Assembly: GCA_002269645.1 (NCBI GenBank)
Contig: NIVC01003328.1
Coordinates: 1 to 64,000, forward strand
DNA length: 64,000 nucleotides
Origin: Macrostomum lignano
Lineage: Eukaryota
Direction of reading: 5' to 3'
Shown here: positions 1 through 64,000 of the stretch, piece by piece
Position numbering within the stretch: the first letter of the stretch is position 1
How the letters are laid out: each line of letters begins with the position of its first letter
Made by a program: the position numbers and the translations under genes
Notes under the pieces: generated by a model
Database searches by the model: none
The model's input: the letters and a program-made list of their open reading frames with translations, nothing else
Told to the model about the DNA's origin: nothing

Positions 1-437
1 ACAGCTTCAGGCACAGCACCCGCTCCACTGACATGCACAAAACCAGCAGCGGCGTGCTGAGTGCCATGGCGGTCATGACGAACGCATGCGCCTGGCAGGC
101 TGGGTAGCCGCCCAGCCAAGTGAGACGGAGCCGCTGGACGCTAGCGTTTGAACGTGGCTGTCCCGTAGACAATCAGAGGCGCAGATGAGGTCAGCACCTG
201 CCCGAGCATGTCATTAAGAATGAGCGCGGTCAGCAGCGTGTAGAACAGGGTTCGACTCTTGCTCGGCGTCCTCCGTTGCAGCACCAAAAGTGCCAGAAGG
301 TTGCCCGCCACGCCCACAAAGAGGCTCAGCGTCTTGGCCCACTTCACGCCGCTTCGACTGGGAATATCGCAGCTCCAGTCTACCTGCGGCTGCTGACAGC
401 TGAGCAGCCGGGAGCAGCAGCTGGAGTAGTTAACCAT
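1..437 (-). CDS. Prostanoid (prostaglandin E2 EP4-like) class A GPCR, N-terminus to TM3, running off the left edge of the window; one apparent +1 frameshift at 147-149
   Basis: ORF 141..473 gives TM1 (FVGVAGNLLALLVL) and TM2 (TLFYTLLTALILNDMLGQVLTS), resembling EP4 GVVGNLVAIVVL...TFYTLVCGLAVTDLLG. Another frame continues NASVQRLRLTWLGGYPACQAHAFVMTAMALSTPLLVLCMSVERVLCLKL, resembling EP4 GGQPLC...CAMSVERYL. ATG candidates at 473 and 437. Confidence 0.8.
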
Positions 438-2559
438 CGGGTCTGATTGGTTTCGAAATCCGGTTTGCTGCATTATTCTTGTGTCTGGTTTCAGCAGGGT
501 GTCTCCTGCTTAAACTAGCCAGCGCTGCCTCAGTATTAATGAACGCACCAGGCAGTTCCTGATTCGACGAGGCGGAGCTAGCCAATGGGCTGCCGCACTG
601 CGGCTTGCTCGCGCTTCTCTTCATCCTGCCCATTGCAATTGGCAAATTCTCCGTGTGCAGATCAAATTTCAGTAGCGCCGCTACTCAATGCGAAGGGACG
701 TGTCAGGGCCGGTCGGGCCTCTGGGGAATGCAGCGAGGGACTGGTGATTCCTGAGCGCCGCAATAAAGCGTCTCTCTCAGGAACCAGCCTCTGTTCCGTT
801 GAAAATCAACTTAGCTGGTGGCCGAAAGCCTAAAAGCCACCAGATCCGAACTCAGACAGCATACAGCCATGTACATCTAGTGTACGAGCGTAGTAACAAA
901 ATCAAACATTTTAAACAAAAAAACATCAAACAAAGAAAATGTCTAAATTTCATGTGAAGTCGTAAAAACCAATTCCTCAAACTAAAATGCCAAGCTTTGA
1001 ATTTAATCAAATGATTTATAGCTTTATCAGAGCCTAACGCTATAAAAATGTTAGCGAAAGAACGCCTAGAAGTTTCTGTTTTTCTTCACATTCAATTCGG
1101 TACAAAGTCAAGATGTAGCGGCTGCCCAAAGACGTCAGGCGCTGGGGATTTGATGCGTCAGAAATGGGGCTTTCAAGCACGGAAAAGGGACAGCAGGCCG
1201 GGCAGCGGATTCGGCGGACTGTGAGGCCAAGGCGGAGTCGCTTCCGATCCGCGCCGTCTTGCCGGCATCCGCTATGCCTGGGCCATAATTAGAGGCGGGG
1301 ACAGCCACGGCTTTCAGAATCCTGTAAAAGCCGAGCCGCCTGGACCGGCTCCCCGTCCGGTTTCCTTGCTGCACTTTGAGCGATGGCGCGCAGCACTTTT
1401 TAAACGCTTGAATGCAGCCAGCCAGATGGTCGCTGAGGAGGCGCCGACCGCCGTGCCAGCCTGAATGGCATTGCATGTGCAGGTGCATTAGGCCCAGGCT
1501 TCCTCCGCGCGCGCCGTCTTCTGAGTGGCTCGAATCAACCTACCTGGCATTGAGTTTTGTTTGCCGTGGTCGCCAACTCCCGTATTTGCTTGGATAATAA
1601 TTCTCGCTGTGAAGTCCGCTGCGGCTGTATATTATTGCCTCAGTTGCGAATAAAAAGCCTCGATCTCGGCACGCTGGGCAGGCTTCTGTGTTTGCATTCG
1701 ACCTGTGCATTATCTTCTCTCTTATTCAAGAAGATTGTTGCAATATTTCTTGGGCTAAACCTAAAATTTCCGTGCTGCTCCCAAGGCAGTTGGCCAAATA
1801 GCAACTTTTCGAATGCAAGTCCTCTGTGCCTTAATCCCCCTGATGCTCAGGGCTCCTGATCCCACAGGCGGTCAGCTCAGAAAAAGATGTTTGTGCAATA
1901 AAAAGCGCTACTAGAGCTCCAAAACGCCAAACCATGCAGCTTTTCAAGGATCATCTTTGGTCTCAATATATTACTCAAAATCAATAATTCATAAGGCTGC
2001 GCGCATGGCTATGTCAGAGGCCAACACGGATGCCTCATACCCATCTTTCCCTCGCGCGGATTCTACATGCGATTGATAGCTCTCGGATCGCGCATTCGAT
2101 CGCTGCTTGCTTCTGATAAGCGTGGGTGGAGAAATTGATGCAACTGCATGGGAAGTGACTAACTTCCTGCTCAGGAAGCAAGAGAAGCGAAAGGCTTGGG
2201 ATTTTTATCCAAGGGGCAAGAGCCTGTATTGGATACCAACCGGAGCCGTTCGTCACTGTCAAATGCTGGAGCCGAGAGGAATTCGTTAATTCGCTAAGTA
2301 CGGCAGCGCTTTGGCTGCTTCTAATTTGCATGCCTAACTGGCTTTGCGATCGGAACCACAGCTATTCAAGCCAGGAATCAGCACGATGCAGCATCGCAGA
2401 TATAGAAAAGCAGCATTGCAGAGCATTATTGCATGCAGTACCAGAAGTACCAGGAGCCGAGGACTGCTTTTCGTTCAGTGAAGGCGATCCTGCTGTCCAT
2501 GGCCCTACCTGACAGACAGAGGGCAACAACAAAAAAAAATACGCTGTCAGGATGGCAAA

Positions 2560-2950
2560 AGTCAGCATCACAGGGCGCGCTTCATGGCTTGGGCGCGAAC
2601 AAAGGCCGCGCCACCGGCAGTGTCCGGGGCGCCGGCGTCAGCCAGCAGACAGTCGACATAACGCCGAGTTCGCGCTTGACCTCGCCGGTAGGGTGCCTGC
2701 AGCGTGAGCAGCAGCACCTCCTGCACCGGCTGTGGGCAGTACGACTCGGCGCGGATGAGATGGCCTGCGAGCTGGAGTCGCCGACGGCGCAGTACATCGC
2801 TTGAACGTGGCAGGCCAGCGCGGCGATAGAGTGCCGCGTTGTTGACTCGCTCGACGCCGATGATGAAGGCGGCGCGCAGCAGGCCAGCGTGCGCCGCATC
2901 GACTTGCTGTTCGAGTGAGTCCGTCAGCGTCCAGGTCTTGGCGTTCAGCA
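2560..2950 (-). mobile_element. 5'-truncated non-LTR retrotransposon (LINE, RTE/L2-like) 3' end
   Basis: ORF 2568..3050 contains (Y)NA(E)TWTLT...LLRAAF...NAALYRRAG...LRRRRLQLAGHLIR, the post-RT C-terminal region typical of APE-type LINEs. The stop is followed by a TGATGCTGA tail. Confidence 0.75.
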
Positions 2951-5157
2951 GCGTTCTGCCAGGCGGTGATGGTGACCCGACCCGACCATCGTGGCGTGCT
3001 TTACAACGCCGAGACCTGCATGGACGCTGACGGATTTTCTCGAACAGCAAGTTGACGCGGCTTGCTGCTCGCCGCCCCGGGTTCGGTCGGTGGCGTGGAA
3101 TATGAGAGGCGCCCCTGTGACGCCGCGATTAATACGTCTTAAAAGACCTTAACTGAGTCTATACTTGGAACTGATGCAAGGCAAACAGTGAATACGGTCT
3201 TAGTCCAAACAGGTACACTGTAGTAATATGGAACAGGCTAAAGTGGCTTAAACTTCACAAAAGTTTCTGGTGTCTGCAGGTTTACGTTCTTCAAACACAT
3301 AAATGTATTAATGAGAACATGGGATGCAAGAAACCCAGTCTCAATCGACTGCTGCTATTAGGAAGGCATTGACAAACATAAAAAAGAATTGTATTCCTGT
3401 TTTGTGAGGTACAGCTCTCGAATGACTTGCTAAATAGGTACCAAAGAAGTTCCAATACCATAAAGTACTTCTGAACGCGCAGAGATGGAGCGAGTTTTGC
3501 CATGCTGCATAGTTAGTAAAGAAAGTAAATTCTCAGAACCGATCAATTCCATGGCCTCCGCGTTTCATCATAGCACTGCGATGTGGGAGAATTCCGCATG
3601 TGTTCCGTTCCGCATCCACTCCAGTGTGCAGCAACTCTTGCAGGCAACTCGACTCTTCTCCCAACCCCACACAGCTTTCAAGTATGGAGAATGAGCGACT
3701 GGATGGATCAGCGATTAAATTTCCTAGCCGCAAGGGAGTTCAGTGAAATCTCTGTTGCAGAGAAGATGGACGGACTGGCTGTGGAAAGTAATTGTGGGCT
3801 AGAGAAATGACTAGCATGGGGTCAAGCAATCAGCTGTTGTGTTGAAAAACTCGAGCGCGTCACGTGAAACGCGACGAATTCGAGAGTGCAGGCGGAGTCC
3901 GACCTCAAACCTAGTACCACGGCCGGCTACTTATTATGCTTATCTTCAGCTGGGGCAGCAAGCAAGGGAGAAGACGGGGAGAAACAGAGAGCTGCTGCCT
4001 GTTTATGCACAATTGCACTTTTGCAGATATCGGGCAAGAAAGGGGATCAGCGATGCAGGCTCAAGACAGCTCTGTTGAAGCTTAAATTGAAAAAAATCTG
4101 TTGAACAGTGGATGAAGCTTCGCAGATATTGTGCAGGAGCAGATCATCCATTGTAATTAGGAATAGTAATTAATAGAATATCTGGGATAGACGCAAGCTA
4201 ATCCGCCTAAGCTGGCGCTGGCCCACCTACAGTAGCCATGACTGACCCTGCCTTCACAGAACTGTGCAGTCCATTGTCTCATGACGAAGCTTCATCCCAG
4301 AATTGCTACTCAGGCGACGATAAGTTAATTAATCGGGAGACTACAGACAGCATCCGCGGCATGTGATGCCCTTTGATGAACGGCAAGTATATAATGAGTG
4401 CAGATCGACAAGCGAAATCAATTCATCTGATAGGCTATTGCCATTGTTGAATGCTAATTAATCGAGGTAAAAATACTCGCTTTGCTCACTCGAGTGTAAT
4501 GCGAGGCTCGATTCTAAGCCAATTCTTTTGAGGAGCATTGTGAAGCATTCTAAGATTGCTGTGAGCGCTTAAATTCAAAGACCGGCCTGCGCCACTGAGC
4601 TGCACGCAACACGCTTGAACTCTCAGAGAATTCTTTATTCAAATTCTCGCAAAGCTGGCGCTCACTTCCGCTGCTTCCGGCAGCTGTAATGGAAACGCGG
4701 TGCATGTCTGTTGTTCTGCAGTCCCAGTCCATGCTGCACTTCATAACGATCAGGAGTCGATAGGGCAAGCAGACTTTTCATTCTCAAGAGGCCTGACTGA
4801 ATCCCGCCCTACTCACTGCCGCCCAACCAGGCAGCAGGGCACCGACAGTTAAGGTCGAATTAGTAATTACAATAGTTAGATTATAAAGAATAAATACCAA
4901 AAACTAGCAATGAATTACAAACACGCAAGCTGTGCTTACAGTAGAGTCACAAAGGAACAGCGGAGTGGCACAGCGGTATATTTCGCACTGAGTGACTCGA
5001 CAGTCAATGTAGAAGCGCAGGTCTAGGATTAAGATAGCCAGCAGGCACGGCAGGCTGAGCTGCAAATTATTGCCTAATCTGCTGATTTATTGTGGCGACA
5101 GATGGCCTGGCAGCAAATTTGCGGCACCAAAATAATAAGCTATTTTTGTCTCATCGG

Positions 5158-5730
5158 CTACAGCAGCTTGAGGTGCCCGGTGACCTGGTCAATGACGGGC
5201 GAAGGCCCGGGCCCGATGCCCAGCACGGTGGCCGAGCCGGCAGCGATCTGGGTCCGGCCGGCGTCGTGGATGACCACAGCCACCAGGCCTAGCGAGTGCG
5301 CGATCGCCTGCAGTTCGTACAGCCGGTTCTCGTCGCCGTCGGCCCGCAGCGCCACCTTCTGCTGGCCGGTGCGGAGCCACTTGGCCAGCGAGGCCGAGTC
5401 CGCCCGCTGCGCCCGCCGGTAGCAGCCGACGGCGGCGTGGGCGCACTGGGCGGCCGACTTGCCGCGGGACATGCCCAGATCTGTGCGGGTCACCAGCGTC
5501 ATCTTCCACTCCGTGTAGCCGCTGAAGTCGCCGCCGCCGCCGCCACCATCGTTGCTGTCTTCCCCGGCGCTGTCGCTGTCCCAGGAGTCCGACGCAGCCG
5601 GCGCCCCGGACTCGCCCGCTGCTGGAGGTGCATCGCCGTCGCCAGCGGTGCCGCCAAACCGAGACCGGGCGAGCCAGCCGGCCAGCACTCCGGCCAGCAG
5701 GGCGGACAGCGAGGCCAGCCAGGGGGTCAT
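5158..5730 (-). CDS. PTRH2: Peptidyl-tRNA hydrolase 2 (PTH2/Bit1), single coding exon with N-terminal hydrophobic anchor
   Basis: EWKMTLVTRTDLGMSRGKSAAQCAHAAVG...WLRTGQQKVAL...VIHDAGRTQIAAGSATVLGIGPGP...IDQVTGHLKLL is the PTH2 family signature. Likely start MTPWLAS at 5730; stop TAG at 5158-5160. Confidence 0.95.
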   Translation of the reverse strand: MTPWLASLSALLAGVLAGWLARSRFGGTAGDGDAPPAAGESGAPAASDSWDSDSAGEDSNDGGGGGGDFSGYTEWKMTLVTRTDLGMSRGKSAAQCAHAAVGCYRRAQRADSASLAKWLRTGQQKVALRADGDENRLYELQAIAHSLGLVAVVIHDAGRTQIAAGSATVLGIGPGPSPVIDQVTGHLKLL

Positions 5731-5849
5731 GGCGGCATGCAAATCAGTGAAAATACGGCTGCAGAGCGCGTGTCCATGAGCCTCGGGATTGCTTGGGTGG
5801 GTCACAAATAATAGGCCTGACCAGATGGGATTTGGGAAATTCGAGATTA

Positions 5850-6418
5850 GGGATTTAGACTGAACCCGAGGATCTGAAGTGGAGGCTGAATATAAGGACC
5901 CGGATGGAGGCTGAACCTAAAGACCTGGGGGATCCGGGGTAGAGGCTGAACCTGAGGACCCGGGGATCCGGGATGGAGGCTGAACCCGAGGACCCGGGAT
6001 GGAGGCTGACCTGAGGACACGGAATGGAGGCTGAACCTGAGGTCCCGGGGGATCCGGGATGGAGGCTGAACCGGAGGAACCAGGATGGAGGCTGAATCTG
6101 AGGACACGGGGGATCCGGGATGGAGGCTGAATCTGAGGACACGGGGGATCCGGGATGGAGGCTGAATCTGAAGACACGGGTTGGAGGCTGAATCTGAGGA
6201 CACGGGGTGGAGGCCCAACCCGAGGACACGGGGTGGAGGCCGAACCTGAGGACACGGGGTGGAGGCCGAACCTGAGGACACGGGGTGGAGGCTGAACCTG
6301 AGGACACGTGGAGGCCGAATCTGAGGACACGGGGTGGAGGCCGAACCTGAGGACACGGGGTGGAGGCCGAACCTGAGGACACGGGGTGGAGGCCGAACCT
6401 GAGGACACGGGGGTTTGG
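5850..6418. repeat. Minisatellite, 26-bp unit GGAGGCCGAACCTGAGGACACGGGGT with ~35-bp variants
   Basis: Directly visible tandem copies; explains the repetitive ORFs at 5847..6513. Confidence 0.95.
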
Positions 6419-7332
6419 CCACTGAGCGAATTCCAAGTCCCTTTTACAGACTGCAAAACTGCATTCCCACAGAGTCCAAGCAGCCGACGGGTGCGCCCCA
6501 GGTTTTTAGTCATAAAAAGCTCTTTAAACGACAGACATCGTGTACAAAAAAAGAAGAGTTTTAAAACGCTACCAGCGAATAAAGCAAAGATGACATAAAG
6601 TGCGCGAGTGACAAAAGGCCCATGTATTTACATAGAAAGTGTGCAGCACATTGGGAGACTTAAAAATATGAGTGCTCGGTCGAGTCAGAAGTCGAGACAG
6701 ACACAGGGAATTCTTAAATCAGAGAATTCGGTCGGAAGCTGGTGTCTGGGAAAATTGTATTGAAAAAATAGCCTTACTGAATTACAGGCTTGCATCAGAC
6801 TACTGCTACTGCTTGGTGAGTAGTAAACATAAGCAACCTCTCGCTTTATTATAGCGGGCAAAACTTGAAACGCAACAAATTCGGCTTAATTTTAATGCGC
6901 AGGTAAAACACACGGGGATATGCTGAGATCGGGACCGGCTGTGGGCGGCGGACAGCCGGCACTAGGACTGCAAAAAAGGAAATATAAACTATAAACGGTA
7001 AACTGCACAGGAATACGAGTAATAAATAGATAAATAACACGCGGGCGATGCACTGCTGTACCTACTATTATCAGCACGCAAGTGTAAAATAGCTGCACAT
7101 ACAAGCTTCACAATGCACAGTACGGAGGCGGGGCTGGGCAGGTCAGGAGAGGCGGTCAATGGGGGGGGACAAAAGTCGAGAAGAGTGAATTAAAAAGCGC
7201 GCGCACTACTGCAGTTAGTAGCATGCGCAGCGCTTAACTCAATGAGAAAGTGACTATCAGTTTGGTACGCAGAAAAACTAGCATGAGCCTCCTCCATCTC
7301 AGAGCCCCGGGAAAGCGGCGGCAGCCCTCGCC

Positions 7333-9152
7333 TCAGTCGTCGCCACCATCCTCGCCTTCGTGCTTCCGCTTGGTGCCGCGTCGACTCGACGAAGCCTCGT
7401 CATTGACATCACCGGCTGCGGCGGAGACGTCGGCGGCCCCCACTTTGCCGCCCTTCGACTTGGAGCCCGAGGCAGCTGAGCTGTTGGCGCCCTCCTCCTC
7501 ATCTTCTTCGTCGATGTCATCATCGTCGTCCTCGCCGCCGTCCGCCTCGGGGTCGAACTCGTCGTCCTCTTCCTCGTCGTCGACGTCGTCGCGCTGCAGG
7601 TAGGCCAGATCGACCTCGTCCTCTTCGTCTTCCTCCTCGTCCTCCTCATCGTCTTCCTCTTCGCCGTATTCACCGTTGGCGTAGTGCTCCTCGCCTTCGC
7701 CGCCGGCTTGTCTTGTCTTGTTATCCTTTTGTCGCCGGTAGGCGTGGATTACCCGAATGGTTACTAATCTCGTTCCCATCGGGTTTTTGACCTTGATATT
7801 GTTTAGGGAGGTGCTCTGGGTGGTCGGTCCAGAGCCACTCTGATAGGGGAAGGTTTGCCCCCGAAACATAGTTTTTACACTATGGTCGAGGGCCTCTCCC
7901 CCCCCCCGGTTCTCTCTTTGCCGGCCGGAAGGCCGCCCGCTTGGCACCTCTTGACGGTGGAGAACCGTTGCACCAGCCTTCGCCGCCGGCCTCTCCGTCG
8001 TCTTCGTCGTCGTCCTCCTCGCACTCCTGGCCCTCGGCGTCTAGGCCGTCGAGGAATTCGACATGCGGTAGCAGGCCAAACACAGAGTCCCTGGCGGGCG
8101 GGTGATCACAGATTCGCGTACAACTCGCATCGGCTTCTGGACGCCTTATTTAAAGGCGACGGGATAAACCCCTTGTGGTGCCATCTCTTTAATGCCTGGT
8201 CCAAGGTCCTGGGATGAAGGAATCCTTGGCCCTTGAGTGCATGGAGCTGCTATCCCCCTGGTCCTTAAGTGCAGCTATCCCCTGGCCCTGGTCCTTAAGT
8301 GCAGCTATCCCCTGGTCCTTGAGTGCAGCTATCCCCTGGTCCTTGAGTGCAGACAGCAGCTATCCCCTGGTCCTTGAGTGCAGCTATCCCCTGGTCCTTG
8401 AGTGCAGCTATCCCCTGGTCTTTGAGTGCAGACAGCAGCTATCCCCTGGTCCTTGAGTGCAGCTATCCCCTGGTCCTTGAGTGCAGACAGCAGCTACCCT
8501 CTGGTCCTTGAGTGCAGACAGCAGCTATCCCCTGGTCCTTGAGTGCAGACAGCAGCTATCCCCTGGTCCTTGAGTGCAGACAGCAGCTATCCCCTGGTCC
8601 TTGAGTGCAGACAGCAGCTATCCCCTGGTCCTTGAGTGCAATTCCCTTGCTACCACCTGGTCCTGAGTGCAGACAGCTGCTATTTGCCCCGTCCTAAGTA
8701 CAGCTATCCACCTGGTCCCTCAGCGCAGGTAGGCAGGTGTAAATCTAAATTTGAAAGCTTGCATACCTGTAGCCCTCAGCCTCAGTGACGGCGCAGCCGT
8801 ACAAGTCGAGGGTTCGAAGCTTTTTAAGGCTGGCCAGCGGCTTCAGGGCGTCCAGATCGCGAATGCGGTTGCCGCTGAGGTTCAGCTGGGCGAGGGCCGG
8901 ACATCCGGCCAGGTGTTGCAGGCCGTCCAGCAGCCGATTATCTGACAGCTCGAGGCGGCGCAGCTTGGGCAGGGCAGGGAAGCCGGCCAGGCTCTGCAGG
9001 CCGACATTGATGAGGCTGAGGGTTTCCAGATTCACGTACTCGTGCGTGAGGCCCTCCAGCGCGCTAGCCTTGCAGTTGTCCAAATTCAACTCGGTGATGT
9101 TGGCCGGTTCTTTGTTCCGGCGCTCCAGCTCGAGCCGCTGCTGCATGGACAT
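7333..9152 (-). CDS. ANP32: ANP32 family acidic leucine-rich nuclear phosphoprotein; exon 1 ~9152-8767, exon 2 8090-7333 interrupted by an insert at 7708-7975
   Basis: MSMQQRLELERRNKEPANITELNLDNC...LELSDNRL...LNLSGNRIRDL...LDLYGCAVT (ANP32 LRRs); GT at 8766, AG at 8092-8091; joined YR|DSVFGLLPHVEFLDGLD matches the LRR cap YRENVFKLLPQLTYLDGYD; acidic tail with VDLAYLQ and GTKRKHE NLS ends at TGA 7333-7335. Confidence 0.92.
7708..7975 (-). mobile_element. 268-bp retroposed insertion (SINE or truncated LINE 3' end) inside ANP32 exon 2
   Basis: Identical 15-bp flanks GCCTTCGCCGCCGGC at 7693-7707 and 7976-7990; (AAGAC)n tail AACAAGACAAGACAA at the 3' end on the minus strand. Confidence 0.8.
8229..8720. 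repeat. Intronic minisatellite, 31-bp unit CCTTGAGTGCAGACAGCAGCTATCCCCTGGT with a 24-bp variant
   Basis: Tandem copies visible inside ANP32 intron 1. Confidence 0.95.
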
Positions 9153-9870
9153 CATCTGCGATATGGTGGATGGGAGCAATGGGCTAATGAGGGGGACAGG
9201 ATTTTAGGCTGGGTACCTAAAACGCCCTCAACAATAGCTATATCTATATCCGACTTCTATTTAAATTAGATATTAAAACCAGTTGCCTAGCGATGTGATA
9301 AATTAGACAATATGCAATCAAGCATAAACTTTGCATAACTTGAGTTAAGCTGAAGAAGTTAGTAGTTAGTAGTAGTTAGTTACTGTTATCATTAATATAA
9401 TAGGTAAATTAATGAGTTATAGGCAATATATATTAAGCATTTAAAATACATCACTATAAACTCTAGAATTACTATCAGCAAACATTTTAAACAAAAATAC
9501 TAAAAATGATTTTTCAAGTAAATGTAGCTCTTAATCTTTTATGCTAAAGTAAAAAAGGCTGATTTGATCTGATTTGAAGTAAATTTGATTGAATAAATAA
9601 TACAAAAAGTATATTAAAGTCACTAAGCCTAGTCAATCAAACACAAATAGTTTATCACCAATTAAAAGTACACAAAAAGTACAATAAGCCTAATTACTAT
9701 TTGAAAATCAAAATGAAATAGTATTATATTTAAGCAAATATATTCTAAAAAAGCAAATTTTAATTTAGGGTAGAAGATTATTCGGTAAACTTATTTGAAA
9801 AAAACATTTTTTGTTGAAAAAATGCATTTTTGGAATTTGCAAAGGGGATAAAGAAGGATTGCCATTATTT

Positions 9871-11143
9871 TAGGATCTGGGTAAACTTGTCAACTTTTTA
9901 TTCATTAACTGTGTTGACAAGTTTACCACAGTTTGCATATGTATGTAACTATATTATATAGAAGTGTATAGAAGTGTATAGAAGTAAGAGATAGAAACAG
10001 ATGGAAACAGAAGCAAAAGTAATAAGGTTTGATTTTATACATGCATAAAAAGTTAAGTAAATAATATTTTATATTAAATTACATTTATTAAAACTGATTG
10101 AAATTAAAATTGATTATAGGATTGGTATAGTTATTGAAATGGAAGATTCTTGGTTCTATAGTTTTTAATTTTATTGTATCTTATGTTTTTATGTTGTTTA
10201 ATGTTTAAATTATATTTAATTTTATGTTGTATATGGCAGACTACTAGGCGCTGTAGTGCACTACTGTCTTTTATTTAGTCAATCTAGCAAAATGATATTC
10301 CATAATAATAGATGATCTGCTGATCTGGCAACATTAAAGGCAGGCATTGTCACAATTGACAATTGTTATGTCCTATACCTAAAAGCCAACATTATAATAG
10401 AGCTCGAACAGGATCCCAATCCCAATCTCAAATTCTCGGGATCCCGAAGATTTTTCGGGAATTTGGGATTGGGTCATTGGGATCCCGAAGGCTTAGAGAA
10501 CTCGGGATTCGGGAGCACAATAGATTGATAATGAAAATGATGCTTTCAACAATCAAGAGCAGTAATCAATACTAAGCTAATTTTTATAATAGCAACTATA
10601 AATATGTTGAAAGTCTGACCTTGAATTCACCAAATAAAGCAGCAGATTTTTACTTAGTAACAGATTTGTAAAGAGTTGTACTCGTAAATAACAAACTAAC
10701 AAGTATAGGGCTTTTCACAAAGTGATTCGAGTTTGAAGCTTTTCACGAAGCGATTCCAGAACCAGAATTTTACAAGAAAAAGCAGTATAACTAACGCAAT
10801 TCAATATTACATTAACATAGAACAGTCACCTTTTGTGCGATTTTTTTCGTCATTAGTAAGTAATATATTCCCAGATCCCGGATTCCCAAATACTAATCCC
10901 AAATCCCAATCCTGAAATGATTTTCAATCCCAATCCCACCCAATCCCGAAAATTCTGCTCCCATTCGAGCTCTACCATTACAATGACATGGCTCAGTTTA
11001 TTATTTTTATGAATTTGTTTTATCTGTGCACTGAGCCAGCTGCACATACTATACTGTGCTGAGGAATATTTACCAGTTGACAAATTTACCATATAGCTAG
11101 GCTAGTTGATGAAAAAAAAGTTTACAAGTTTACCAGCACCCTT
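9871..11143. mobile_element. Possible degenerate non-autonomous TIR element hosting a nested MITE
   Basis: Left TAGGATCTGGGTAAACTTGTCAAC versus right-end reverse complement AAGGGTGCTGGTAAACTTGTAAAC; recurring GGTAAACTTGTCAAC motif, including a perfect 15-bp inverted repeat at 9880-9894/9913-9927. No clean TSD. Confidence 0.4.
10398..10974. mobile_element. MITE with 11-bp TIR TAGAGCTCGAA
   Basis: TAGAGCTCGAA at 10398 and TTCGAGCTCTA ending at 10974; subterminal GGGAT/ATCCC repeats in both arms; TSD not clean. Confidence 0.6.
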
Positions 11144-11927
11144 ATTTTTTGTAAAGTAATTAAACATGAAAAACTAGGATTGTTCAAACACCAAAATGTT
11201 GGCAGGCAACCATGCTAAACAATAGGTCTACTATAGGCCTAATTAATTAGGTCTATATAATTATGATTAGACCAGGCACTGCTAGTGCTATTTATTATAC
11301 AAATCAATTTTAGTCTTGAAACAATAAAAGTTTAAATAGTTAAGTTAGGCCAATTAAGGATACTGAGGCAGAGGCACTAACCTTTCAGATTGTTTTGTGT
11401 TTTGAAGGCTGCAGAAAACTATATGAAATTATGAATTGGTAGACCAGATCAGACCCTGTCACAACTAAAAAAATTGCGAATCTAACTTAACAACAAAGAT
11501 GCGCTGTCGCTGTGTACTATATTATAGACTATATATTAGAATATTAAACAATAAACAGCGGACACAGCGGAAAAATTACGGGTTGCCTGGCTAAAGTTTA
11601 CTGCTACTTCAAACACAAAAATGAGCGAGCATTTGCCCTTGATGAACTAAACGCTAAGCATGCTAGGTCAGTAGGCTGCGAGTCGAGATTGTTTAAAAAT
11701 ATTTGAGTAAGCACGTTTTTTTTTTAGAAAAAACAATCAGTCAGTCAGACATTTTTAAACTCGGAGAAATATTATTTAAAACAAGATTTTTAAAATTAAA
11801 GTATTATTTCAAAAGGTTACAAGTAAGATAAAAATTAGTCAAAAAAAGCATGTAAAAACAGGATGTTAAAAGGCTCATTCTTACTTTAGACACAAGTTCG
11901 CAATCGAATACCTAATTATTACCCTAC

Positions 11928-12856
11928 TGTGGTAGGCCGGTCTACCACTGGGGAGAACGACGGCAGGCCTCTAGCGCGAACACCGGCGGGACATTCCACC
12001 CAGTTCCACGGACGGATTGACGTCATTTTTTTCAATTTTTGTTCCCTGGTTTGTTCCCCCGGTTGTTCCCGCCCTTGCTCCCTCGTCTGTTCCCTTTTCT
12101 GTTCCCTCCCTTGGCCCCTGTTGTTTTAATGTTTCCAGCGGCCGGGTTTTCCTTTTTCCCTTCGTTGTCCCTTCCCTTGTCCCATCCTCCGTCCCACCCC
12201 TGGGATCCTTCCCGCCAAAATGTTATTTATATGAGTTTTCTCTGGAGACCTTTTTTCCTTTAGTTCTTTTGTTCGTTAGTTTTAGTTTTGTGTGTGTTAG
12301 TTTAGTTAGTTTTAGTTTTAATTCTAGTTCTCCTTTTCTGTTTCTGATCGTTTCATCTCGCGTAGCAGTAATAACAATCGGTAACAACAATTAACGTTAT
12401 AATAATAAAAGTTCGCCACATTTAATATTCATTCAGTTGTTCAGAATCGAAGCCTTTAGTTTCTATTGAGTCATTTGCCCGCGGGGCGTAAAATAACCAA
12501 TCAGTCTCATCTCAAAGAAAGCTCTGAGACCCTAAACGTTCCGTAAAACGACATTTACGGTGGTGGCAGCGCTACTTTACTACTGAGAGTAACACAACTA
12601 GCAATCCTCGACGAATTACGAGTTTACGGTGTCTGAGGACCCATTCTGAACGACTCGGGCCGCTACTAGACCGCTCGACTACGATTACGACTACCCTCCC
12701 CCCGGAATTGAGGACCCGGCAGACGGAGTAACCAAGGAGAAGAATCAACGCATCAATTGCACAATTTTCCGGCTTTACGTGCCGACGACAAACCCAAATT
12801 TTATTCTCCCAATTTCAAATTTTTTTCTTTTTATTTTCTTCTCCACCCCCACCTCA
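11928..12856 (+). repeat. 5' LTR (929 bp)
   Basis: TGTGGTAGGCC...CCACCTCA; matches 21114-22044 by eye except for a T-run length (T4 vs T6). Confidence 0.95.
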
Positions 12857-12857
12857 T

Positions 12858-12877
12858 TGGTGCCAGCTAAGTGGGAT
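12858..12877 (+). promoter_or_regulatory. Primer binding site, tRNA-Leu-like
   Basis: TGGTGCCAGCTAAGTGGGAT lies 1 nt after the LTR and resembles the TGGTGTCAGAAGTGGGAT (tRNA-Leu CAA) PBS of many Gypsy elements. The tRNA assignment is from recall. Confidence 0.65.
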
Positions 12878-12923
12878 AACGAAACGCCGAAATCCTTTCA
12901 ACGAGTCGTTCAAAATTTACGTC

Positions 12924-14330
12924 ATGGCTTCGACAACTAACTCAACGGCCGCGGATTCGACAGCCGACACCGCGGGCCCTGACAACTCAACTACTAGGCC
13001 GACCTACGACGAGATGATTCGAGCAGTGACCGAAGAGGTGAGACGGCGACTGGAGCAGGCCAACTTGGGACAGCCGCAGCACCATCACCACGTGTATCAG
13101 CCGCCCCAACAGCCTGACCGAGCTCCGGCGCCGAAACCGGTCAAGATTCAGCGGTACACCCCGAACCAGGACTTTGACGTCTGGATCCAAGCTCTCGAAG
13201 AGCGTTGCGAACTCAACGGGATCGTGGACGACAGACGTAAGAAGGCGGAGGTCCTAGTGAATTTGGACATCGCCACAACCTATCCCGCAGTCGTCAGGAT
13301 GGAACTGCCGGACAATCTGACGTTTGGCGAATTCAAGCAAAGACTGTCCGAGCGCTTCACCCACGTGGCCGACACGCTGGAGTACCGTGAGCAATTCCGG
13401 TGCTGCCAGCAAGGCAAGAATGAGAGTGTGGATGACTACGGCGATCGATTAATTGCTCTGGCCGATAGAGCGTTCCCGCACTTCACCCCGGTTCAGAAGC
13501 AGGCCGAACTTGTGGACCAGTTCACCGTGGGAGTGCGAATTGCCCAGTCAGCCAGAGAACAGCTAATCCTGGTGCGACCGCAGAATCTGACCGCAGCGAG
13601 AAGGGCTGTGCTACGCCTGGAGACAGCAGCTAGCCTGGCTCAGAGGGTAGCACCGCCGCCAGCAGCGAGACATGTCCGGGTTCTCGAGGATGACGATGGT
13701 CAGTCACCAACTGGAGTGCAACACGACAAGTCATCTCGGCCCGAGGAGAATTGGTTGCGTGAAGTGATGGAACAGCAAACTGAGACACTGCAAGAGCAGC
13801 GACGTCTACTAGAAGCTTTGAGCAATGAGCTGCGAGAGTTCCACTCGCTGGGGTCGCGCAATAACGACACCCAGGAGCATTGGGAATCTGCTCGCCACCA
13901 GCCGCAGGACTCTTGGGGCCAACGCAACAGATGTTTGGTGCCCTCGACTCCTCGCCGCAGCGCCGATGAGAGCGCCCAATTCAAGACACCCGGCACACGG
14001 ATTGTGCAGCACGAGCAGTTCCATCGACTTCAGCAACCACGAGACGGCAGCAACCCGCCGCCAAGGACGCCGCCAGCAGGAGGTCAACGTCGACAGCAGC
14101 AGCAGCAGCAGCAGCCGCAGCGGCAGCAACAGTCGGGTTCACGCCCGCCGCCCTATCAGCTGCGGCGACAGAGCGCTATGTGTTACAGGTGCAATCGCGA
14201 GCACCGCGCCGATGAGTGCCCGCACCGGCGGTCGGCCAGCACCGCGCCCCAGCGCAATGGCAGCTCGGGAAACGGGACGGCTGGACGCGCCAACGGGGGC
14301 AGCGCCATCCAGCAGCCGAGCCAGCACTAA
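12924..14330 (+). CDS. gag: Retrotransposon Gag (468 aa) with capsid-like region and CX2CX3HX4C zinc knuckle
   Basis: ATG in good context; IQRYTPNQDFDVWIQALEERC...F..FKQRLSERF...QQGKNESVDDY..RL..LA..AF; knuckle CYRCNREHRADEC. Confidence 0.9.
   Translation: MASTTNSTAADSTADTAGPDNSTTRPTYDEMIRAVTEEVRRRLEQANLGQPQHHHHVYQPPQQPDRAPAPKPVKIQRYTPNQDFDVWIQALEERCELNGIVDDRRKKAEVLVNLDIATTYPAVVRMELPDNLTFGEFKQRLSERFTHVADTLEYREQFRCCQQGKNESVDDYGDRLIALADRAFPHFTPVQKQAELVDQFTVGVRIAQSAREQLILVRPQNLTAARRAVLRLETAASLAQRVAPPPAARHVRVLEDDDGQSPTGVQHDKSSRPEENWLREVMEQQTETLQEQRRLLEALSNELREFHSLGSRNNDTQEHWESARHQPQDSWGQRNRCLVPSTPRRSADESAQFKTPGTRIVQHEQFHRLQQPRDGSNPPPRTPPAGGQRRQQQQQQQPQRQQQSGSRPPPYQLRRQSAMCYRCNREHRADECPHRRSASTAPQRNGSSGNGTAGRANGGSAIQQPSQH
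14267..14313 (+). promoter_or_regulatory. -1 programmed ribosomal frameshift signal (gag-pol)
   Basis: G GGA AAC heptamer at 14267-14273 in the correct gag phase, a 6-nt spacer, then stem GCTGGA (14280-14285) / TCCAGC (14308-14313). Pol lies in the -1 frame. Confidence 0.75.
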
Positions 14331-17300
14331 GGTCCCCGCCGAGGACTTTAGTCGCTCAGCAGGCCACTGCTGAGACCGCCTCCGCTGCACCTGTACATAA
14401 CTCTGCACCCAAGCGACCCCGAAGGGATCCGTTTCTAACTGGTGAGATTCAGGGTCGTTATTTTGCTTTTCTGCTTGACACCGGCTCCAAGTGCGAAGTC
14501 CTAGGATTCAGCACCTGGCACCGACTATGTACCGATGACCCGACCCTGCGTGGCCAAATCGAGCCCTGCCTGCAACGCATTGTGACCTACAATGGAGAGC
14601 CTATTCAAATGGCAGGCCAACTATCAATCAAAGTTAAAATTGGAAGTTTCGAGCCTACAGTCAAGTTCCTGCTAGCGAAGGAATCTCATGACAACATCCT
14701 GGGCTTCGAGTTCCTGGAGAAGTACAGTACATCACTGGATCTCGCCGCCGGGATGCTGTTTTTTAAGGATGGCACTGCCGCACCACTGCGCTATACGCGA
14801 ACCGAAGCTACCACGTGCAGAATCTACACGGCTGAGAGCACAACCGTGCCGCCGTTATCATCAGCCCGAATTAAGATTAAACTAGCCAAAGGACGAGAAG
14901 AAAACCAGGGCACACCCGCTGTGATCGAGCCGCTAAAACCGGCTCGGCGGGAAGAAGATGTGCAGCAACTGGACGCCGCGCCTGCCCTAATATCTATGGC
15001 CAATGGAGAAGGCGCCATTGAGATGATCAATCGAGGCACTACTTCCATCAAAGTGCGAGCGAATGCCCTAGTTGGGATTGCTAGACCAATCAGACTGCCC
15101 GAGTTACAATTCTTTCCGCTGCCGAAGCCAGAAGCTGCAGTCAATCAAGTTCAAGACGAAGATCCAGACGCTTGGATCAAAGAGATCGACATCGGCGAGG
15201 ACTTGTCCAATGACCAGCGCGCTCAAGTCATCGAGCTATTGAAGAAATACAAGACCATCTTCTCGCAGGGGCCACACGATCTCGGCCGAACTCACCTGGT
15301 CACCCACAACATCGTGTTGAAGGACAAGAATCCTGTACATCTGCCGACCCGAAGGATTCCGCCGCATCTGCTGCCCAAGGTGGACCAGCTACTTGACGAT
15401 CTGCTTGCCAAAGGCGTGATTAGACCGAGCTTCTCCAGCTACAACACCCCGCTGGTGATCATCCCGAAGAAGGACGGCAGCCTGAGAATTGTACAAGACT
15501 TCAGGAGTCTGAACCAAAAGTGCGAGTACTTTCCGTACCCGATACCGAACATCCAGGAAGCGTTCGCTAGCCTCGAAGGAAGCCAGCTATTCAGCACGTT
15601 CGACTTGAACAGCGGCTACTACCAGATTCCACTGCGTCCAGAGGATCAAGATCTGACGGCCTTCGCCACGCTGCACCGCGGACAATTCGCCTACAATGTG
15701 ATGCCTATGGGATTAAGTTCGGCGCCAGCCAGCTTCATGCGCCTCATGAACGCTGTGCTCAACGGGATCGCCTACAAAAGTGCAATAGCCTATCTGGATG
15801 ACGTAATCGTCTATTCTAAGAAATTTAATGACCATCTACAGCATATGGAGGAAGTATTTAAGCGAATTCAAGAGGCCAACTTAAAGTTCAAAGGCAGGAA
15901 GTGCCATTTATTTCGGGCAAGCCTAAACTATCTGGGACATGTAGTTACTAAGGACGGCATCAAGACCGATCCGGCGAAGATCGAGGCTATTCAGACCTGG
16001 CCAAGACCAAGAACAGCTCGACAACTTAAAAGTTTTGTCTGCACGTGCGCTTACTATGCAAAATTTGTACCTGGCTATGCAGAACTTGCAGCTCCGCTCC
16101 ACGATATAATCAAAGAGAAGAAAATCCGCAATTTCAATTGTCTATGGGGAAAAGCCCAGCAAGACGCGTTCGACAGCTCAAAGCAGCCATGACTTCGACA
16201 TCAGTGCTCGCGTATCCGCAGTTCAGCGAGGATCCGGAAGTAATGTTTATCCTGGACACGGATGCTTCTGCGACCAGAATCGGAGCCTGCCTGAGCCAAC
16301 GCCAAGCTGACGGGATCGAGCGCCCAATTGGCTATTTCTCCCGGCGACTTAAACCGGCTGAAGCCCGATATCCAATTACTAAGCAAGAACTCTTGGCAGT
16401 CGTAGATGGCATGCGACATTTCCGCTTCTACCTGCTGGCCAAGAAGTTCATTTGTCGAACCGACCATGCAGCGTTGACCTGGATTCTCCGGCGAACTCAA
16501 CAAGTAGGCATCTTTGGACGATGGCTACAGCGGCTAAGTGAATTTGAGTTCGAGATCCAGCATCGCAAATCGAGTCAGCATCAAAACGCCGACGGTCTCT
16601 CGAGACGGCCGGAGGACGACGCCGAATGCTTGGAGGAGGCTCAGCGCGAGGCAGCTGATGAGGACCAAAGTAAGCAGCCAGCCGCGATAACTGGCGCAGC
16701 GGCGCCGAAGGTCCACGACAGCAGCCACCCTAGTCCTCCACCGAGCAAGAAGCCGTCGACCCGCCGTAAGCGACGGAAACCGCCGACTAAGCCGAAGGAG
16801 TCCAACGGCGAGGCTACGCCGCCAGCAACACCTACAGCCGACAGCAAGCCGCTGACAGAGCTGCACCCGCCGGCGACGAAGCCGAGGCCATCTGCCAGCC
16901 GTTACGATGACTCGCAGAGGTCGCCTACCAGTTTTAGTAGCACGACATGTTGCCCGTTAAGGAGCCGCCGACTACTAGCTGGAGACGGCACGGACAGCGA
17001 CCACAGCGCAGCCAGAGAGGACAGCTGCCAACCCGCTCGCTGCCCGAAGTTTGAGAAGAAGGTGAGATTCAGCAGCGACGCGGACAGCTCTGCTGACTCA
17101 TCATCAACTGCTGACCGATCTGAATCCGACAATAGTGACGCCGAAGCTACCGACGAGGATCGACCTTCGGGCACATCAACGACCCGGCAACCGGCCAGAG
17201 TAGCGATCGTGCGGAGGGAGCTCCAGACCCCGAACCATGCCGCCACAGCCGAAGCCGCGCCGACTAATTTGACTAATCGACGTTCAACATTGAATCTAAC

Positions 17301-18854
17301 TGATCACATCCCGAGGCCAGTCACACGTGAGGAGCTCCAGACTCACCAGCGTGCTGACTCTGCCATCGCCATGATGATCAACCTTTTGGAAAGCCGACAG
17401 CCGAAGCCGCCGCTGAATCAGCGTTTGAATATGACACGAGACGAACGAAACTTACTAGCGTTCTACGAGCAGCTCGAAGTCCGAGATGATGGACTACTGG
17501 TAATTCATTTCGACGATCTTGGCGAGGAGGAAACGGCGCGGATCGTCCTGCCGAAGAGCCTCGACGCCACGGTGTTCGCCGACCTCCACGGTTCACCCTA
17601 CTGCGGACACATGGGCCGAGACCTCACCATCGCGAAGGTGCGAGAAAGGTTCTGGCGACCTGCCTGGCCAAGGCAGTGTCCGACTATGTCGCTTCCTGCC
17701 AGACCTGCACTCAGAGCAAAGGACGGCGACGAATTCCGGCGCATGTACAATCGTTTCCGGTCTGTGAAATCTATGGGCGATGTGCGATCGACATCCTGGG
17801 CCCCACTGGAGACCCGACGGACCGAGGAAACAAGTACATCTTGACCTACGTCGACACTACGTCGAAATACCCCTTCGCTTTCGCCATGAAGAATCAGCGG
17901 GCCAAGACCATTATAACGCTCCTGCAGGAACAAGTGTTTCCGATCACCGGAATCCCGGCATGGATTCACTCCGATCAAGGGAAACAGTTCACAGGACACG
18001 AGTTCCGGCACTTCTGCGAAGTTTACGGCATCCGGCAGACCACGACGCCGCCGTATTCGCCATGGGCCAATGGACAAGCTGAGTCGTGCAATAAGAACAT
18101 CAAGAAGGTGCTCACCTGTCTCCTAGAAGACCATCAGCAATGGGACAAGATGTTGCCAGCTGCTTTAACAGCTTTAAGATCAGCAGTCAATCGTACAACC
18201 GGGTTCTCGCCGCATTATGTCATCTACGGAGTGCCCTACCGGTATCCGATCGATAACACCCTAGACCGACTGGATGTATCAGCTGACCTCCCGGAGTACA
18301 TTGCCAAACATCAGCGCAGACTGGCCGAGACAGAACGAATTGTGCGACAGCGACTGAGAACCGAGATCCAGCGCCGAGAGGAGTACTACGAGAACCGGCC
18401 AAAGCCCGTGGAGCTGCAGCCCGGAGACTTGGTCTGCCTGGCCAACCCGAAGCTCGAACTGGGAGAGCTGCCCAAGTTCCACCGGCCGTACAAGAGTATG
18501 TACAAGGTCGTCAGGAAAGTCGGAGAAGTGGCGTATTGGATCAAGCCAGCGACAGCCCGCCGAGGACGCCCAGCTGAAATGCTAGTTCATCGTAACAACA
18601 TCATCAAGGTGCCGCAGATGATGGCAGATCGACCACAGGAGCCGCCGCGCCAGACAGAGCGGCCAATGCTGCCCTATGAGTCGAGCGAAGACAGCGAAGT
18701 CGACCCAGCCGATCAGCCCGCGCCAGAGCAGCCGGCCACAGTTCAGCCTGACCTGCGAGGCAGTCAGCTGTTCGAGCCCAGCTTGCGCCACCCGGAGGTG
18801 CTCGCCGAAGGCGACCCGGACTTGCCTGACATCGGCATGGAGATGGAGCTCTAA
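14270..18854 (+). CDS. pol: Retrotransposon Pol (protease, RT, RNase H, integrase), split in this sequence by two 1-bp deletions (~16174, ~17662)
   Basis: FLLDTGS (protease); YLDDVIVYS (RT); DTDAS...ELLAV...TDH..L...NADGLSR (RNase H); H-X5-H...CQTC zinc finger with IDILGP/SDQGKQF/GQAE (DDE integrase) and a GPY/F-like KFHRPYKSMYKV. ORFs 14216..16192, 16045..17844 and 17676..18854 join after restoring one base at each break. Confidence 0.93.
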
Positions 18855-19017
18855 AAGGTAATTACCAGCGAATTATTATTGCGCCTAATAGCTAAATTAC
18901 CGTTGCGCATTACTACAAGTAGTTAAGTTTGTGAACGCGTTCTGAATTAAATTTCGCTGTAAGCTTTCTCTGCACCTTTTCTGTGCTGAAAGCAACTTTC
19001 AATTTTCCTTCAAATTT

Positions 19018-19425
19018 TGTTCTCCTTATGCTTTCGGGATAAAAGCAACTAACTTTTCTGTCCGTTTCCTTATGCTTGATGGCAAAAGCAGTGTTTCTCA
19101 ATGTACTTTCCTTATGCTTGAGGGTAAAAGCAACTCATTTTCTGTACTTTCCTTATGCTTGAGGGCAAAAGCAATTAATTTTCTGTACTTTCCTTATGCT
19201 TGAGGGCAAAAGCAATTAATTTTCTGTACTTTCCTTATGCTTGAGGGCAAAAGCAATTAATTTTCTGTACTTTCCTTATGCTTGAGGGCAAAAGCAACTA
19301 ATTTTCCAATTTCCTTATGCTTGAGGGATAAAAGCAAATAATTTTCTGTACTTTTCCTTATGCTTGATGGCAAAAGCAGTGTTTCTCAATGTACTTTCCT
19401 TACGCTTTCCGGTCAAAAGCCTTTG
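19018..19425 (+). repeat. About 10 tandem 41-bp units (TTTCCTTATGCTTGAGGGCAAAAGCAATTAATTTTCTGTAC) inside the retrotransposon, between pol and ORF3
   Basis: Directly visible; three identical central units with more diverged outer units. Confidence 0.92.
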
Positions 19426-20314
19426 TACATTGTGCTCATGCTCAATTGGTGCCCATATTTATTCAACGCGACCCGCACTCCTGCGTTCTGATATTTAGCC
19501 TTAGGCTTGATGGAAAAAGCCAGCACCTACGCGACAATTAATTATCCGCATGCGATTCATCAATTTGCTCAATTGCGTGTCATTAACTTTGCGAAGTTTT
19601 ATTTCAGTTGTAACCTTGCAGTCCTTGCTTGTGGCTGAAGGTATCTTTTAATTTTTGCAAGCCAATGTTGCTCTGGTGTCCCAGTCGTTTGCCCCGCTCA
19701 GGTCTAGCCACCCTGGCTCTAGGCCTTGTCCTCAGCGGAGGGCATCTGAGGTGAACGGCCCCCATTTTCTTTGTTCTGACCGAGCCGAGCCTGGGAAAAT
19801 TTGTAAGGGCGCCTGTCCAGCCCCTTCCCAGTGCCTTTTGCCGTTTTGTGTAACTCCTCATGGAGATCCAAATTCTAACTCGGTCACTATGCCTGTATCT
19901 ATCTGCTATTCTAATTTTTAGGAACTATTTATGTTCTTACTATTTTTCTAAACTACTGTTTATGCGATTGTTCAGCCCCCCCTCTCTCTAACCGCCAACC
20001 TGTTTTGTGAGCCGTGTGAGGCGCCCCCATTCATTCATTCTGATTTTGGACCCCTGCCGCGCGGTTATCTATTTTATGACTCCTTGATTCATGCGCCCAC
20101 CCCAACTCTGTGTGCCACCTTAGAGTGCACGGGGGTGATGGCTCAATTCCAGTGGTTGAATTTTATTTCCTCTGGTTGGTTTGGAATTCCACCAGTTGGA
20201 ATATTTTGCGCCCTATTTAAGGAGCCATCTTCAATTTTATTTTCTCCAATTCTGTTGATCCGACCTGCCAACTGAATATTTCGGACTGTCGCATCACGCT
20301 CCGCCGCTTCGAAT

Positions 20315-21061
20315 ATGGCTAACAATTGGTCAAATTACTCCAACGGTTCCCCGGAGGTCGAATCACCGATCAGCCGCGAAATCCGCCTGGCCTTCGAGCA
20401 GCTGGACGAGCGCGGCCAAGTACCGACCCACGGCGGGGCCGCACAAATTGATCAGGCAGCTTTGGAGACCTTCGAGCTCCCCGAGCCTGCCGTGCCCACC
20501 AACAGCCCTGATGTCTGGGTGGACGGCCTCCTGACCCTAGTGGGCGCACAACAGCTCGCGCCGGAGCCGGAACCTGTCCGCATCCTGGAGCCAGACCGGC
20601 AGGTGACTCCGCCTCTCCCGCCTTCAAACTGGACCAGTGGCTCCAGCCAGCCGTCGCCAGTGGGAGCAGCCGCGCCAGGACCGAGGCCCGACCAGGTGCA
20701 GCACCTGGCCGCCCTATTGCTCCGCGAATTAGAAGGCGACCGAGCCGCCCGCCATATGAGCGACTGTCGACACTGGCACGGCTACGCCAACACGTTCGGC
20801 CAACCGACAGTCGCCCGTGCCATCAGCTTAGCGGCCGCGGTGCTCTGCGAACGACACCGGCAAGCGCCGGGCGGCCTGCCGTACGGCGCCTTCTGCGCAT
20901 TGGTCGGCCTATATGTCGACCACGCGGCCACCCTGGGGCAAGGTCTGACCACCGCGCTGCTCCAGCTGAGCCATCAAGCACGAGTCGCGAGCTCGCCGCC
21001 GTCCCTTCCGAACGCCCCTGCTCGCCGAGGCCGGCCGGCGAAGCAGGATCGCCGCCACTGA
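20315..21061 (+). CDS. Third ORF (248 aa) of the LTR element, unknown function, not env-like
   Basis: Intact sense ORF with AATATGG start, GC-rich codons like gag/pol, ending 52 bp before the 3' LTR; no signal peptide, furin site or clear C-terminal TM helix. Confidence 0.75.
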   Translation: MANNWSNYSNGSPEVESPISREIRLAFEQLDERGQVPTHGGAAQIDQAALETFELPEPAVPTNSPDVWVDGLLTLVGAQQLAPEPEPVRILEPDRQVTPPLPPSNWTSGSSQPSPVGAAAPGPRPDQVQHLAALLLRELEGDRAARHMSDCRHWHGYANTFGQPTVARAISLAAAVLCERHRQAPGGLPYGAFCALVGLYVDHAATLGQGLTTALLQLSHQARVASSPPSLPNAPARRGRPAKQDRRH

Positions 21062-21113
21062 GACGTCCGGGAGTTCGTCTGTCTGCTGCCGTTCGCCTTG
21101 GCGCCCCCGCGCC

Positions 21114-22044
21114 TGTGGTAGGCCGGTCTACCACTGGGGAGAACGACGGCAGGCCTCTAGCGCGAACACCGGCGGGACATTCCACCCAGTTCCACGGACG
21201 GATTGACGTCATTTTTTTCAATTTTTGTTCCCTGGTTTGTTCCCCCGGTTGTTCCCGCCCTTGCTCCCTCGTCTGTTCCCTTTTCTGTTCCCTCCCTTGG
21301 CCCCTGTTGTTTTAATGTTTCCAGCGGCCGGGTTTTTTCCTTTTTCCCTTCGTTGTCCCTTCCCTTGTCCCATCCTCCGTCCCACCCCTGGGATCCTTCC
21401 CGCCAAAATGTTATTTATATGAGTTTTCTCTGGAGACCTTTTTTCCTTTAGTTCTTTTGTTCGTTAGTTTTAGTTTTGTGTGTGTTAGTTTAGTTAGTTT
21501 TAGTTTTAATTCTAGTTCTCCTTTTCTGTTTCTGATCGTTTCATCTCGCGTAGCAGTAATAACAATCGGTAACAACAATTAACGTTATAATAATAAAAGT
21601 TCGCCACATTTAATATTCATTCAGTTGTTCAGAATCGAAGCCTTTAGTTTCTATTGAGTCATTTGCCCGCGGGGCGTAAAATAACCAATCAGTCTCATCT
21701 CAAAGAAAGCTCTGAGACCCTAAACGTTCCGTAAAACGACATTTACGGTGGTGGCAGCGCTACTTTACTACTGAGAGTAACACAACTAGCAATCCTCGAC
21801 GAATTACGAGTTTACGGTGTCTGAGGACCCATTCTGAACGACTCGGGCCGCTACTAGACCGCTCGACTACGATTACGACTACCCTCCCCCCGGAATTGAG
21901 GACCCGGCAGACGGAGTAACCAAGGAGAAGAATCAACGCATCAATTGCACAATTTTCCGGCTTTACGTGCCGACGACAAACCCAAATTTTATTCTCCCAA
22001 TTTCAAATTTTTTTCTTTTTATTTTCTTCTCCACCCCCACCTCA
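21114..22044 (+). repeat. 3' LTR (931 bp)
   Basis: Direct repeat of 11928-12856 followed by the CTAC TSD. Confidence 0.95.
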
Positions 22045-22165
22045 CTACCAACGGTCTATATTACCTACCTATATCGAATATCTGAATACCTAAACTCAAT
22101 TTGGATTACGAGATAATTGTTGATAGCGAATATGATGCATATATATTTTTGATACTAATATGTAC

Positions 22166-24532
22166 CAAGGACCACTGTAGTAGAAGGACTCGGCACTCAC
22201 AAAACACGGAAAAAAATTTGAAGGCTGAAATTTCGCACGCTTCGTGTCGACTATACTTGCTCGCCATTTGTGTACAACTACATTTTTTTATTCTCTGCTA
22301 CTCAAATTCTTAACTATGCCAATAATACATGGCCATATTCAAACTTTGAAGCTTTTTGAGGGTTTAATTATGTTTCACACGCATAGCAGTGTAGTAATAA
22401 GATATATTTTAGGCCTAGTTTTAGTACCAAAACTAATGCTTTGATTGCTTTGATTTGTCAATTTTTGGCTGGTGTGTTAGCCAGATGTGAACTTACTGTT
22501 ACTTATACTACTCTAATAATTGACCCAGATCACTAAGAATAATGCTATTATGCTTTTATAATAGAACTTGTATTTCTTCTTTTGATTACTTACTTGTTGG
22601 AATTAATGGTTGAATTTGCTTTGATTTGATTGTAGTGTTTGCATTTAGTAGTTTGTCTGTAGGCCTATTCAATAAATCAACTGAGTTGATACTTAATCAT
22701 TTATGTAGAGCAAATATAAGTCATCTGCTATCTCTACAAGTAAATTGATAGCTATTATAGTATGCAGTTATCATATTCAAGCTATAATATAGCTATATAG
22801 CTATAGCTAATAGCTAATATAGCTAATATAGCTAATATAGCTATAATATAGCCTATATTGCCATTGCCTATAGGCTATATTCATAGGGCCTAATTTAAGT
22901 TTATTTATTTTTAAACTTATAGTTAAATATAGTTTTTTATTTTTAATTAGAGTTTGAATCATTTTAATGTATTAGTATCAAGCCTATACGGCTATATTAA
23001 ATTAATAGAATAGATAAAACTATTATAAACAAAATTGAATGTATGTATATGTGAGCAGGTTAAATAATTTTATTTATTACTTCACTTTTCTAAACATGCA
23101 TCGCAAAATATTGGATAAAAGCTAGTTAGCTAGGCCTATTCAATTCAAGGTCTTCAATACCATAAGGTATAATTTTTATGCTTAGCTAACTTAGCATAAG
23201 TTAGTTTAAGCTATACTTGGTTCATTATGTATGCATGCTAAAATAAAATTAAAAGTATATAGGCCCCCTAGTTTAACAAGCATTGTAAGCTATTTAAAAA
23301 ACTTTTGGCTTATGTTTTTTGCCATAACCCTTCAAATGCTTTCATTAGCTACTTGTATTAATAAAATTTCAAAACACTTTGTTTTTTAATTTTTTCATAA
23401 AACCCTCTATAACTAGAATCATAAAAATTTCAGGATATACCCAATGCCTATAGCCTATGAAGTGTCGTCCCAGGCTGCAAAAGCAATGATGACACTGGTG
23501 GTCGAGAAAGAATGCAAGGTTTCAAGGCCATCTCCCTGCAATGGACAATGACTGTGGAAACTAGCACCAGTGTAGCCTGCTGCCTAACACTAATTGTTGG
23601 ACCATGCTCTCTAGGCTGTTGAGTTGTCTGTAAAAATTATTACCCTTTTCCCCCATTCTCACTTCCTCTACTCACTACTATCCCCTCACTCTATCCTCCT
23701 CTCAACCTCCTTCCTCACTGTCCCTTCACTCTCCCCTCTTTATACTCTCCCCTGGCTTGGTCTATATTCTTTCCAGTTTGTTGGTATTAAAAATGACATT
23801 CCACAGTTACAGTTACCTAATTTTATGCTTTGTTTCAGAGTTCAGTCATTTTATGCTTTTTTCCAGAATGTTTCATGTTTTGATCCAAAGTTTCTACTGA
23901 TCTTGCATTTCGCCTTTATTTGTGTTTGTTCAGTTTTCATGCATGTTGTCATAATTTTTTCTAGTACATTTTTTCAATAAATGGCTGCCAGTAGCTACCC
24001 GACTATTTAAACATTAAGATTTTTTCAAATGAGATCTCGTACAATGACATTGTGTTAGAAATTCACCTATAAACCTTTACTTAATGATTTTTCTACAATT
24101 TACCACGCGCATGTCTAACATCTGTAGACAGTAAGTGCAGATATACAGATCGACTGTACGTGTTCTGGGGGCTGAGTACCTGCTGCTCTGGTCTATTTAA
24201 TCGCCTACTGGAAATCTCTCAATGCATCACAGAAGAAATCAACAGGCAGAATTGAGCAGTAGTGATGCAAACTCATGCAATATGCGAAAAGCATTAGCCG
24301 TATCACACTGTGCTATGAGAGTGCTGTACAAAACTCTTCATTTAAGGTAGCAAAGATCACTAAAAGTGGTGAAAAGGTCAGCCAATGTTTTTAGAACATT
24401 CAGCTGCTCATGTGCTTAAAAAATCATCCTAATATCTGTATCTGAAGAGGCAGCATCAAACTTTGAAAATCAGCCTTCAAAAATTTTCTCGTGGTTTGCG
24501 AGTGCCGAGTCCTTCTACTACAGTGGTCCTTG
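22166..24532. mobile_element. Non-autonomous DNA transposon (hAT- or P-superfamily-like), 2.37 kb
   Basis: 33-bp perfect TIR CAAGGACCACTGTAGTAGAAGGACTCGGCACTC extending imperfectly to ~65 bp; perfect 8-bp TSD ATATGTAC (22158-22165 and 24533-24540); no intact transposase ORF. Confidence 0.88.
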
Positions 24533-27144
24533 ATATGTACATGTACAATGTAATTACTGAGGCCGATCATAAATTTTGGGTGCATACGTGCATGAACACG
24601 AAAGCTAGCTGGTAACATTTTTGTAATGCATGGTACTGATCGATAGTGTACATTTTCGTTCATTTTTATTTCGATCGATAGTAACCAACTATATACTGCA
24701 GGTCCTTGTTTTAAAGCATGTATCTTACATGTTGGTGGGATTAGGACTCAACTATCGAATTCAAAACAACTCAAATTTGAAATTTCCCATACATGTATAC
24801 ATGTAATTGTGTTAGACTATACATACGCCGCTCATTCTGAAGTATTTAAATTTGTACATGTAGATGATTCTGACGTACAACTGTGCATAGCCGGGAATGT
24901 TCTTAAGTGTTCAGGGGTCATCGAATGGTCATAAACTACCTACCTACACATGTAGCTCACCGCGCCTTCCTTGATTCTTCGCTATCTTAATAGGGTCAAC
25001 TTTGAATCGCTTTGAATTCGGCATTCATCATGCCCAAGCCCCGATTTGCTTGGACGACTATATTTTCAATACTATATTGCACTCGACCGAGCAGCGCTCG
25101 ATCCTTCGAACTTTTTTTTAATTGGACCCAATGGTCCAATAGACCCTTTAGAGTCTATTAGCTACACACCCTATATGATAAATTTAAACCATGCAACAAG
25201 GACTACCACTCAAGCAGGGCGAGAAAGTAAATTCCTTTGAAAAATATATTAAGGGATGCAGGTTTTACCAAAAAATGCACTAAGGAGATAGCTTAACTTA
25301 TCTTTTTTGACTCTTTTCTTTCTTACATCTCTATTGATAATAATTCGTACGGTAGAGATTTTCGCTTATATAGCCAGGATTCTTTGTTAATTTTCATACA
25401 CTATCGTACAACCGTACTCGAATTTTTCAAGAAACGTACATGTATAGTTTCCCGTCCTTCTATTTGGTAGTATTTGCGTGGGTAACTGCATGTTTTGCTC
25501 GCGATTATGCAGTCAGTGTACGCAGTGATGCCGAACTGGATGGAACTGGATTACACATTGTGGGATGGCATAGCAGTTAGCAGAACTGCTACTCGCACAA
25601 AACTGGCAGAAGTCAGACTGTACCCTGCCATGTCCTCCCCGCCCGGCTCTCAGTAGTCGAGATCATGATTGGAATAGCGCAGCTGAAAATGCAGCCATGC
25701 TCAGAAGGAAGAAAGCCGGAGAGCGCGCCGACAATAAGAGCGAGTGCAGGCATTCAACTGAGACAGACCCCCCCCCCATGAATGCACTAAATTCAAATGA
25801 GAAGCGCGGTAGTCAAGAGGAATGTCTTTTTAGCTTGCAAGAGCCGAGTCAAGCTGAGTGTGTAGCAGGAGAAGGAGACAAATTTTGAGTATGTAATTTT
25901 TCTCTGGATTTGTTTAACCATGAGCACCACAGAACGCGACTCATAGCTCGTACATTACGTTACGAGTAGATGCCAGGGCGCAGGCCTACACAAGCATTTC
26001 ATTCTCATCTTTAGCTGTACTCTATGCTGATGAAAACAAGAATTATTTATGCTCTTGGATAATCAAATAAAGGGTGCTCGTATAATGCTTCCAAGCATTA
26101 TGTGATAATCAGAACATAGAAAAAGTAAACAGAAACTAATATTGGCGGGCTGTGTCCTATAATCCCATGAACTGTGTACCAGCTGAGTACACTGTACCAG
26201 CTCATTGAACTGTGTACACTGTACGCTGGTACAAGTTCCCCGCTGCTCTTTGACTTACTTGACTTAGCTGCAGGGGGCTGTCCCGGAGGGGACACAGTGG
26301 GAAGGCGCGGACGCCCATTCCGCTGATCCCTGAACGGCCGACGCGTCGCTATCGACGAAGGGTTGGCGCCACCCAGGGAGCTAGGTCCCCAGTGTCGCCA
26401 GCATTGGTCCTTTCTTATCCATTGTCGGCTCGAAGGCCATGATTAAGGTCGGTAGGCTACCCTCGAAGGGGCGCGGTACCCACCCGGCCGCTTCACGTGA
26501 CCGGACAGTAGGCCAAAAAAACCCTCAAGGCTGACCCGACACCAGGAGGGGGACCGCTAGCGACCGGACTTACTCCCCAGTCTTCCAGACCATCGGCACG
26601 GTCGAACACCTAGGTGTTAGAGGGTACGTTGAGCGGTACCACGGCCTGCGGACCATGGCGAGCCAAACCAGAATACCGAAGTTCAGCAAAAGCCACTGGA
26701 GCCTAACGGCTGCCAGAGGCAAACAGAGGGTGCAGACCTCCCACCAGCCTTTACCTGCTGAAGATAGGGCAGGCGTGAAGCATGAGCAGGCCTGGTCTGT
26801 CTCATGCTTCACTGGCATGCTGAATACGTCATTGCGAGCCCCATCTCGGCACAGGCTGTCGAACAATTTATTGGCAAATGTGTTTGAATTTCCATGGTGT
26901 ATAGCGGCAAGTTTTCCACCATGGCACACTTAGTTCGTTTAGAACTCTTCGCAAATACTCGTAGCTCGGATGAATTCATATGCACCAGGGTATTGAGAGA
27001 CACAATGGCGAGGCTTCAAGTCTCAGCGAACTCTACTCAATTTTTGGGGTGCTGCAAAATTCTAGCTTAATGCCGAATCCATGTAAATAAGCGACTTCTT
27101 TTCTAAGCTAAAATGTGACTGGCAGAAACAGCGCACGCCAGCTT

Positions 27145-30100
27145 ATGGAGGAGACACACCTCCACAGCAAACTTAGACCCACAAGCGGTAAGCACAAAGA
27201 AAATGGTTAGGAAGGCAAAAATCCAGCCCAGTATTTTCAAAACACTCCGAGGCGGCCGCGACCCCCCTGCCCGCCCCTTCAAGTGAAGTGGAGGCTTTGC
27301 TGGGCCAGTTGGCAGTCCATTTCACGCTGCGTTGCAAATTCACAGCAGCAAAGTCACTCGGCATTCGGGCCGGGTCTATGACAGAGAGCTATGTGAGACT
27401 AGACAATAGCTCAACTGCTACTCATTCTTGTGACAAATGAATCCTCCACCAGCCACACCCATTTAGTCTCGGCATTTAAAGCACGAAGCCGTTCTTCCTC
27501 TGCAACAACTCACTCAACTTGCCCCCTCGCCGCACCAGCAACACAACTCTAAACACAGCAGGCATGCCTGGACGTCTAAACGTAGCGAAGGCGGACCACA
27601 AGTTTGCCGCGTCGAACCAGAGCCGTCGAATTCAATTCATTGTAGTCGCCGGCGTGCTGCAGCTCGCCTTTCTCATCATTTTTGGTATCTTCGTCCGCTA
27701 CGACAGCGCTGCTGACGCAAAGTACATCGGCGACCCTGACGTGGTTGCCAAGAAGCGAGGAGTCAGCGGTTCCAGTACACTGGGCCCGCCGGTAAAGGAT
27801 GATCTGGCTTCATACTACTCAATGTTTCAGGACATCCACGTCATGATGTTTGTCGGCTTTGGATTCCTCATGACTTTCCTCAAGAGATACGGATTCAGCA
27901 GTGTGGGCATCAACATGTTCCTGGCATGTATTGTCATTCAGTGGTCCACGATCGTGCGTGGCTGTTTCCACCTACACGATGGCAAGATCACCTTTGGCGC
28001 AATGGATCTGCTGTATAGTGACTTCTCGTGCGTTGGCACTCTGATTTCATACGGCTGCGTTTTGGGAAAGCTCACTCCCGTGCAAATGATGATCATGGCC
28101 ATGATTCAGGTTCCCATCTTTGTTGGCAACGAGTATTTGGGTCTCGAGATTTTCATGGTTAAAGACGTCGGAGGTTCGATCTTTCTACATATCTTTGGAG
28201 CTTATTTCGGCCTGTTTGTGTCCCTGGTGACATTCGACAGGAACGTTGCCGGGCACCGCAGTGATTCAACCATCTATCACTCGGAGATCTTCAGCATGAT
28301 CGGTACCCTGTTCTTGTGGATGTTTTGGCCGAGCTTCAACTCCGCCGTCGTGCTTCAAGACAGCAGATTGCGAGGGGTCATCAATACCTACATCACCTTG
28401 AGCTCCTGCACGGTTGTTGCTTTTCTATTGAGCGCTGCATTGACGGAAGACCGAAAGTTTCTGATGATGCACATTCAGAACAGCACCATAGCTGGTGAGT
28501 TACTTTAATAAATGCTACGAGCGTATGTCCGAAGTAGCTCGTATCTTCTTGAAAATACGAATAGGAAAGCTTGCACTGCTTTGCTCAGCAGTTCGAGAAA
28601 TCCTTTTGTTTTTAACTATTGATGAGACAAAACTATATATATATATATGTTTTATATATTTGATGGGTTTCGACCTTCCGGCCCCCTTGTGGGGAAGCCT
28701 TCGGGCCTCAGGTCTCAGAAATAAATCAATTAGAGACCTGGCCCCCCACTCCTGTCGGATGGTCAGCCCCATGGTAGCTTGATCGTGTGGCGAGCAGTCT
28801 AGGTCCTATAGCTAAGAGAGGGACAGCGAGAGACAAGCAGGGAGAATTTTGAAGGTAGAAATTAGCTAATCCGCAGACTAAGCTAACTCGCTGCCACCAA
28901 CCCGTGCGCCCTGGCTCACCACACCGGGGCTCTCGAAATCGGGCTTCCGACTAGAGGGGGCTTGCACTTACCTGCCAACTAGTGTCTTTTTGCTGTCAAT
29001 CTCGAAGTCATAGCCGATGATAAGGGACACTGCTGGGACTAGATCGCATTGGCCATGCAGGTACAGAGGGGACTTGTGCAGGGGATTCTTGCAGTGGCGA
29101 GTCTATGGGGTAGCTACATGTACTATTACATTGCTAAATACGAAGATATGTACTTTTGGCTTTCAACGCGCCAACTAGCCTCTCATAGCGCTGATGATAG
29201 ACTAACTCGAACTTCAGAGACCGCATGATTCATTACCCGAGCCGCTTGGCTAACTTAGAGTGCACAAAGTACATCTCTGGCGCCGATTCTGCACTTCTGG
29301 CAGTTTTGCTCACTGATTTGATTGATTGATCGACTGAGAACCGCCTTGCCATTGGTCCACTGTGACCGGTGCCTACTAGCTTAGCTACTCATCTGAGCCA
29401 TCGGCGAACAAAGAAATAAAACCGATAAAAATAACTGTTAAATTTAACCTTCTCCTTAGATCACTTCACACCTCAGATTGAATTGGAGTTTCAGACTACT
29501 AGCAGTATTATTGAATGACTTCTGCCTCAGCAACAGCACTACTGAACAAAATGAGCAAAAGTGTGCGCCTAATCCAGCTACTGAAACAGGGGACAGACAG
29601 GGAATCACCCAATCAAGCAAGTCTAGGTAGCCTCTCACCCAACCAATCAGAAACTCAACAGCCGGAGACCAGGAAATCCACAGTGACCGAATCGGCTTGA
29701 TGCTTCGCAGCTGTAGACTCGGGATGATGCTGACACAATCTTCGCTGATAGCTAGCAGGTGATGATCTTAACTTTGATGTTCGCTGCTGATGACCGGGGG
29801 ACTCGTCCTTGATGATGATGATGGGAAGTCGCAATCTGGGGATCAAGAAACGACGGTCGCGCTCCGGGATGTCTCAAGCTAGGCTAAGATCCCAGGAGGT
29901 TGGAGTCCGAGCGGGCCAAAAACTCCGGTTTAAATAGCCGCCAACTGGACCGCAGTTTGTTATAATGGAACACGTCGATTCTGATTGGCTGAGCCGCTTT
30001 GTTAAAATGAGCACCGAATTTTCTGATTGGCTAAGCTTGTTGCTACCCAGAATCACGTGACCGAGAGATCCCATCAGTTCCCACAGGGTCATAAAAAGAT

Positions 30101-31338
30101 GACAGGTGCGGCCATAAATCACTCAAAATCGCAACAAAATGATTTATGACTTTTCGCGTAGGATTGACAGAAATTAATGAAAAAATATACATTAGAAAGC
30201 TCTTATTAAATAGAAAGTGAAGATAATGAAGAGAAATCGCTAATCGCTAATCCCAAAGTACTTTTAGGGGTAAAACGCATAGCTGTCAAAGCTGTCACAC
30301 GCTTGAGTGAACACGAACAATAGGCTCTGACCTCATAAATCTTGATGGCCTGTCAAAATGATGAGAAAAAAGCTACCGCCCGCATCCTCTCAGACCATCT
30401 GGCGCCCGCCTCAACACTGAGTAAGGCGCAGGTGGCTGTCAGACCAGCTTCGAAAGCGATGATTTATGACCCCAAAAGCTATGCCTATGTTATTGTGACT
30501 ACTAGTATGACCAGACATTATATCTAGTATAGATTCTATGACTATTAGCAGAAAAAGGATAAAAATGCCCATTGCCCACTGTTAGTAGGCTAGTAAGTTT
30601 AGAGCCCATGTGCTAGCGCCGGGTTTGGAAAAAAAGTGCGTCCTCATCATATTTATATATATATACAATATTACGCTTTTTTCAGGTGGAGTAGCAGTCG
30701 GATCCGTAGCAGACATGCAGCTGCAGCCTTGGGGCGCCATGCTCATCGGAGTCGTAGCCGCCATCGTATCCGTGACTGGCTATCGCTTCCTCACACCTAA
30801 CCTGGAGAAAATCCGTTTTCACGACACGTGCGGCGTCAACAATCTGCACGGCATGCCGGGCCTAATCAGCGGCATCGCCAGCGCCATTGCCTGCGCTGTC
30901 GCCTCGCGCGAAATGTACGGCGATTCTCTCTTCGTAGTCTTCCCAGCCATGGCGCCGGCCAACACTACGGTGACGGTGTCGCTGCTGAACGGTGATCACG
31001 AAATCAAGACAGGCCTCGGCAGGACGCCCGGCACCCAGGGACTCTACCAGCTGGCCGCCATTGGTTGCACCCTGGCCGTCGCCATCGTTGGTGGCACCCT
31101 GACTGGTCTGATTCTGCGTCTGCCGTTTTTCGACTCATACGACAGGGTCACCTACTACTCTGACGAGCCGCACTGGCACAGGCCGGAGGACGGCTTTCCG
31201 GACCGGTTTACACAGCTGATCTACCACAAGGGCGAGACCCAAGTGGTGCCGGAGCACCGCGTTGACGACGTAACCTTGCGCGGCGCCACCTACGAGGTGA
31301 AGGTCAACCAGGCCTACGAGCTGCAAGAGGCCAACTGA
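27145..31338 (+). CDS. Rh-family ammonium transporter (RhAG/RhBG/RhCG-like); probable mini-exon 27145-27187, exon 27562-28494, exon 30686-31338
   Basis: YSMFQDIHVMMFVGFGFLMTFLKRYGFS, DVGGSIFLHIFGAYFG, LFLWMFWPSFNS, NSTIA|GGVAVG and HDTCGVNNLHGMPG (twin His). GT at 28495, AG at 30684-30685. The upstream exon MEETHLHSKLRPTS joins in frame (GTAAGC at 27188, AG at 27560-27561); otherwise the start is ATG 27564. Confidence 0.93.
29929..30059 (-). promoter_or_regulatory. Antisense Pol II promoter-like module in the Rh intron (two NF-Y CCAAT boxes plus a TATA-like box)
   Basis: CTGATTGGCT at 29981-29990 and 30023-30032, CTATTTAAA (minus strand) at 29937-29929, CACGTG at 30054-30059. Confidence 0.45.
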
Positions 31339-34062
31339 CAGATCGTCGGAGCCGAAATAGACAGCTGAAATTTTGAGTGACGCAAGCAAATTCTCTCATT
31401 TTTAGGGATGCCAAATTCATAAACGATTAATGAGGGATTAGATAAGGTTCATTTTTGCATATTAGAAATTAGCAGAGCTATTCTTTTTCAACTTTTGAAT
31501 TCACTGAAGTTTTTAAAAGACGCATCAATATTTAACAGCTTTTCATTTTAAAAAACACGCGACTCCCATGCTTTTTCCTAATGTATAGTATAATTAAATA
31601 ATAATATGCTTCGAAGAACATATAAAACTACAGTTCGTCTCTAAGAGTAACAGGTTTGTATAATTCTTACTTTAAGACCCTCTCGACATCGATAATTTTT
31701 TATCGAATTTTTTGAAATTTTTCTTTAAACTTTTGATGCTTGCTTTCGTGCGTTTGCCTGATCGATAATTTTTACAAGTAACCAATAACCTCTTAACCTA
31801 TTTATAAACTCAAATTTATGAAATTCGGACCCTTCGTGAGTTCAAGATTAGTTAATTTTTATTAGCCTACGGCTTGAAGACAAAAGTCTGTCAAGATGAG
31901 CGATTGTCAGTAGAATAGCCATACCTCGTCGGACTGCATATCTGGTGCATGTAATTTTCGGTTTTGGTTCAACTTTGAGGCCACTACATGTATGTACATG
32001 CATGGCCCTAAATTTGCTGGTGTTTCCTGTTCATGTTTTAACAATTCTCGATGGCTGTGACCAGGTTATCCTTTCTCCGATATCTCAGCTAAACTATTTT
32101 AAACTTGTATACCGCATACCGAACAATTTACATGTAATCTGCCATGAATATCGATGCGAGCTACCTGTCTGAAGTTTGGGAATTACAATAATATCCTTGC
32201 CACACTTCTGCGTACCCAATGAAACAGCATAGAAACCTTCAGCAGTGGCATGGCTGTTGTTTCATTGCCTTGCTCAATAAAAATTGCTTCTTCTACTAAT
32301 AGTAGTAACAAAATAAAATAAACTTACGAATTAATAATAAAAAACCGTTTCTGAATCCGCATGCCGTTCGTTCACTCGGAATTCGTATTCCGTTTGGCAA
32401 ACCCTCTGTTTTACACGTACATAAGCTGCTATACGCTTCTAGCTTGAATTGATATGCTATTCGGCCTTTCATTACTTCTATTCTTTTCTATGACAGCTCT
32501 CACATGGCCCAGTCACTGTACATGTACCTGGGTACAGTCAATGTACCCAGAGCACGTGACAGGTTTGACGCAGCTAAAATGAAAATGACTCTAGTGAATT
32601 GCAACATATTTATTGTGCACTGTGTGTATCTATACTACAATGTGCATACAGGCGAACTTTAACGTACTTTTTAGCAGTACAAGTGAAACAGCATGTCTTT
32701 TCAATTTTTCTCTGCTGAAAACAAATCGGCTTAGGATATTCTACACCAAATTTCTTCGCTTGGATTTGGGTGTGTTAATTGATTAACAGTTTCCTTGGTT
32801 TGCCTGTTGCCTTAATTATCATCGCGTACTTTCTGCATTTAGAATTTCGCAAAATTTATTCCTATCTCATGTGAATTCATATATTTAGTACTTAGTAATA
32901 CATGCTGTTAATAAGTACGTAATTGCAGTTGTAGGTGGAGTTTCAGTATAGATATGTTGATAGAGCTATGGACCGCTCCAGCATATTTGTGTTGAGCCAC
33001 GAAATACTAAAGACTGTGGTTACAAGACCCATGTTTTTACAGCTAAACATGTACATATAGAATTTGTAAGCATACATGTGGATGTGGCGCGGTATAACAC
33101 GGAGACGATCGAGACACCGCAACAAGGTATAGCTAGCTATAAGTACATGCATGTAGGCTTTGGCGAACCCAAACATAGAGCAATATCTTAGTCTTCATGG
33201 AGCTGCGCATGAACAATTCATAAACCAATTACTACCATAACAGCAATTTTGCAAACCCTCGGCGGAGTCCACAATCTTCATATCCTCGATGAACTCTTAG
33301 GGACATGATGTCCCGGATATGATACTGAAATTGTCTGAAATACAAGTATTGCTGCTGTGACTGAAATAGAATTCAATGGGGCTTATTTGCTTTAGAAATA
33401 AACAATAGAGACTGTACAAGGTCAAAGCCTACATGTAGTATATTAAATATATTGTTTCTTTCTTTGATGCCTCAGCCAACTAGCGGTGCATATTCCTAGT
33501 GTATTACTGAGTAGTAGCCGCTAGAACACACGAAAAAGTATCTACTTATCAATTCTCAGGAGGCTGAGTTCTAAGACCAATCGGATTGAGATTAATCTTA
33601 AAGTCTTAATAAATCGACCTGCAAATAATTAATGTTTATCATGTTCATATGATAGGGGCTTAAGGATTTTGTTTTAATTATTATCATCGGTGTTAAAAAA
33701 TTAGAACGAGCGTGACGTGAGTTAAATTGTCCATATGAGGCAGCATTACACTGAAGGTGCATACAACTTCACGATAAATTTTTATTTCGTAATCTGAATT
33801 TTTTGTTTAGAGTTTAGAATAGTGAATCGGATGTGTAAAACATTTTTCAAGGAATCAATCAAGTTTTTTAGATTTATCGAAATTCCAAAATGAAGCCTAA
33901 AGATGGTGCCCCGGGCCAGGCCTATGCTATTGAGTTGAGTATTGCTATATAATTAGATTTAGGTACACATAGTGATCAAGTTTTTTAAACATTGCTTAGA
34001 AATTCTATATTCTAAGCAAATGTATTGTAATTTTTTTGACTAGCATTAGCCATTAGACATCT

Positions 34063-34856
34063 GGCTCATTCCATATAAGATGGACATATTTGGAAAATAG
34101 AAAAAAGTCAATATTTTTGCTTGCCATTGCCTAATTAGCCTATTTTTTTACCAAATGTTTATATTGTGCAATATATACAATCTAAGAATAAAGGAATGGT
34201 AAAATGTTGGATTAGTATGTTATCAATTGGCAAAAAGTCATTTTTGTAAAAATTTGGACATTTTTCGAAGCAAAAGACATCATTAAGATTTTGTACCTTT
34301 TAAAAACAAATAGAAAGCTTTTGAAGGTTGAAACAAACTATAGATAAAAGTATAGTACTTGCATCATCAGATAAAAGCATTGGTGACCAAATAATCTATA
34401 ATATTTTTAATGTATTAGTATCTCAAAGTTACTGAATTGACAGAAAAAAATATGTTACGACCATAATGTTACGACCATAAGGCTGCCTTTTCTTTTGTAT
34501 CTTTGTTGCCTTTTGAGTTTATATATTCTAATAAAAGAGTATGATTTCTAAAGATGTTCTTAGTCAAATTTTAAAAATGTATTGCAAAATATCAAAAATG
34601 AAAAATGTTATAAGACTTTTACCTTTTAGTTTCTATATGTCAAAAATCCTGTCGTTACGACCATAAGTGTCATTTAAGGTTTAATAGCATCTATACTAAT
34701 GATGATATCTATATGAAACTCTATAAATATATTCTAGACAAAATAATCTTTCATTTAAAATATTGGTTTAGTATATTCTATTATTAGATTTCATTTTATA
34801 GGGGCCTAAGTAAAAATAACCTGTCATGTTACGACCATGCTTATATGGAATGAGCC
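34063..34856. mobile_element. MITE, 794 bp, 17-bp TIR GGCTCATTCCATATAAG, 4-bp TSD ATCT
   Basis: Perfect TIRs at 34063-34079 and 34840-34856; ATCT on both flanks; internal GTTACGACCAT motif four times. Confidence 0.82.
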
Positions 34857-35091
34857 ATCTTAATTCCATACTTTTTTTGGTTCCTGGACACTTCGTCATC
34901 TTACCACTTCATCATCCACATTACTAATGTGGACATTTCGTCATCTACTCCCTGGACACTTCGTCATCCACTTTTTGTATGAAAAAACTTTGCTATAGGC
35001 CCTATGTAACATGTATACTCATACATGCAACTACATGTATAAAGATAGATTAAACATTATACATGTATATCGTATCTACAGAATACAGATA

Positions 35092-35455
35092 GAGCCTCTT
35101 CATATTGCCAGTTCAAAAAACTGGTTTGATGCTATTCATATTGATGGTTCAAAAAACAGAATCAGTTCTGGAACATGGTTCTGGTTCTAGAATATGGTTT
35201 GAGAAATTTTCTTGAACTGTTGTCATGTTTATACTTTAATAGCAAATTAGATTTGAAATTGTAAATTTTTTATTATTGTTATATAATTATTCTGTTTTTG
35301 TCATATCCAAGAGGAAACAAAGTCAAAGAATGACAAAATTAAATTATAAAGACTGTCAAACATAAAATGGGTTCAAAGCTCCTCATTTCACATTGGTTCT
35401 GGTTCTAGAACTCAAATTTATTCTGGTTCTAGAACTGATTGCCGTGAAGAGGCTC
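35092..35455. mobile_element. MITE, 364 bp, TIR GAGCCTCTTCA, 3-bp TSD ATA (PIF/Harbinger-like by TSD length)
   Basis: GAGCCTCTTCA at 35092, TGAAGAGGCTC ending at 35455, ATA on both flanks; internal TGGTTCTAGAA repeats. Confidence 0.7.
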
Positions 35456-35555
35456 ATAGTTGCCTTCCTCCTTTCACATTCTGGGCTTGGGACCAAACAA
35501 TGGCAGAGTTACAACCTACAAAGATAATTGTTAAATATCATAATTTGTAGCTACA

Positions 35556-35853
35556 CATACATGCGCAACAGTCGGCCGAGTTGGCTGATCCGGCCAACCG
35601 ATTTGGCAGCCAACCAAGAAAGTCGCAAAAATGCCATCCCAAAAAAATAACCAAGAAGTAGTACTAAGTAGCTGATGAGGCATTTTGCCTTAAAAAGGCA
35701 GTCATAGTTACTCTTGCCGTTTACCCAAAGTTGCATTAATTTTGCTTTAGGGTTTTTTTACATGTAAGTCGCATTTTTGGCCAAAAACTATGTCGCATTT
35801 TTGTTAAAACTAAGTCGCATGGCCGACTGAATTTCGGAGGTTGCGCATGTATG
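35556..35853. mobile_element. MITE, 298 bp, 14-bp TIR CATACATGCGCAAC
   Basis: Perfect TIRs at 35556-35569 and 35840-35853 plus subterminal CAGTCGGCC/GGCCGACTG; TSD not clean. Confidence 0.7.
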
Positions 35854-37605
35854 CTACTACTCAAACTAAGTAACATGAGAGTAAGCACTAGTTTTAAGGC
35901 TGATTATCAATTTCATCTCCAAATTAGAATAGTTGGAGAGATATCAGAAGCTGATCAATCCAGAGAGAGTTTGAGTTATAAAAACAAGTTTAAGATCAAA
36001 TTCAAGTTTATTTTATTTTTGCTGCCACTTTTATTTATAGCGAAACTTTCTTAGTTGAGGAACAATGAGTCAGTAAATACCATAAAAAATTCAAAAGCAA
36101 AGCAAGAGTTTTTTCTATGGTATCTTACTATTGCAATATTGTACCTGATAAGATATGTGCCATATAAAGATGACAAGATACTAGGAATTAGTGGTGACAC
36201 ACTAAAGATGACATTTTTGTTTTAAAAATAATATTCACTATATTTTCAATATTGCATTCATTAAAACAAAATTGTGAAATTTTAAACATGACATTTTCTG
36301 AGAGATAAATAGGCCTATTGAAATATATAATATATATGGGAATATATGTCTCCCATTGAGTTGCCAGCTATCTAGAAGGAGATATGCATTAAATCTATCA
36401 AGCTGATCCACTCAGCTTTAGATATAAGAGATATATTTTATACTTAATAATAATCAAAACTCATTGAATTTAGTGATGTTCAGTATAATTTTATATTAAA
36501 AATCACTAATAACTGTAAGGCTTATGCTTAGCAGTATGTTTCTAACCCATTAAAAATCTTAAGCTATTACAAAAACAGAAAAATTGATAATCAATATAAA
36601 ACCAAAGCATAAAATAATTCTACTTACATGACTTTGGTGTACTTTTTTTAAAATAATTAGCCTTATAGATATGAGATATGAGATATGAATTATACTGCCC
36701 AAACAGGCTTTTTTCCTGAGCCAAACTTACTACTAATAGTATATTAGTATGAGTAGAAGTAGATAAACTCAAAACTTTTACATAAAGTTAAATTCCAATC
36801 TGCATGTTTAGAACTAAAATGTTGGCAACTATGAACTATAATATTTGCTTTTCAAGTTCCTCTTTTTTCTTTTAAAGAAACCAAATAATTGTAAAAGTAA
36901 CTTTAGAAGTTTAACTCAATTTTTAGCAATCGCTTTAAACAAATTTACTGAAATTTCATGCTTCTATTCTACCACCCTGCCTAATCCGAACAACGATGTC
37001 TGGCGATATGAAAAAATCAGGTGAGCATTTCGCTTTTATGGCTACTTATAGTAACAAAATTGAGGAACCCACATAATTGAGCACTAAGCACACTCGGCGT
37101 CCCAGTCTCTTCTGTCCCCCCTCCTTTGTCGGTCCCGCAGCCTGGCCCCATTTCCTGTCTCCCCCTCCCGTATCAATTATATTCTGGGCGCGCCGTCCCG
37201 CAGCCCTGCTCAGCTGGCCGCAAAGTCTTTGTAGATTTCTTTCTCTGATGATGCTTGTCAAAATGCTCCACCATTGCTTCTGCTGTCTGCTTTTTCTGTT
37301 ATCACTTTCTGTCGATATTTGAAAACATGAGCTCACCCTGCCAGGAATTCCCCTCAGGGCACTTGTCAGCCGGCCTGCCATGCGGGTCTCAGGATGCTGG
37401 GAGGCAGCTGATGAAGCTGAGCACCCCGTGAGCAATGCTGCTGAAGCCAAAGTATCTCAAATCATATTCATTGATTAGAGAAAGGTGACACTTGACGTGA
37501 ATTCGATTTGGGTTTCAATATTTTCCTGTATTTTTGTTGAGACGGACAGCGAGTTCTATGCTTCTTGTGTTGTGCTCAAACAGAACAGGCTGTGTTAGTG
37601 AAATC

Positions 37606-40600
37606 AGTTGGGTAAATACTCGTATTTGATTGATACTCGTAGTTGATAAATCACTCGTAGTTGATTGATACTCAGTTGATAGTTACTCGTAGTTGATTGA
37701 TTATGATTGATATCAACTACAAGTATCGAATATGATTGATACTTGTAGTTGATTGATACTCGTAGTTAATAAATCACTCGTAGTTGATTGATACTCGTAG
37801 TTGATTGATACTCGTAGTTGATTGATACTCATAGTTGATTGATACTTGTAGTTAATAAATCATTCGTAGTTGATTGACACTCGTAGTTGATTGATACTCG
37901 TATTTAATAAATCACTCGTAGTTGATTGATACTCGTAGTTGATTGATACTCGTAGTTGATTGATACTCGTAGTTAATAAATCACTCGTAGTTGATTGATA
38001 CTCGTAGTTGATTGATACTCGTAGTTGATTGATACTCAGTTGATTGATACTCGTAGTTGATTGATACTCGTAGTTGATTGATACTCGTAGTTGATTGATA
38101 CTCGTAGTTGATTGATACTCGTAGTTGATTGATACTCGCAGTTGATTGATACTCGTAGTTGATAAATATTCGTAGTTGATAAATATTCGTATTTGATAAA
38201 TACTCGTAGTTGATAAATACTCGTAGTTGATTGATACTCCTAGTTAATAAATCACTCGTAGTTAATAAATCGTTCGTAGTTGATTGATACTCTTAGTTGA
38301 TTGATACTTGTAGTTGATTGATACTTGCAGTTGATTGATACTCGTAGTTGATTGATACTCGTAGTTGATTGATACTCGTAGTTGATTGATACTCGTAGTT
38401 GATTGATACTCGTAGTTGATTGATACTCGTAGTTAATTGATACTCGTAGTTGATTGATACTCGTAGTTAATAAATCACTCGTAGTTAATAAATCGTTCGT
38501 AGTTGATTGATACTCTTAGTTGATTGATACTTGCAGTTGATTGATACTCGTAGTTGATTGATACTCGTAGTTGATTGATACTCGTATTTGATTGATACTT
38601 GCAGTTGATTGATACTCGTAGTTGATTGATACTCGTAGTTGATTGATACTTGTAGTTGATTGATACTCGTAGTTGATAAATACTCGTAGTTCATAAATAT
38701 TCGTATTTGATAAATACTCGTAGCTGATAAATACTCGTAGTTGATAAATACTCGTAGTTGATTGATACTCGTAGTTAATAAATCACTCGTAGTTGATGGA
38801 TACTCAGTTGATAGTTACTCGTAGTTGATTGATACTCGTAGTTGATTGATACTCGTATTTGATTGATACTCGTAGTTGATAAATATTCGTAGTTGATTGA
38901 TACTCGTAGTTGATTGATACTCGTAGTTCATAAATACTCGTAGTTCATAAATATTCGTATTTGATAAATACTCGTAGCTGATAAATACTCGTATTGGATA
39001 AATACTCGTAGTTGATTGATACTCAGTTGATAGTTACTCGTAGTTGATTGATACTCGTAGTTGATTGATACTCGCAGTTGATTGATACTCGTACCAGGTA
39101 TTTGATAAATACTCGTAGTTGATAGATAATCGTAGTTGATTGATACTCGTAGTTGATTGATACTCGTAGTTAATAAATCACTCGTAGTTAATAAATCGTT
39201 CGTAGTTGATTGATACTCGTAGTTGATTGATACTCGTAGTTGATTGATACTCGTAGTTGATTGATACTCGTAGTTGATTGATACTCGTAGTTGATTGATA
39301 CTCGTAGTTGATTGATACTCGTAGTTGATTGATACTCGTAGTTGATTGATACTCGTAGTTAATTGATACTCGTAGTTGATTGATACTCGTAGTTAATAAA
39401 TCACTCGTAGTTAATAAATCGTTCGTAGTTGATTGATACTCGTAGTTGATTGATACTCGTAGTTGATTGATACTCGTATTTGATTGATACTTGCAGTTGA
39501 TTGATACTCGTAGTTAATAAATACTCGTAGTTGATTGATACTCGTAGTTGATTGGTACTCGTAGTTGATTGATACTCAGTTGATTGATACTCGTAGTTGA
39601 TTGATACTCGTAGTTGATTGATACTCGTAGTTGATTGATACTCGTAGTTGATTGATACTCGTAGTTGATTGATACTCGTATTTGATTGATACTCGTAGTT
39701 GATAAATATTCGTAGTTGATAAATATTCGTATTTGATAAATACTCGTAGTTGATAAATACTCGTAGTTGATTGATACTCCTAGTTAATAAATCACTCGTA
39801 GTTAATAAATCGTTCGTAGTTGATTGATACTCTTAGTTGATTGATACTCGTAGTTGATTGATACTCGTAGTTGATTGATACTCATAGTTGATTGATACTC
39901 GTAGTTGATTGATACTTGTAGTTAATAAATCATTCGTAGTTGATTGACACTCGTAGTTGATTGATACTCGTAGTTGATTGATACTCATAGTTGATTGACA
40001 CTCGTAGTTGATTGATACTCGTATTTAATAAATCACTCGTAGTTGATTGATACTCGTATTTAATAAATCACTCGTAGTTGATTGATACTCGTAGTTGATT
40101 GATACTCGTAGTTAATAAATCAATCGTAGTTAATAAATCGTTCGTAGTTGATTGATACTCTTAGTTGATTGATACTCGTACTTAATAAATACTCGTAGTT
40201 GATTGATACTCGTAGTTGATTGATACTCGTAGTTGATTGATACTCGTAGTTGATTGATACTCAGTTGATTGATACTCGTAGTTGATTGATACTCGTAGTT
40301 GATTGATACTCGTAGTTGATTGATACTCGCAGTTGATTGATACTCGTATTTGATTGATACTCGTAGTTGATAAATATTCGTAGTTGATAAATATTCGTAT
40401 TTGATAAATACTCGTAGTTGATAAATACTCGTAGTTGATTGATACTCCTAGTTAATAAATCACTCGTAGTTAATAAATCGTTCGTAGTTGATTGATACTC
40501 TTAGTTGATTGATACTCGTAGTTGATTGATACTTGCAGTTGATTGATACTCGTAGTTGATTGATACTCGTAGTTGATTGATACTCGTAGTTGATTGATAC

Positions 40601-43600
40601 TTGTAGTTGATTGATACTCGTAGTTGATTGATACTCGTAGTTGATTGATACTCGTAGTTGATTGATACTCGTAGTTAATAAATCACTCGTAGTTAATAAA
40701 TCGTTCGTAGTTGATTGATACTCTTAGTTGATTGATACTCGTAGTTGATTGATACTTGCAGTTGATTGATACTCGTAGTTGATTGATACTCGTAGTTGAT
40801 TGATACTCGTAGTTGATTGATACTCGTATTTGATTGATACTTGCAGTTGATTGATACTCGTAGTTGATTGATACTCGTAGTTGATTGATACTCGTAGTTG
40901 ATTGATACTCGTAGTTGATTGATACTCGTAGTTCATAAATACTCGTAGTTCATAAATATTCGTATTTGATAAATACTCGTAGCTGATAAATACTCGTATT
41001 GGATAAATACTCGTAGTTGATTGATACTCAGTTGATAGTTACTCGTAGTTGATTGATACTCGTAGTTGATTGATACTCGTAGTTGATTGATACTCGTAGT
41101 TGATTGATACTCGTAGTTAATAAATCATTCGTAGTTGATTGACACTCGTAGTTGATTGACACTCGTAGTTGATTGATACTCGTATTTAATAAATCACTCG
41201 TAGTTGATTGATACTCGTAGTTCATTGATACTCGTAGTTAATAAATACTCGTAGTTGATTGATACTCGTAGTTGATTGGTACTCGTAGTTGATTGATACT
41301 CAGTTGATTGATACTCGTAGTTGATTGATACTCGTAGTTGATTGATACTCGTAGTTGATTGATACTCGTAGTTGATTGATACTCGTATTTGATTGATACT
41401 CGTAGTTGATAAATACTCGTAGTTGATTGATACTCCTAGTTAATAAATCACTCGTAGTTAATAAATCGTTCGTAGTTGATTGATACTCAGTTGATTGATA
41501 CTCGTAGTTGATTGATACTCGTAGTTGATAAATATTCGTAGTTGATAAATATTCGTAGTTGATAAATATTCGTATTTGATAAATACTCGTAGTTGATAAA
41601 TACTCGTAGTTGATTGATACTCCTAGTTAATAAATCACTCGTAGTTAATAAATCGTTCGTAGTTGATTGATACTCTTAGTTGATTGATACTCGTAGTTAA
41701 TAAATCACTCGTAGTTGATTGATACTCGTAGTTGATTGATACTCGTAGTTGATTGATACTCATAGTTGATTGATACTCGTAGTTGATTGATACTTGTAGT
41801 TAATAAATCATTCGTAGTTGATTGACACTCGTAGTTGATTGATACTCGTATTTAATAAATCACTCGTAGTTGATTGATACTCGTAGTTGATTGATACTCA
41901 TAGTTGATTGATACTCGTAGTTGATTGATACTTGTAGTTAATAAATCATTCGTAGTTGATTGATACTCGTAGTTGATTGATACTCGTATTTAATAAATCA
42001 CTCGTAGTTGATTGATACTCGTAGTTGATTGATACTCGTAGTTGATTGATACTCGTAGTTGATTGATACTCGTAGTTAATAAATCAATCGTAGTTAATAA
42101 ATCGTTCGTAGTTGATTGATACTCTTAGTTGATTGATACTCGTACTTAATAAATACTCTTAGTTGATTGATACTCGTAGTTGATTGATACTCGTAGTTGA
42201 TTGATACTCGTAGTTGATTGATACTCAGTTGATTGATACTCTTAGTTGATTGATACTCGTAGTTGATAAATATTCGTAGTTGATAAATATTCGTAGTTGA
42301 TAAATACTCGTAGTTGATAAATACTCGTAGTTGATTGATACTTGCAGTTGATTGATACTCGTAGTTGATTGATACTCGTAGTTGATTGATACTCGTAGTT
42401 GATTGATACTCGTAGTTGATTGATACTCGTAGTTGATTGATACTCGTAGTTGATTGATACTCGTAGTTAATAAATCACTCGTAGTTAATAAATCGTTCGT
42501 AGTTGATTGATACTCGTAGTTGATTGATACTCGTATTTGATTGATACTCGTAGTTGATAAATATTCGTAGTTGATAAATATTCGTATTTGATAAATACTC
42601 GTAGTTGATAAATACTCGTAGTTGATTGATACTCGTAGTTGATTGATACTCGTAGTTGATTGATACTCGTAGTTGATTGATACTCGTAGTTAATAAATCA
42701 CTCGTAGTTAATAAATCGTTCGTAGTTGATTGATACTTGCAGTTGATTGATACTCGTAGTTGATTGATACTCGTAGTTGATTGATACTCGTAGTTGATTG
42801 ATACTCGTATTTGATTGATACTTGCAGTTGATTGATACTCGTAGTTGATTGATACTCGTAGTTGATTGATACTCGTAGTTGATTGATACTCGTATTTGAT
42901 TGATACTCGTAGTTGATAAATATTCGTAGTTGATAAATATTCGTATTTGATAAATACTCGTAGTTGATAAATACTCGTAGTTGATTGATACTCGTAGTTG
43001 ATTGATACTCGTAGTTGATTGATACTCGTAGTTGATAAATACTCGTAGTTCATAAATATTCGTATTTGATAAATACTCGTAGCTGATAAATACTCGTAGT
43101 TGATAAATACTCGTAGTTGATTGATACTCGTAGTTGATTGATACTCGTAGTTGATTGATACTCGTAGTTGATAAATACTCGTAGTTCATAAATATTCGTA
43201 TTTGATAAATACTCGTAGTTGATTGATACTCGTAGTTAATAAATCACTCGTAGTTGATGGATACTCAGTTGATAGTTACTCGTAGTTGATTGATACTCGT
43301 AGTTGATTGATACTCGTATTTGATTGATACTCGTAGTTGATAAATATTCGTAGTTGATTGATACTCGTAGTTGATTGATACTCGTAGTTCATAAATACTC
43401 GTAGTTCATAAATATTCGTATTTGATAAATACTCGTAGCTGATAAATACTCGTATTGGATAAATACTCGTAGTTGATTGATACTCGTAGTTAATAAATCA
43501 CTCGTAGTTGATGGATACTCAGTTGATAGTTACTCGTAGTTGATTGATACTCGTAGTTGATTGATACTCGCAGTTGATTGATACTCGTATTAGGTATTTG

Positions 43601-44006
43601 ATAAATACTCGTAGTTGATAGATAATCGTAGTTGATTGATACTCGTAGTTAATAAATCACTCGTAGTTAATAAATCGTTCGTAGTTGATTGATACTCGTA
43701 GTTGATTGATACTCGTAGTTGATAAATACTCGTAGTTGATTGATACTCGTAGTTGATTGATACTCGTAGTTGATAAATACTCGTAGTTGATTGATACTCG
43801 TAATTGATAAATACTCGTAGTTGATTGATACTCGTAGTTGATTGATACTCGCAGTTGATTGATACTCGTAGTTGATTGATACTCGTAGTTGATTGATACT
43901 CGTAGTTGATTGATACTCGTATTTGATAAATACTCGTAGTTGATTGATACTCGTAGTTGATAAATACTCGTATTTGATAGATAATCGTAGTTGAGTTACT
44001 CGCAGC
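37606..44006. repeat. 6.4-kb satellite, 17-bp unit GTAGTTGATTGATACTC with variants (GTAGTTGATAAATACTC, GTAGTTAATAAATCACTC)
   Basis: Hundreds of directly visible tandem copies; variant blocks recur in the same order. Confidence 0.98.
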
Positions 44007-44854
44007 TGGTGCACAACTTGCATGGCTGACGTCTTGGTCGGTCTATTGACCGGTTCCTGGCATTCGCCAGTGACTGAATCTCTGCGGCTGCCTGGAGTTT
44101 CTGTACTCAGGCATTCTCAGATCCCGTCTACGTTCTCAGAGCTGTTGTTCCCCCCGGGTTGCCCCCACAAAACACTCCGTTTCTCCCCCCTCATCTGCTT
44201 TCATGCGGCTCTCTGTCCTCGTAAGGGGAGTTTTCTAAGAAACACCGCGGCCCCAGCGACCCAGAACCGGCCTTCCTCCTCTCCGTTCCCTATTGAAATC
44301 TGCTCACGCAGTCCCGGCTATTGAAACTGCCCCGCTAGACCTGCGATGGCGCGTTTCCTCGCAAATCTGGACTACAAGAGCCCAGCTTCCGGCGCGGAAA
44401 TTGCTAATAAATGTCAGCATGCAAATTAGGGGGCTCAGCGCTGGGGCCTGAGCTTGAGTCCGCCCGCCCGCACGCTCAGACACGCACGACTCAATAAGCT
44501 CCGGTCCGGGGGAGCGCCGGTGAGGATTAAGATAAATGGGACAGGCCCGGCGCTGGAGGTGGCTCTTTGTCACCCGGCCTCCCCAAGATGGATTGTTTGG
44601 TGAAGGAAACTCGCGTGTAAATCACCGCCTCGCTAGCAGCAACAACGGCCGATTAAGGCCCGATGGCGTGCGCGCAACAAACCTCAGGGCGCCGGGCTCC
44701 TTCCATTTCCTGACCCCTGCGCCCCCAGCCTCCCTTGCCTGTCTGCTCTTCATCTTCTCCGGCTTCCTCGCAGATGTGGGTCCTGAGTGTTTTTTTGCTC
44801 TCAGTTTCCGGGGCTCTGAATTTGAATTGAAATTTTCCTGTTTTCTTGAAATTG

Positions 44855-45216
44855 TCTTAGGTGAGATTCTCTTGAGATTGTCTTGGGTGAGTTTCTCTTG
44901 AGGTTGTCTTGGGTGAGATTCTTTTGAGATTGTCTTGAAAAGATTCTCTTGAGATTTTCTTAGGTGAGATTGTCGTGGGTGAGATTCTCTTGAGCTTGTC
45001 TTATGTGAGATTGTCTTGGGTGAGATTCTCTTGAGCTTGCTTGTCTTATGTGAGATTGTCTTGGGTGAGATTCTCTTGAGCTTGTCTTATGTGAGATTGT
45101 CTTGGGTGAGATTCTCTTGAGCTTGTCTTGGGTGAGATTCTCTTGAGTTTGTCTTGGGTGAGATTCTCTTGAGCTTGTCTTGGGTGAGATTCTCTTGAGC
45201 TTGTCTTATGTGAGAT
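44855..45216. repeat. Minisatellite, 26-bp TCTTGGGTGAGATTCTCTTGAGCTTG interleaved with 15-bp TCTTATGTGAGATTG
   Basis: Visible tandem copies. Confidence 0.9.
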
Positions 45217-48051
45217 TATTGTGAAACTATCATATGAATATTTTTGAGCTTATCCTATCTAAGATTCTGCAAATTATGATCGTCAAATGCATGTTAATGA
45301 CGCGATTAATGAGCAGGTAGACAAGTAGATTGCCATCTAGTATAGCCTATATAAACTTACGCTTTGTAGTCAGTCAGCGTTGATTTGAAAGCCTGTGACG
45401 TGCGGCTTCCTGGCTGAAATCTTGGCCTGACTGCCTTGAACTTTGGCATTCATTTTTTCAATCTTTTTTCATTCGTTCCGCCTCGCGCGTCACAGCCGGT
45501 GATGCAGGGGGCGACTTGTTTTTCTTTTTTCTCTGCTTTGTTATTCATTTCGCATCCAGCCGGAGGGGCTGACAAGTCAAACTGAGCAAACAGCCCGAAG
45601 GTAGGCGTTTTTGTTGAACTCTAAATTTGAAATGGTACGAGCTAGTATTAGAATTGTGAAACCTTCGAGTCGGCCTTGCTCAGCTTGACTCGGCTCAGCT
45701 CGAGTCGGTTGGCTATGAGAAAATTAAAAGCAACTCCAGTTCGGGAAGCGGGGGATGAGGATTGGAATTGAGCCGTCCTGACGCAAGCTGGCGGGCGGGG
45801 CCGACTGTTACGTCATAAGCCGGGCTGTTTGTCTGTCGCAGATTGAATTTTTGACGCTTATTATGAGCTCGAGAAGCCGACTGGGGGCTGGGATTGGGAT
45901 GAGCTTGAGCAGCCCTTTCGGTGTTGAGTTCGGGCTGAGTCGGGACTGCTGGTTACTGGGCCATTACCAACGGGCGGGGGTTGACAGGGCAGAGAGACAG
46001 CTAGCGGGCCGGCTCATCAGACTGGAGCTGCAATGCTTGGGCGCATTTAAAGGCACTTAATTACCATGGGGCTGCTGCAGCCGGCCGGCCTCTCAAGGAG
46101 GCCCCCCTCCCGTGGCAGCGAAGTTTCACTGAGCGGAAATCATTTAGACAGAGGCGTAATGAGAAGTGAATTGTCTCCTTCCGCCAGCCAGCGCCTCCCA
46201 AGCGGCCCCCTGTAGCTGGCCGGCCCTCTTTGATCTGATCGGCTACAAATCGCTTCTTAATACTTGGCCGGGCCGTGGCCATGATGAAATATTCAACGCG
46301 CCTTCGGGACCGGCCGTGACTCACCCCGACTCTCGCCTGCTGTGCGATCAACTTTGGCCAAGCTGTTCTGTTCTGTCATTAAAGAGGCGGGCGATTATAA
46401 AGTTTAGAAACTTTCTTTGAGTCAATCACGGACTAGGCGGTGCGACTATTTTGATGCAGCATCAGCTTCCACAAGCTCCTAACGCTCTCTACGTTGCAGC
46501 CCGAACCCTAACCCAGCTTTTGAATTTCGTAGCATATCCATGATGTCTTATATAGCCTTTTTACTCACAATCCCCTTCTAATCAGGCCTGAAACTCACAA
46601 GCTTAACACCCGTTCCCAGTTTTCCAACTCCAAGAATTACAAACTTTCTAAATCCCAAATTAGAAAGCACCAGAACTTTCCAAAGCTAAAAAAATCATGA
46701 CTGAATCAACCTCCAAGACTTGAATCAGAAGCTTCCTAAATCCCATTTTTCGTGATTCGTGAACTCCAATGTGGCGGTGTCTGGTGCATGAAGACAGATA
46801 TTCACAGGCTTTACTATTCATTCCTGTCTGCAGAGAGCTGTCCGATGAGCTCAGTCTGCATACACTTGGCGGCATTAATTGGTCCTGGACTCCTGGCTCA
46901 GCCACAAAAATCCGTCTTTCTTGCTTGTGGCTCATTTTGAACTGTTTGCTTAATGCGATCGCCCCATTCTCTGTTGTCAATTACTAGAAGGAGTTGCCAT
47001 GCCGCAGTTGTGACAGGCCGGTGGTTGAGACGCCGACTCAATCAAGTTGAGAATGTTGAGCCTTTAAATAGCAACTTTTAATAGGCCTATCCATAGTTCT
47101 GTTTCATATGGAACCTGCGGGCTATGCGGCTGCGATGTTTATCTACTGCGGGGCGGAGGTCGCAGACGGCCGCCTCAGCAGGCCAACGCAGATCTGGCGT
47201 GTCGATATTGCGAGTTTTCCCTTGATTTATCGCCTTGTTTTCCCTTGCCAACTGCCGCCCCGCGCCATTCCAAAACACTGCAGGGCCATTCTATATTGCC
47301 GTCCCCGCCTCAACTTGCAAGACGTTGATAAAGCGATTGAGGCCATTATTTAGCGAGGATTTTTTTAAGCGGCAGTGGAAGGTGGAGAAAATTGTGCAGC
47401 CAACTTAACTATGAGCGCAAAGAAATCCTGGGATTAAAATCCCAACTAATCTTAAGGAAATGCGAGCAATAAAATAGCGAATTTTGAGTTTCTGATGGCT
47501 GCCGGCTGGCTATCGGCTGTCAGGCCGGCAGTTCTGTGCGTGTATTTTGTGTTTAAGACTGTCCCTCTGCTTCTGCTATGCTTTGAAATTGCTTTTTTAT
47601 ATGCGCTTTCGGAATGGGGGGGTCCGAGCTCGCTGATGGGGCGGCAAGAGCAGATTAGGAATAGGGAAGAGTTTTAGGGTCAAGCAGAAATCGAGATAAG
47701 ACTGCACAGTCTCACGGCTATCTTTTTATACATGTGTGGGATTTCCGTGTTTGACGAATAAAAGCAGAATTTACAGAAAAAAGACAACAGTTCGCAAATT
47801 CGGACCGAGCTTGGCCTAGTGCCGACCTCAGTCCGTATGCAAGCAATATGGCCTAAGCATTGTATAATAGATTTATGCATGAAACCTGTATAGTCAACAC
47901 GATTAGATATATATGATATGGTAATAATACGGTGGGCATTGCATGCGCTACCTACGGCCCTGCGGCCTTTTGCTATGTTCTTGGGAAAGTCCCAACTGTG
48001 TTCTGCAAAGTGAGTCAATTGTTTAGGTATGTAATTATCAGCTTAAAAATG

Positions 48052-49330
48052 TCACGTGTCGGGCGAGTCGGCGGCAGCAACGGCAGCCGGAGTTTCTGCC
48101 GTCGGGCTCGTCGGCGATGTTGCCGTGGTCGCTGGTGTGGGCGGCTTGGGACTGGGGAAGAGGCCGCTTGGCGGGATCAGCGGCAGCTGCGGCCGCGATA
48201 GCGGGAATGTTGGCGGCGGCTGAGGCTGTGACGGTGGCGACTGCTGGGCGGTTGTGCATCTGGGCGGCGGTGGCAGAGCGCCGAGAGGCGGCGGTGCAGC
48301 GGAGGCGACAGCGGCAGCAGCACTGGCGCGGCAGATCATGTCCATGTTGGCGATGACCTGATGCGCGCCCGGGTGGAAGGCCCAGTAGGGATTGGTCTGC
48401 AGGATGCGCTGCACCGCGGCAAAGTTGCCGGCCTCGGCCAGAAGTTCCAGGCCGACCGCTGTCTGCCGTTTCCACTTCGTCCTGGGCGGTGGGGTTTAGA
48501 AAATCATTTTTGCTTTTGTTTGCTTTGTAGCTTGAGAAATGGGCCCTTAACTAATAAAGGTGCTGATATTAATGACAGTCTCACCTGCGATTCTGGTACC
48601 AGGTTTGACTTGAGTATCGGTTAGATTCAGCCTCGCCGCCAGCTCCATCCGGTCCTGCACGCTGAGGTACTTCTGCCTTTCAAACGCCCGCTCTAGCTCG
48701 TTCAGCTGGTTGTCCGAGAAGGCGGTGCGCGCCTTGCGCGGCTTCTTTGCTTTCTGATCCCGGTGGTGCATTCCTGTATTGGAAAGATCGAAGTCAATAA
48801 ATTAGATATAACTACACCAGTTTAGCTCAATCTTGGGAATTTTATCCACCCGAAAGCCCGCACTCACTGGCTTCGTGTCCGCCGCTTCTGTCGCCAGCGT
48901 GCCCTGCAAACTTTTCACCAGCGCCGCCTCCGCCAGCCGCCCCGGAACCGCGCGACCACTTCGCCTCCAGCAGATCGTCGTCTTCTTCTTCGTCCATCTC
49001 GTCGTCGTCTTCATCATCCTCGATGACGGCGTCTTCGGGCTCGCCAATCGAGCGTCTGCGCTCGTCCCCGCTGCCACCGTCGCCAGCGCTGTTATTGTTT
49101 GAGTCGCCGCCCAGGATGTCAGTAATCATGAAACCGGTTGTCCGCCTGCGGACCTGTACGGAGGGCCGTGTTACCATTACTGCCGCAGCCGCTGCAGCGG
49201 CCGCCGACACTATAGCTTCGGCCTTTTCTGTGGCTTGCTCCACTGCGTCCTCGGTAGCAGCTTCGGTTGTCTCTGCATTGTCGCGATATTCCGCTGACAT
49301 TGTGGCTGTAAGGCGTCTCACTGCCGGCAT
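48052..49330 (-). CDS. BARHL: BarH-like (Barhl/BarH) NK-class homeobox gene; exons 49330-48868, 48773-48585, 48481-48052; 1-bp deletion in helix 3 at 48604-48606
   Basis: eh1 motif FMITDIL; homeodomain [47 protein letters not shown][T]WYQNR|RTKWKRQ followed by the Barhl signature [13 protein letters not shown]; canonical GTGAG donors and CAG acceptors. Start codon uncertain. Confidence 0.92.
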
Positions 49331-49779
49331 GCTGCTGTCTGCTGAGCTGCTTTGCTGGCTTCGGCTAGAGGGAATATCAGTTGCGATTTCTACCAGCAAC
49401 AACGATTTTGGTGCGATGAGTAGCGAGCTCTTGAGGCCACTTTTATGTTCGGGAGGAAGGGGTCGTTTGAGAAGAGGGTTGGGCGGCGCTGGGGATGGGG
49501 TTGCTGGCTTGGGGTGGGAGGCCCGCGTTGATGGGAAATATTTCCGCTCGGCTTGTCTGATTTGCTCGGCCGCAAATGGGCTCGGGGATGAGGCGGTGCG
49601 GAGCTGCCGGCGGATGAGGTGACGAAGATAGGACACTTTTCCTGGCCGCTTGTACAATTCCGTCAGTCAGTGAAGGGAAAGCTTTTATCGCCGACTCTGA
49701 GACCTCTTGATAAAGCGGCGGGGGCCACACTCCTCACTTAATCAGGGGAAGAGAGCTGGGTGGGGCGCGGAATGGGAAC

Positions 49780-49865
49780 TGGATGGGACGCCCCCGTGTG
49801 GTCGCCCAATCAGAACTAATTGCTATTGGCTGCAAGCCGGCGCTATCCAATCATGGGCAGATTAA
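49780..49865 (-). promoter_or_regulatory. Putative Barhl proximal promoter (CCAAT boxes, GC-rich)
   Basis: CCAATC and ATTGG motifs and GC boxes just upstream of the open exon-1 frame. Confidence 0.3.
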
Positions 49866-52800
49866 GTGAGCTTTGATCAGCTTTTACTGCTGTCGATTAT
49901 CGGCTGTGGAGAGTCGACACTGATGGGGAAGCCGAGGGGCCGCCTGTCAGCTGTGATTTGCAAACGGTCTCTCCCTCCCGGAGACTGGCTCAGAAGTGTC
50001 TCTCGTTTCTAAGCCCCTCTCTTTCTTTTCCTGTCTCTTCACACACAATTCTCAGCGTCTTTTAAGTGGGCAAAGGAATTAGGGGAAGAGTTGCTGCCCC
50101 CGCCTGGGTCCTCTTTCTATTCCCCTTTCCCTCATCTCGCGTCCCCCAGCGGATTTCCTCGCTGCCACTTCCAGCTATTCCTATTTTCTATCCCAGAAGT
50201 GGCCAGTCCCCCTTCGGAGACTCATTCGCTCCTGGCGGGTCGGGGTTGGCGTGGCCGCTCGACCATGCGAAATTGTCACGGCCGCTCTGTCTGGCTTGCC
50301 ACTTTCCCCGGCTGTATCGCTTGAAGGCTTGTAAAAATGAGGCAGGGTCGAATTTGTGCAAAGCAATAGCACAGAGTCCGGTCCGCATAGGACGATCGTA
50401 GCGACGATCGCATAGGAAAAGCTCCCCTATTTTTGTTTAGCAAGTCTCCGTGTTACCGTGTACCACGTGAAAGTCACAGCAGTTTGCTGCGGTAATTAGC
50501 TGTCGGCCCCGATCTGCAATTGTCGATATTGACCCTTGGGGTTCTCGCGAGTGACGCCCGCGTCAAGGATGCCTGTCTGAGATTTTGAGCTGGCGAGTGC
50601 AGTACAAACTAGCGGATCAACTGGCTGCTGCGAGACCCCATAGCTAATCGAATGCAGCCTCCGGGGGGCCGAGCTCTCTACCCCTGCCATGTCCCTTTTT
50701 GTGTTCGCCAAATAAATGAAATATTTAGCAATTTAATTAGCAAAAAGTCAGTCTCTCGGGAGCCTTCTGATTATGCTAATTAGCTGCTTGAATCCAGCCA
50801 TCGGAGCTGTTCAATTTTCGCTTTTCACGATAGGGGCTTTGCACGCCTGAGTTGGCGTGAGTGCCGCCAATGCAAACTGACTGCTGCCGCATCCCCGGGG
50901 CTCTCGGGCGCTGCCGCGGCTCCTCACTTGTCATGCACGGCGCGGGTTGGGAGGGGCTTATCAGGCCATCAGGCCTGTCTACACTCTGTAGCCCTGGGGC
51001 GGCGGCGGCCCGTCGGAGTCTGCGGCATGGCTAGGATTGATGCCGGACCTGGCATCAAGTGTCTGCGACTCACCAGCTTCGGGGCGATTCGCCGCAGTGA
51101 GACAGAAAGAAATGTATAAAGGTGACACGGACATATCTTTGCTGGGATATTTCTCCCTTGCATCTTTATCTGGCCAGGGCGCAGTGTCGCGCCTGGTAGC
51201 CATGCTATTATCTCTGCGTGTGTTGCTAGTCTCCCTAATCTCCCGCTGATCCCCCGACCTTGTTTCTCGCTTCCCTGTCAAATCGCCTCTTCGTCTGTGT
51301 ACATTTCTCTGTCCAGAAATGTCATGCAATTTACTGCACAGCGTGACTGAAAACAAGTTTTGTGCTTTTTCGCCTCTGAAACTTTAAATAACTTGTTGCC
51401 ATGCCTAGTTGCAAGCTATAAGGTGCTAATTGATTTGGGAACTCCACTCGTGTAAACAACAAAGTGTGAGCAAATAAGAAACCTGCCTCTTTAATCTCCC
51501 AAATTGCTTTGTTTGCCTGCGTGTTTTACACTGTCTACTTTGGCTGCAAATTTAATTGCGACTTCATCGGAGATGCCATCTTGTCTTTTTGTGTGCGCCC
51601 GTCTTCGCATGCACAGCTCATCTCGGCCAAAGTGTCCCACGGGGAATATCTCAATCTGCCGAAATCATGGCTTCGCTTTTCACTCCGTTTTCCTTGAGTT
51701 CTCCTGCTATCAGTTTCTCTCTCTCTCTCGGCCTGAATTGAGCCTAAATTGAGTTGAGTGTGTGACGCATTGGACAATGTTATATTGCTGGCGCCGTGAT
51801 CTTTGCTTGGCCCTGGGATGTCTTTCTGTCTGCGACTCTCGACTCCGCTAAGAGGCCGATCATTATCAAGCAAAATTGTGTTTTTTGTGTTCCACCCCCT
51901 CCCCCTTATTCTACCCACTTCCCCTTGCTCCATTGATAGCTCGAGTGACTCATAACTGCATGAATATGGCTATGAAATGAAAATGTCTCAATTTCGTTAT
52001 TTCGCTGGAGTCCCGCCCGCCTGCCACCTGTCCAAGTCCCCTACTCCCCTGTCCAATGCCCTGTCTGTCCCCTGATGGGGAGAATTTCCCCGGAGTTCTC
52101 TCAATTCGCCATTATCCCCCTTCCGACGTTTCGCATTTATTGCAGAGCCACTTAGAAGTAATGAGGCCGGGCTGTTGTAAGATTTTTTTAGTTGTTGTTC
52201 CCCGTCCCGCTCGCTTCCCCTGATCATTTATTAACCATGCTGGATTGTCTGCGCACGCCTCATTTCACAGCTTAGCCCCCCTTAAGTCTGCTAGCGATTG
52301 CTGTCTACTTGTCAGTAGCCAGTTGCCACTGACTCAGCCCCCCCCCCAATCGAACGCAGTCAGCCGCTTTCTCACTCCGTTTATTCTTCGGCCCGAGCGC
52401 TCATTGCATTGCATTCTCTCCATAGCGGGCCTTGAATTATTAACCTGTCGCCTGACCGCCCGATGCCGTGTCTCGCGGCAGTGAACATTGTGTTTCGATA
52501 AACATCGCAGCCCCGCTAACATGCTGCAGTTATCCCGGTGTTTATTGCCTACCTCGATTGTCTCCTGCTTGGTTGCTGAGCACGCAATTTTCATCTTGGC
52601 TGGCTCTGTTCTACCAGTATCGCTCTACCAGCATTGCTAACCTCACTGATTGACTCATTGGCTTCTTTATCCGCCTGTTTGTGACACTCGGACTCCGGGA
52701 TGAATCAAAGTTAAGATGCTGAGGCAGACTCGGGGGAGCGTGAGGGCGGCCTGTAATGCGCGCTGCCCACGCCCGGCTGCCCCCACTCCGCTATTCTGCA

Positions 52801-55256
52801 TGCCTTAAAAAATAAATCGGCACCGCTTTCTTCCCAGTAAATGGCGCCTCTATTAGAGCGATTTCCCCCGGAGCCTTATTGTGCACGGCGGGCTGGGTGC
52901 GGGGAAAACTGCGCGGAATATAAAAGATTAAGATTTCATGCCGGTCGGACAGAGCCTTCTCAGGCTGCTCAGTTTTGATTCCGCCACCACCTTGCCGGCC
53001 TGGCCGGATGCGGATTAATAATTCACTGAAGCCGGTCCGCGGCGCGAAGTAACAAGGCGCGCTAATCACTGGTAACTGGCGTGCGGACCGCAGCTTAAGG
53101 CTGAGAGAAGGGGGGAGAAATCACCGCGCCTTGCGTGATGCAGCTGAGAAGCTGAGTGCGCCTGTGCTGACTGTATTTGAAACTCTTTTGGCAGCTTCGG
53201 GGCCTGATGCGGCCCGTCGCTTAATATCTGTCCGTCTATCCCTTCTTTCTTATGCTCTTCCTCTTCTGATTAAACTGCCTGAGGGCCTGTTTAGAATTGG
53301 GGTCGAAGGCAGAATCAGAGGGGAGGCTGGCTGCCGCATCACTTATTCATCGGCGACTCCGCCAGTTTCCCTTCTGTTCTGCCCCGTGTCTGTCTGAGCA
53401 GCTTTGCAAAGGTGGAAATGTCTTGATTTTGCGTCTCCCCAACCCTCTCGCAGGCTCCCTGTGCCTCTCATGCGCCATCAATTCTCCCGGTGAATGGGGT
53501 CGTAAAGCCGCCCCTCCATCCCAGAGGTAAAGGTGAGTTGGGGTCCTCCGAGGCCAGGAATGTGAGCAGTCCAAGGCAAGGAGCGCAGGCACAGTTTAAG
53601 TATCTTCGCTTGCTCTCAAATTATCAGCGCTTGTCCGGGTCGGACTAAACTGTCCGGTTTTGTTGGCCGCTTGGGACGGGACAAATCGGGCCTGTTATGC
53701 TTGTGCGGCTGGCCATTTTGCACTGGCGCTCAGGAGTGGCTGTCCAGTTTTACAACCGCAGCTTGTGCCTTTCTTGTCCTCCGGCTTTTGTACCGGCGCA
53801 AATGGCCGTTTCGGAGCATTTAATTAACCACAGTCTGTTTACTGCCGTGTCTCGGCTAACTCTTTGAGGTGAAACCTGCAGCTGCCCGGCCGCGTCTTGG
53901 GAAATTAGAGACCAAATCGAAGATTGAGATTGCGATTTGTGAGATCAGTCAGGAAGTGCCGCACAATGCATCTCGGGATGTAGTGGAGTCGAGCGAAAAA
54001 ATATTTAAAAACATTTTGAGCTGAGTTACGTCCTCTGACTACGAGTAACCCTTGGGTTCAGCGATTAATTTTGTAACATATCGGCGCTTCTTAATTCAGC
54101 AAGGATTATTTTACGCAAAAGCCTTAGCCCAGGGCGTCTCTTCAAACCCTAAAAGTAGTTGACAAGTTGACAAAAAGTGATCCCTATTTGTTGTTTGATT
54201 ATAATAGAGTCCCTTCCCAGCTCGCCTGCACTCCACCTGCAAGTATTTCTAGAACCCCATGGCAGAGCAGAAGCGAGCAGGCTGCTGTCAGGTCTAGCAT
54301 TAGCAGCAGCATATGGGCTTTGCTGCATTCCATCGCAGAGGCAGGCCTGCAGCTCCTTAGTCGCCGAACTGCTGCTCCTAGAAGAACAATCGCTGCCCAG
54401 GATGCGGCCGGTTCGCCGCCCGACTCTCCGCTGCGCGCCGCAGTCGCAGGCTCTGGCAGCGGGCCGCCAACTTCTCCAGCCAGATTGACGTGATAAATGA
54501 CGCGGGGCCGGGGCAGGCCGCCATTCCGACCCGGGGATGAAGGGGAGAGGGGGGCGGCCTCCCGCCTGAAAGCGCCGAGGCCTCCTTGATGAAGTGGCCG
54601 CCTCCGCGCTTGGCTTCCTACAATCAATGCTCAAAGGAAACGACCTGCTTTGCGGGCCCATTGTGCCGGGCGCGCCCGCCTGCCTTCATGACCCCCGGCT
54701 CTGCTTTCCCTGTTCCCGGCCAGGCCTGTTGGCAGCTTCCATTGTTAGGCAGAGGCCGGCCTTTTTGCAGGTCGGGCCCCTAATTAGCTTATTTTCATTT
54801 TTACATTGCATTGTAATTGTTCAGCTTTCGGTTCAGTTTGCTGTGTTGTTGCGCCCGCGAATTGCCGCGCCTTTCTGCGTTATTTTTTTAACTAACCCTG
54901 CACATTTGCTTACTATTAGTAGCGACGCTAGGATATGTTTTTATTTTATAGATAATATATAAACTGTTTGGAAATAGGCGGGGGGTAGGCCTTATCTGCC
55001 CAGCTGTGCACACCGCACTGCAGGCTATAAATTGGCCGTCCCCGCGCAGGCTTCTCTTCGTCTGTCCGCGTCTTCCTTTACGGGAAATCTCTTCTAATTC
55101 CGCCGGAGCCTGTTTCTGAGCTTGCTAAAAAACGGTTTTTTTAACTGGCTTTCTAATAGCCGCTGATTTCTCTCATAATTTTCCGCATTTCTTTATCTGC
55201 TGAATTTATGTGAGTACACTTCACTTTACTATAACCGAACTTTTAATCAATCAATA

Positions 55257-55506
55257 AGTCAGTCAGTCAGTCAGTCAGTCAGTCAGTCAGTCAGTCAGTC
55301 AGCCAGTCAGTCAGTCAGTCAGTCAGTCAGTCAGTCAGTCAGTCAGTCAGCCAGTCAGTCAGTCAGTCAGTCAGTCAGTCAGTCAGTCAGTCAGTCAGTC
55401 AGCCAGTCAGTCAGTCAGTCAGTCAGTCAGTCAGCCAGTCAGTCAGTCAGTCAGTCAGTCAGTCAGTCAGCCAGTCAGTCAGTCAGTCAGTCAGTCAGTC
55501 AGTCAG
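55257..55506. repeat. (AGTC)n microsatellite, about 60 copies with AGCC interruptions
   Basis: Directly visible. Confidence 0.98.
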
Positions 55507-55678
55507 ACTCTGCTGCAAGAGCTGCTCGTGAATGAGTGAATCAACAGCGGATTTACTGAGGCCCGGCAGTCCCAGATAGTCCTGTTAATCACCCATTGGG
55601 CACGCGCTCCTTCTTAAAGCCCTGCAAGTCAATTCTACCTTGACCGCCACCGCTTTTCACTGCACAGAAGCCTGGGAG

Positions 55679-58600
55679 ATGACCGCGCCGCTGTCCTCAG
55701 TTGACCCCGAGATGCACGCCATCCTGCGCCGGGAGCGCGAGCGCCAAATGAGCGGCCTGGAGATGATCGCCTCGGAGAATTTCACCAGCGCCGCGGTGCA
55801 GCAGGCCCTGGCCTCCTGCATGACCAACAAGTACAGCGAGGGCCAGGTCGGCAACCGCTACTATGGCGGCAACGAGGTCGTGGACGAGATGGAGTCCATG
55901 TGCAAATCCCGAGCTCTGCAGGTGTTCGGTTTGAAATCCGAGGAGTGGGGCGTCAATGTGCAGGTGGGCTGCTGCAGTAGTATACTGTGCTTACGGCATT
56001 GCAGTGGGATTTAAGAATTCAGCACTCCCTGTGGATTGTAGCATTTCCTGTGGATTGCAGCATTCCCTGTGGATTGCAGCATTCCCTGTGGATTGCAGCA
56101 TTCCCTGTAGATTGCATCATTCCCTGTGGATTGTAGCATTTCCTGTGGATTGCATCATTCCCTGTAGATTGCAGCATTCCCTGTAGATTGCAGCATTCCC
56201 TGTAGATTTCATCATTCCCTGTGGATTGCATCATTCCCTGTAGATTGCATCATTCCCTGTGGATTGCATCATTCCCTGTAGATTGCAGCATTCCCTGTAG
56301 ATTGCATCATTCCCTGTGGATTGCAGCATTCCCTGTAGATTGCAGCATTCCCTGTAGATTGCATCATTCCCTGTGGATTGCATCATTCCCTGTGGATTGT
56401 GTCATTCCCTGTGGATTGCATCATTCCCTGCAGATTGCATCATTCCCTGTGGATTGCAGCATTCCCTGTAGATTGCATCATTCCCTGCGGATGGCATCAT
56501 TTCTTCCCTGCAGATTGCATCATTCCCTGTGGATTGTGTCATTCCCTGTGGATTGCATCATTCCCTGTGGATTGCAGCATTCCCTGTAGATTGCATCATT
56601 CCCTGCGGATGGCATCATTTCTTCCCTGCAGATTGCATCATTCCCTGTAGATTGCATCATTCCCTGTGGATTGCAGCATTTCCTGTAGATTGCATCATTC
56701 CCTGTGGATTGCAGCATTCCCTGTAGATTGCATCATTCCCTGTGGATTGTGTCATTCCCTGTGGATTGCATCATTCCCTGTGGATTGCAGCATTCCCTGT
56801 AGATTGCATCATTCCCTGCGGATGGCATGATTTCTTCCCTGCAGATTGCATCATTCCCTGTAGATTGCAGCATTCCCTGTAGATTGCATCATTCCCTGCG
56901 GATGGCATCATTTCTTCCCTGCAGATTACATCATTCCCTGTAGATTGCATCATTCCCTGTGGATTGCAGCATTCCCTGTAGATTGCATCATTCCCTGTGG
57001 ATGGCATCATTTCTTCCCTGCAGATTGCATCATTCCCTGTGGATTGCAGCATTCCCTGTAGATTGCATCATTCCCTGCGGATGGCATCATTTCTTCCCTG
57101 CAGATTACATCATTCCCTGTAGATTGCATCATTCCCTGTGGATTGTAGCATTTCCTGTGGATTGCATCATTTCCTGTGGATTGCATCATTCCCCTGTGTA
57201 CATTGCATCATTCCCTGTGGTTTAAAGCATTCCCTGTGGATGGCATCATTTCTTCCCTGCAGATTGCATCATTCCCTGTGGATTGCATCATTCCCTGTGC
57301 ATTGCATCATTCCCCTGTGTACATTGCATCATTCCCTGTGGTTTAAAGCATTCTCTGTAGATTGCAGCATTCCTTTTGTCATCCCCTATAATACGTGTAC
57401 GCAGAGCATCCCCTGTAGGCTCTCAAGAGTCGCCCCATCTTGGCTGCCGCATCCCGCAGGCCCTCTCCGGCTGCCCGGCCAACTTCGCCGTGTACACCGC
57501 GCTGGTCGGGCCGCACGGCCGCATCATGGGCCTGGACCTGCCGGACGGCGGCCACCTCAGCCACGGCTTCCAGACGCCGGCCAAGAAGGTGTCGGCCACC
57601 TCGCTCTATTTCGAGTCCATGTGCTACAAGGTGAGAAGTCCTTGACTGTTGTCTCTGGACACGGTTTGCTGCTCATTGCTGCTCACATCTAATAATGGGT
57701 ACTCACAGCTGTCTTAGCTACTCGTGGGTTTCACGGTTTCTCCTGGGTATTCACAGTTTAACAGTTTCTCAGGTATTCACAGTTTGTTATAGGTATTCAC
57801 AGTTTTTCAGGTATTCACAGTTTCTCAGGTATTCACAGTTTCTCAGGTATTCACAGTTTTTCAGGTATTCACAGTTTCTCATGAGCATTCGCGGTTTCTC
57901 ATGAACATTCTGCACGGTTTCTCAAGGGTATTCACAGTTTGACAGTTTCTCAGGTATTCACAGTTTCTCAGATATTCACAGTTTCTCATGAGCATTCGCG
58001 GTTTCTCATGAACATTCTGCACGGTTTCTCAAAAGTATTCACAGTTTGACAGTTTCTCAGGTATTCACAGTTTCTTAAGTATTCACAGTTTCTCAGGTAT
58101 TCACAGTTTCTCAGGTATTCACAGTTTCTTATAGGTATTCACAGTTTCTTATGGCTACTCACGCTACTCACAGCTCGTCATTGCGCATCTCCCCAACCCA
58201 CAGGTGGACCCGGTCACGGGGCTCATCGATTACGACGCCCTGGCGGCCAGCGCCCGCCTGTTCCGTCCCAAGCTGATCGTGGCCGGCATGAGCTGCTACT
58301 CGCAGCACTTGGACTACGCCCGCTTCCGGCAGATCTGCGACGAAGTCGGCGCCATCCTCATGGCCGACATGGCCCACGTGTCCGGCCTGGTGGCCGCCGG
58401 GGTGGTGCCCTCGCCCTTCGAGCACAGCGACATTGTCACCACCACCACGCACAAAAGCCTGCGCGGCCCGCGCTCCGCGCTTATCTTCTACCGCAAAGGT
58501 AAACTTGGGCAACTTGTTTTCGATACATGTCGGAATCCCAGGCGTAGTGCTGAGCGCTGAAGCTGAAGCTGAAAGCTCCTCTATTCGATTTCCCACTGCA

Positions 58601-59799
58601 GGCACGGTGATGCAGAAAGGCAAAGAGGTGCCGCTCACCTACGAGCAGCGCATCAACGAGGCCGTCTTCCCCGGACTGCAGGGCGGCCCCCACAACAACG
58701 CCATCGCAGCGGTGGCTGTGGCCCTCAAGCAGTGCATGTCGCCGGACTTCAAGGCTTATCAGCAGCAGGTGAGGCTCTGGTTCAGGTAGCTTTTTAAGCC
58801 CCCCCCCCCCCAGATACTCAGTTGCTGGGCCGCCACCCTCCCAGATCCCCAGTTGCCTTAATTCCACCCTCCCAGATCCCCAGTTGCCTTAATTCCACCC
58901 TCCCAGATCCCCAGTTGCCGGAAATCCACCTTCCCAGATCCCCAGTTGCCGGAAATCCACCCTCCCAGATCCCCAGTTGCCGGACATCCACCCTCCCAGA
59001 TCCCCAGTTGCCGGAAATCCACCCTCCCAGATCCCCAGTTGCCGGAAATCCACCCTTCCAGATCCCCAGTTGCCGGACATCCACCCTCCCAGATCCCCAG
59101 TTGCCGGACATCCACCCTTCCAGATCCCCAGTTGCCGGACATCCACCCTCCCAGATCCCCAGTTGCCGGAAATCCACCCTTCCAGATCCCCAGTTGCCGG
59201 ACATCCACCCTCCCAGATCCCCAGTTGCCGGACATCCACCCTTCCAGATCCCCAGTTGCCGGACATCCACCCTCCCAGATCCCCAGTTGCCGGGCCACAT
59301 AGACAAACGCCGCCCACTTCCCCATCGCCCGCAGGTTCTGCTGAACGCCCAGGCGCTGGTGGCCCGACTGAAGGAGCTCGGCTACTCCATCGTAACTGGC
59401 GGCACCGTCAACCACCTCTGCCTCGTGGACTTCCGGCCGCAGGGCGTCGAAGGCGCCCGGGTTGAGAAGTCGCTGGACCTGGTGGGCATCACCGCCAACA
59501 AGAACACCTGCCCCGGCGACCGCAGCGCCCTGCGCCCCAGCGGCCTCCGCCTGGGCACTCCGGCGCTGACCAGCCGCGGCCTGTGCGAGGCCGACATGCG
59601 CCGCGTTGCCGACTTCATCCACCAGGGCGTCCGGCTGGCCATCGACGCCGGAACCAAGCTGGCCGCACCCGGCCGGCTGGCCGACTTTGAGCGGCTGCTG
59701 CGCGAGGACGCCGAGCTCGGGCCGCGCACCGCCGAGCTGCGCCGCCAGGTGCACGAGTTCGCCAAGGGCTTCGCCATGCCCGGCCTGGCCGAGTTCTGA
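55679..59799 (+). CDS. SHMT: Serine hydroxymethyltransferase; exons 55668(ATG 55679)-55963, 57460-57630, 58204-58498, 58602-58768, 59335-59799
   Basis: [54 protein letters not shown] (PLP lysine), [32 protein letters not shown]; all introns are GT-AG and phase-compatible. An upstream exon or trans-splice is possible (AG at 55666-55667). Confidence 0.96.
56020..57375. repeat. SHMT intron 1 minisatellite, 19-bp unit GATTGCATCATTCCCTGTG
   Basis: Visible tandem copies, with a longer GATGGCATCATTTCTTCCCTGCA variant. Confidence 0.95.
57760..58155. repeat. SHMT intron 2 minisatellite, 18-bp unit GTATTCACAGTTTCTCAG
   Basis: Visible tandem copies with an internal ~100-bp duplication. Confidence 0.92.
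58830..59292. repeat. SHMT intron 4 minisatellite, 31-bp unit CCACCCTCCCAGATCCCCAGTTGCCGGA(A/C)AT, about 15 copies
   Basis: Visible tandem copies; explains the 31-aa periodic ORFs on both strands. Confidence 0.95.
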
Positions 59800-60745
59800 C
59801 CGCGAGCTTGAAACCCACGAAACCGCTGCGAAATGAACTCTGCTTTGCTAGTTTCCATAGTAACGGTGAATTCCCTGCCATATCTCCAAACATTGCCCCC
59901 GGAATCCTGCGCCTGAGCACAAAGTGCCGAAGTGTCCAACAGCCTGTGGGATTCGCTGCGCCAGGCTGACTCCCCTAGCCACTGCACTGCACATGCCTCT
60001 GGTTAATTCTCTAATCTTATCCGCTTCCACTGAACTTTCCTACACAGTCTGTCTCTCTGATCCGGCGAACATTTGCTTATTGTTTTGTTAATTTCCACTA
60101 AATTTTTCGGGCCTGTCAGGTGCTGCGTTCTTGCCGCGGAGATTTTCCAGCCGGTTCGAATTTGCTCCGGCTATAAATAGCTGGCCGCAGCCCCGTGCCC
60201 GATAAGCCCAGCGGAGACTCCCGCTCTGCTCTCTGCCCCCCTGCCTGCCTCCCCTGTAGCGAAAAATTTTTTCTATCAGCGCCGACGGAATTTTCCTGTG
60301 CGCTCATTGCCTTGGAAAAAAATACTTAATAATGCCCAGTACAGGCTACTATTAGTAGGCTGCGGTTAAATACTTTATCTATTCAATACTGCTTGCGAGC
60401 GAGTGCGTGTTTACAGTTTAGCCTTATCAAATAATGTCAGTTCAGCAGAGCACTGCGACCTTTTCTGTTTTTTTTTCAAGTTGATTTCACATTCAATCAG
60501 TTTCTTTTTGGACTCTGGCATCCTGATTTTGCATATCGATTTGAGCTTGACAATAAAACGCCGACTCCCTTAATCGTGTCTCGCGGCAATTCAACTGCTC
60601 CGTCTGGCAAGCGGGTGATTCTTATTTTCTACTAAAATGAACTCAAATTATTGCTTTGTTAATTAAACATAATTTTACTGTCTAGCTATATTTTTACATG
60701 CGTATGTTGAAGAAATGCAGGAAAACAGCAGCTGACAGACCGTGT

Positions 60746-61147
60746 CTACCAAAGTCTCTCGTCCGCATCGTATCGAGTCTGGTTCTTCTGGCTGAAGTGC
60801 AGCTGAAACTCCGTGTCGTTGAGCACAAACACCACCAGAGTGCGGCCATTCAGGTACTCGATGGGCCGGATGTAGGACGAGATCAGTTCGGGAATCTCTA
60901 TGAATTCAAACTGCTGCATGGTCTCCAGGCTCACGGTGCTGGCTGGCAGGCCGAACTTCTTGCCGTCTTTGTCATCATAGAAAACCAAGATCTGCTTGCT
61001 GGGCTCAATCTGGAAGCGGTGATAGATCTTGCGCTTCAGATCCACCACCAAGTCTGTGGAGTAGAGCACCAGGCGGCCTGACTGAATGTGTTTAGCGTAG
61101 TTATGAGCTATGTTCAGCTCGATCAGGGTCACATTGATCATCGACAT
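60746..61147 (-). CDS. Ubiquitin-like-domain protein, unknown function (~133 aa from Met 61147)
   Basis: Stop-free ORF with GC3-biased codons; TDLVVDLKRKIYHRFQIEPSKQILVF aligns by eye with ubiquitin [26 protein letters not shown]; no C-terminal GG. Confidence 0.65.
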   Translation of the reverse strand: MSMINVTLIELNIAHNYAKHIQSGRLVLYSTDLVVDLKRKIYHRFQIEPSKQILVFYDDKDGKKFGLPASTVSLETMQQFEFIEIPELISSYIRPIEYLNGRTLVVFVLNDTEFQLHFSQKNQTRYDADERLW

Positions 61148-61691
61148 CTTGATGGGTTCGTGGTTGACCTTTGATCTGTACAAGGTTGCTGATGAATTGA
61201 ACACATACGTAGCAGCCGTAATTTACAGTGCTTCATCTGTCCTAGTAAAACAATAGAATTGCAGAAGTGCTAAAATTAATTGCCAAAAGTTGTCTATGGC
61301 CATAATGGTGTGTCAAAAACGATTTATCGTTGATAATGATGAACTTCTATAAATTACTCGTAGCATCTGTAGCGGAGAAATTCTATTCTTCACGTACATA
61401 AGTTTTCGAAATCGAAATTCGCGCTGTGCACAACGTTGCATGAGTTGCAACGTTGAAAAAAATAAAATGATGTTTTATTTAACGTTGCAGACTTGCAATT
61501 AAAGTTATTCTGTTTAAAGGTATCGGTATTGCATAGATTGTTCCATAAATAAACTCCAACATATCCAACATAAACACATACTCCAACTCAAAAAAACTCC
61601 ATAGGATGAAGGAATAAATTCATTAATCCAGGCAGCAAACTACAGCAATCTCCCATCTAGAACCTTTTCTTGGCGGGATGTCAGTAAAAGA

Positions 61692-62581
61692 CAGTGATGG
61701 GCACCGCTAAATTTATTTTTAGCGCCGCTAATTAGCGCTATCGCTAACTGATAGAAGAAAATTTCTATTTTCGTTATTTCTAGCGCCGCTAATTTCTGCA
61801 AATTTCAAAATGCGCTATCTAATATAAACTGCCGTTTCACACGTATTTAAGCGTTTTTGCACATTTTTAACTGACACGTTTTAAATGAAAAAGCTAATAA
61901 TGCTATTGCTAATAATTAGTTTTTATTATCAATCCTAATTTAAAAAAACCTCAAGCCGCTGAACTGTCAGAGAAACAGTTGGTAGAAAGATCAGTTCCTA
62001 AATTACAGCTGTTTGCCTTGAAAAACGTCAAGGGTCCTTGCTACCAGGGCCATGGCCTTCTTATACTCAAGAAGGAAGGCGAGATCATCAGCTTGAAACG
62101 GTGGTACGGGATTTATTAACCCCACCATCACCCGGTTGATATACGTAGTCGCTTCGCATCATCGCTTAGAATATCAACTAAGTTGAACGTTGAATTCTTT
62201 GATTAAATTATTAAATTAAATTAAATTTATCAACAACTTTTGCTAACAAATTAAAGGTAGTAAGAAAACTTTTAAAAGTCAATGACAAAAACAAGATTGA
62301 TTGTTGATAACGAAAGCGAAAAAAAGAAATTCAAATTTCGTTTCGCATTTCTAAGAAAATTAGAAGCATATTAGAGATTTACTATAGATTGATTTGCGTA
62401 ATCTTTAATTTATTACTCAAATAGGGTCTCATTTTAAGTATTAAACAGTCATTAACCGTTTAGTTTTATAGCAAAAAAAATTAATTTAGCGCAATTAGCG
62501 ATTTTCAGAAAATATTAGCGGCGCTTTGATAGCGCGCCCTAATTGGAATTCAAATTTAGAGGCGCTAGTGGGCCATCACTG
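61692..62581 (-). mobile_element. hAT deletion derivative (890 bp) with a transposase remnant
   Basis: TIR CAGTGATGG at both ends; 8-bp TSD GTAAAAGA/GTACAAGA (7/8); subterminal TAGCGC repeats; minus-strand remnant FQADDLAFLLEYKKAMALVARTLDVFQG...LPTV resembles the hAT motif FL.EY..VM.P.A.ALD.LQGE...LLP. Confidence 0.82.
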
Positions 62582-64000
62582 GTACAAGATGAACGTACAT
62601 GTAATTAATTAATGGCGCGTCAATTGTACAGTAATTATAATTAATGAAAAAGATTTTGCAACTTGTGACAGCGCGATGAATTGTATGCTATATATACCCC
62701 GGGTAGCATTTTGACAACAATTTGCGGTTGCGTTGACGTCGCAAAAATTACCTTCGCAAATCTATTCACCCCAGCCCGTCTTCGTTGATATTTTAGTTTA
62801 TTTTTGCATAATTAGATGCCAGAGTCAATATGCATTTATAGTCATCATTTTGCTAGCTCAATTATACCTGTAAAATAGCAAAGAAGTAACGTAAAATATT
62901 CGTTGTAAAGTAGGTTGAAAAATCAACGTCAAACTTTAGTCATTATGGGGTGCGTTCGAGTGACTTAAAATGACTTAAACTGCCATTTTAACGTCCTTAG
63001 TAAAACAAATGTTAAGCAGACTAAATGTAAAAATAATCTAGGTAAATGATAGTCAAATTACAATTAAGAATTAATACAATTTCTAAAACCGGTCTAAGAT
63101 TAAAAAACGTCGCCTATACTTCTTCCAACTCAACCTGAACGCCTAGGCACCGTTTTAACTTCGCTCGCAATTACCACATTTAATCGTAATTTAATATTTT
63201 GTATTCTTCACCTTTGTTCTATCATTTGCTTTCACGTCCTTTTGCTCAGTTCGCTGCCCGTCATTATAGTCTTTGAATAATTGCTTAGTACTAATATTGT
63301 TTATTTATTAATTGTTATTACGTAGTAGTTTATTTGGACTTGGAATATAGTCACTATTTCAGCTTGGTTCTTATTCTTCAATATAGTATCTGAGTGAACT
63401 TCATGTTATAGTTTTGTCTTTCTATTTATTCTATAGTATTGTATCTATAGTATAGTATTGTATATTGTATTCTATAATATAGTATCTATAGATAGATATC
63501 TATGAGTTGTTGTCTCAACATCTTTCAGTGTTAGCCTCAGCAATCCATTATCTTGCGTTGCAGTTGCTGGGTGTATGCAAGCAGGATATATTCAACTACA
63601 TGTACGAAGGGGCAGCATCTATATAGCAGCATCTACTCAGATAATCTATATAGTAGTCATTTCAGAAACAAAAAGTTGCCTACCTCCGACCAAATACTGC
63701 AGGGCGGTGTCGTAATTAGTCGACTCCACAAGAAGCCTACACAATTGTCCACCATTTTTCTATGAAAACATCAAATACAGGCATTGTTATCCAGCGGTGT
63801 AGATTAACACTACTTGCAAAAAATGAGTATATGCAACAAGAGAAACTGTAAACAAATTTACAGAGATTGGCACAAAATACAAAAAATATATGAAACTTAT
63901 TGATGCAGAGGTATATTTGAAAGAAATGTTTTTTTTGGTTTATATAAGTTGACTGTGATGAATAAAGATAATAAATAAGGAGCTCATTACTATATTCAAA

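What the first reader, a model, noticed from the sequence alone, without database searches (positions are those of the whole stretch)
20315..21061. Orphan third ORF in the env position of the Gypsy element
An intact 248-aa sense ORF retained in a very young element. It has an acidic/Pro-rich disordered N-half, a ~100-aa predicted helical domain rich in His/Cys (HMSDCRHWH...LCERH...FCALVGLYVDH) and a basic AT-hook-like tail. It lacks Env hallmarks (signal peptide, furin site, TM anchor), and I do not recognise it. A TATTTAA at ~20214 about 100 bp upstream, or an acceptor TTCAG at 19971-19975, could give it its own mRNA. With the hairpin array and Pol linker it may form an undescribed accessory module (anti-silencing, targeting or RNA handling). 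This is the best candidate for a novel system in the window.
Basis: partly seen in the sequence, partly recalled or inferred. Interest (0 to 1): 0.78.

Follow-up and report, generated by a model that had tools for sequence, protein, structure and literature searches.

The report
Retrotransposon with two alternative accessory genes
A flatworm jumping gene carries a real, conserved extra gene whose slot is filled in sister copies by a second, unalignable gene; both versions persist side by side in about a dozen sub-lineages, so the two proteins likely work as a pair supplied by different copies.

Summary
The 248-codon ORF is real, is not Env and matches no known family. It is the accessory gene (class A) of a young Ty3/Gypsy family; database labels on near-identical proteins read Macrostomum lignano. 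It is under purifying selection (dN/dS 0.13-0.21 against three open relatives) and sits behind a conserved TATA box, so it likely has its own mRNA. The His-rich and AT-hook readings fail across alleles. New here: sister elements fill the same slot with a second, unalignable helical gene (class B). Of 139 classed copies 74 were A, 62 B and 3 a B-A fusion. In five A/B sibling pairs the upstream flank is 97-99% identical and the downstream flank 84-98%, against 45-60% between lineages. Eleven of 22 larger 3'-flank clusters hold both classes, A and B distances covary over 12 lineages, and class flips 17 times on the integrase tree. Best reading (0.45): a lineage-specific two-part trans-acting module split between sibling elements. 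Binding, transcripts and function are untested, and two young lineages lack a young partner. The scan noted orphan third ORFs elsewhere, but no look-alike of this one and no such pair.

The parts
11928..12856 (+). 5' LTR (TG..CA), preceded by the 4-bp target duplication at 11924-11927
12857..12878 (+). primer-binding site (tRNA-Leu-like by recall, not tested)
12924..14330 (+). gag
   Evidence: Retrotrans_gag E 4e-4, below the curated cut-off
14216..18854 (+). pol (RT, RNase H, integrase in that order, protease-sized region in front); in three frames in this copy, broken near 16.2 kb and 17.7 kb
19024..19420 (+). array of ten copies of a short hairpin-like motif in a 41-nt repeat; shared by A and B elements and across lineages
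20086..20147 (+). conserved upstream sequence element (C-rich box plus AGAGTGCA-like box), 45-100 nt before the TATA box; no covariation support for an RNA structure
20214..20222 (+). TATA box of the inferred internal promoter
20315..21061 (+). ORF3, class A, 248 aa
20326..20959 (+). exchangeable cassette: the part replaced by the unalignable class B sequence in sibling elements of the same lineage
   Evidence: window against L074
20315..20683 (+). acidic, Pro-rich N-half with a conserved amphipathic helix at about residues 64-80; candidate activation region (inferred), absent from class B
20684..20995 (+). conserved helical core, residues 124-227
20960..21061 (+). basic Arg/Gly tail, shared with the class B protein of the same lineage
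21114..22044 (+). 3' LTR, followed by the target duplication at 22045-22048; no purine tract in front of it

Best explanation
The ORF is a selected accessory gene of a Ty3/Gypsy family, one of two mutually exclusive cassettes (A here, B in sister copies) behind a shared TATA box, and A and B likely act together in trans as a lineage-specific two-part regulator that each sub-lineage needs in order to keep spreading. Shown: the two classes, their shared flanks and tail, purifying selection on both, retention of both in many lineages, repeated exchange of pol between A and B elements. Inferred: an internal promoter makes a short mRNA; the proteins are nuclear; the shared basic tail binds nucleic acid or imports them; A brings an acidic activation-like arm that B lacks; co-packaged A and B genomes recombine, which keeps flanks alike within a lineage; because all copies sit in every germ-line cell, each can rely on the other class in trans. 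Most likely target (guess): the lineage's own U3/LTR promoter, as a transactivator or anti-silencing factor, possibly as an A-B heterodimer.
For: No fetched locus has A and B as separate neighbouring genes; 74 A, 62 B, 3 fused of 139 classed, 2 loci without hit. Five of six sibling pairs 97-99% identical upstream (the sixth has a deletion there), six of six 84-98% downstream, cassette BLASTP E 0.5-3.2; six same-class pairs from different lineages 45-60%. 11 of 22 3'-flank clusters with 3 or more members hold both classes. A and B core identities over 12 lineages correlate (Spearman 0.52, p 1.5e-4); clades 1+2, 4+10 and 5+11 appear in both trees with support 97-100; larger trees agree. On an integrase tree of 66 elements class changes 17 times (shuffled mean 22), lineage 23 times for 20 states (shuffled 51). 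Integrase dS 0.005, 0.011, 0.038, 0.12 in four A/B sibling pairs against 0.03-1.2 across other pairs. A and B copies with LTR pairs 98-100% identical coexist in at least five lineages. Three copies carry an open 291-codon B-core/A-core fusion. All 12 A proteins tested have a net-acidic N-half (-8 to -20); the 11 B proteins have N-extensions of 10-29 residues. TATA-like box at -235..-80 in 15 of 21 against 0-1 in five control windows; 2 ATGs downstream of it against 21 in equal lengths upstream, 16 elements.
Against: One young B element (L076) and one young A element (L057) have no young partner of their own 3' lineage in this assembly. Ten of 22 larger clusters are single-class (some pair through the 5' flank or the trees). 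Congruent trees follow from shared ancestry and homology-limited recombination and do not show co-adaptation; pairings 10 and 12 are weak. A-B homology is not significant (hhalign 12.2 against null mean 11.9; 15.2 against null maximum 15.9). No known DNA- or RNA-binding fold was found. The TATA pattern was written after looking at the sequences, and sibling pairs are not independent. Two chimeric copies carry neither gene, and several integrase-bearing loci (12 more of 20) gave no A or B hit.
Confidence: 0.45

Rival explanations
1. A and B are independent alternatives, each useful in a different host setting (for example male against female germ line or stem cells, or two different host defences), acting mostly for the copy that encodes them. 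The matching trees would be a by-product of recombination that works only between alike flanks.
For: Young lineages with one class only exist; no A-B interaction is shown; homology barriers to recombination are discussed for LTR retrotransposons (PMC6894440, passages).
Against: A balance that acts only genome-wide should let each lineage drift to one class over the long time implied by near-saturated dS, yet at least 11 clusters keep both; A and B of a lineage share one promoter region, so they should be made in the same cells.
Confidence: 0.2
2. Activator and attenuator, as with foamy virus Tas and Bet: A switches the lineage's LTR on, B (same tail, no acidic arm) competes or shields and limits damage to the host; rare-type advantage keeps both.
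For: Internal-promoter layout next to the 3' LTR; B lacks the acidic half; Tas activates and Bet suppresses the internal promoter (PMC13220597, abstract). Pol-dead copies keep an open B gene or B-A fusion without the acidic half, as a host-kept brake might.
Against: A pure brake gives its carrier no gain, yet B cores are the more conserved class (40-64% against 27-66%; dN/dS 0.08-0.28 in diverged pairs) and B elements are as young as A elements.
Confidence: 0.18
3. The pair works on RNA, not on the promoter: a Rev/CERV-like export factor, or a packaging mark that favours particles holding one A and one B genome, in effect mating types that force recombination.
For: Arg/Gly-rich tails are typical of RNA binders (established knowledge); an array of hairpin-like motifs lies in the genomic RNA only; class flips almost freely on the integrase tree; CERV is needed for genomic RNA export in Cer1 (PMC10309623, abstract).
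Against: The array core is not lineage-specific and survives in a chimera with neither gene; the conserved upstream element shows 0 of 6 pairs with compensatory change; A's acidic half fits transcription better; A-to-A and B-to-B sister copies also occur.
Confidence: 0.13
4. A degenerate Env, a captured host gene or a non-coding open frame in GC-rich DNA.
For: Position between pol and the 3' LTR; long overlapping frames exist here by GC content.
Against: dN/dS well below 1; open alleles at 30% identity; no membrane or signal stretch; no Pfam, PDB or protein-database relative for A; the only B relatives among 1.8 billion representatives are this family's own genes.
Confidence: 0.04

Closest known systems
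Conserved additional ORFs between pol and the 3' LTR of LTR retrotransposons (Vicient and Casacuberta, PMC7264820; part 1 of 3 read)
   Same: Sense ORF in the env position, kept in most copies, origin and function unknown.
   Different: In the part read, one additional ORF type per family; no pair of alternative cassettes within one family.
Non-env ORF3s of bdelloid rotifer Juno/Vesta elements (PMC5408684; passages)
   Same: Different ORF3 types fill the same slot in related animal Gypsy-type elements.
   Different: Those are recognisable enzymes, described as family-specific; here two orphan types recur inside each sub-lineage and exchange pol.
Foamy virus Tas/Bet (PMC13220597; abstract)
   Same: Accessory proteins from an internal promoter near the 3' LTR; two products with different roles.
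   Different: Both come from one genome by splicing; here the two genes are on different sibling genomes. No sequence or fold link was found, and activity is untested.
Oikopleura Tor elements with an internal promoter for ORF3 (PMC4402516; passages)
   Same: Third gene transcribed from a promoter downstream of pol.
   Different: Tor ORF3 is a membrane glycoprotein Env.
VANC anti-silencing proteins of Arabidopsis VANDAL transposons (PMC5735166; abstract)
   Same: Fast-diverging element-encoded proteins that could act on cognate copies in trans.
   Different: DNA transposons; single protein; targets are tandem repeats that differ between families, while the array core here is shared.
CERV of C. 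elegans Cer1 (PMC10309623; abstract)
   Same: Orphan regulatory protein of an animal Gypsy-type element.
   Different: Made from a spliced mRNA; one gene per element.
Segmented/multipartite genomes arising from complementing cheats (review PMC11281779; passages) and autonomous/non-autonomous pairs such as RLG_Cereba/RLG_Quinta (PMC11302176; abstract)
   Same: Functions divided between separately transmitted genomes that complement in trans.
   Different: Here both partners keep gag and pol and recombine; only the accessory slot is divided.

Membership tests
Ty3/Gypsy LTR retrotransposon (the carrier) | LTR pair with target duplication, gag, and pol with RT, RNase H, integrase in that order | tested here: met
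Ty3/Gypsy LTR retrotransposon (the carrier) | clade within Ty3/Gypsy by RT phylogeny (Mag, CsRN1, Osvaldo, Mdg3) | not tested
   no reference RT set was at hand
Retroviral/errantiviral Env | signal peptide and C-terminal membrane anchor | tested here: not met
   highest 19-residue hydropathy 1.19 here, 0.78-1.73 over 24 proteins; N-terminal 10-residue maximum 0.25 (simple hydropathy only)
Retroviral/errantiviral Env | conserved furin site | tested here: not met
   none in this protein; an R-x-K/R-R motif in 5 of 24, at no shared place
Retroviral/errantiviral Env | fusogen fold | tested here: inconclusive
   small helical model, no clear match; absence from a list does not exclude
His/Cys metal-binding domain | conserved set of three or four ligands | tested here: not met
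   only C151 (17 of 19) and C194 (15 of 19) are kept; histidines 1-11 of 19
AT-hook protein | RGRP core | tested here: not met
   present here but in 4 of 24 tails; 23 of 24 have Arg-Gly pairs
Tas/Bet-type accessory module | internal promoter upstream of the accessory gene | tested here: inconclusive
   conserved TATA and ATG-free leader; no start site mapped
Tas/Bet-type accessory module | both products from one genome by splicing | tested here: not met
   A and B lie on different elements
Tas/Bet-type accessory module | transactivation of the cognate LTR | not testable with these tools
   needs a reporter assay
VANC-type anti-silencing system | cognate tandem-repeat targets that differ between related elements | tested here: not met
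   array core motif shared across lineages and classes; U3 differs by lineage and remains a candidate target
VANC-type anti-silencing system | sequence-specific loss of silencing marks | not testable with these tools
   needs chromatin data
CERV/Rev-type export factor | expressed from a spliced mRNA | tested here: inconclusive
   no listed joint leads into the ORF in contigs of four runs; contigs cannot show absence
CTD-interacting (CID) fold | structural match above the helical background | tested here: inconclusive
   B model: Seb1 CID Z 7.1, rmsd 3.2, 90 aligned; Nrd1 6.1; Ctk3 6.0; A model: Seb1 Z 5.8, rmsd 4.4, 92 aligned; within the range of common helical arrangements
Autonomous/non-autonomous pair or segmented genome | one partner lacks core replication genes | tested here: not met
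   both classes include elements with gag and a continuous pol frame

The most novel reading that the evidence does not exclude
A retrotransposon family with two obligate types: A and B elements encode the halves of a lineage-specific lock-and-key complex, so a sub-lineage can only spread when both types are in the genome, and the system behaves like idiomorphic mating types that keep sibling elements recombining; pol-dead B and B-A fusion genes would be host-kept decoys against it.
Probability: 0.3. Interest if true: 0.92.

Novelty: new variant of a known kind. Interest (0 to 1): 0.76.

Why it matters
Extra ORFs in LTR retrotransposons are common and mostly unexplained. This one comes with a natural experiment: about a dozen sub-lineages, each with its own A allele, B allele, promoter and U3, in a worm with transgenesis and RNAi, so cognate against non-cognate combinations can be tested directly. 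If A and B complement each other, it would show cooperation between sibling transposons with division of an accessory function across genomes, a step that theory proposes for the origin of segmented viruses, and would add two new small protein families that may recognise lineage-specific DNA or RNA. It also warns that family consensus sequences hide such dimorphic slots.

Tried and rejected
Database searches without a hit: Pfam for the ORF and for all 16 A and 17 B alignment members (one DUF3248 row at E 0.06), PDB sequences (best E 1.3), 5.8-billion-protein search with the ORF and with the A alignment (near lengths only), ESM Atlas for both cores. Fold searches: no Foldseek match at E 0.001 for A in PDB or B in the viral library; best VIA Z 8.1 (A; rmsd 3.7, 102 aligned) and 7.6 (B; rmsd 4.2, 118 aligned); the A model was not run against the viral library. 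My first impression that A and B are paralogues was not confirmed by profile comparison; 15 of 50 VIA entries are shared, about eight at nearly the same residues, which only suggests a common helical topology. A third ORF in two chimeric copies proved to be the Pol tail of another family and unrelated to A or B. A conserved RNA hairpin upstream of the TATA box is not supported. A tandem A+B progenitor was not found among 140 loci. Codon-model omega values were not captured by my script, so only Nei-Gojobori pairs are given; pairs against the reading: A 0.59 at dS 0.09 and B 0.54 at dS 0.04, and 0.47 and 0.60 for two distant A pairs with unreliable dS. Expression: no RNA holder listed; contigs from runs only guessed to be RNA cover parts of the leader and the core, which I do not count as evidence; the RNA-versus-DNA control could not be run. 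Complex prediction of A with B was not available, so binding is open. Literature searches for the pair or the gene labels gave nothing relevant; PMC8775202 (passages) was irrelevant.

Full report
OBSERVATION. The ORF is at 20315-21061 (+), 248 aa, inside a Ty3/Gypsy element whose LTRs are 99.8% identical over 932 aligned bases, with a 4-bp target duplication, gag, and pol with RT, RNase H and integrase. The pol gene of this copy lies in three frames; 10 of 60 fetched 10-kb loci hold one frame of 1545 codons or more. Proteins identical or nearly identical to family ORFs are labelled Macrostomum lignano in public databases.

IT IS A REAL GENE. A search of the own genome gave 94 match rows. In 40 fetched loci most matches lie downstream of this family's integrase, and open alleles only 30-55% identical to the window protein sit in elements whose RT, RNase H and integrase segments are 94-100% identical. 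Nei-Gojobori dN/dS of the A core against three open relatives is 0.13, 0.19 and 0.21 at dS 0.21, 0.44 and 1.36; over all 11 pairs it runs from 0.09 to 0.60 with one saturated, the high values coming from a very close pair and two distant pairs with unreliable dS; integrase between lineages is mostly 0.01-0.05. Neutral change would close the frame in 98% or more of runs at these distances. The predicted structure has a low-confidence N-half and a five-helix core (block pLDDT mostly 70-86). Env hallmarks are absent; the histidines and the AT-hook core are not conserved, two cysteines mostly are. No family, sequence or fold relative was found.

EXPRESSION SIGNALS. A TATA-like box ending in G lies 80-235 nt before the start codon in 15 of 21 elements, against 0-1 in five upstream control windows and 0.3 in shuffles (pattern written after inspection, siblings included). 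A second conserved element lies 45-100 nt upstream of the box, without covariation. An internal promoter is therefore likely; no transcript was shown. Internal promoters for a third gene are known in Oikopleura Tor elements (PMC4402516, passages) and foamy viruses (PMC13220597, abstract).

THE SLOT HAS TWO CLASSES. Three copies encode a 291-aa protein whose C-half is an A core and whose N-half is something else. Searching with it gave about 88 further rows, by my count, that match only that N-half (134 of 217 candidates scored). These class B genes sit in the same slot of the same family, form a 140-aa helical family with dN/dS 0.08-0.28 in eight diverged pairs, 0.54 in one very close pair and one saturated, and have no outside relative among 1.8 billion representatives. 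I fetched 140 loci chosen from the hit lists (62 of the about 88 B rows; most but not all A places): with the window, 74 are A, 62 B, 3 fused, and 2 gave no hit; 21, 24 and 3 have an open ATG-to-stop frame by my script's rule. The assembly holds near-duplicate contigs, so counts overstate independent insertions. A and B cores are not detectably homologous, though helix order is similar and 15 of 50 structural neighbours are shared.

SIBLING PAIRS. Against L074 the window element is 96% identical from the 5' LTR to the first codons of ORF3, unalignable over 20326-20959, and about 90-96% identical again from the last helix through the tail and 3' LTR. Six pairs give 97-99% upstream (five; the sixth has a deletion) and 84-98% downstream, with no significant protein match between cassettes, whereas six same-class pairs from different lineages give 45-60%. 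Clustering on tail plus U3 gives 22 clusters of three or more; 11 hold both classes, one is the fusion, ten are single-class, some of which pair through the 5' flank or the trees. Over 12 lineages A identities (27-66%) and B identities (40-64%) correlate (Spearman 0.52, p 1.5e-4, 20,000 permutations) and three well-supported clades recur (broken partners read with X; pairings 10 and 12 weak). On an integrase tree of 66 elements the class changes 17 times (shuffled 22 +/- 2.2, p 0.02) while lineage needs 23 changes for 20 states (shuffled 51). A and B copies with LTR pairs 98-100% identical coexist in at least five lineages. Against strict pairing: a young B element and a young A element have no young partner with their 3' flank in this assembly, and of 20 integrase loci with no earlier A or B hit nearby, 6 gave partial A or B hits, 2 are chimeras and 12 gave nothing.

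MECHANISM. Template switching between co-packaged genomes, limited by homology (PMC6894440, passages), explains why flanks stay alike within a lineage. It does not by itself explain why both cassettes survive in so many lineages over near-saturated dS; that suggests a balance acting inside each lineage, most simply mutual need. All 12 A proteins tested carry an acidic, Pro-rich arm with a conserved amphipathic helix, which resembles activation regions (established knowledge, not tested); B proteins lack it; both end in the lineage's Arg/Gly tail. I therefore favour a two-part trans-acting regulator of the lineage's own promoter, possibly a heterodimer, with the natural fusion as a hint (0.45). 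Rivals: independent niche alternatives (0.2), activator plus attenuator (0.18), RNA export or packaging types (0.13), Env, host gene or non-coding (0.04). The hairpin array is shared by all lineages and occurs without either gene, so it is not an allele-specific target.

COMPARISON AND NOVELTY. Additional ORFs in this position are known (PMC7264820, part 1 of 3; PMC5408684, passages; PMC10309623, abstract), as are cognate-specific anti-silencing proteins (PMC5735166, abstract), complementing element pairs (PMC11302176, abstract) and the idea that complementing cheats split genomes (PMC11281779, passages). The paper on this worm's LTR families (PMC12801592; part 1 of 6, passages, supplement list and one supplement search) has no occurrence of 'ORF' in its main text and works with family consensus sequences; the earlier classification it cites was not seen and may bear on this, as may closed preprint supplements and subscription journals. 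Seven paper searches listed nothing on alternative accessory cassettes kept in parallel within one family. Earlier scan notes show no look-alike sequence, orphan third ORFs in other genomes and J-domain third ORFs in this one; they did not change my reading. Verdict: real gene, new variant of a known kind; interest 0.76; the obligate two-type reading has probability about 0.3 and would deserve 0.92.

Noticed in passing
window 21085-21113; L059, L066, L067, L078, L079, L085, L087: No purine tract in front of the 3' LTR; a C/G-rich motif stands there in the window and in seven other copies whose LTR start was read, although the family makes new copies. Plus-strand priming is unexplained.
   Followed up: partly
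L061:1389-2261, L062:7740-8612, L064:1389-2261: Open 291-codon B-core/A-core fusion in copies whose gag and pol are deleted and carry 1-5 stops and whose 5' LTR was not found; database label Mlig013834. Its halves group with an old A cluster and an old B cluster. Possibly kept by the host.
   Followed up: partly
L072:1366-2064, L073, L094: Open class B gene with TATA box but almost no gag/pol or LTR nearby; database label Mlig017912.
   Followed up: partly
L171, L172:2827-3399: Chimeric elements: this family's integrase and array followed by the Pol C-terminal domain of another Gypsy family (64 match rows) and an unrelated 3' region. That orphan Pol-tail domain was not studied further.
   Followed up: partly
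window 11923/22045: A contig of run X1 joins the two flanks across the element, so an empty site exists: the insertion is polymorphic or absent from a homologous chromosome.
   Followed up: no
L078, L079, L047: Copies in which the whole pol-to-ORF3 spacer, array and TATA included, is deleted so that the accessory ORF follows pol directly; two have LTR pairs 98.7-99.6% identical.
   Followed up: no
L089, L122: Two class B genes in tandem about 1.4 kb apart.
   Followed up: no
L045/L046 and other contigs: Head-to-tail elements about 9.5 kb apart, always of the same class in the four cases seen.
   Followed up: no
window 8745-9155 (-) and 27564-28508 (+): Host exons flanking the insertion: a leucine-rich-repeat protein resembling ANP32 and an Rh/ammonium-transporter-like ORF (names recalled from the translations, not searched).
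   Followed up: no
window 37613-44008, 56014-57373, 58802-59293, 8224-8728: Large satellite and minisatellite arrays.
   Followed up: no
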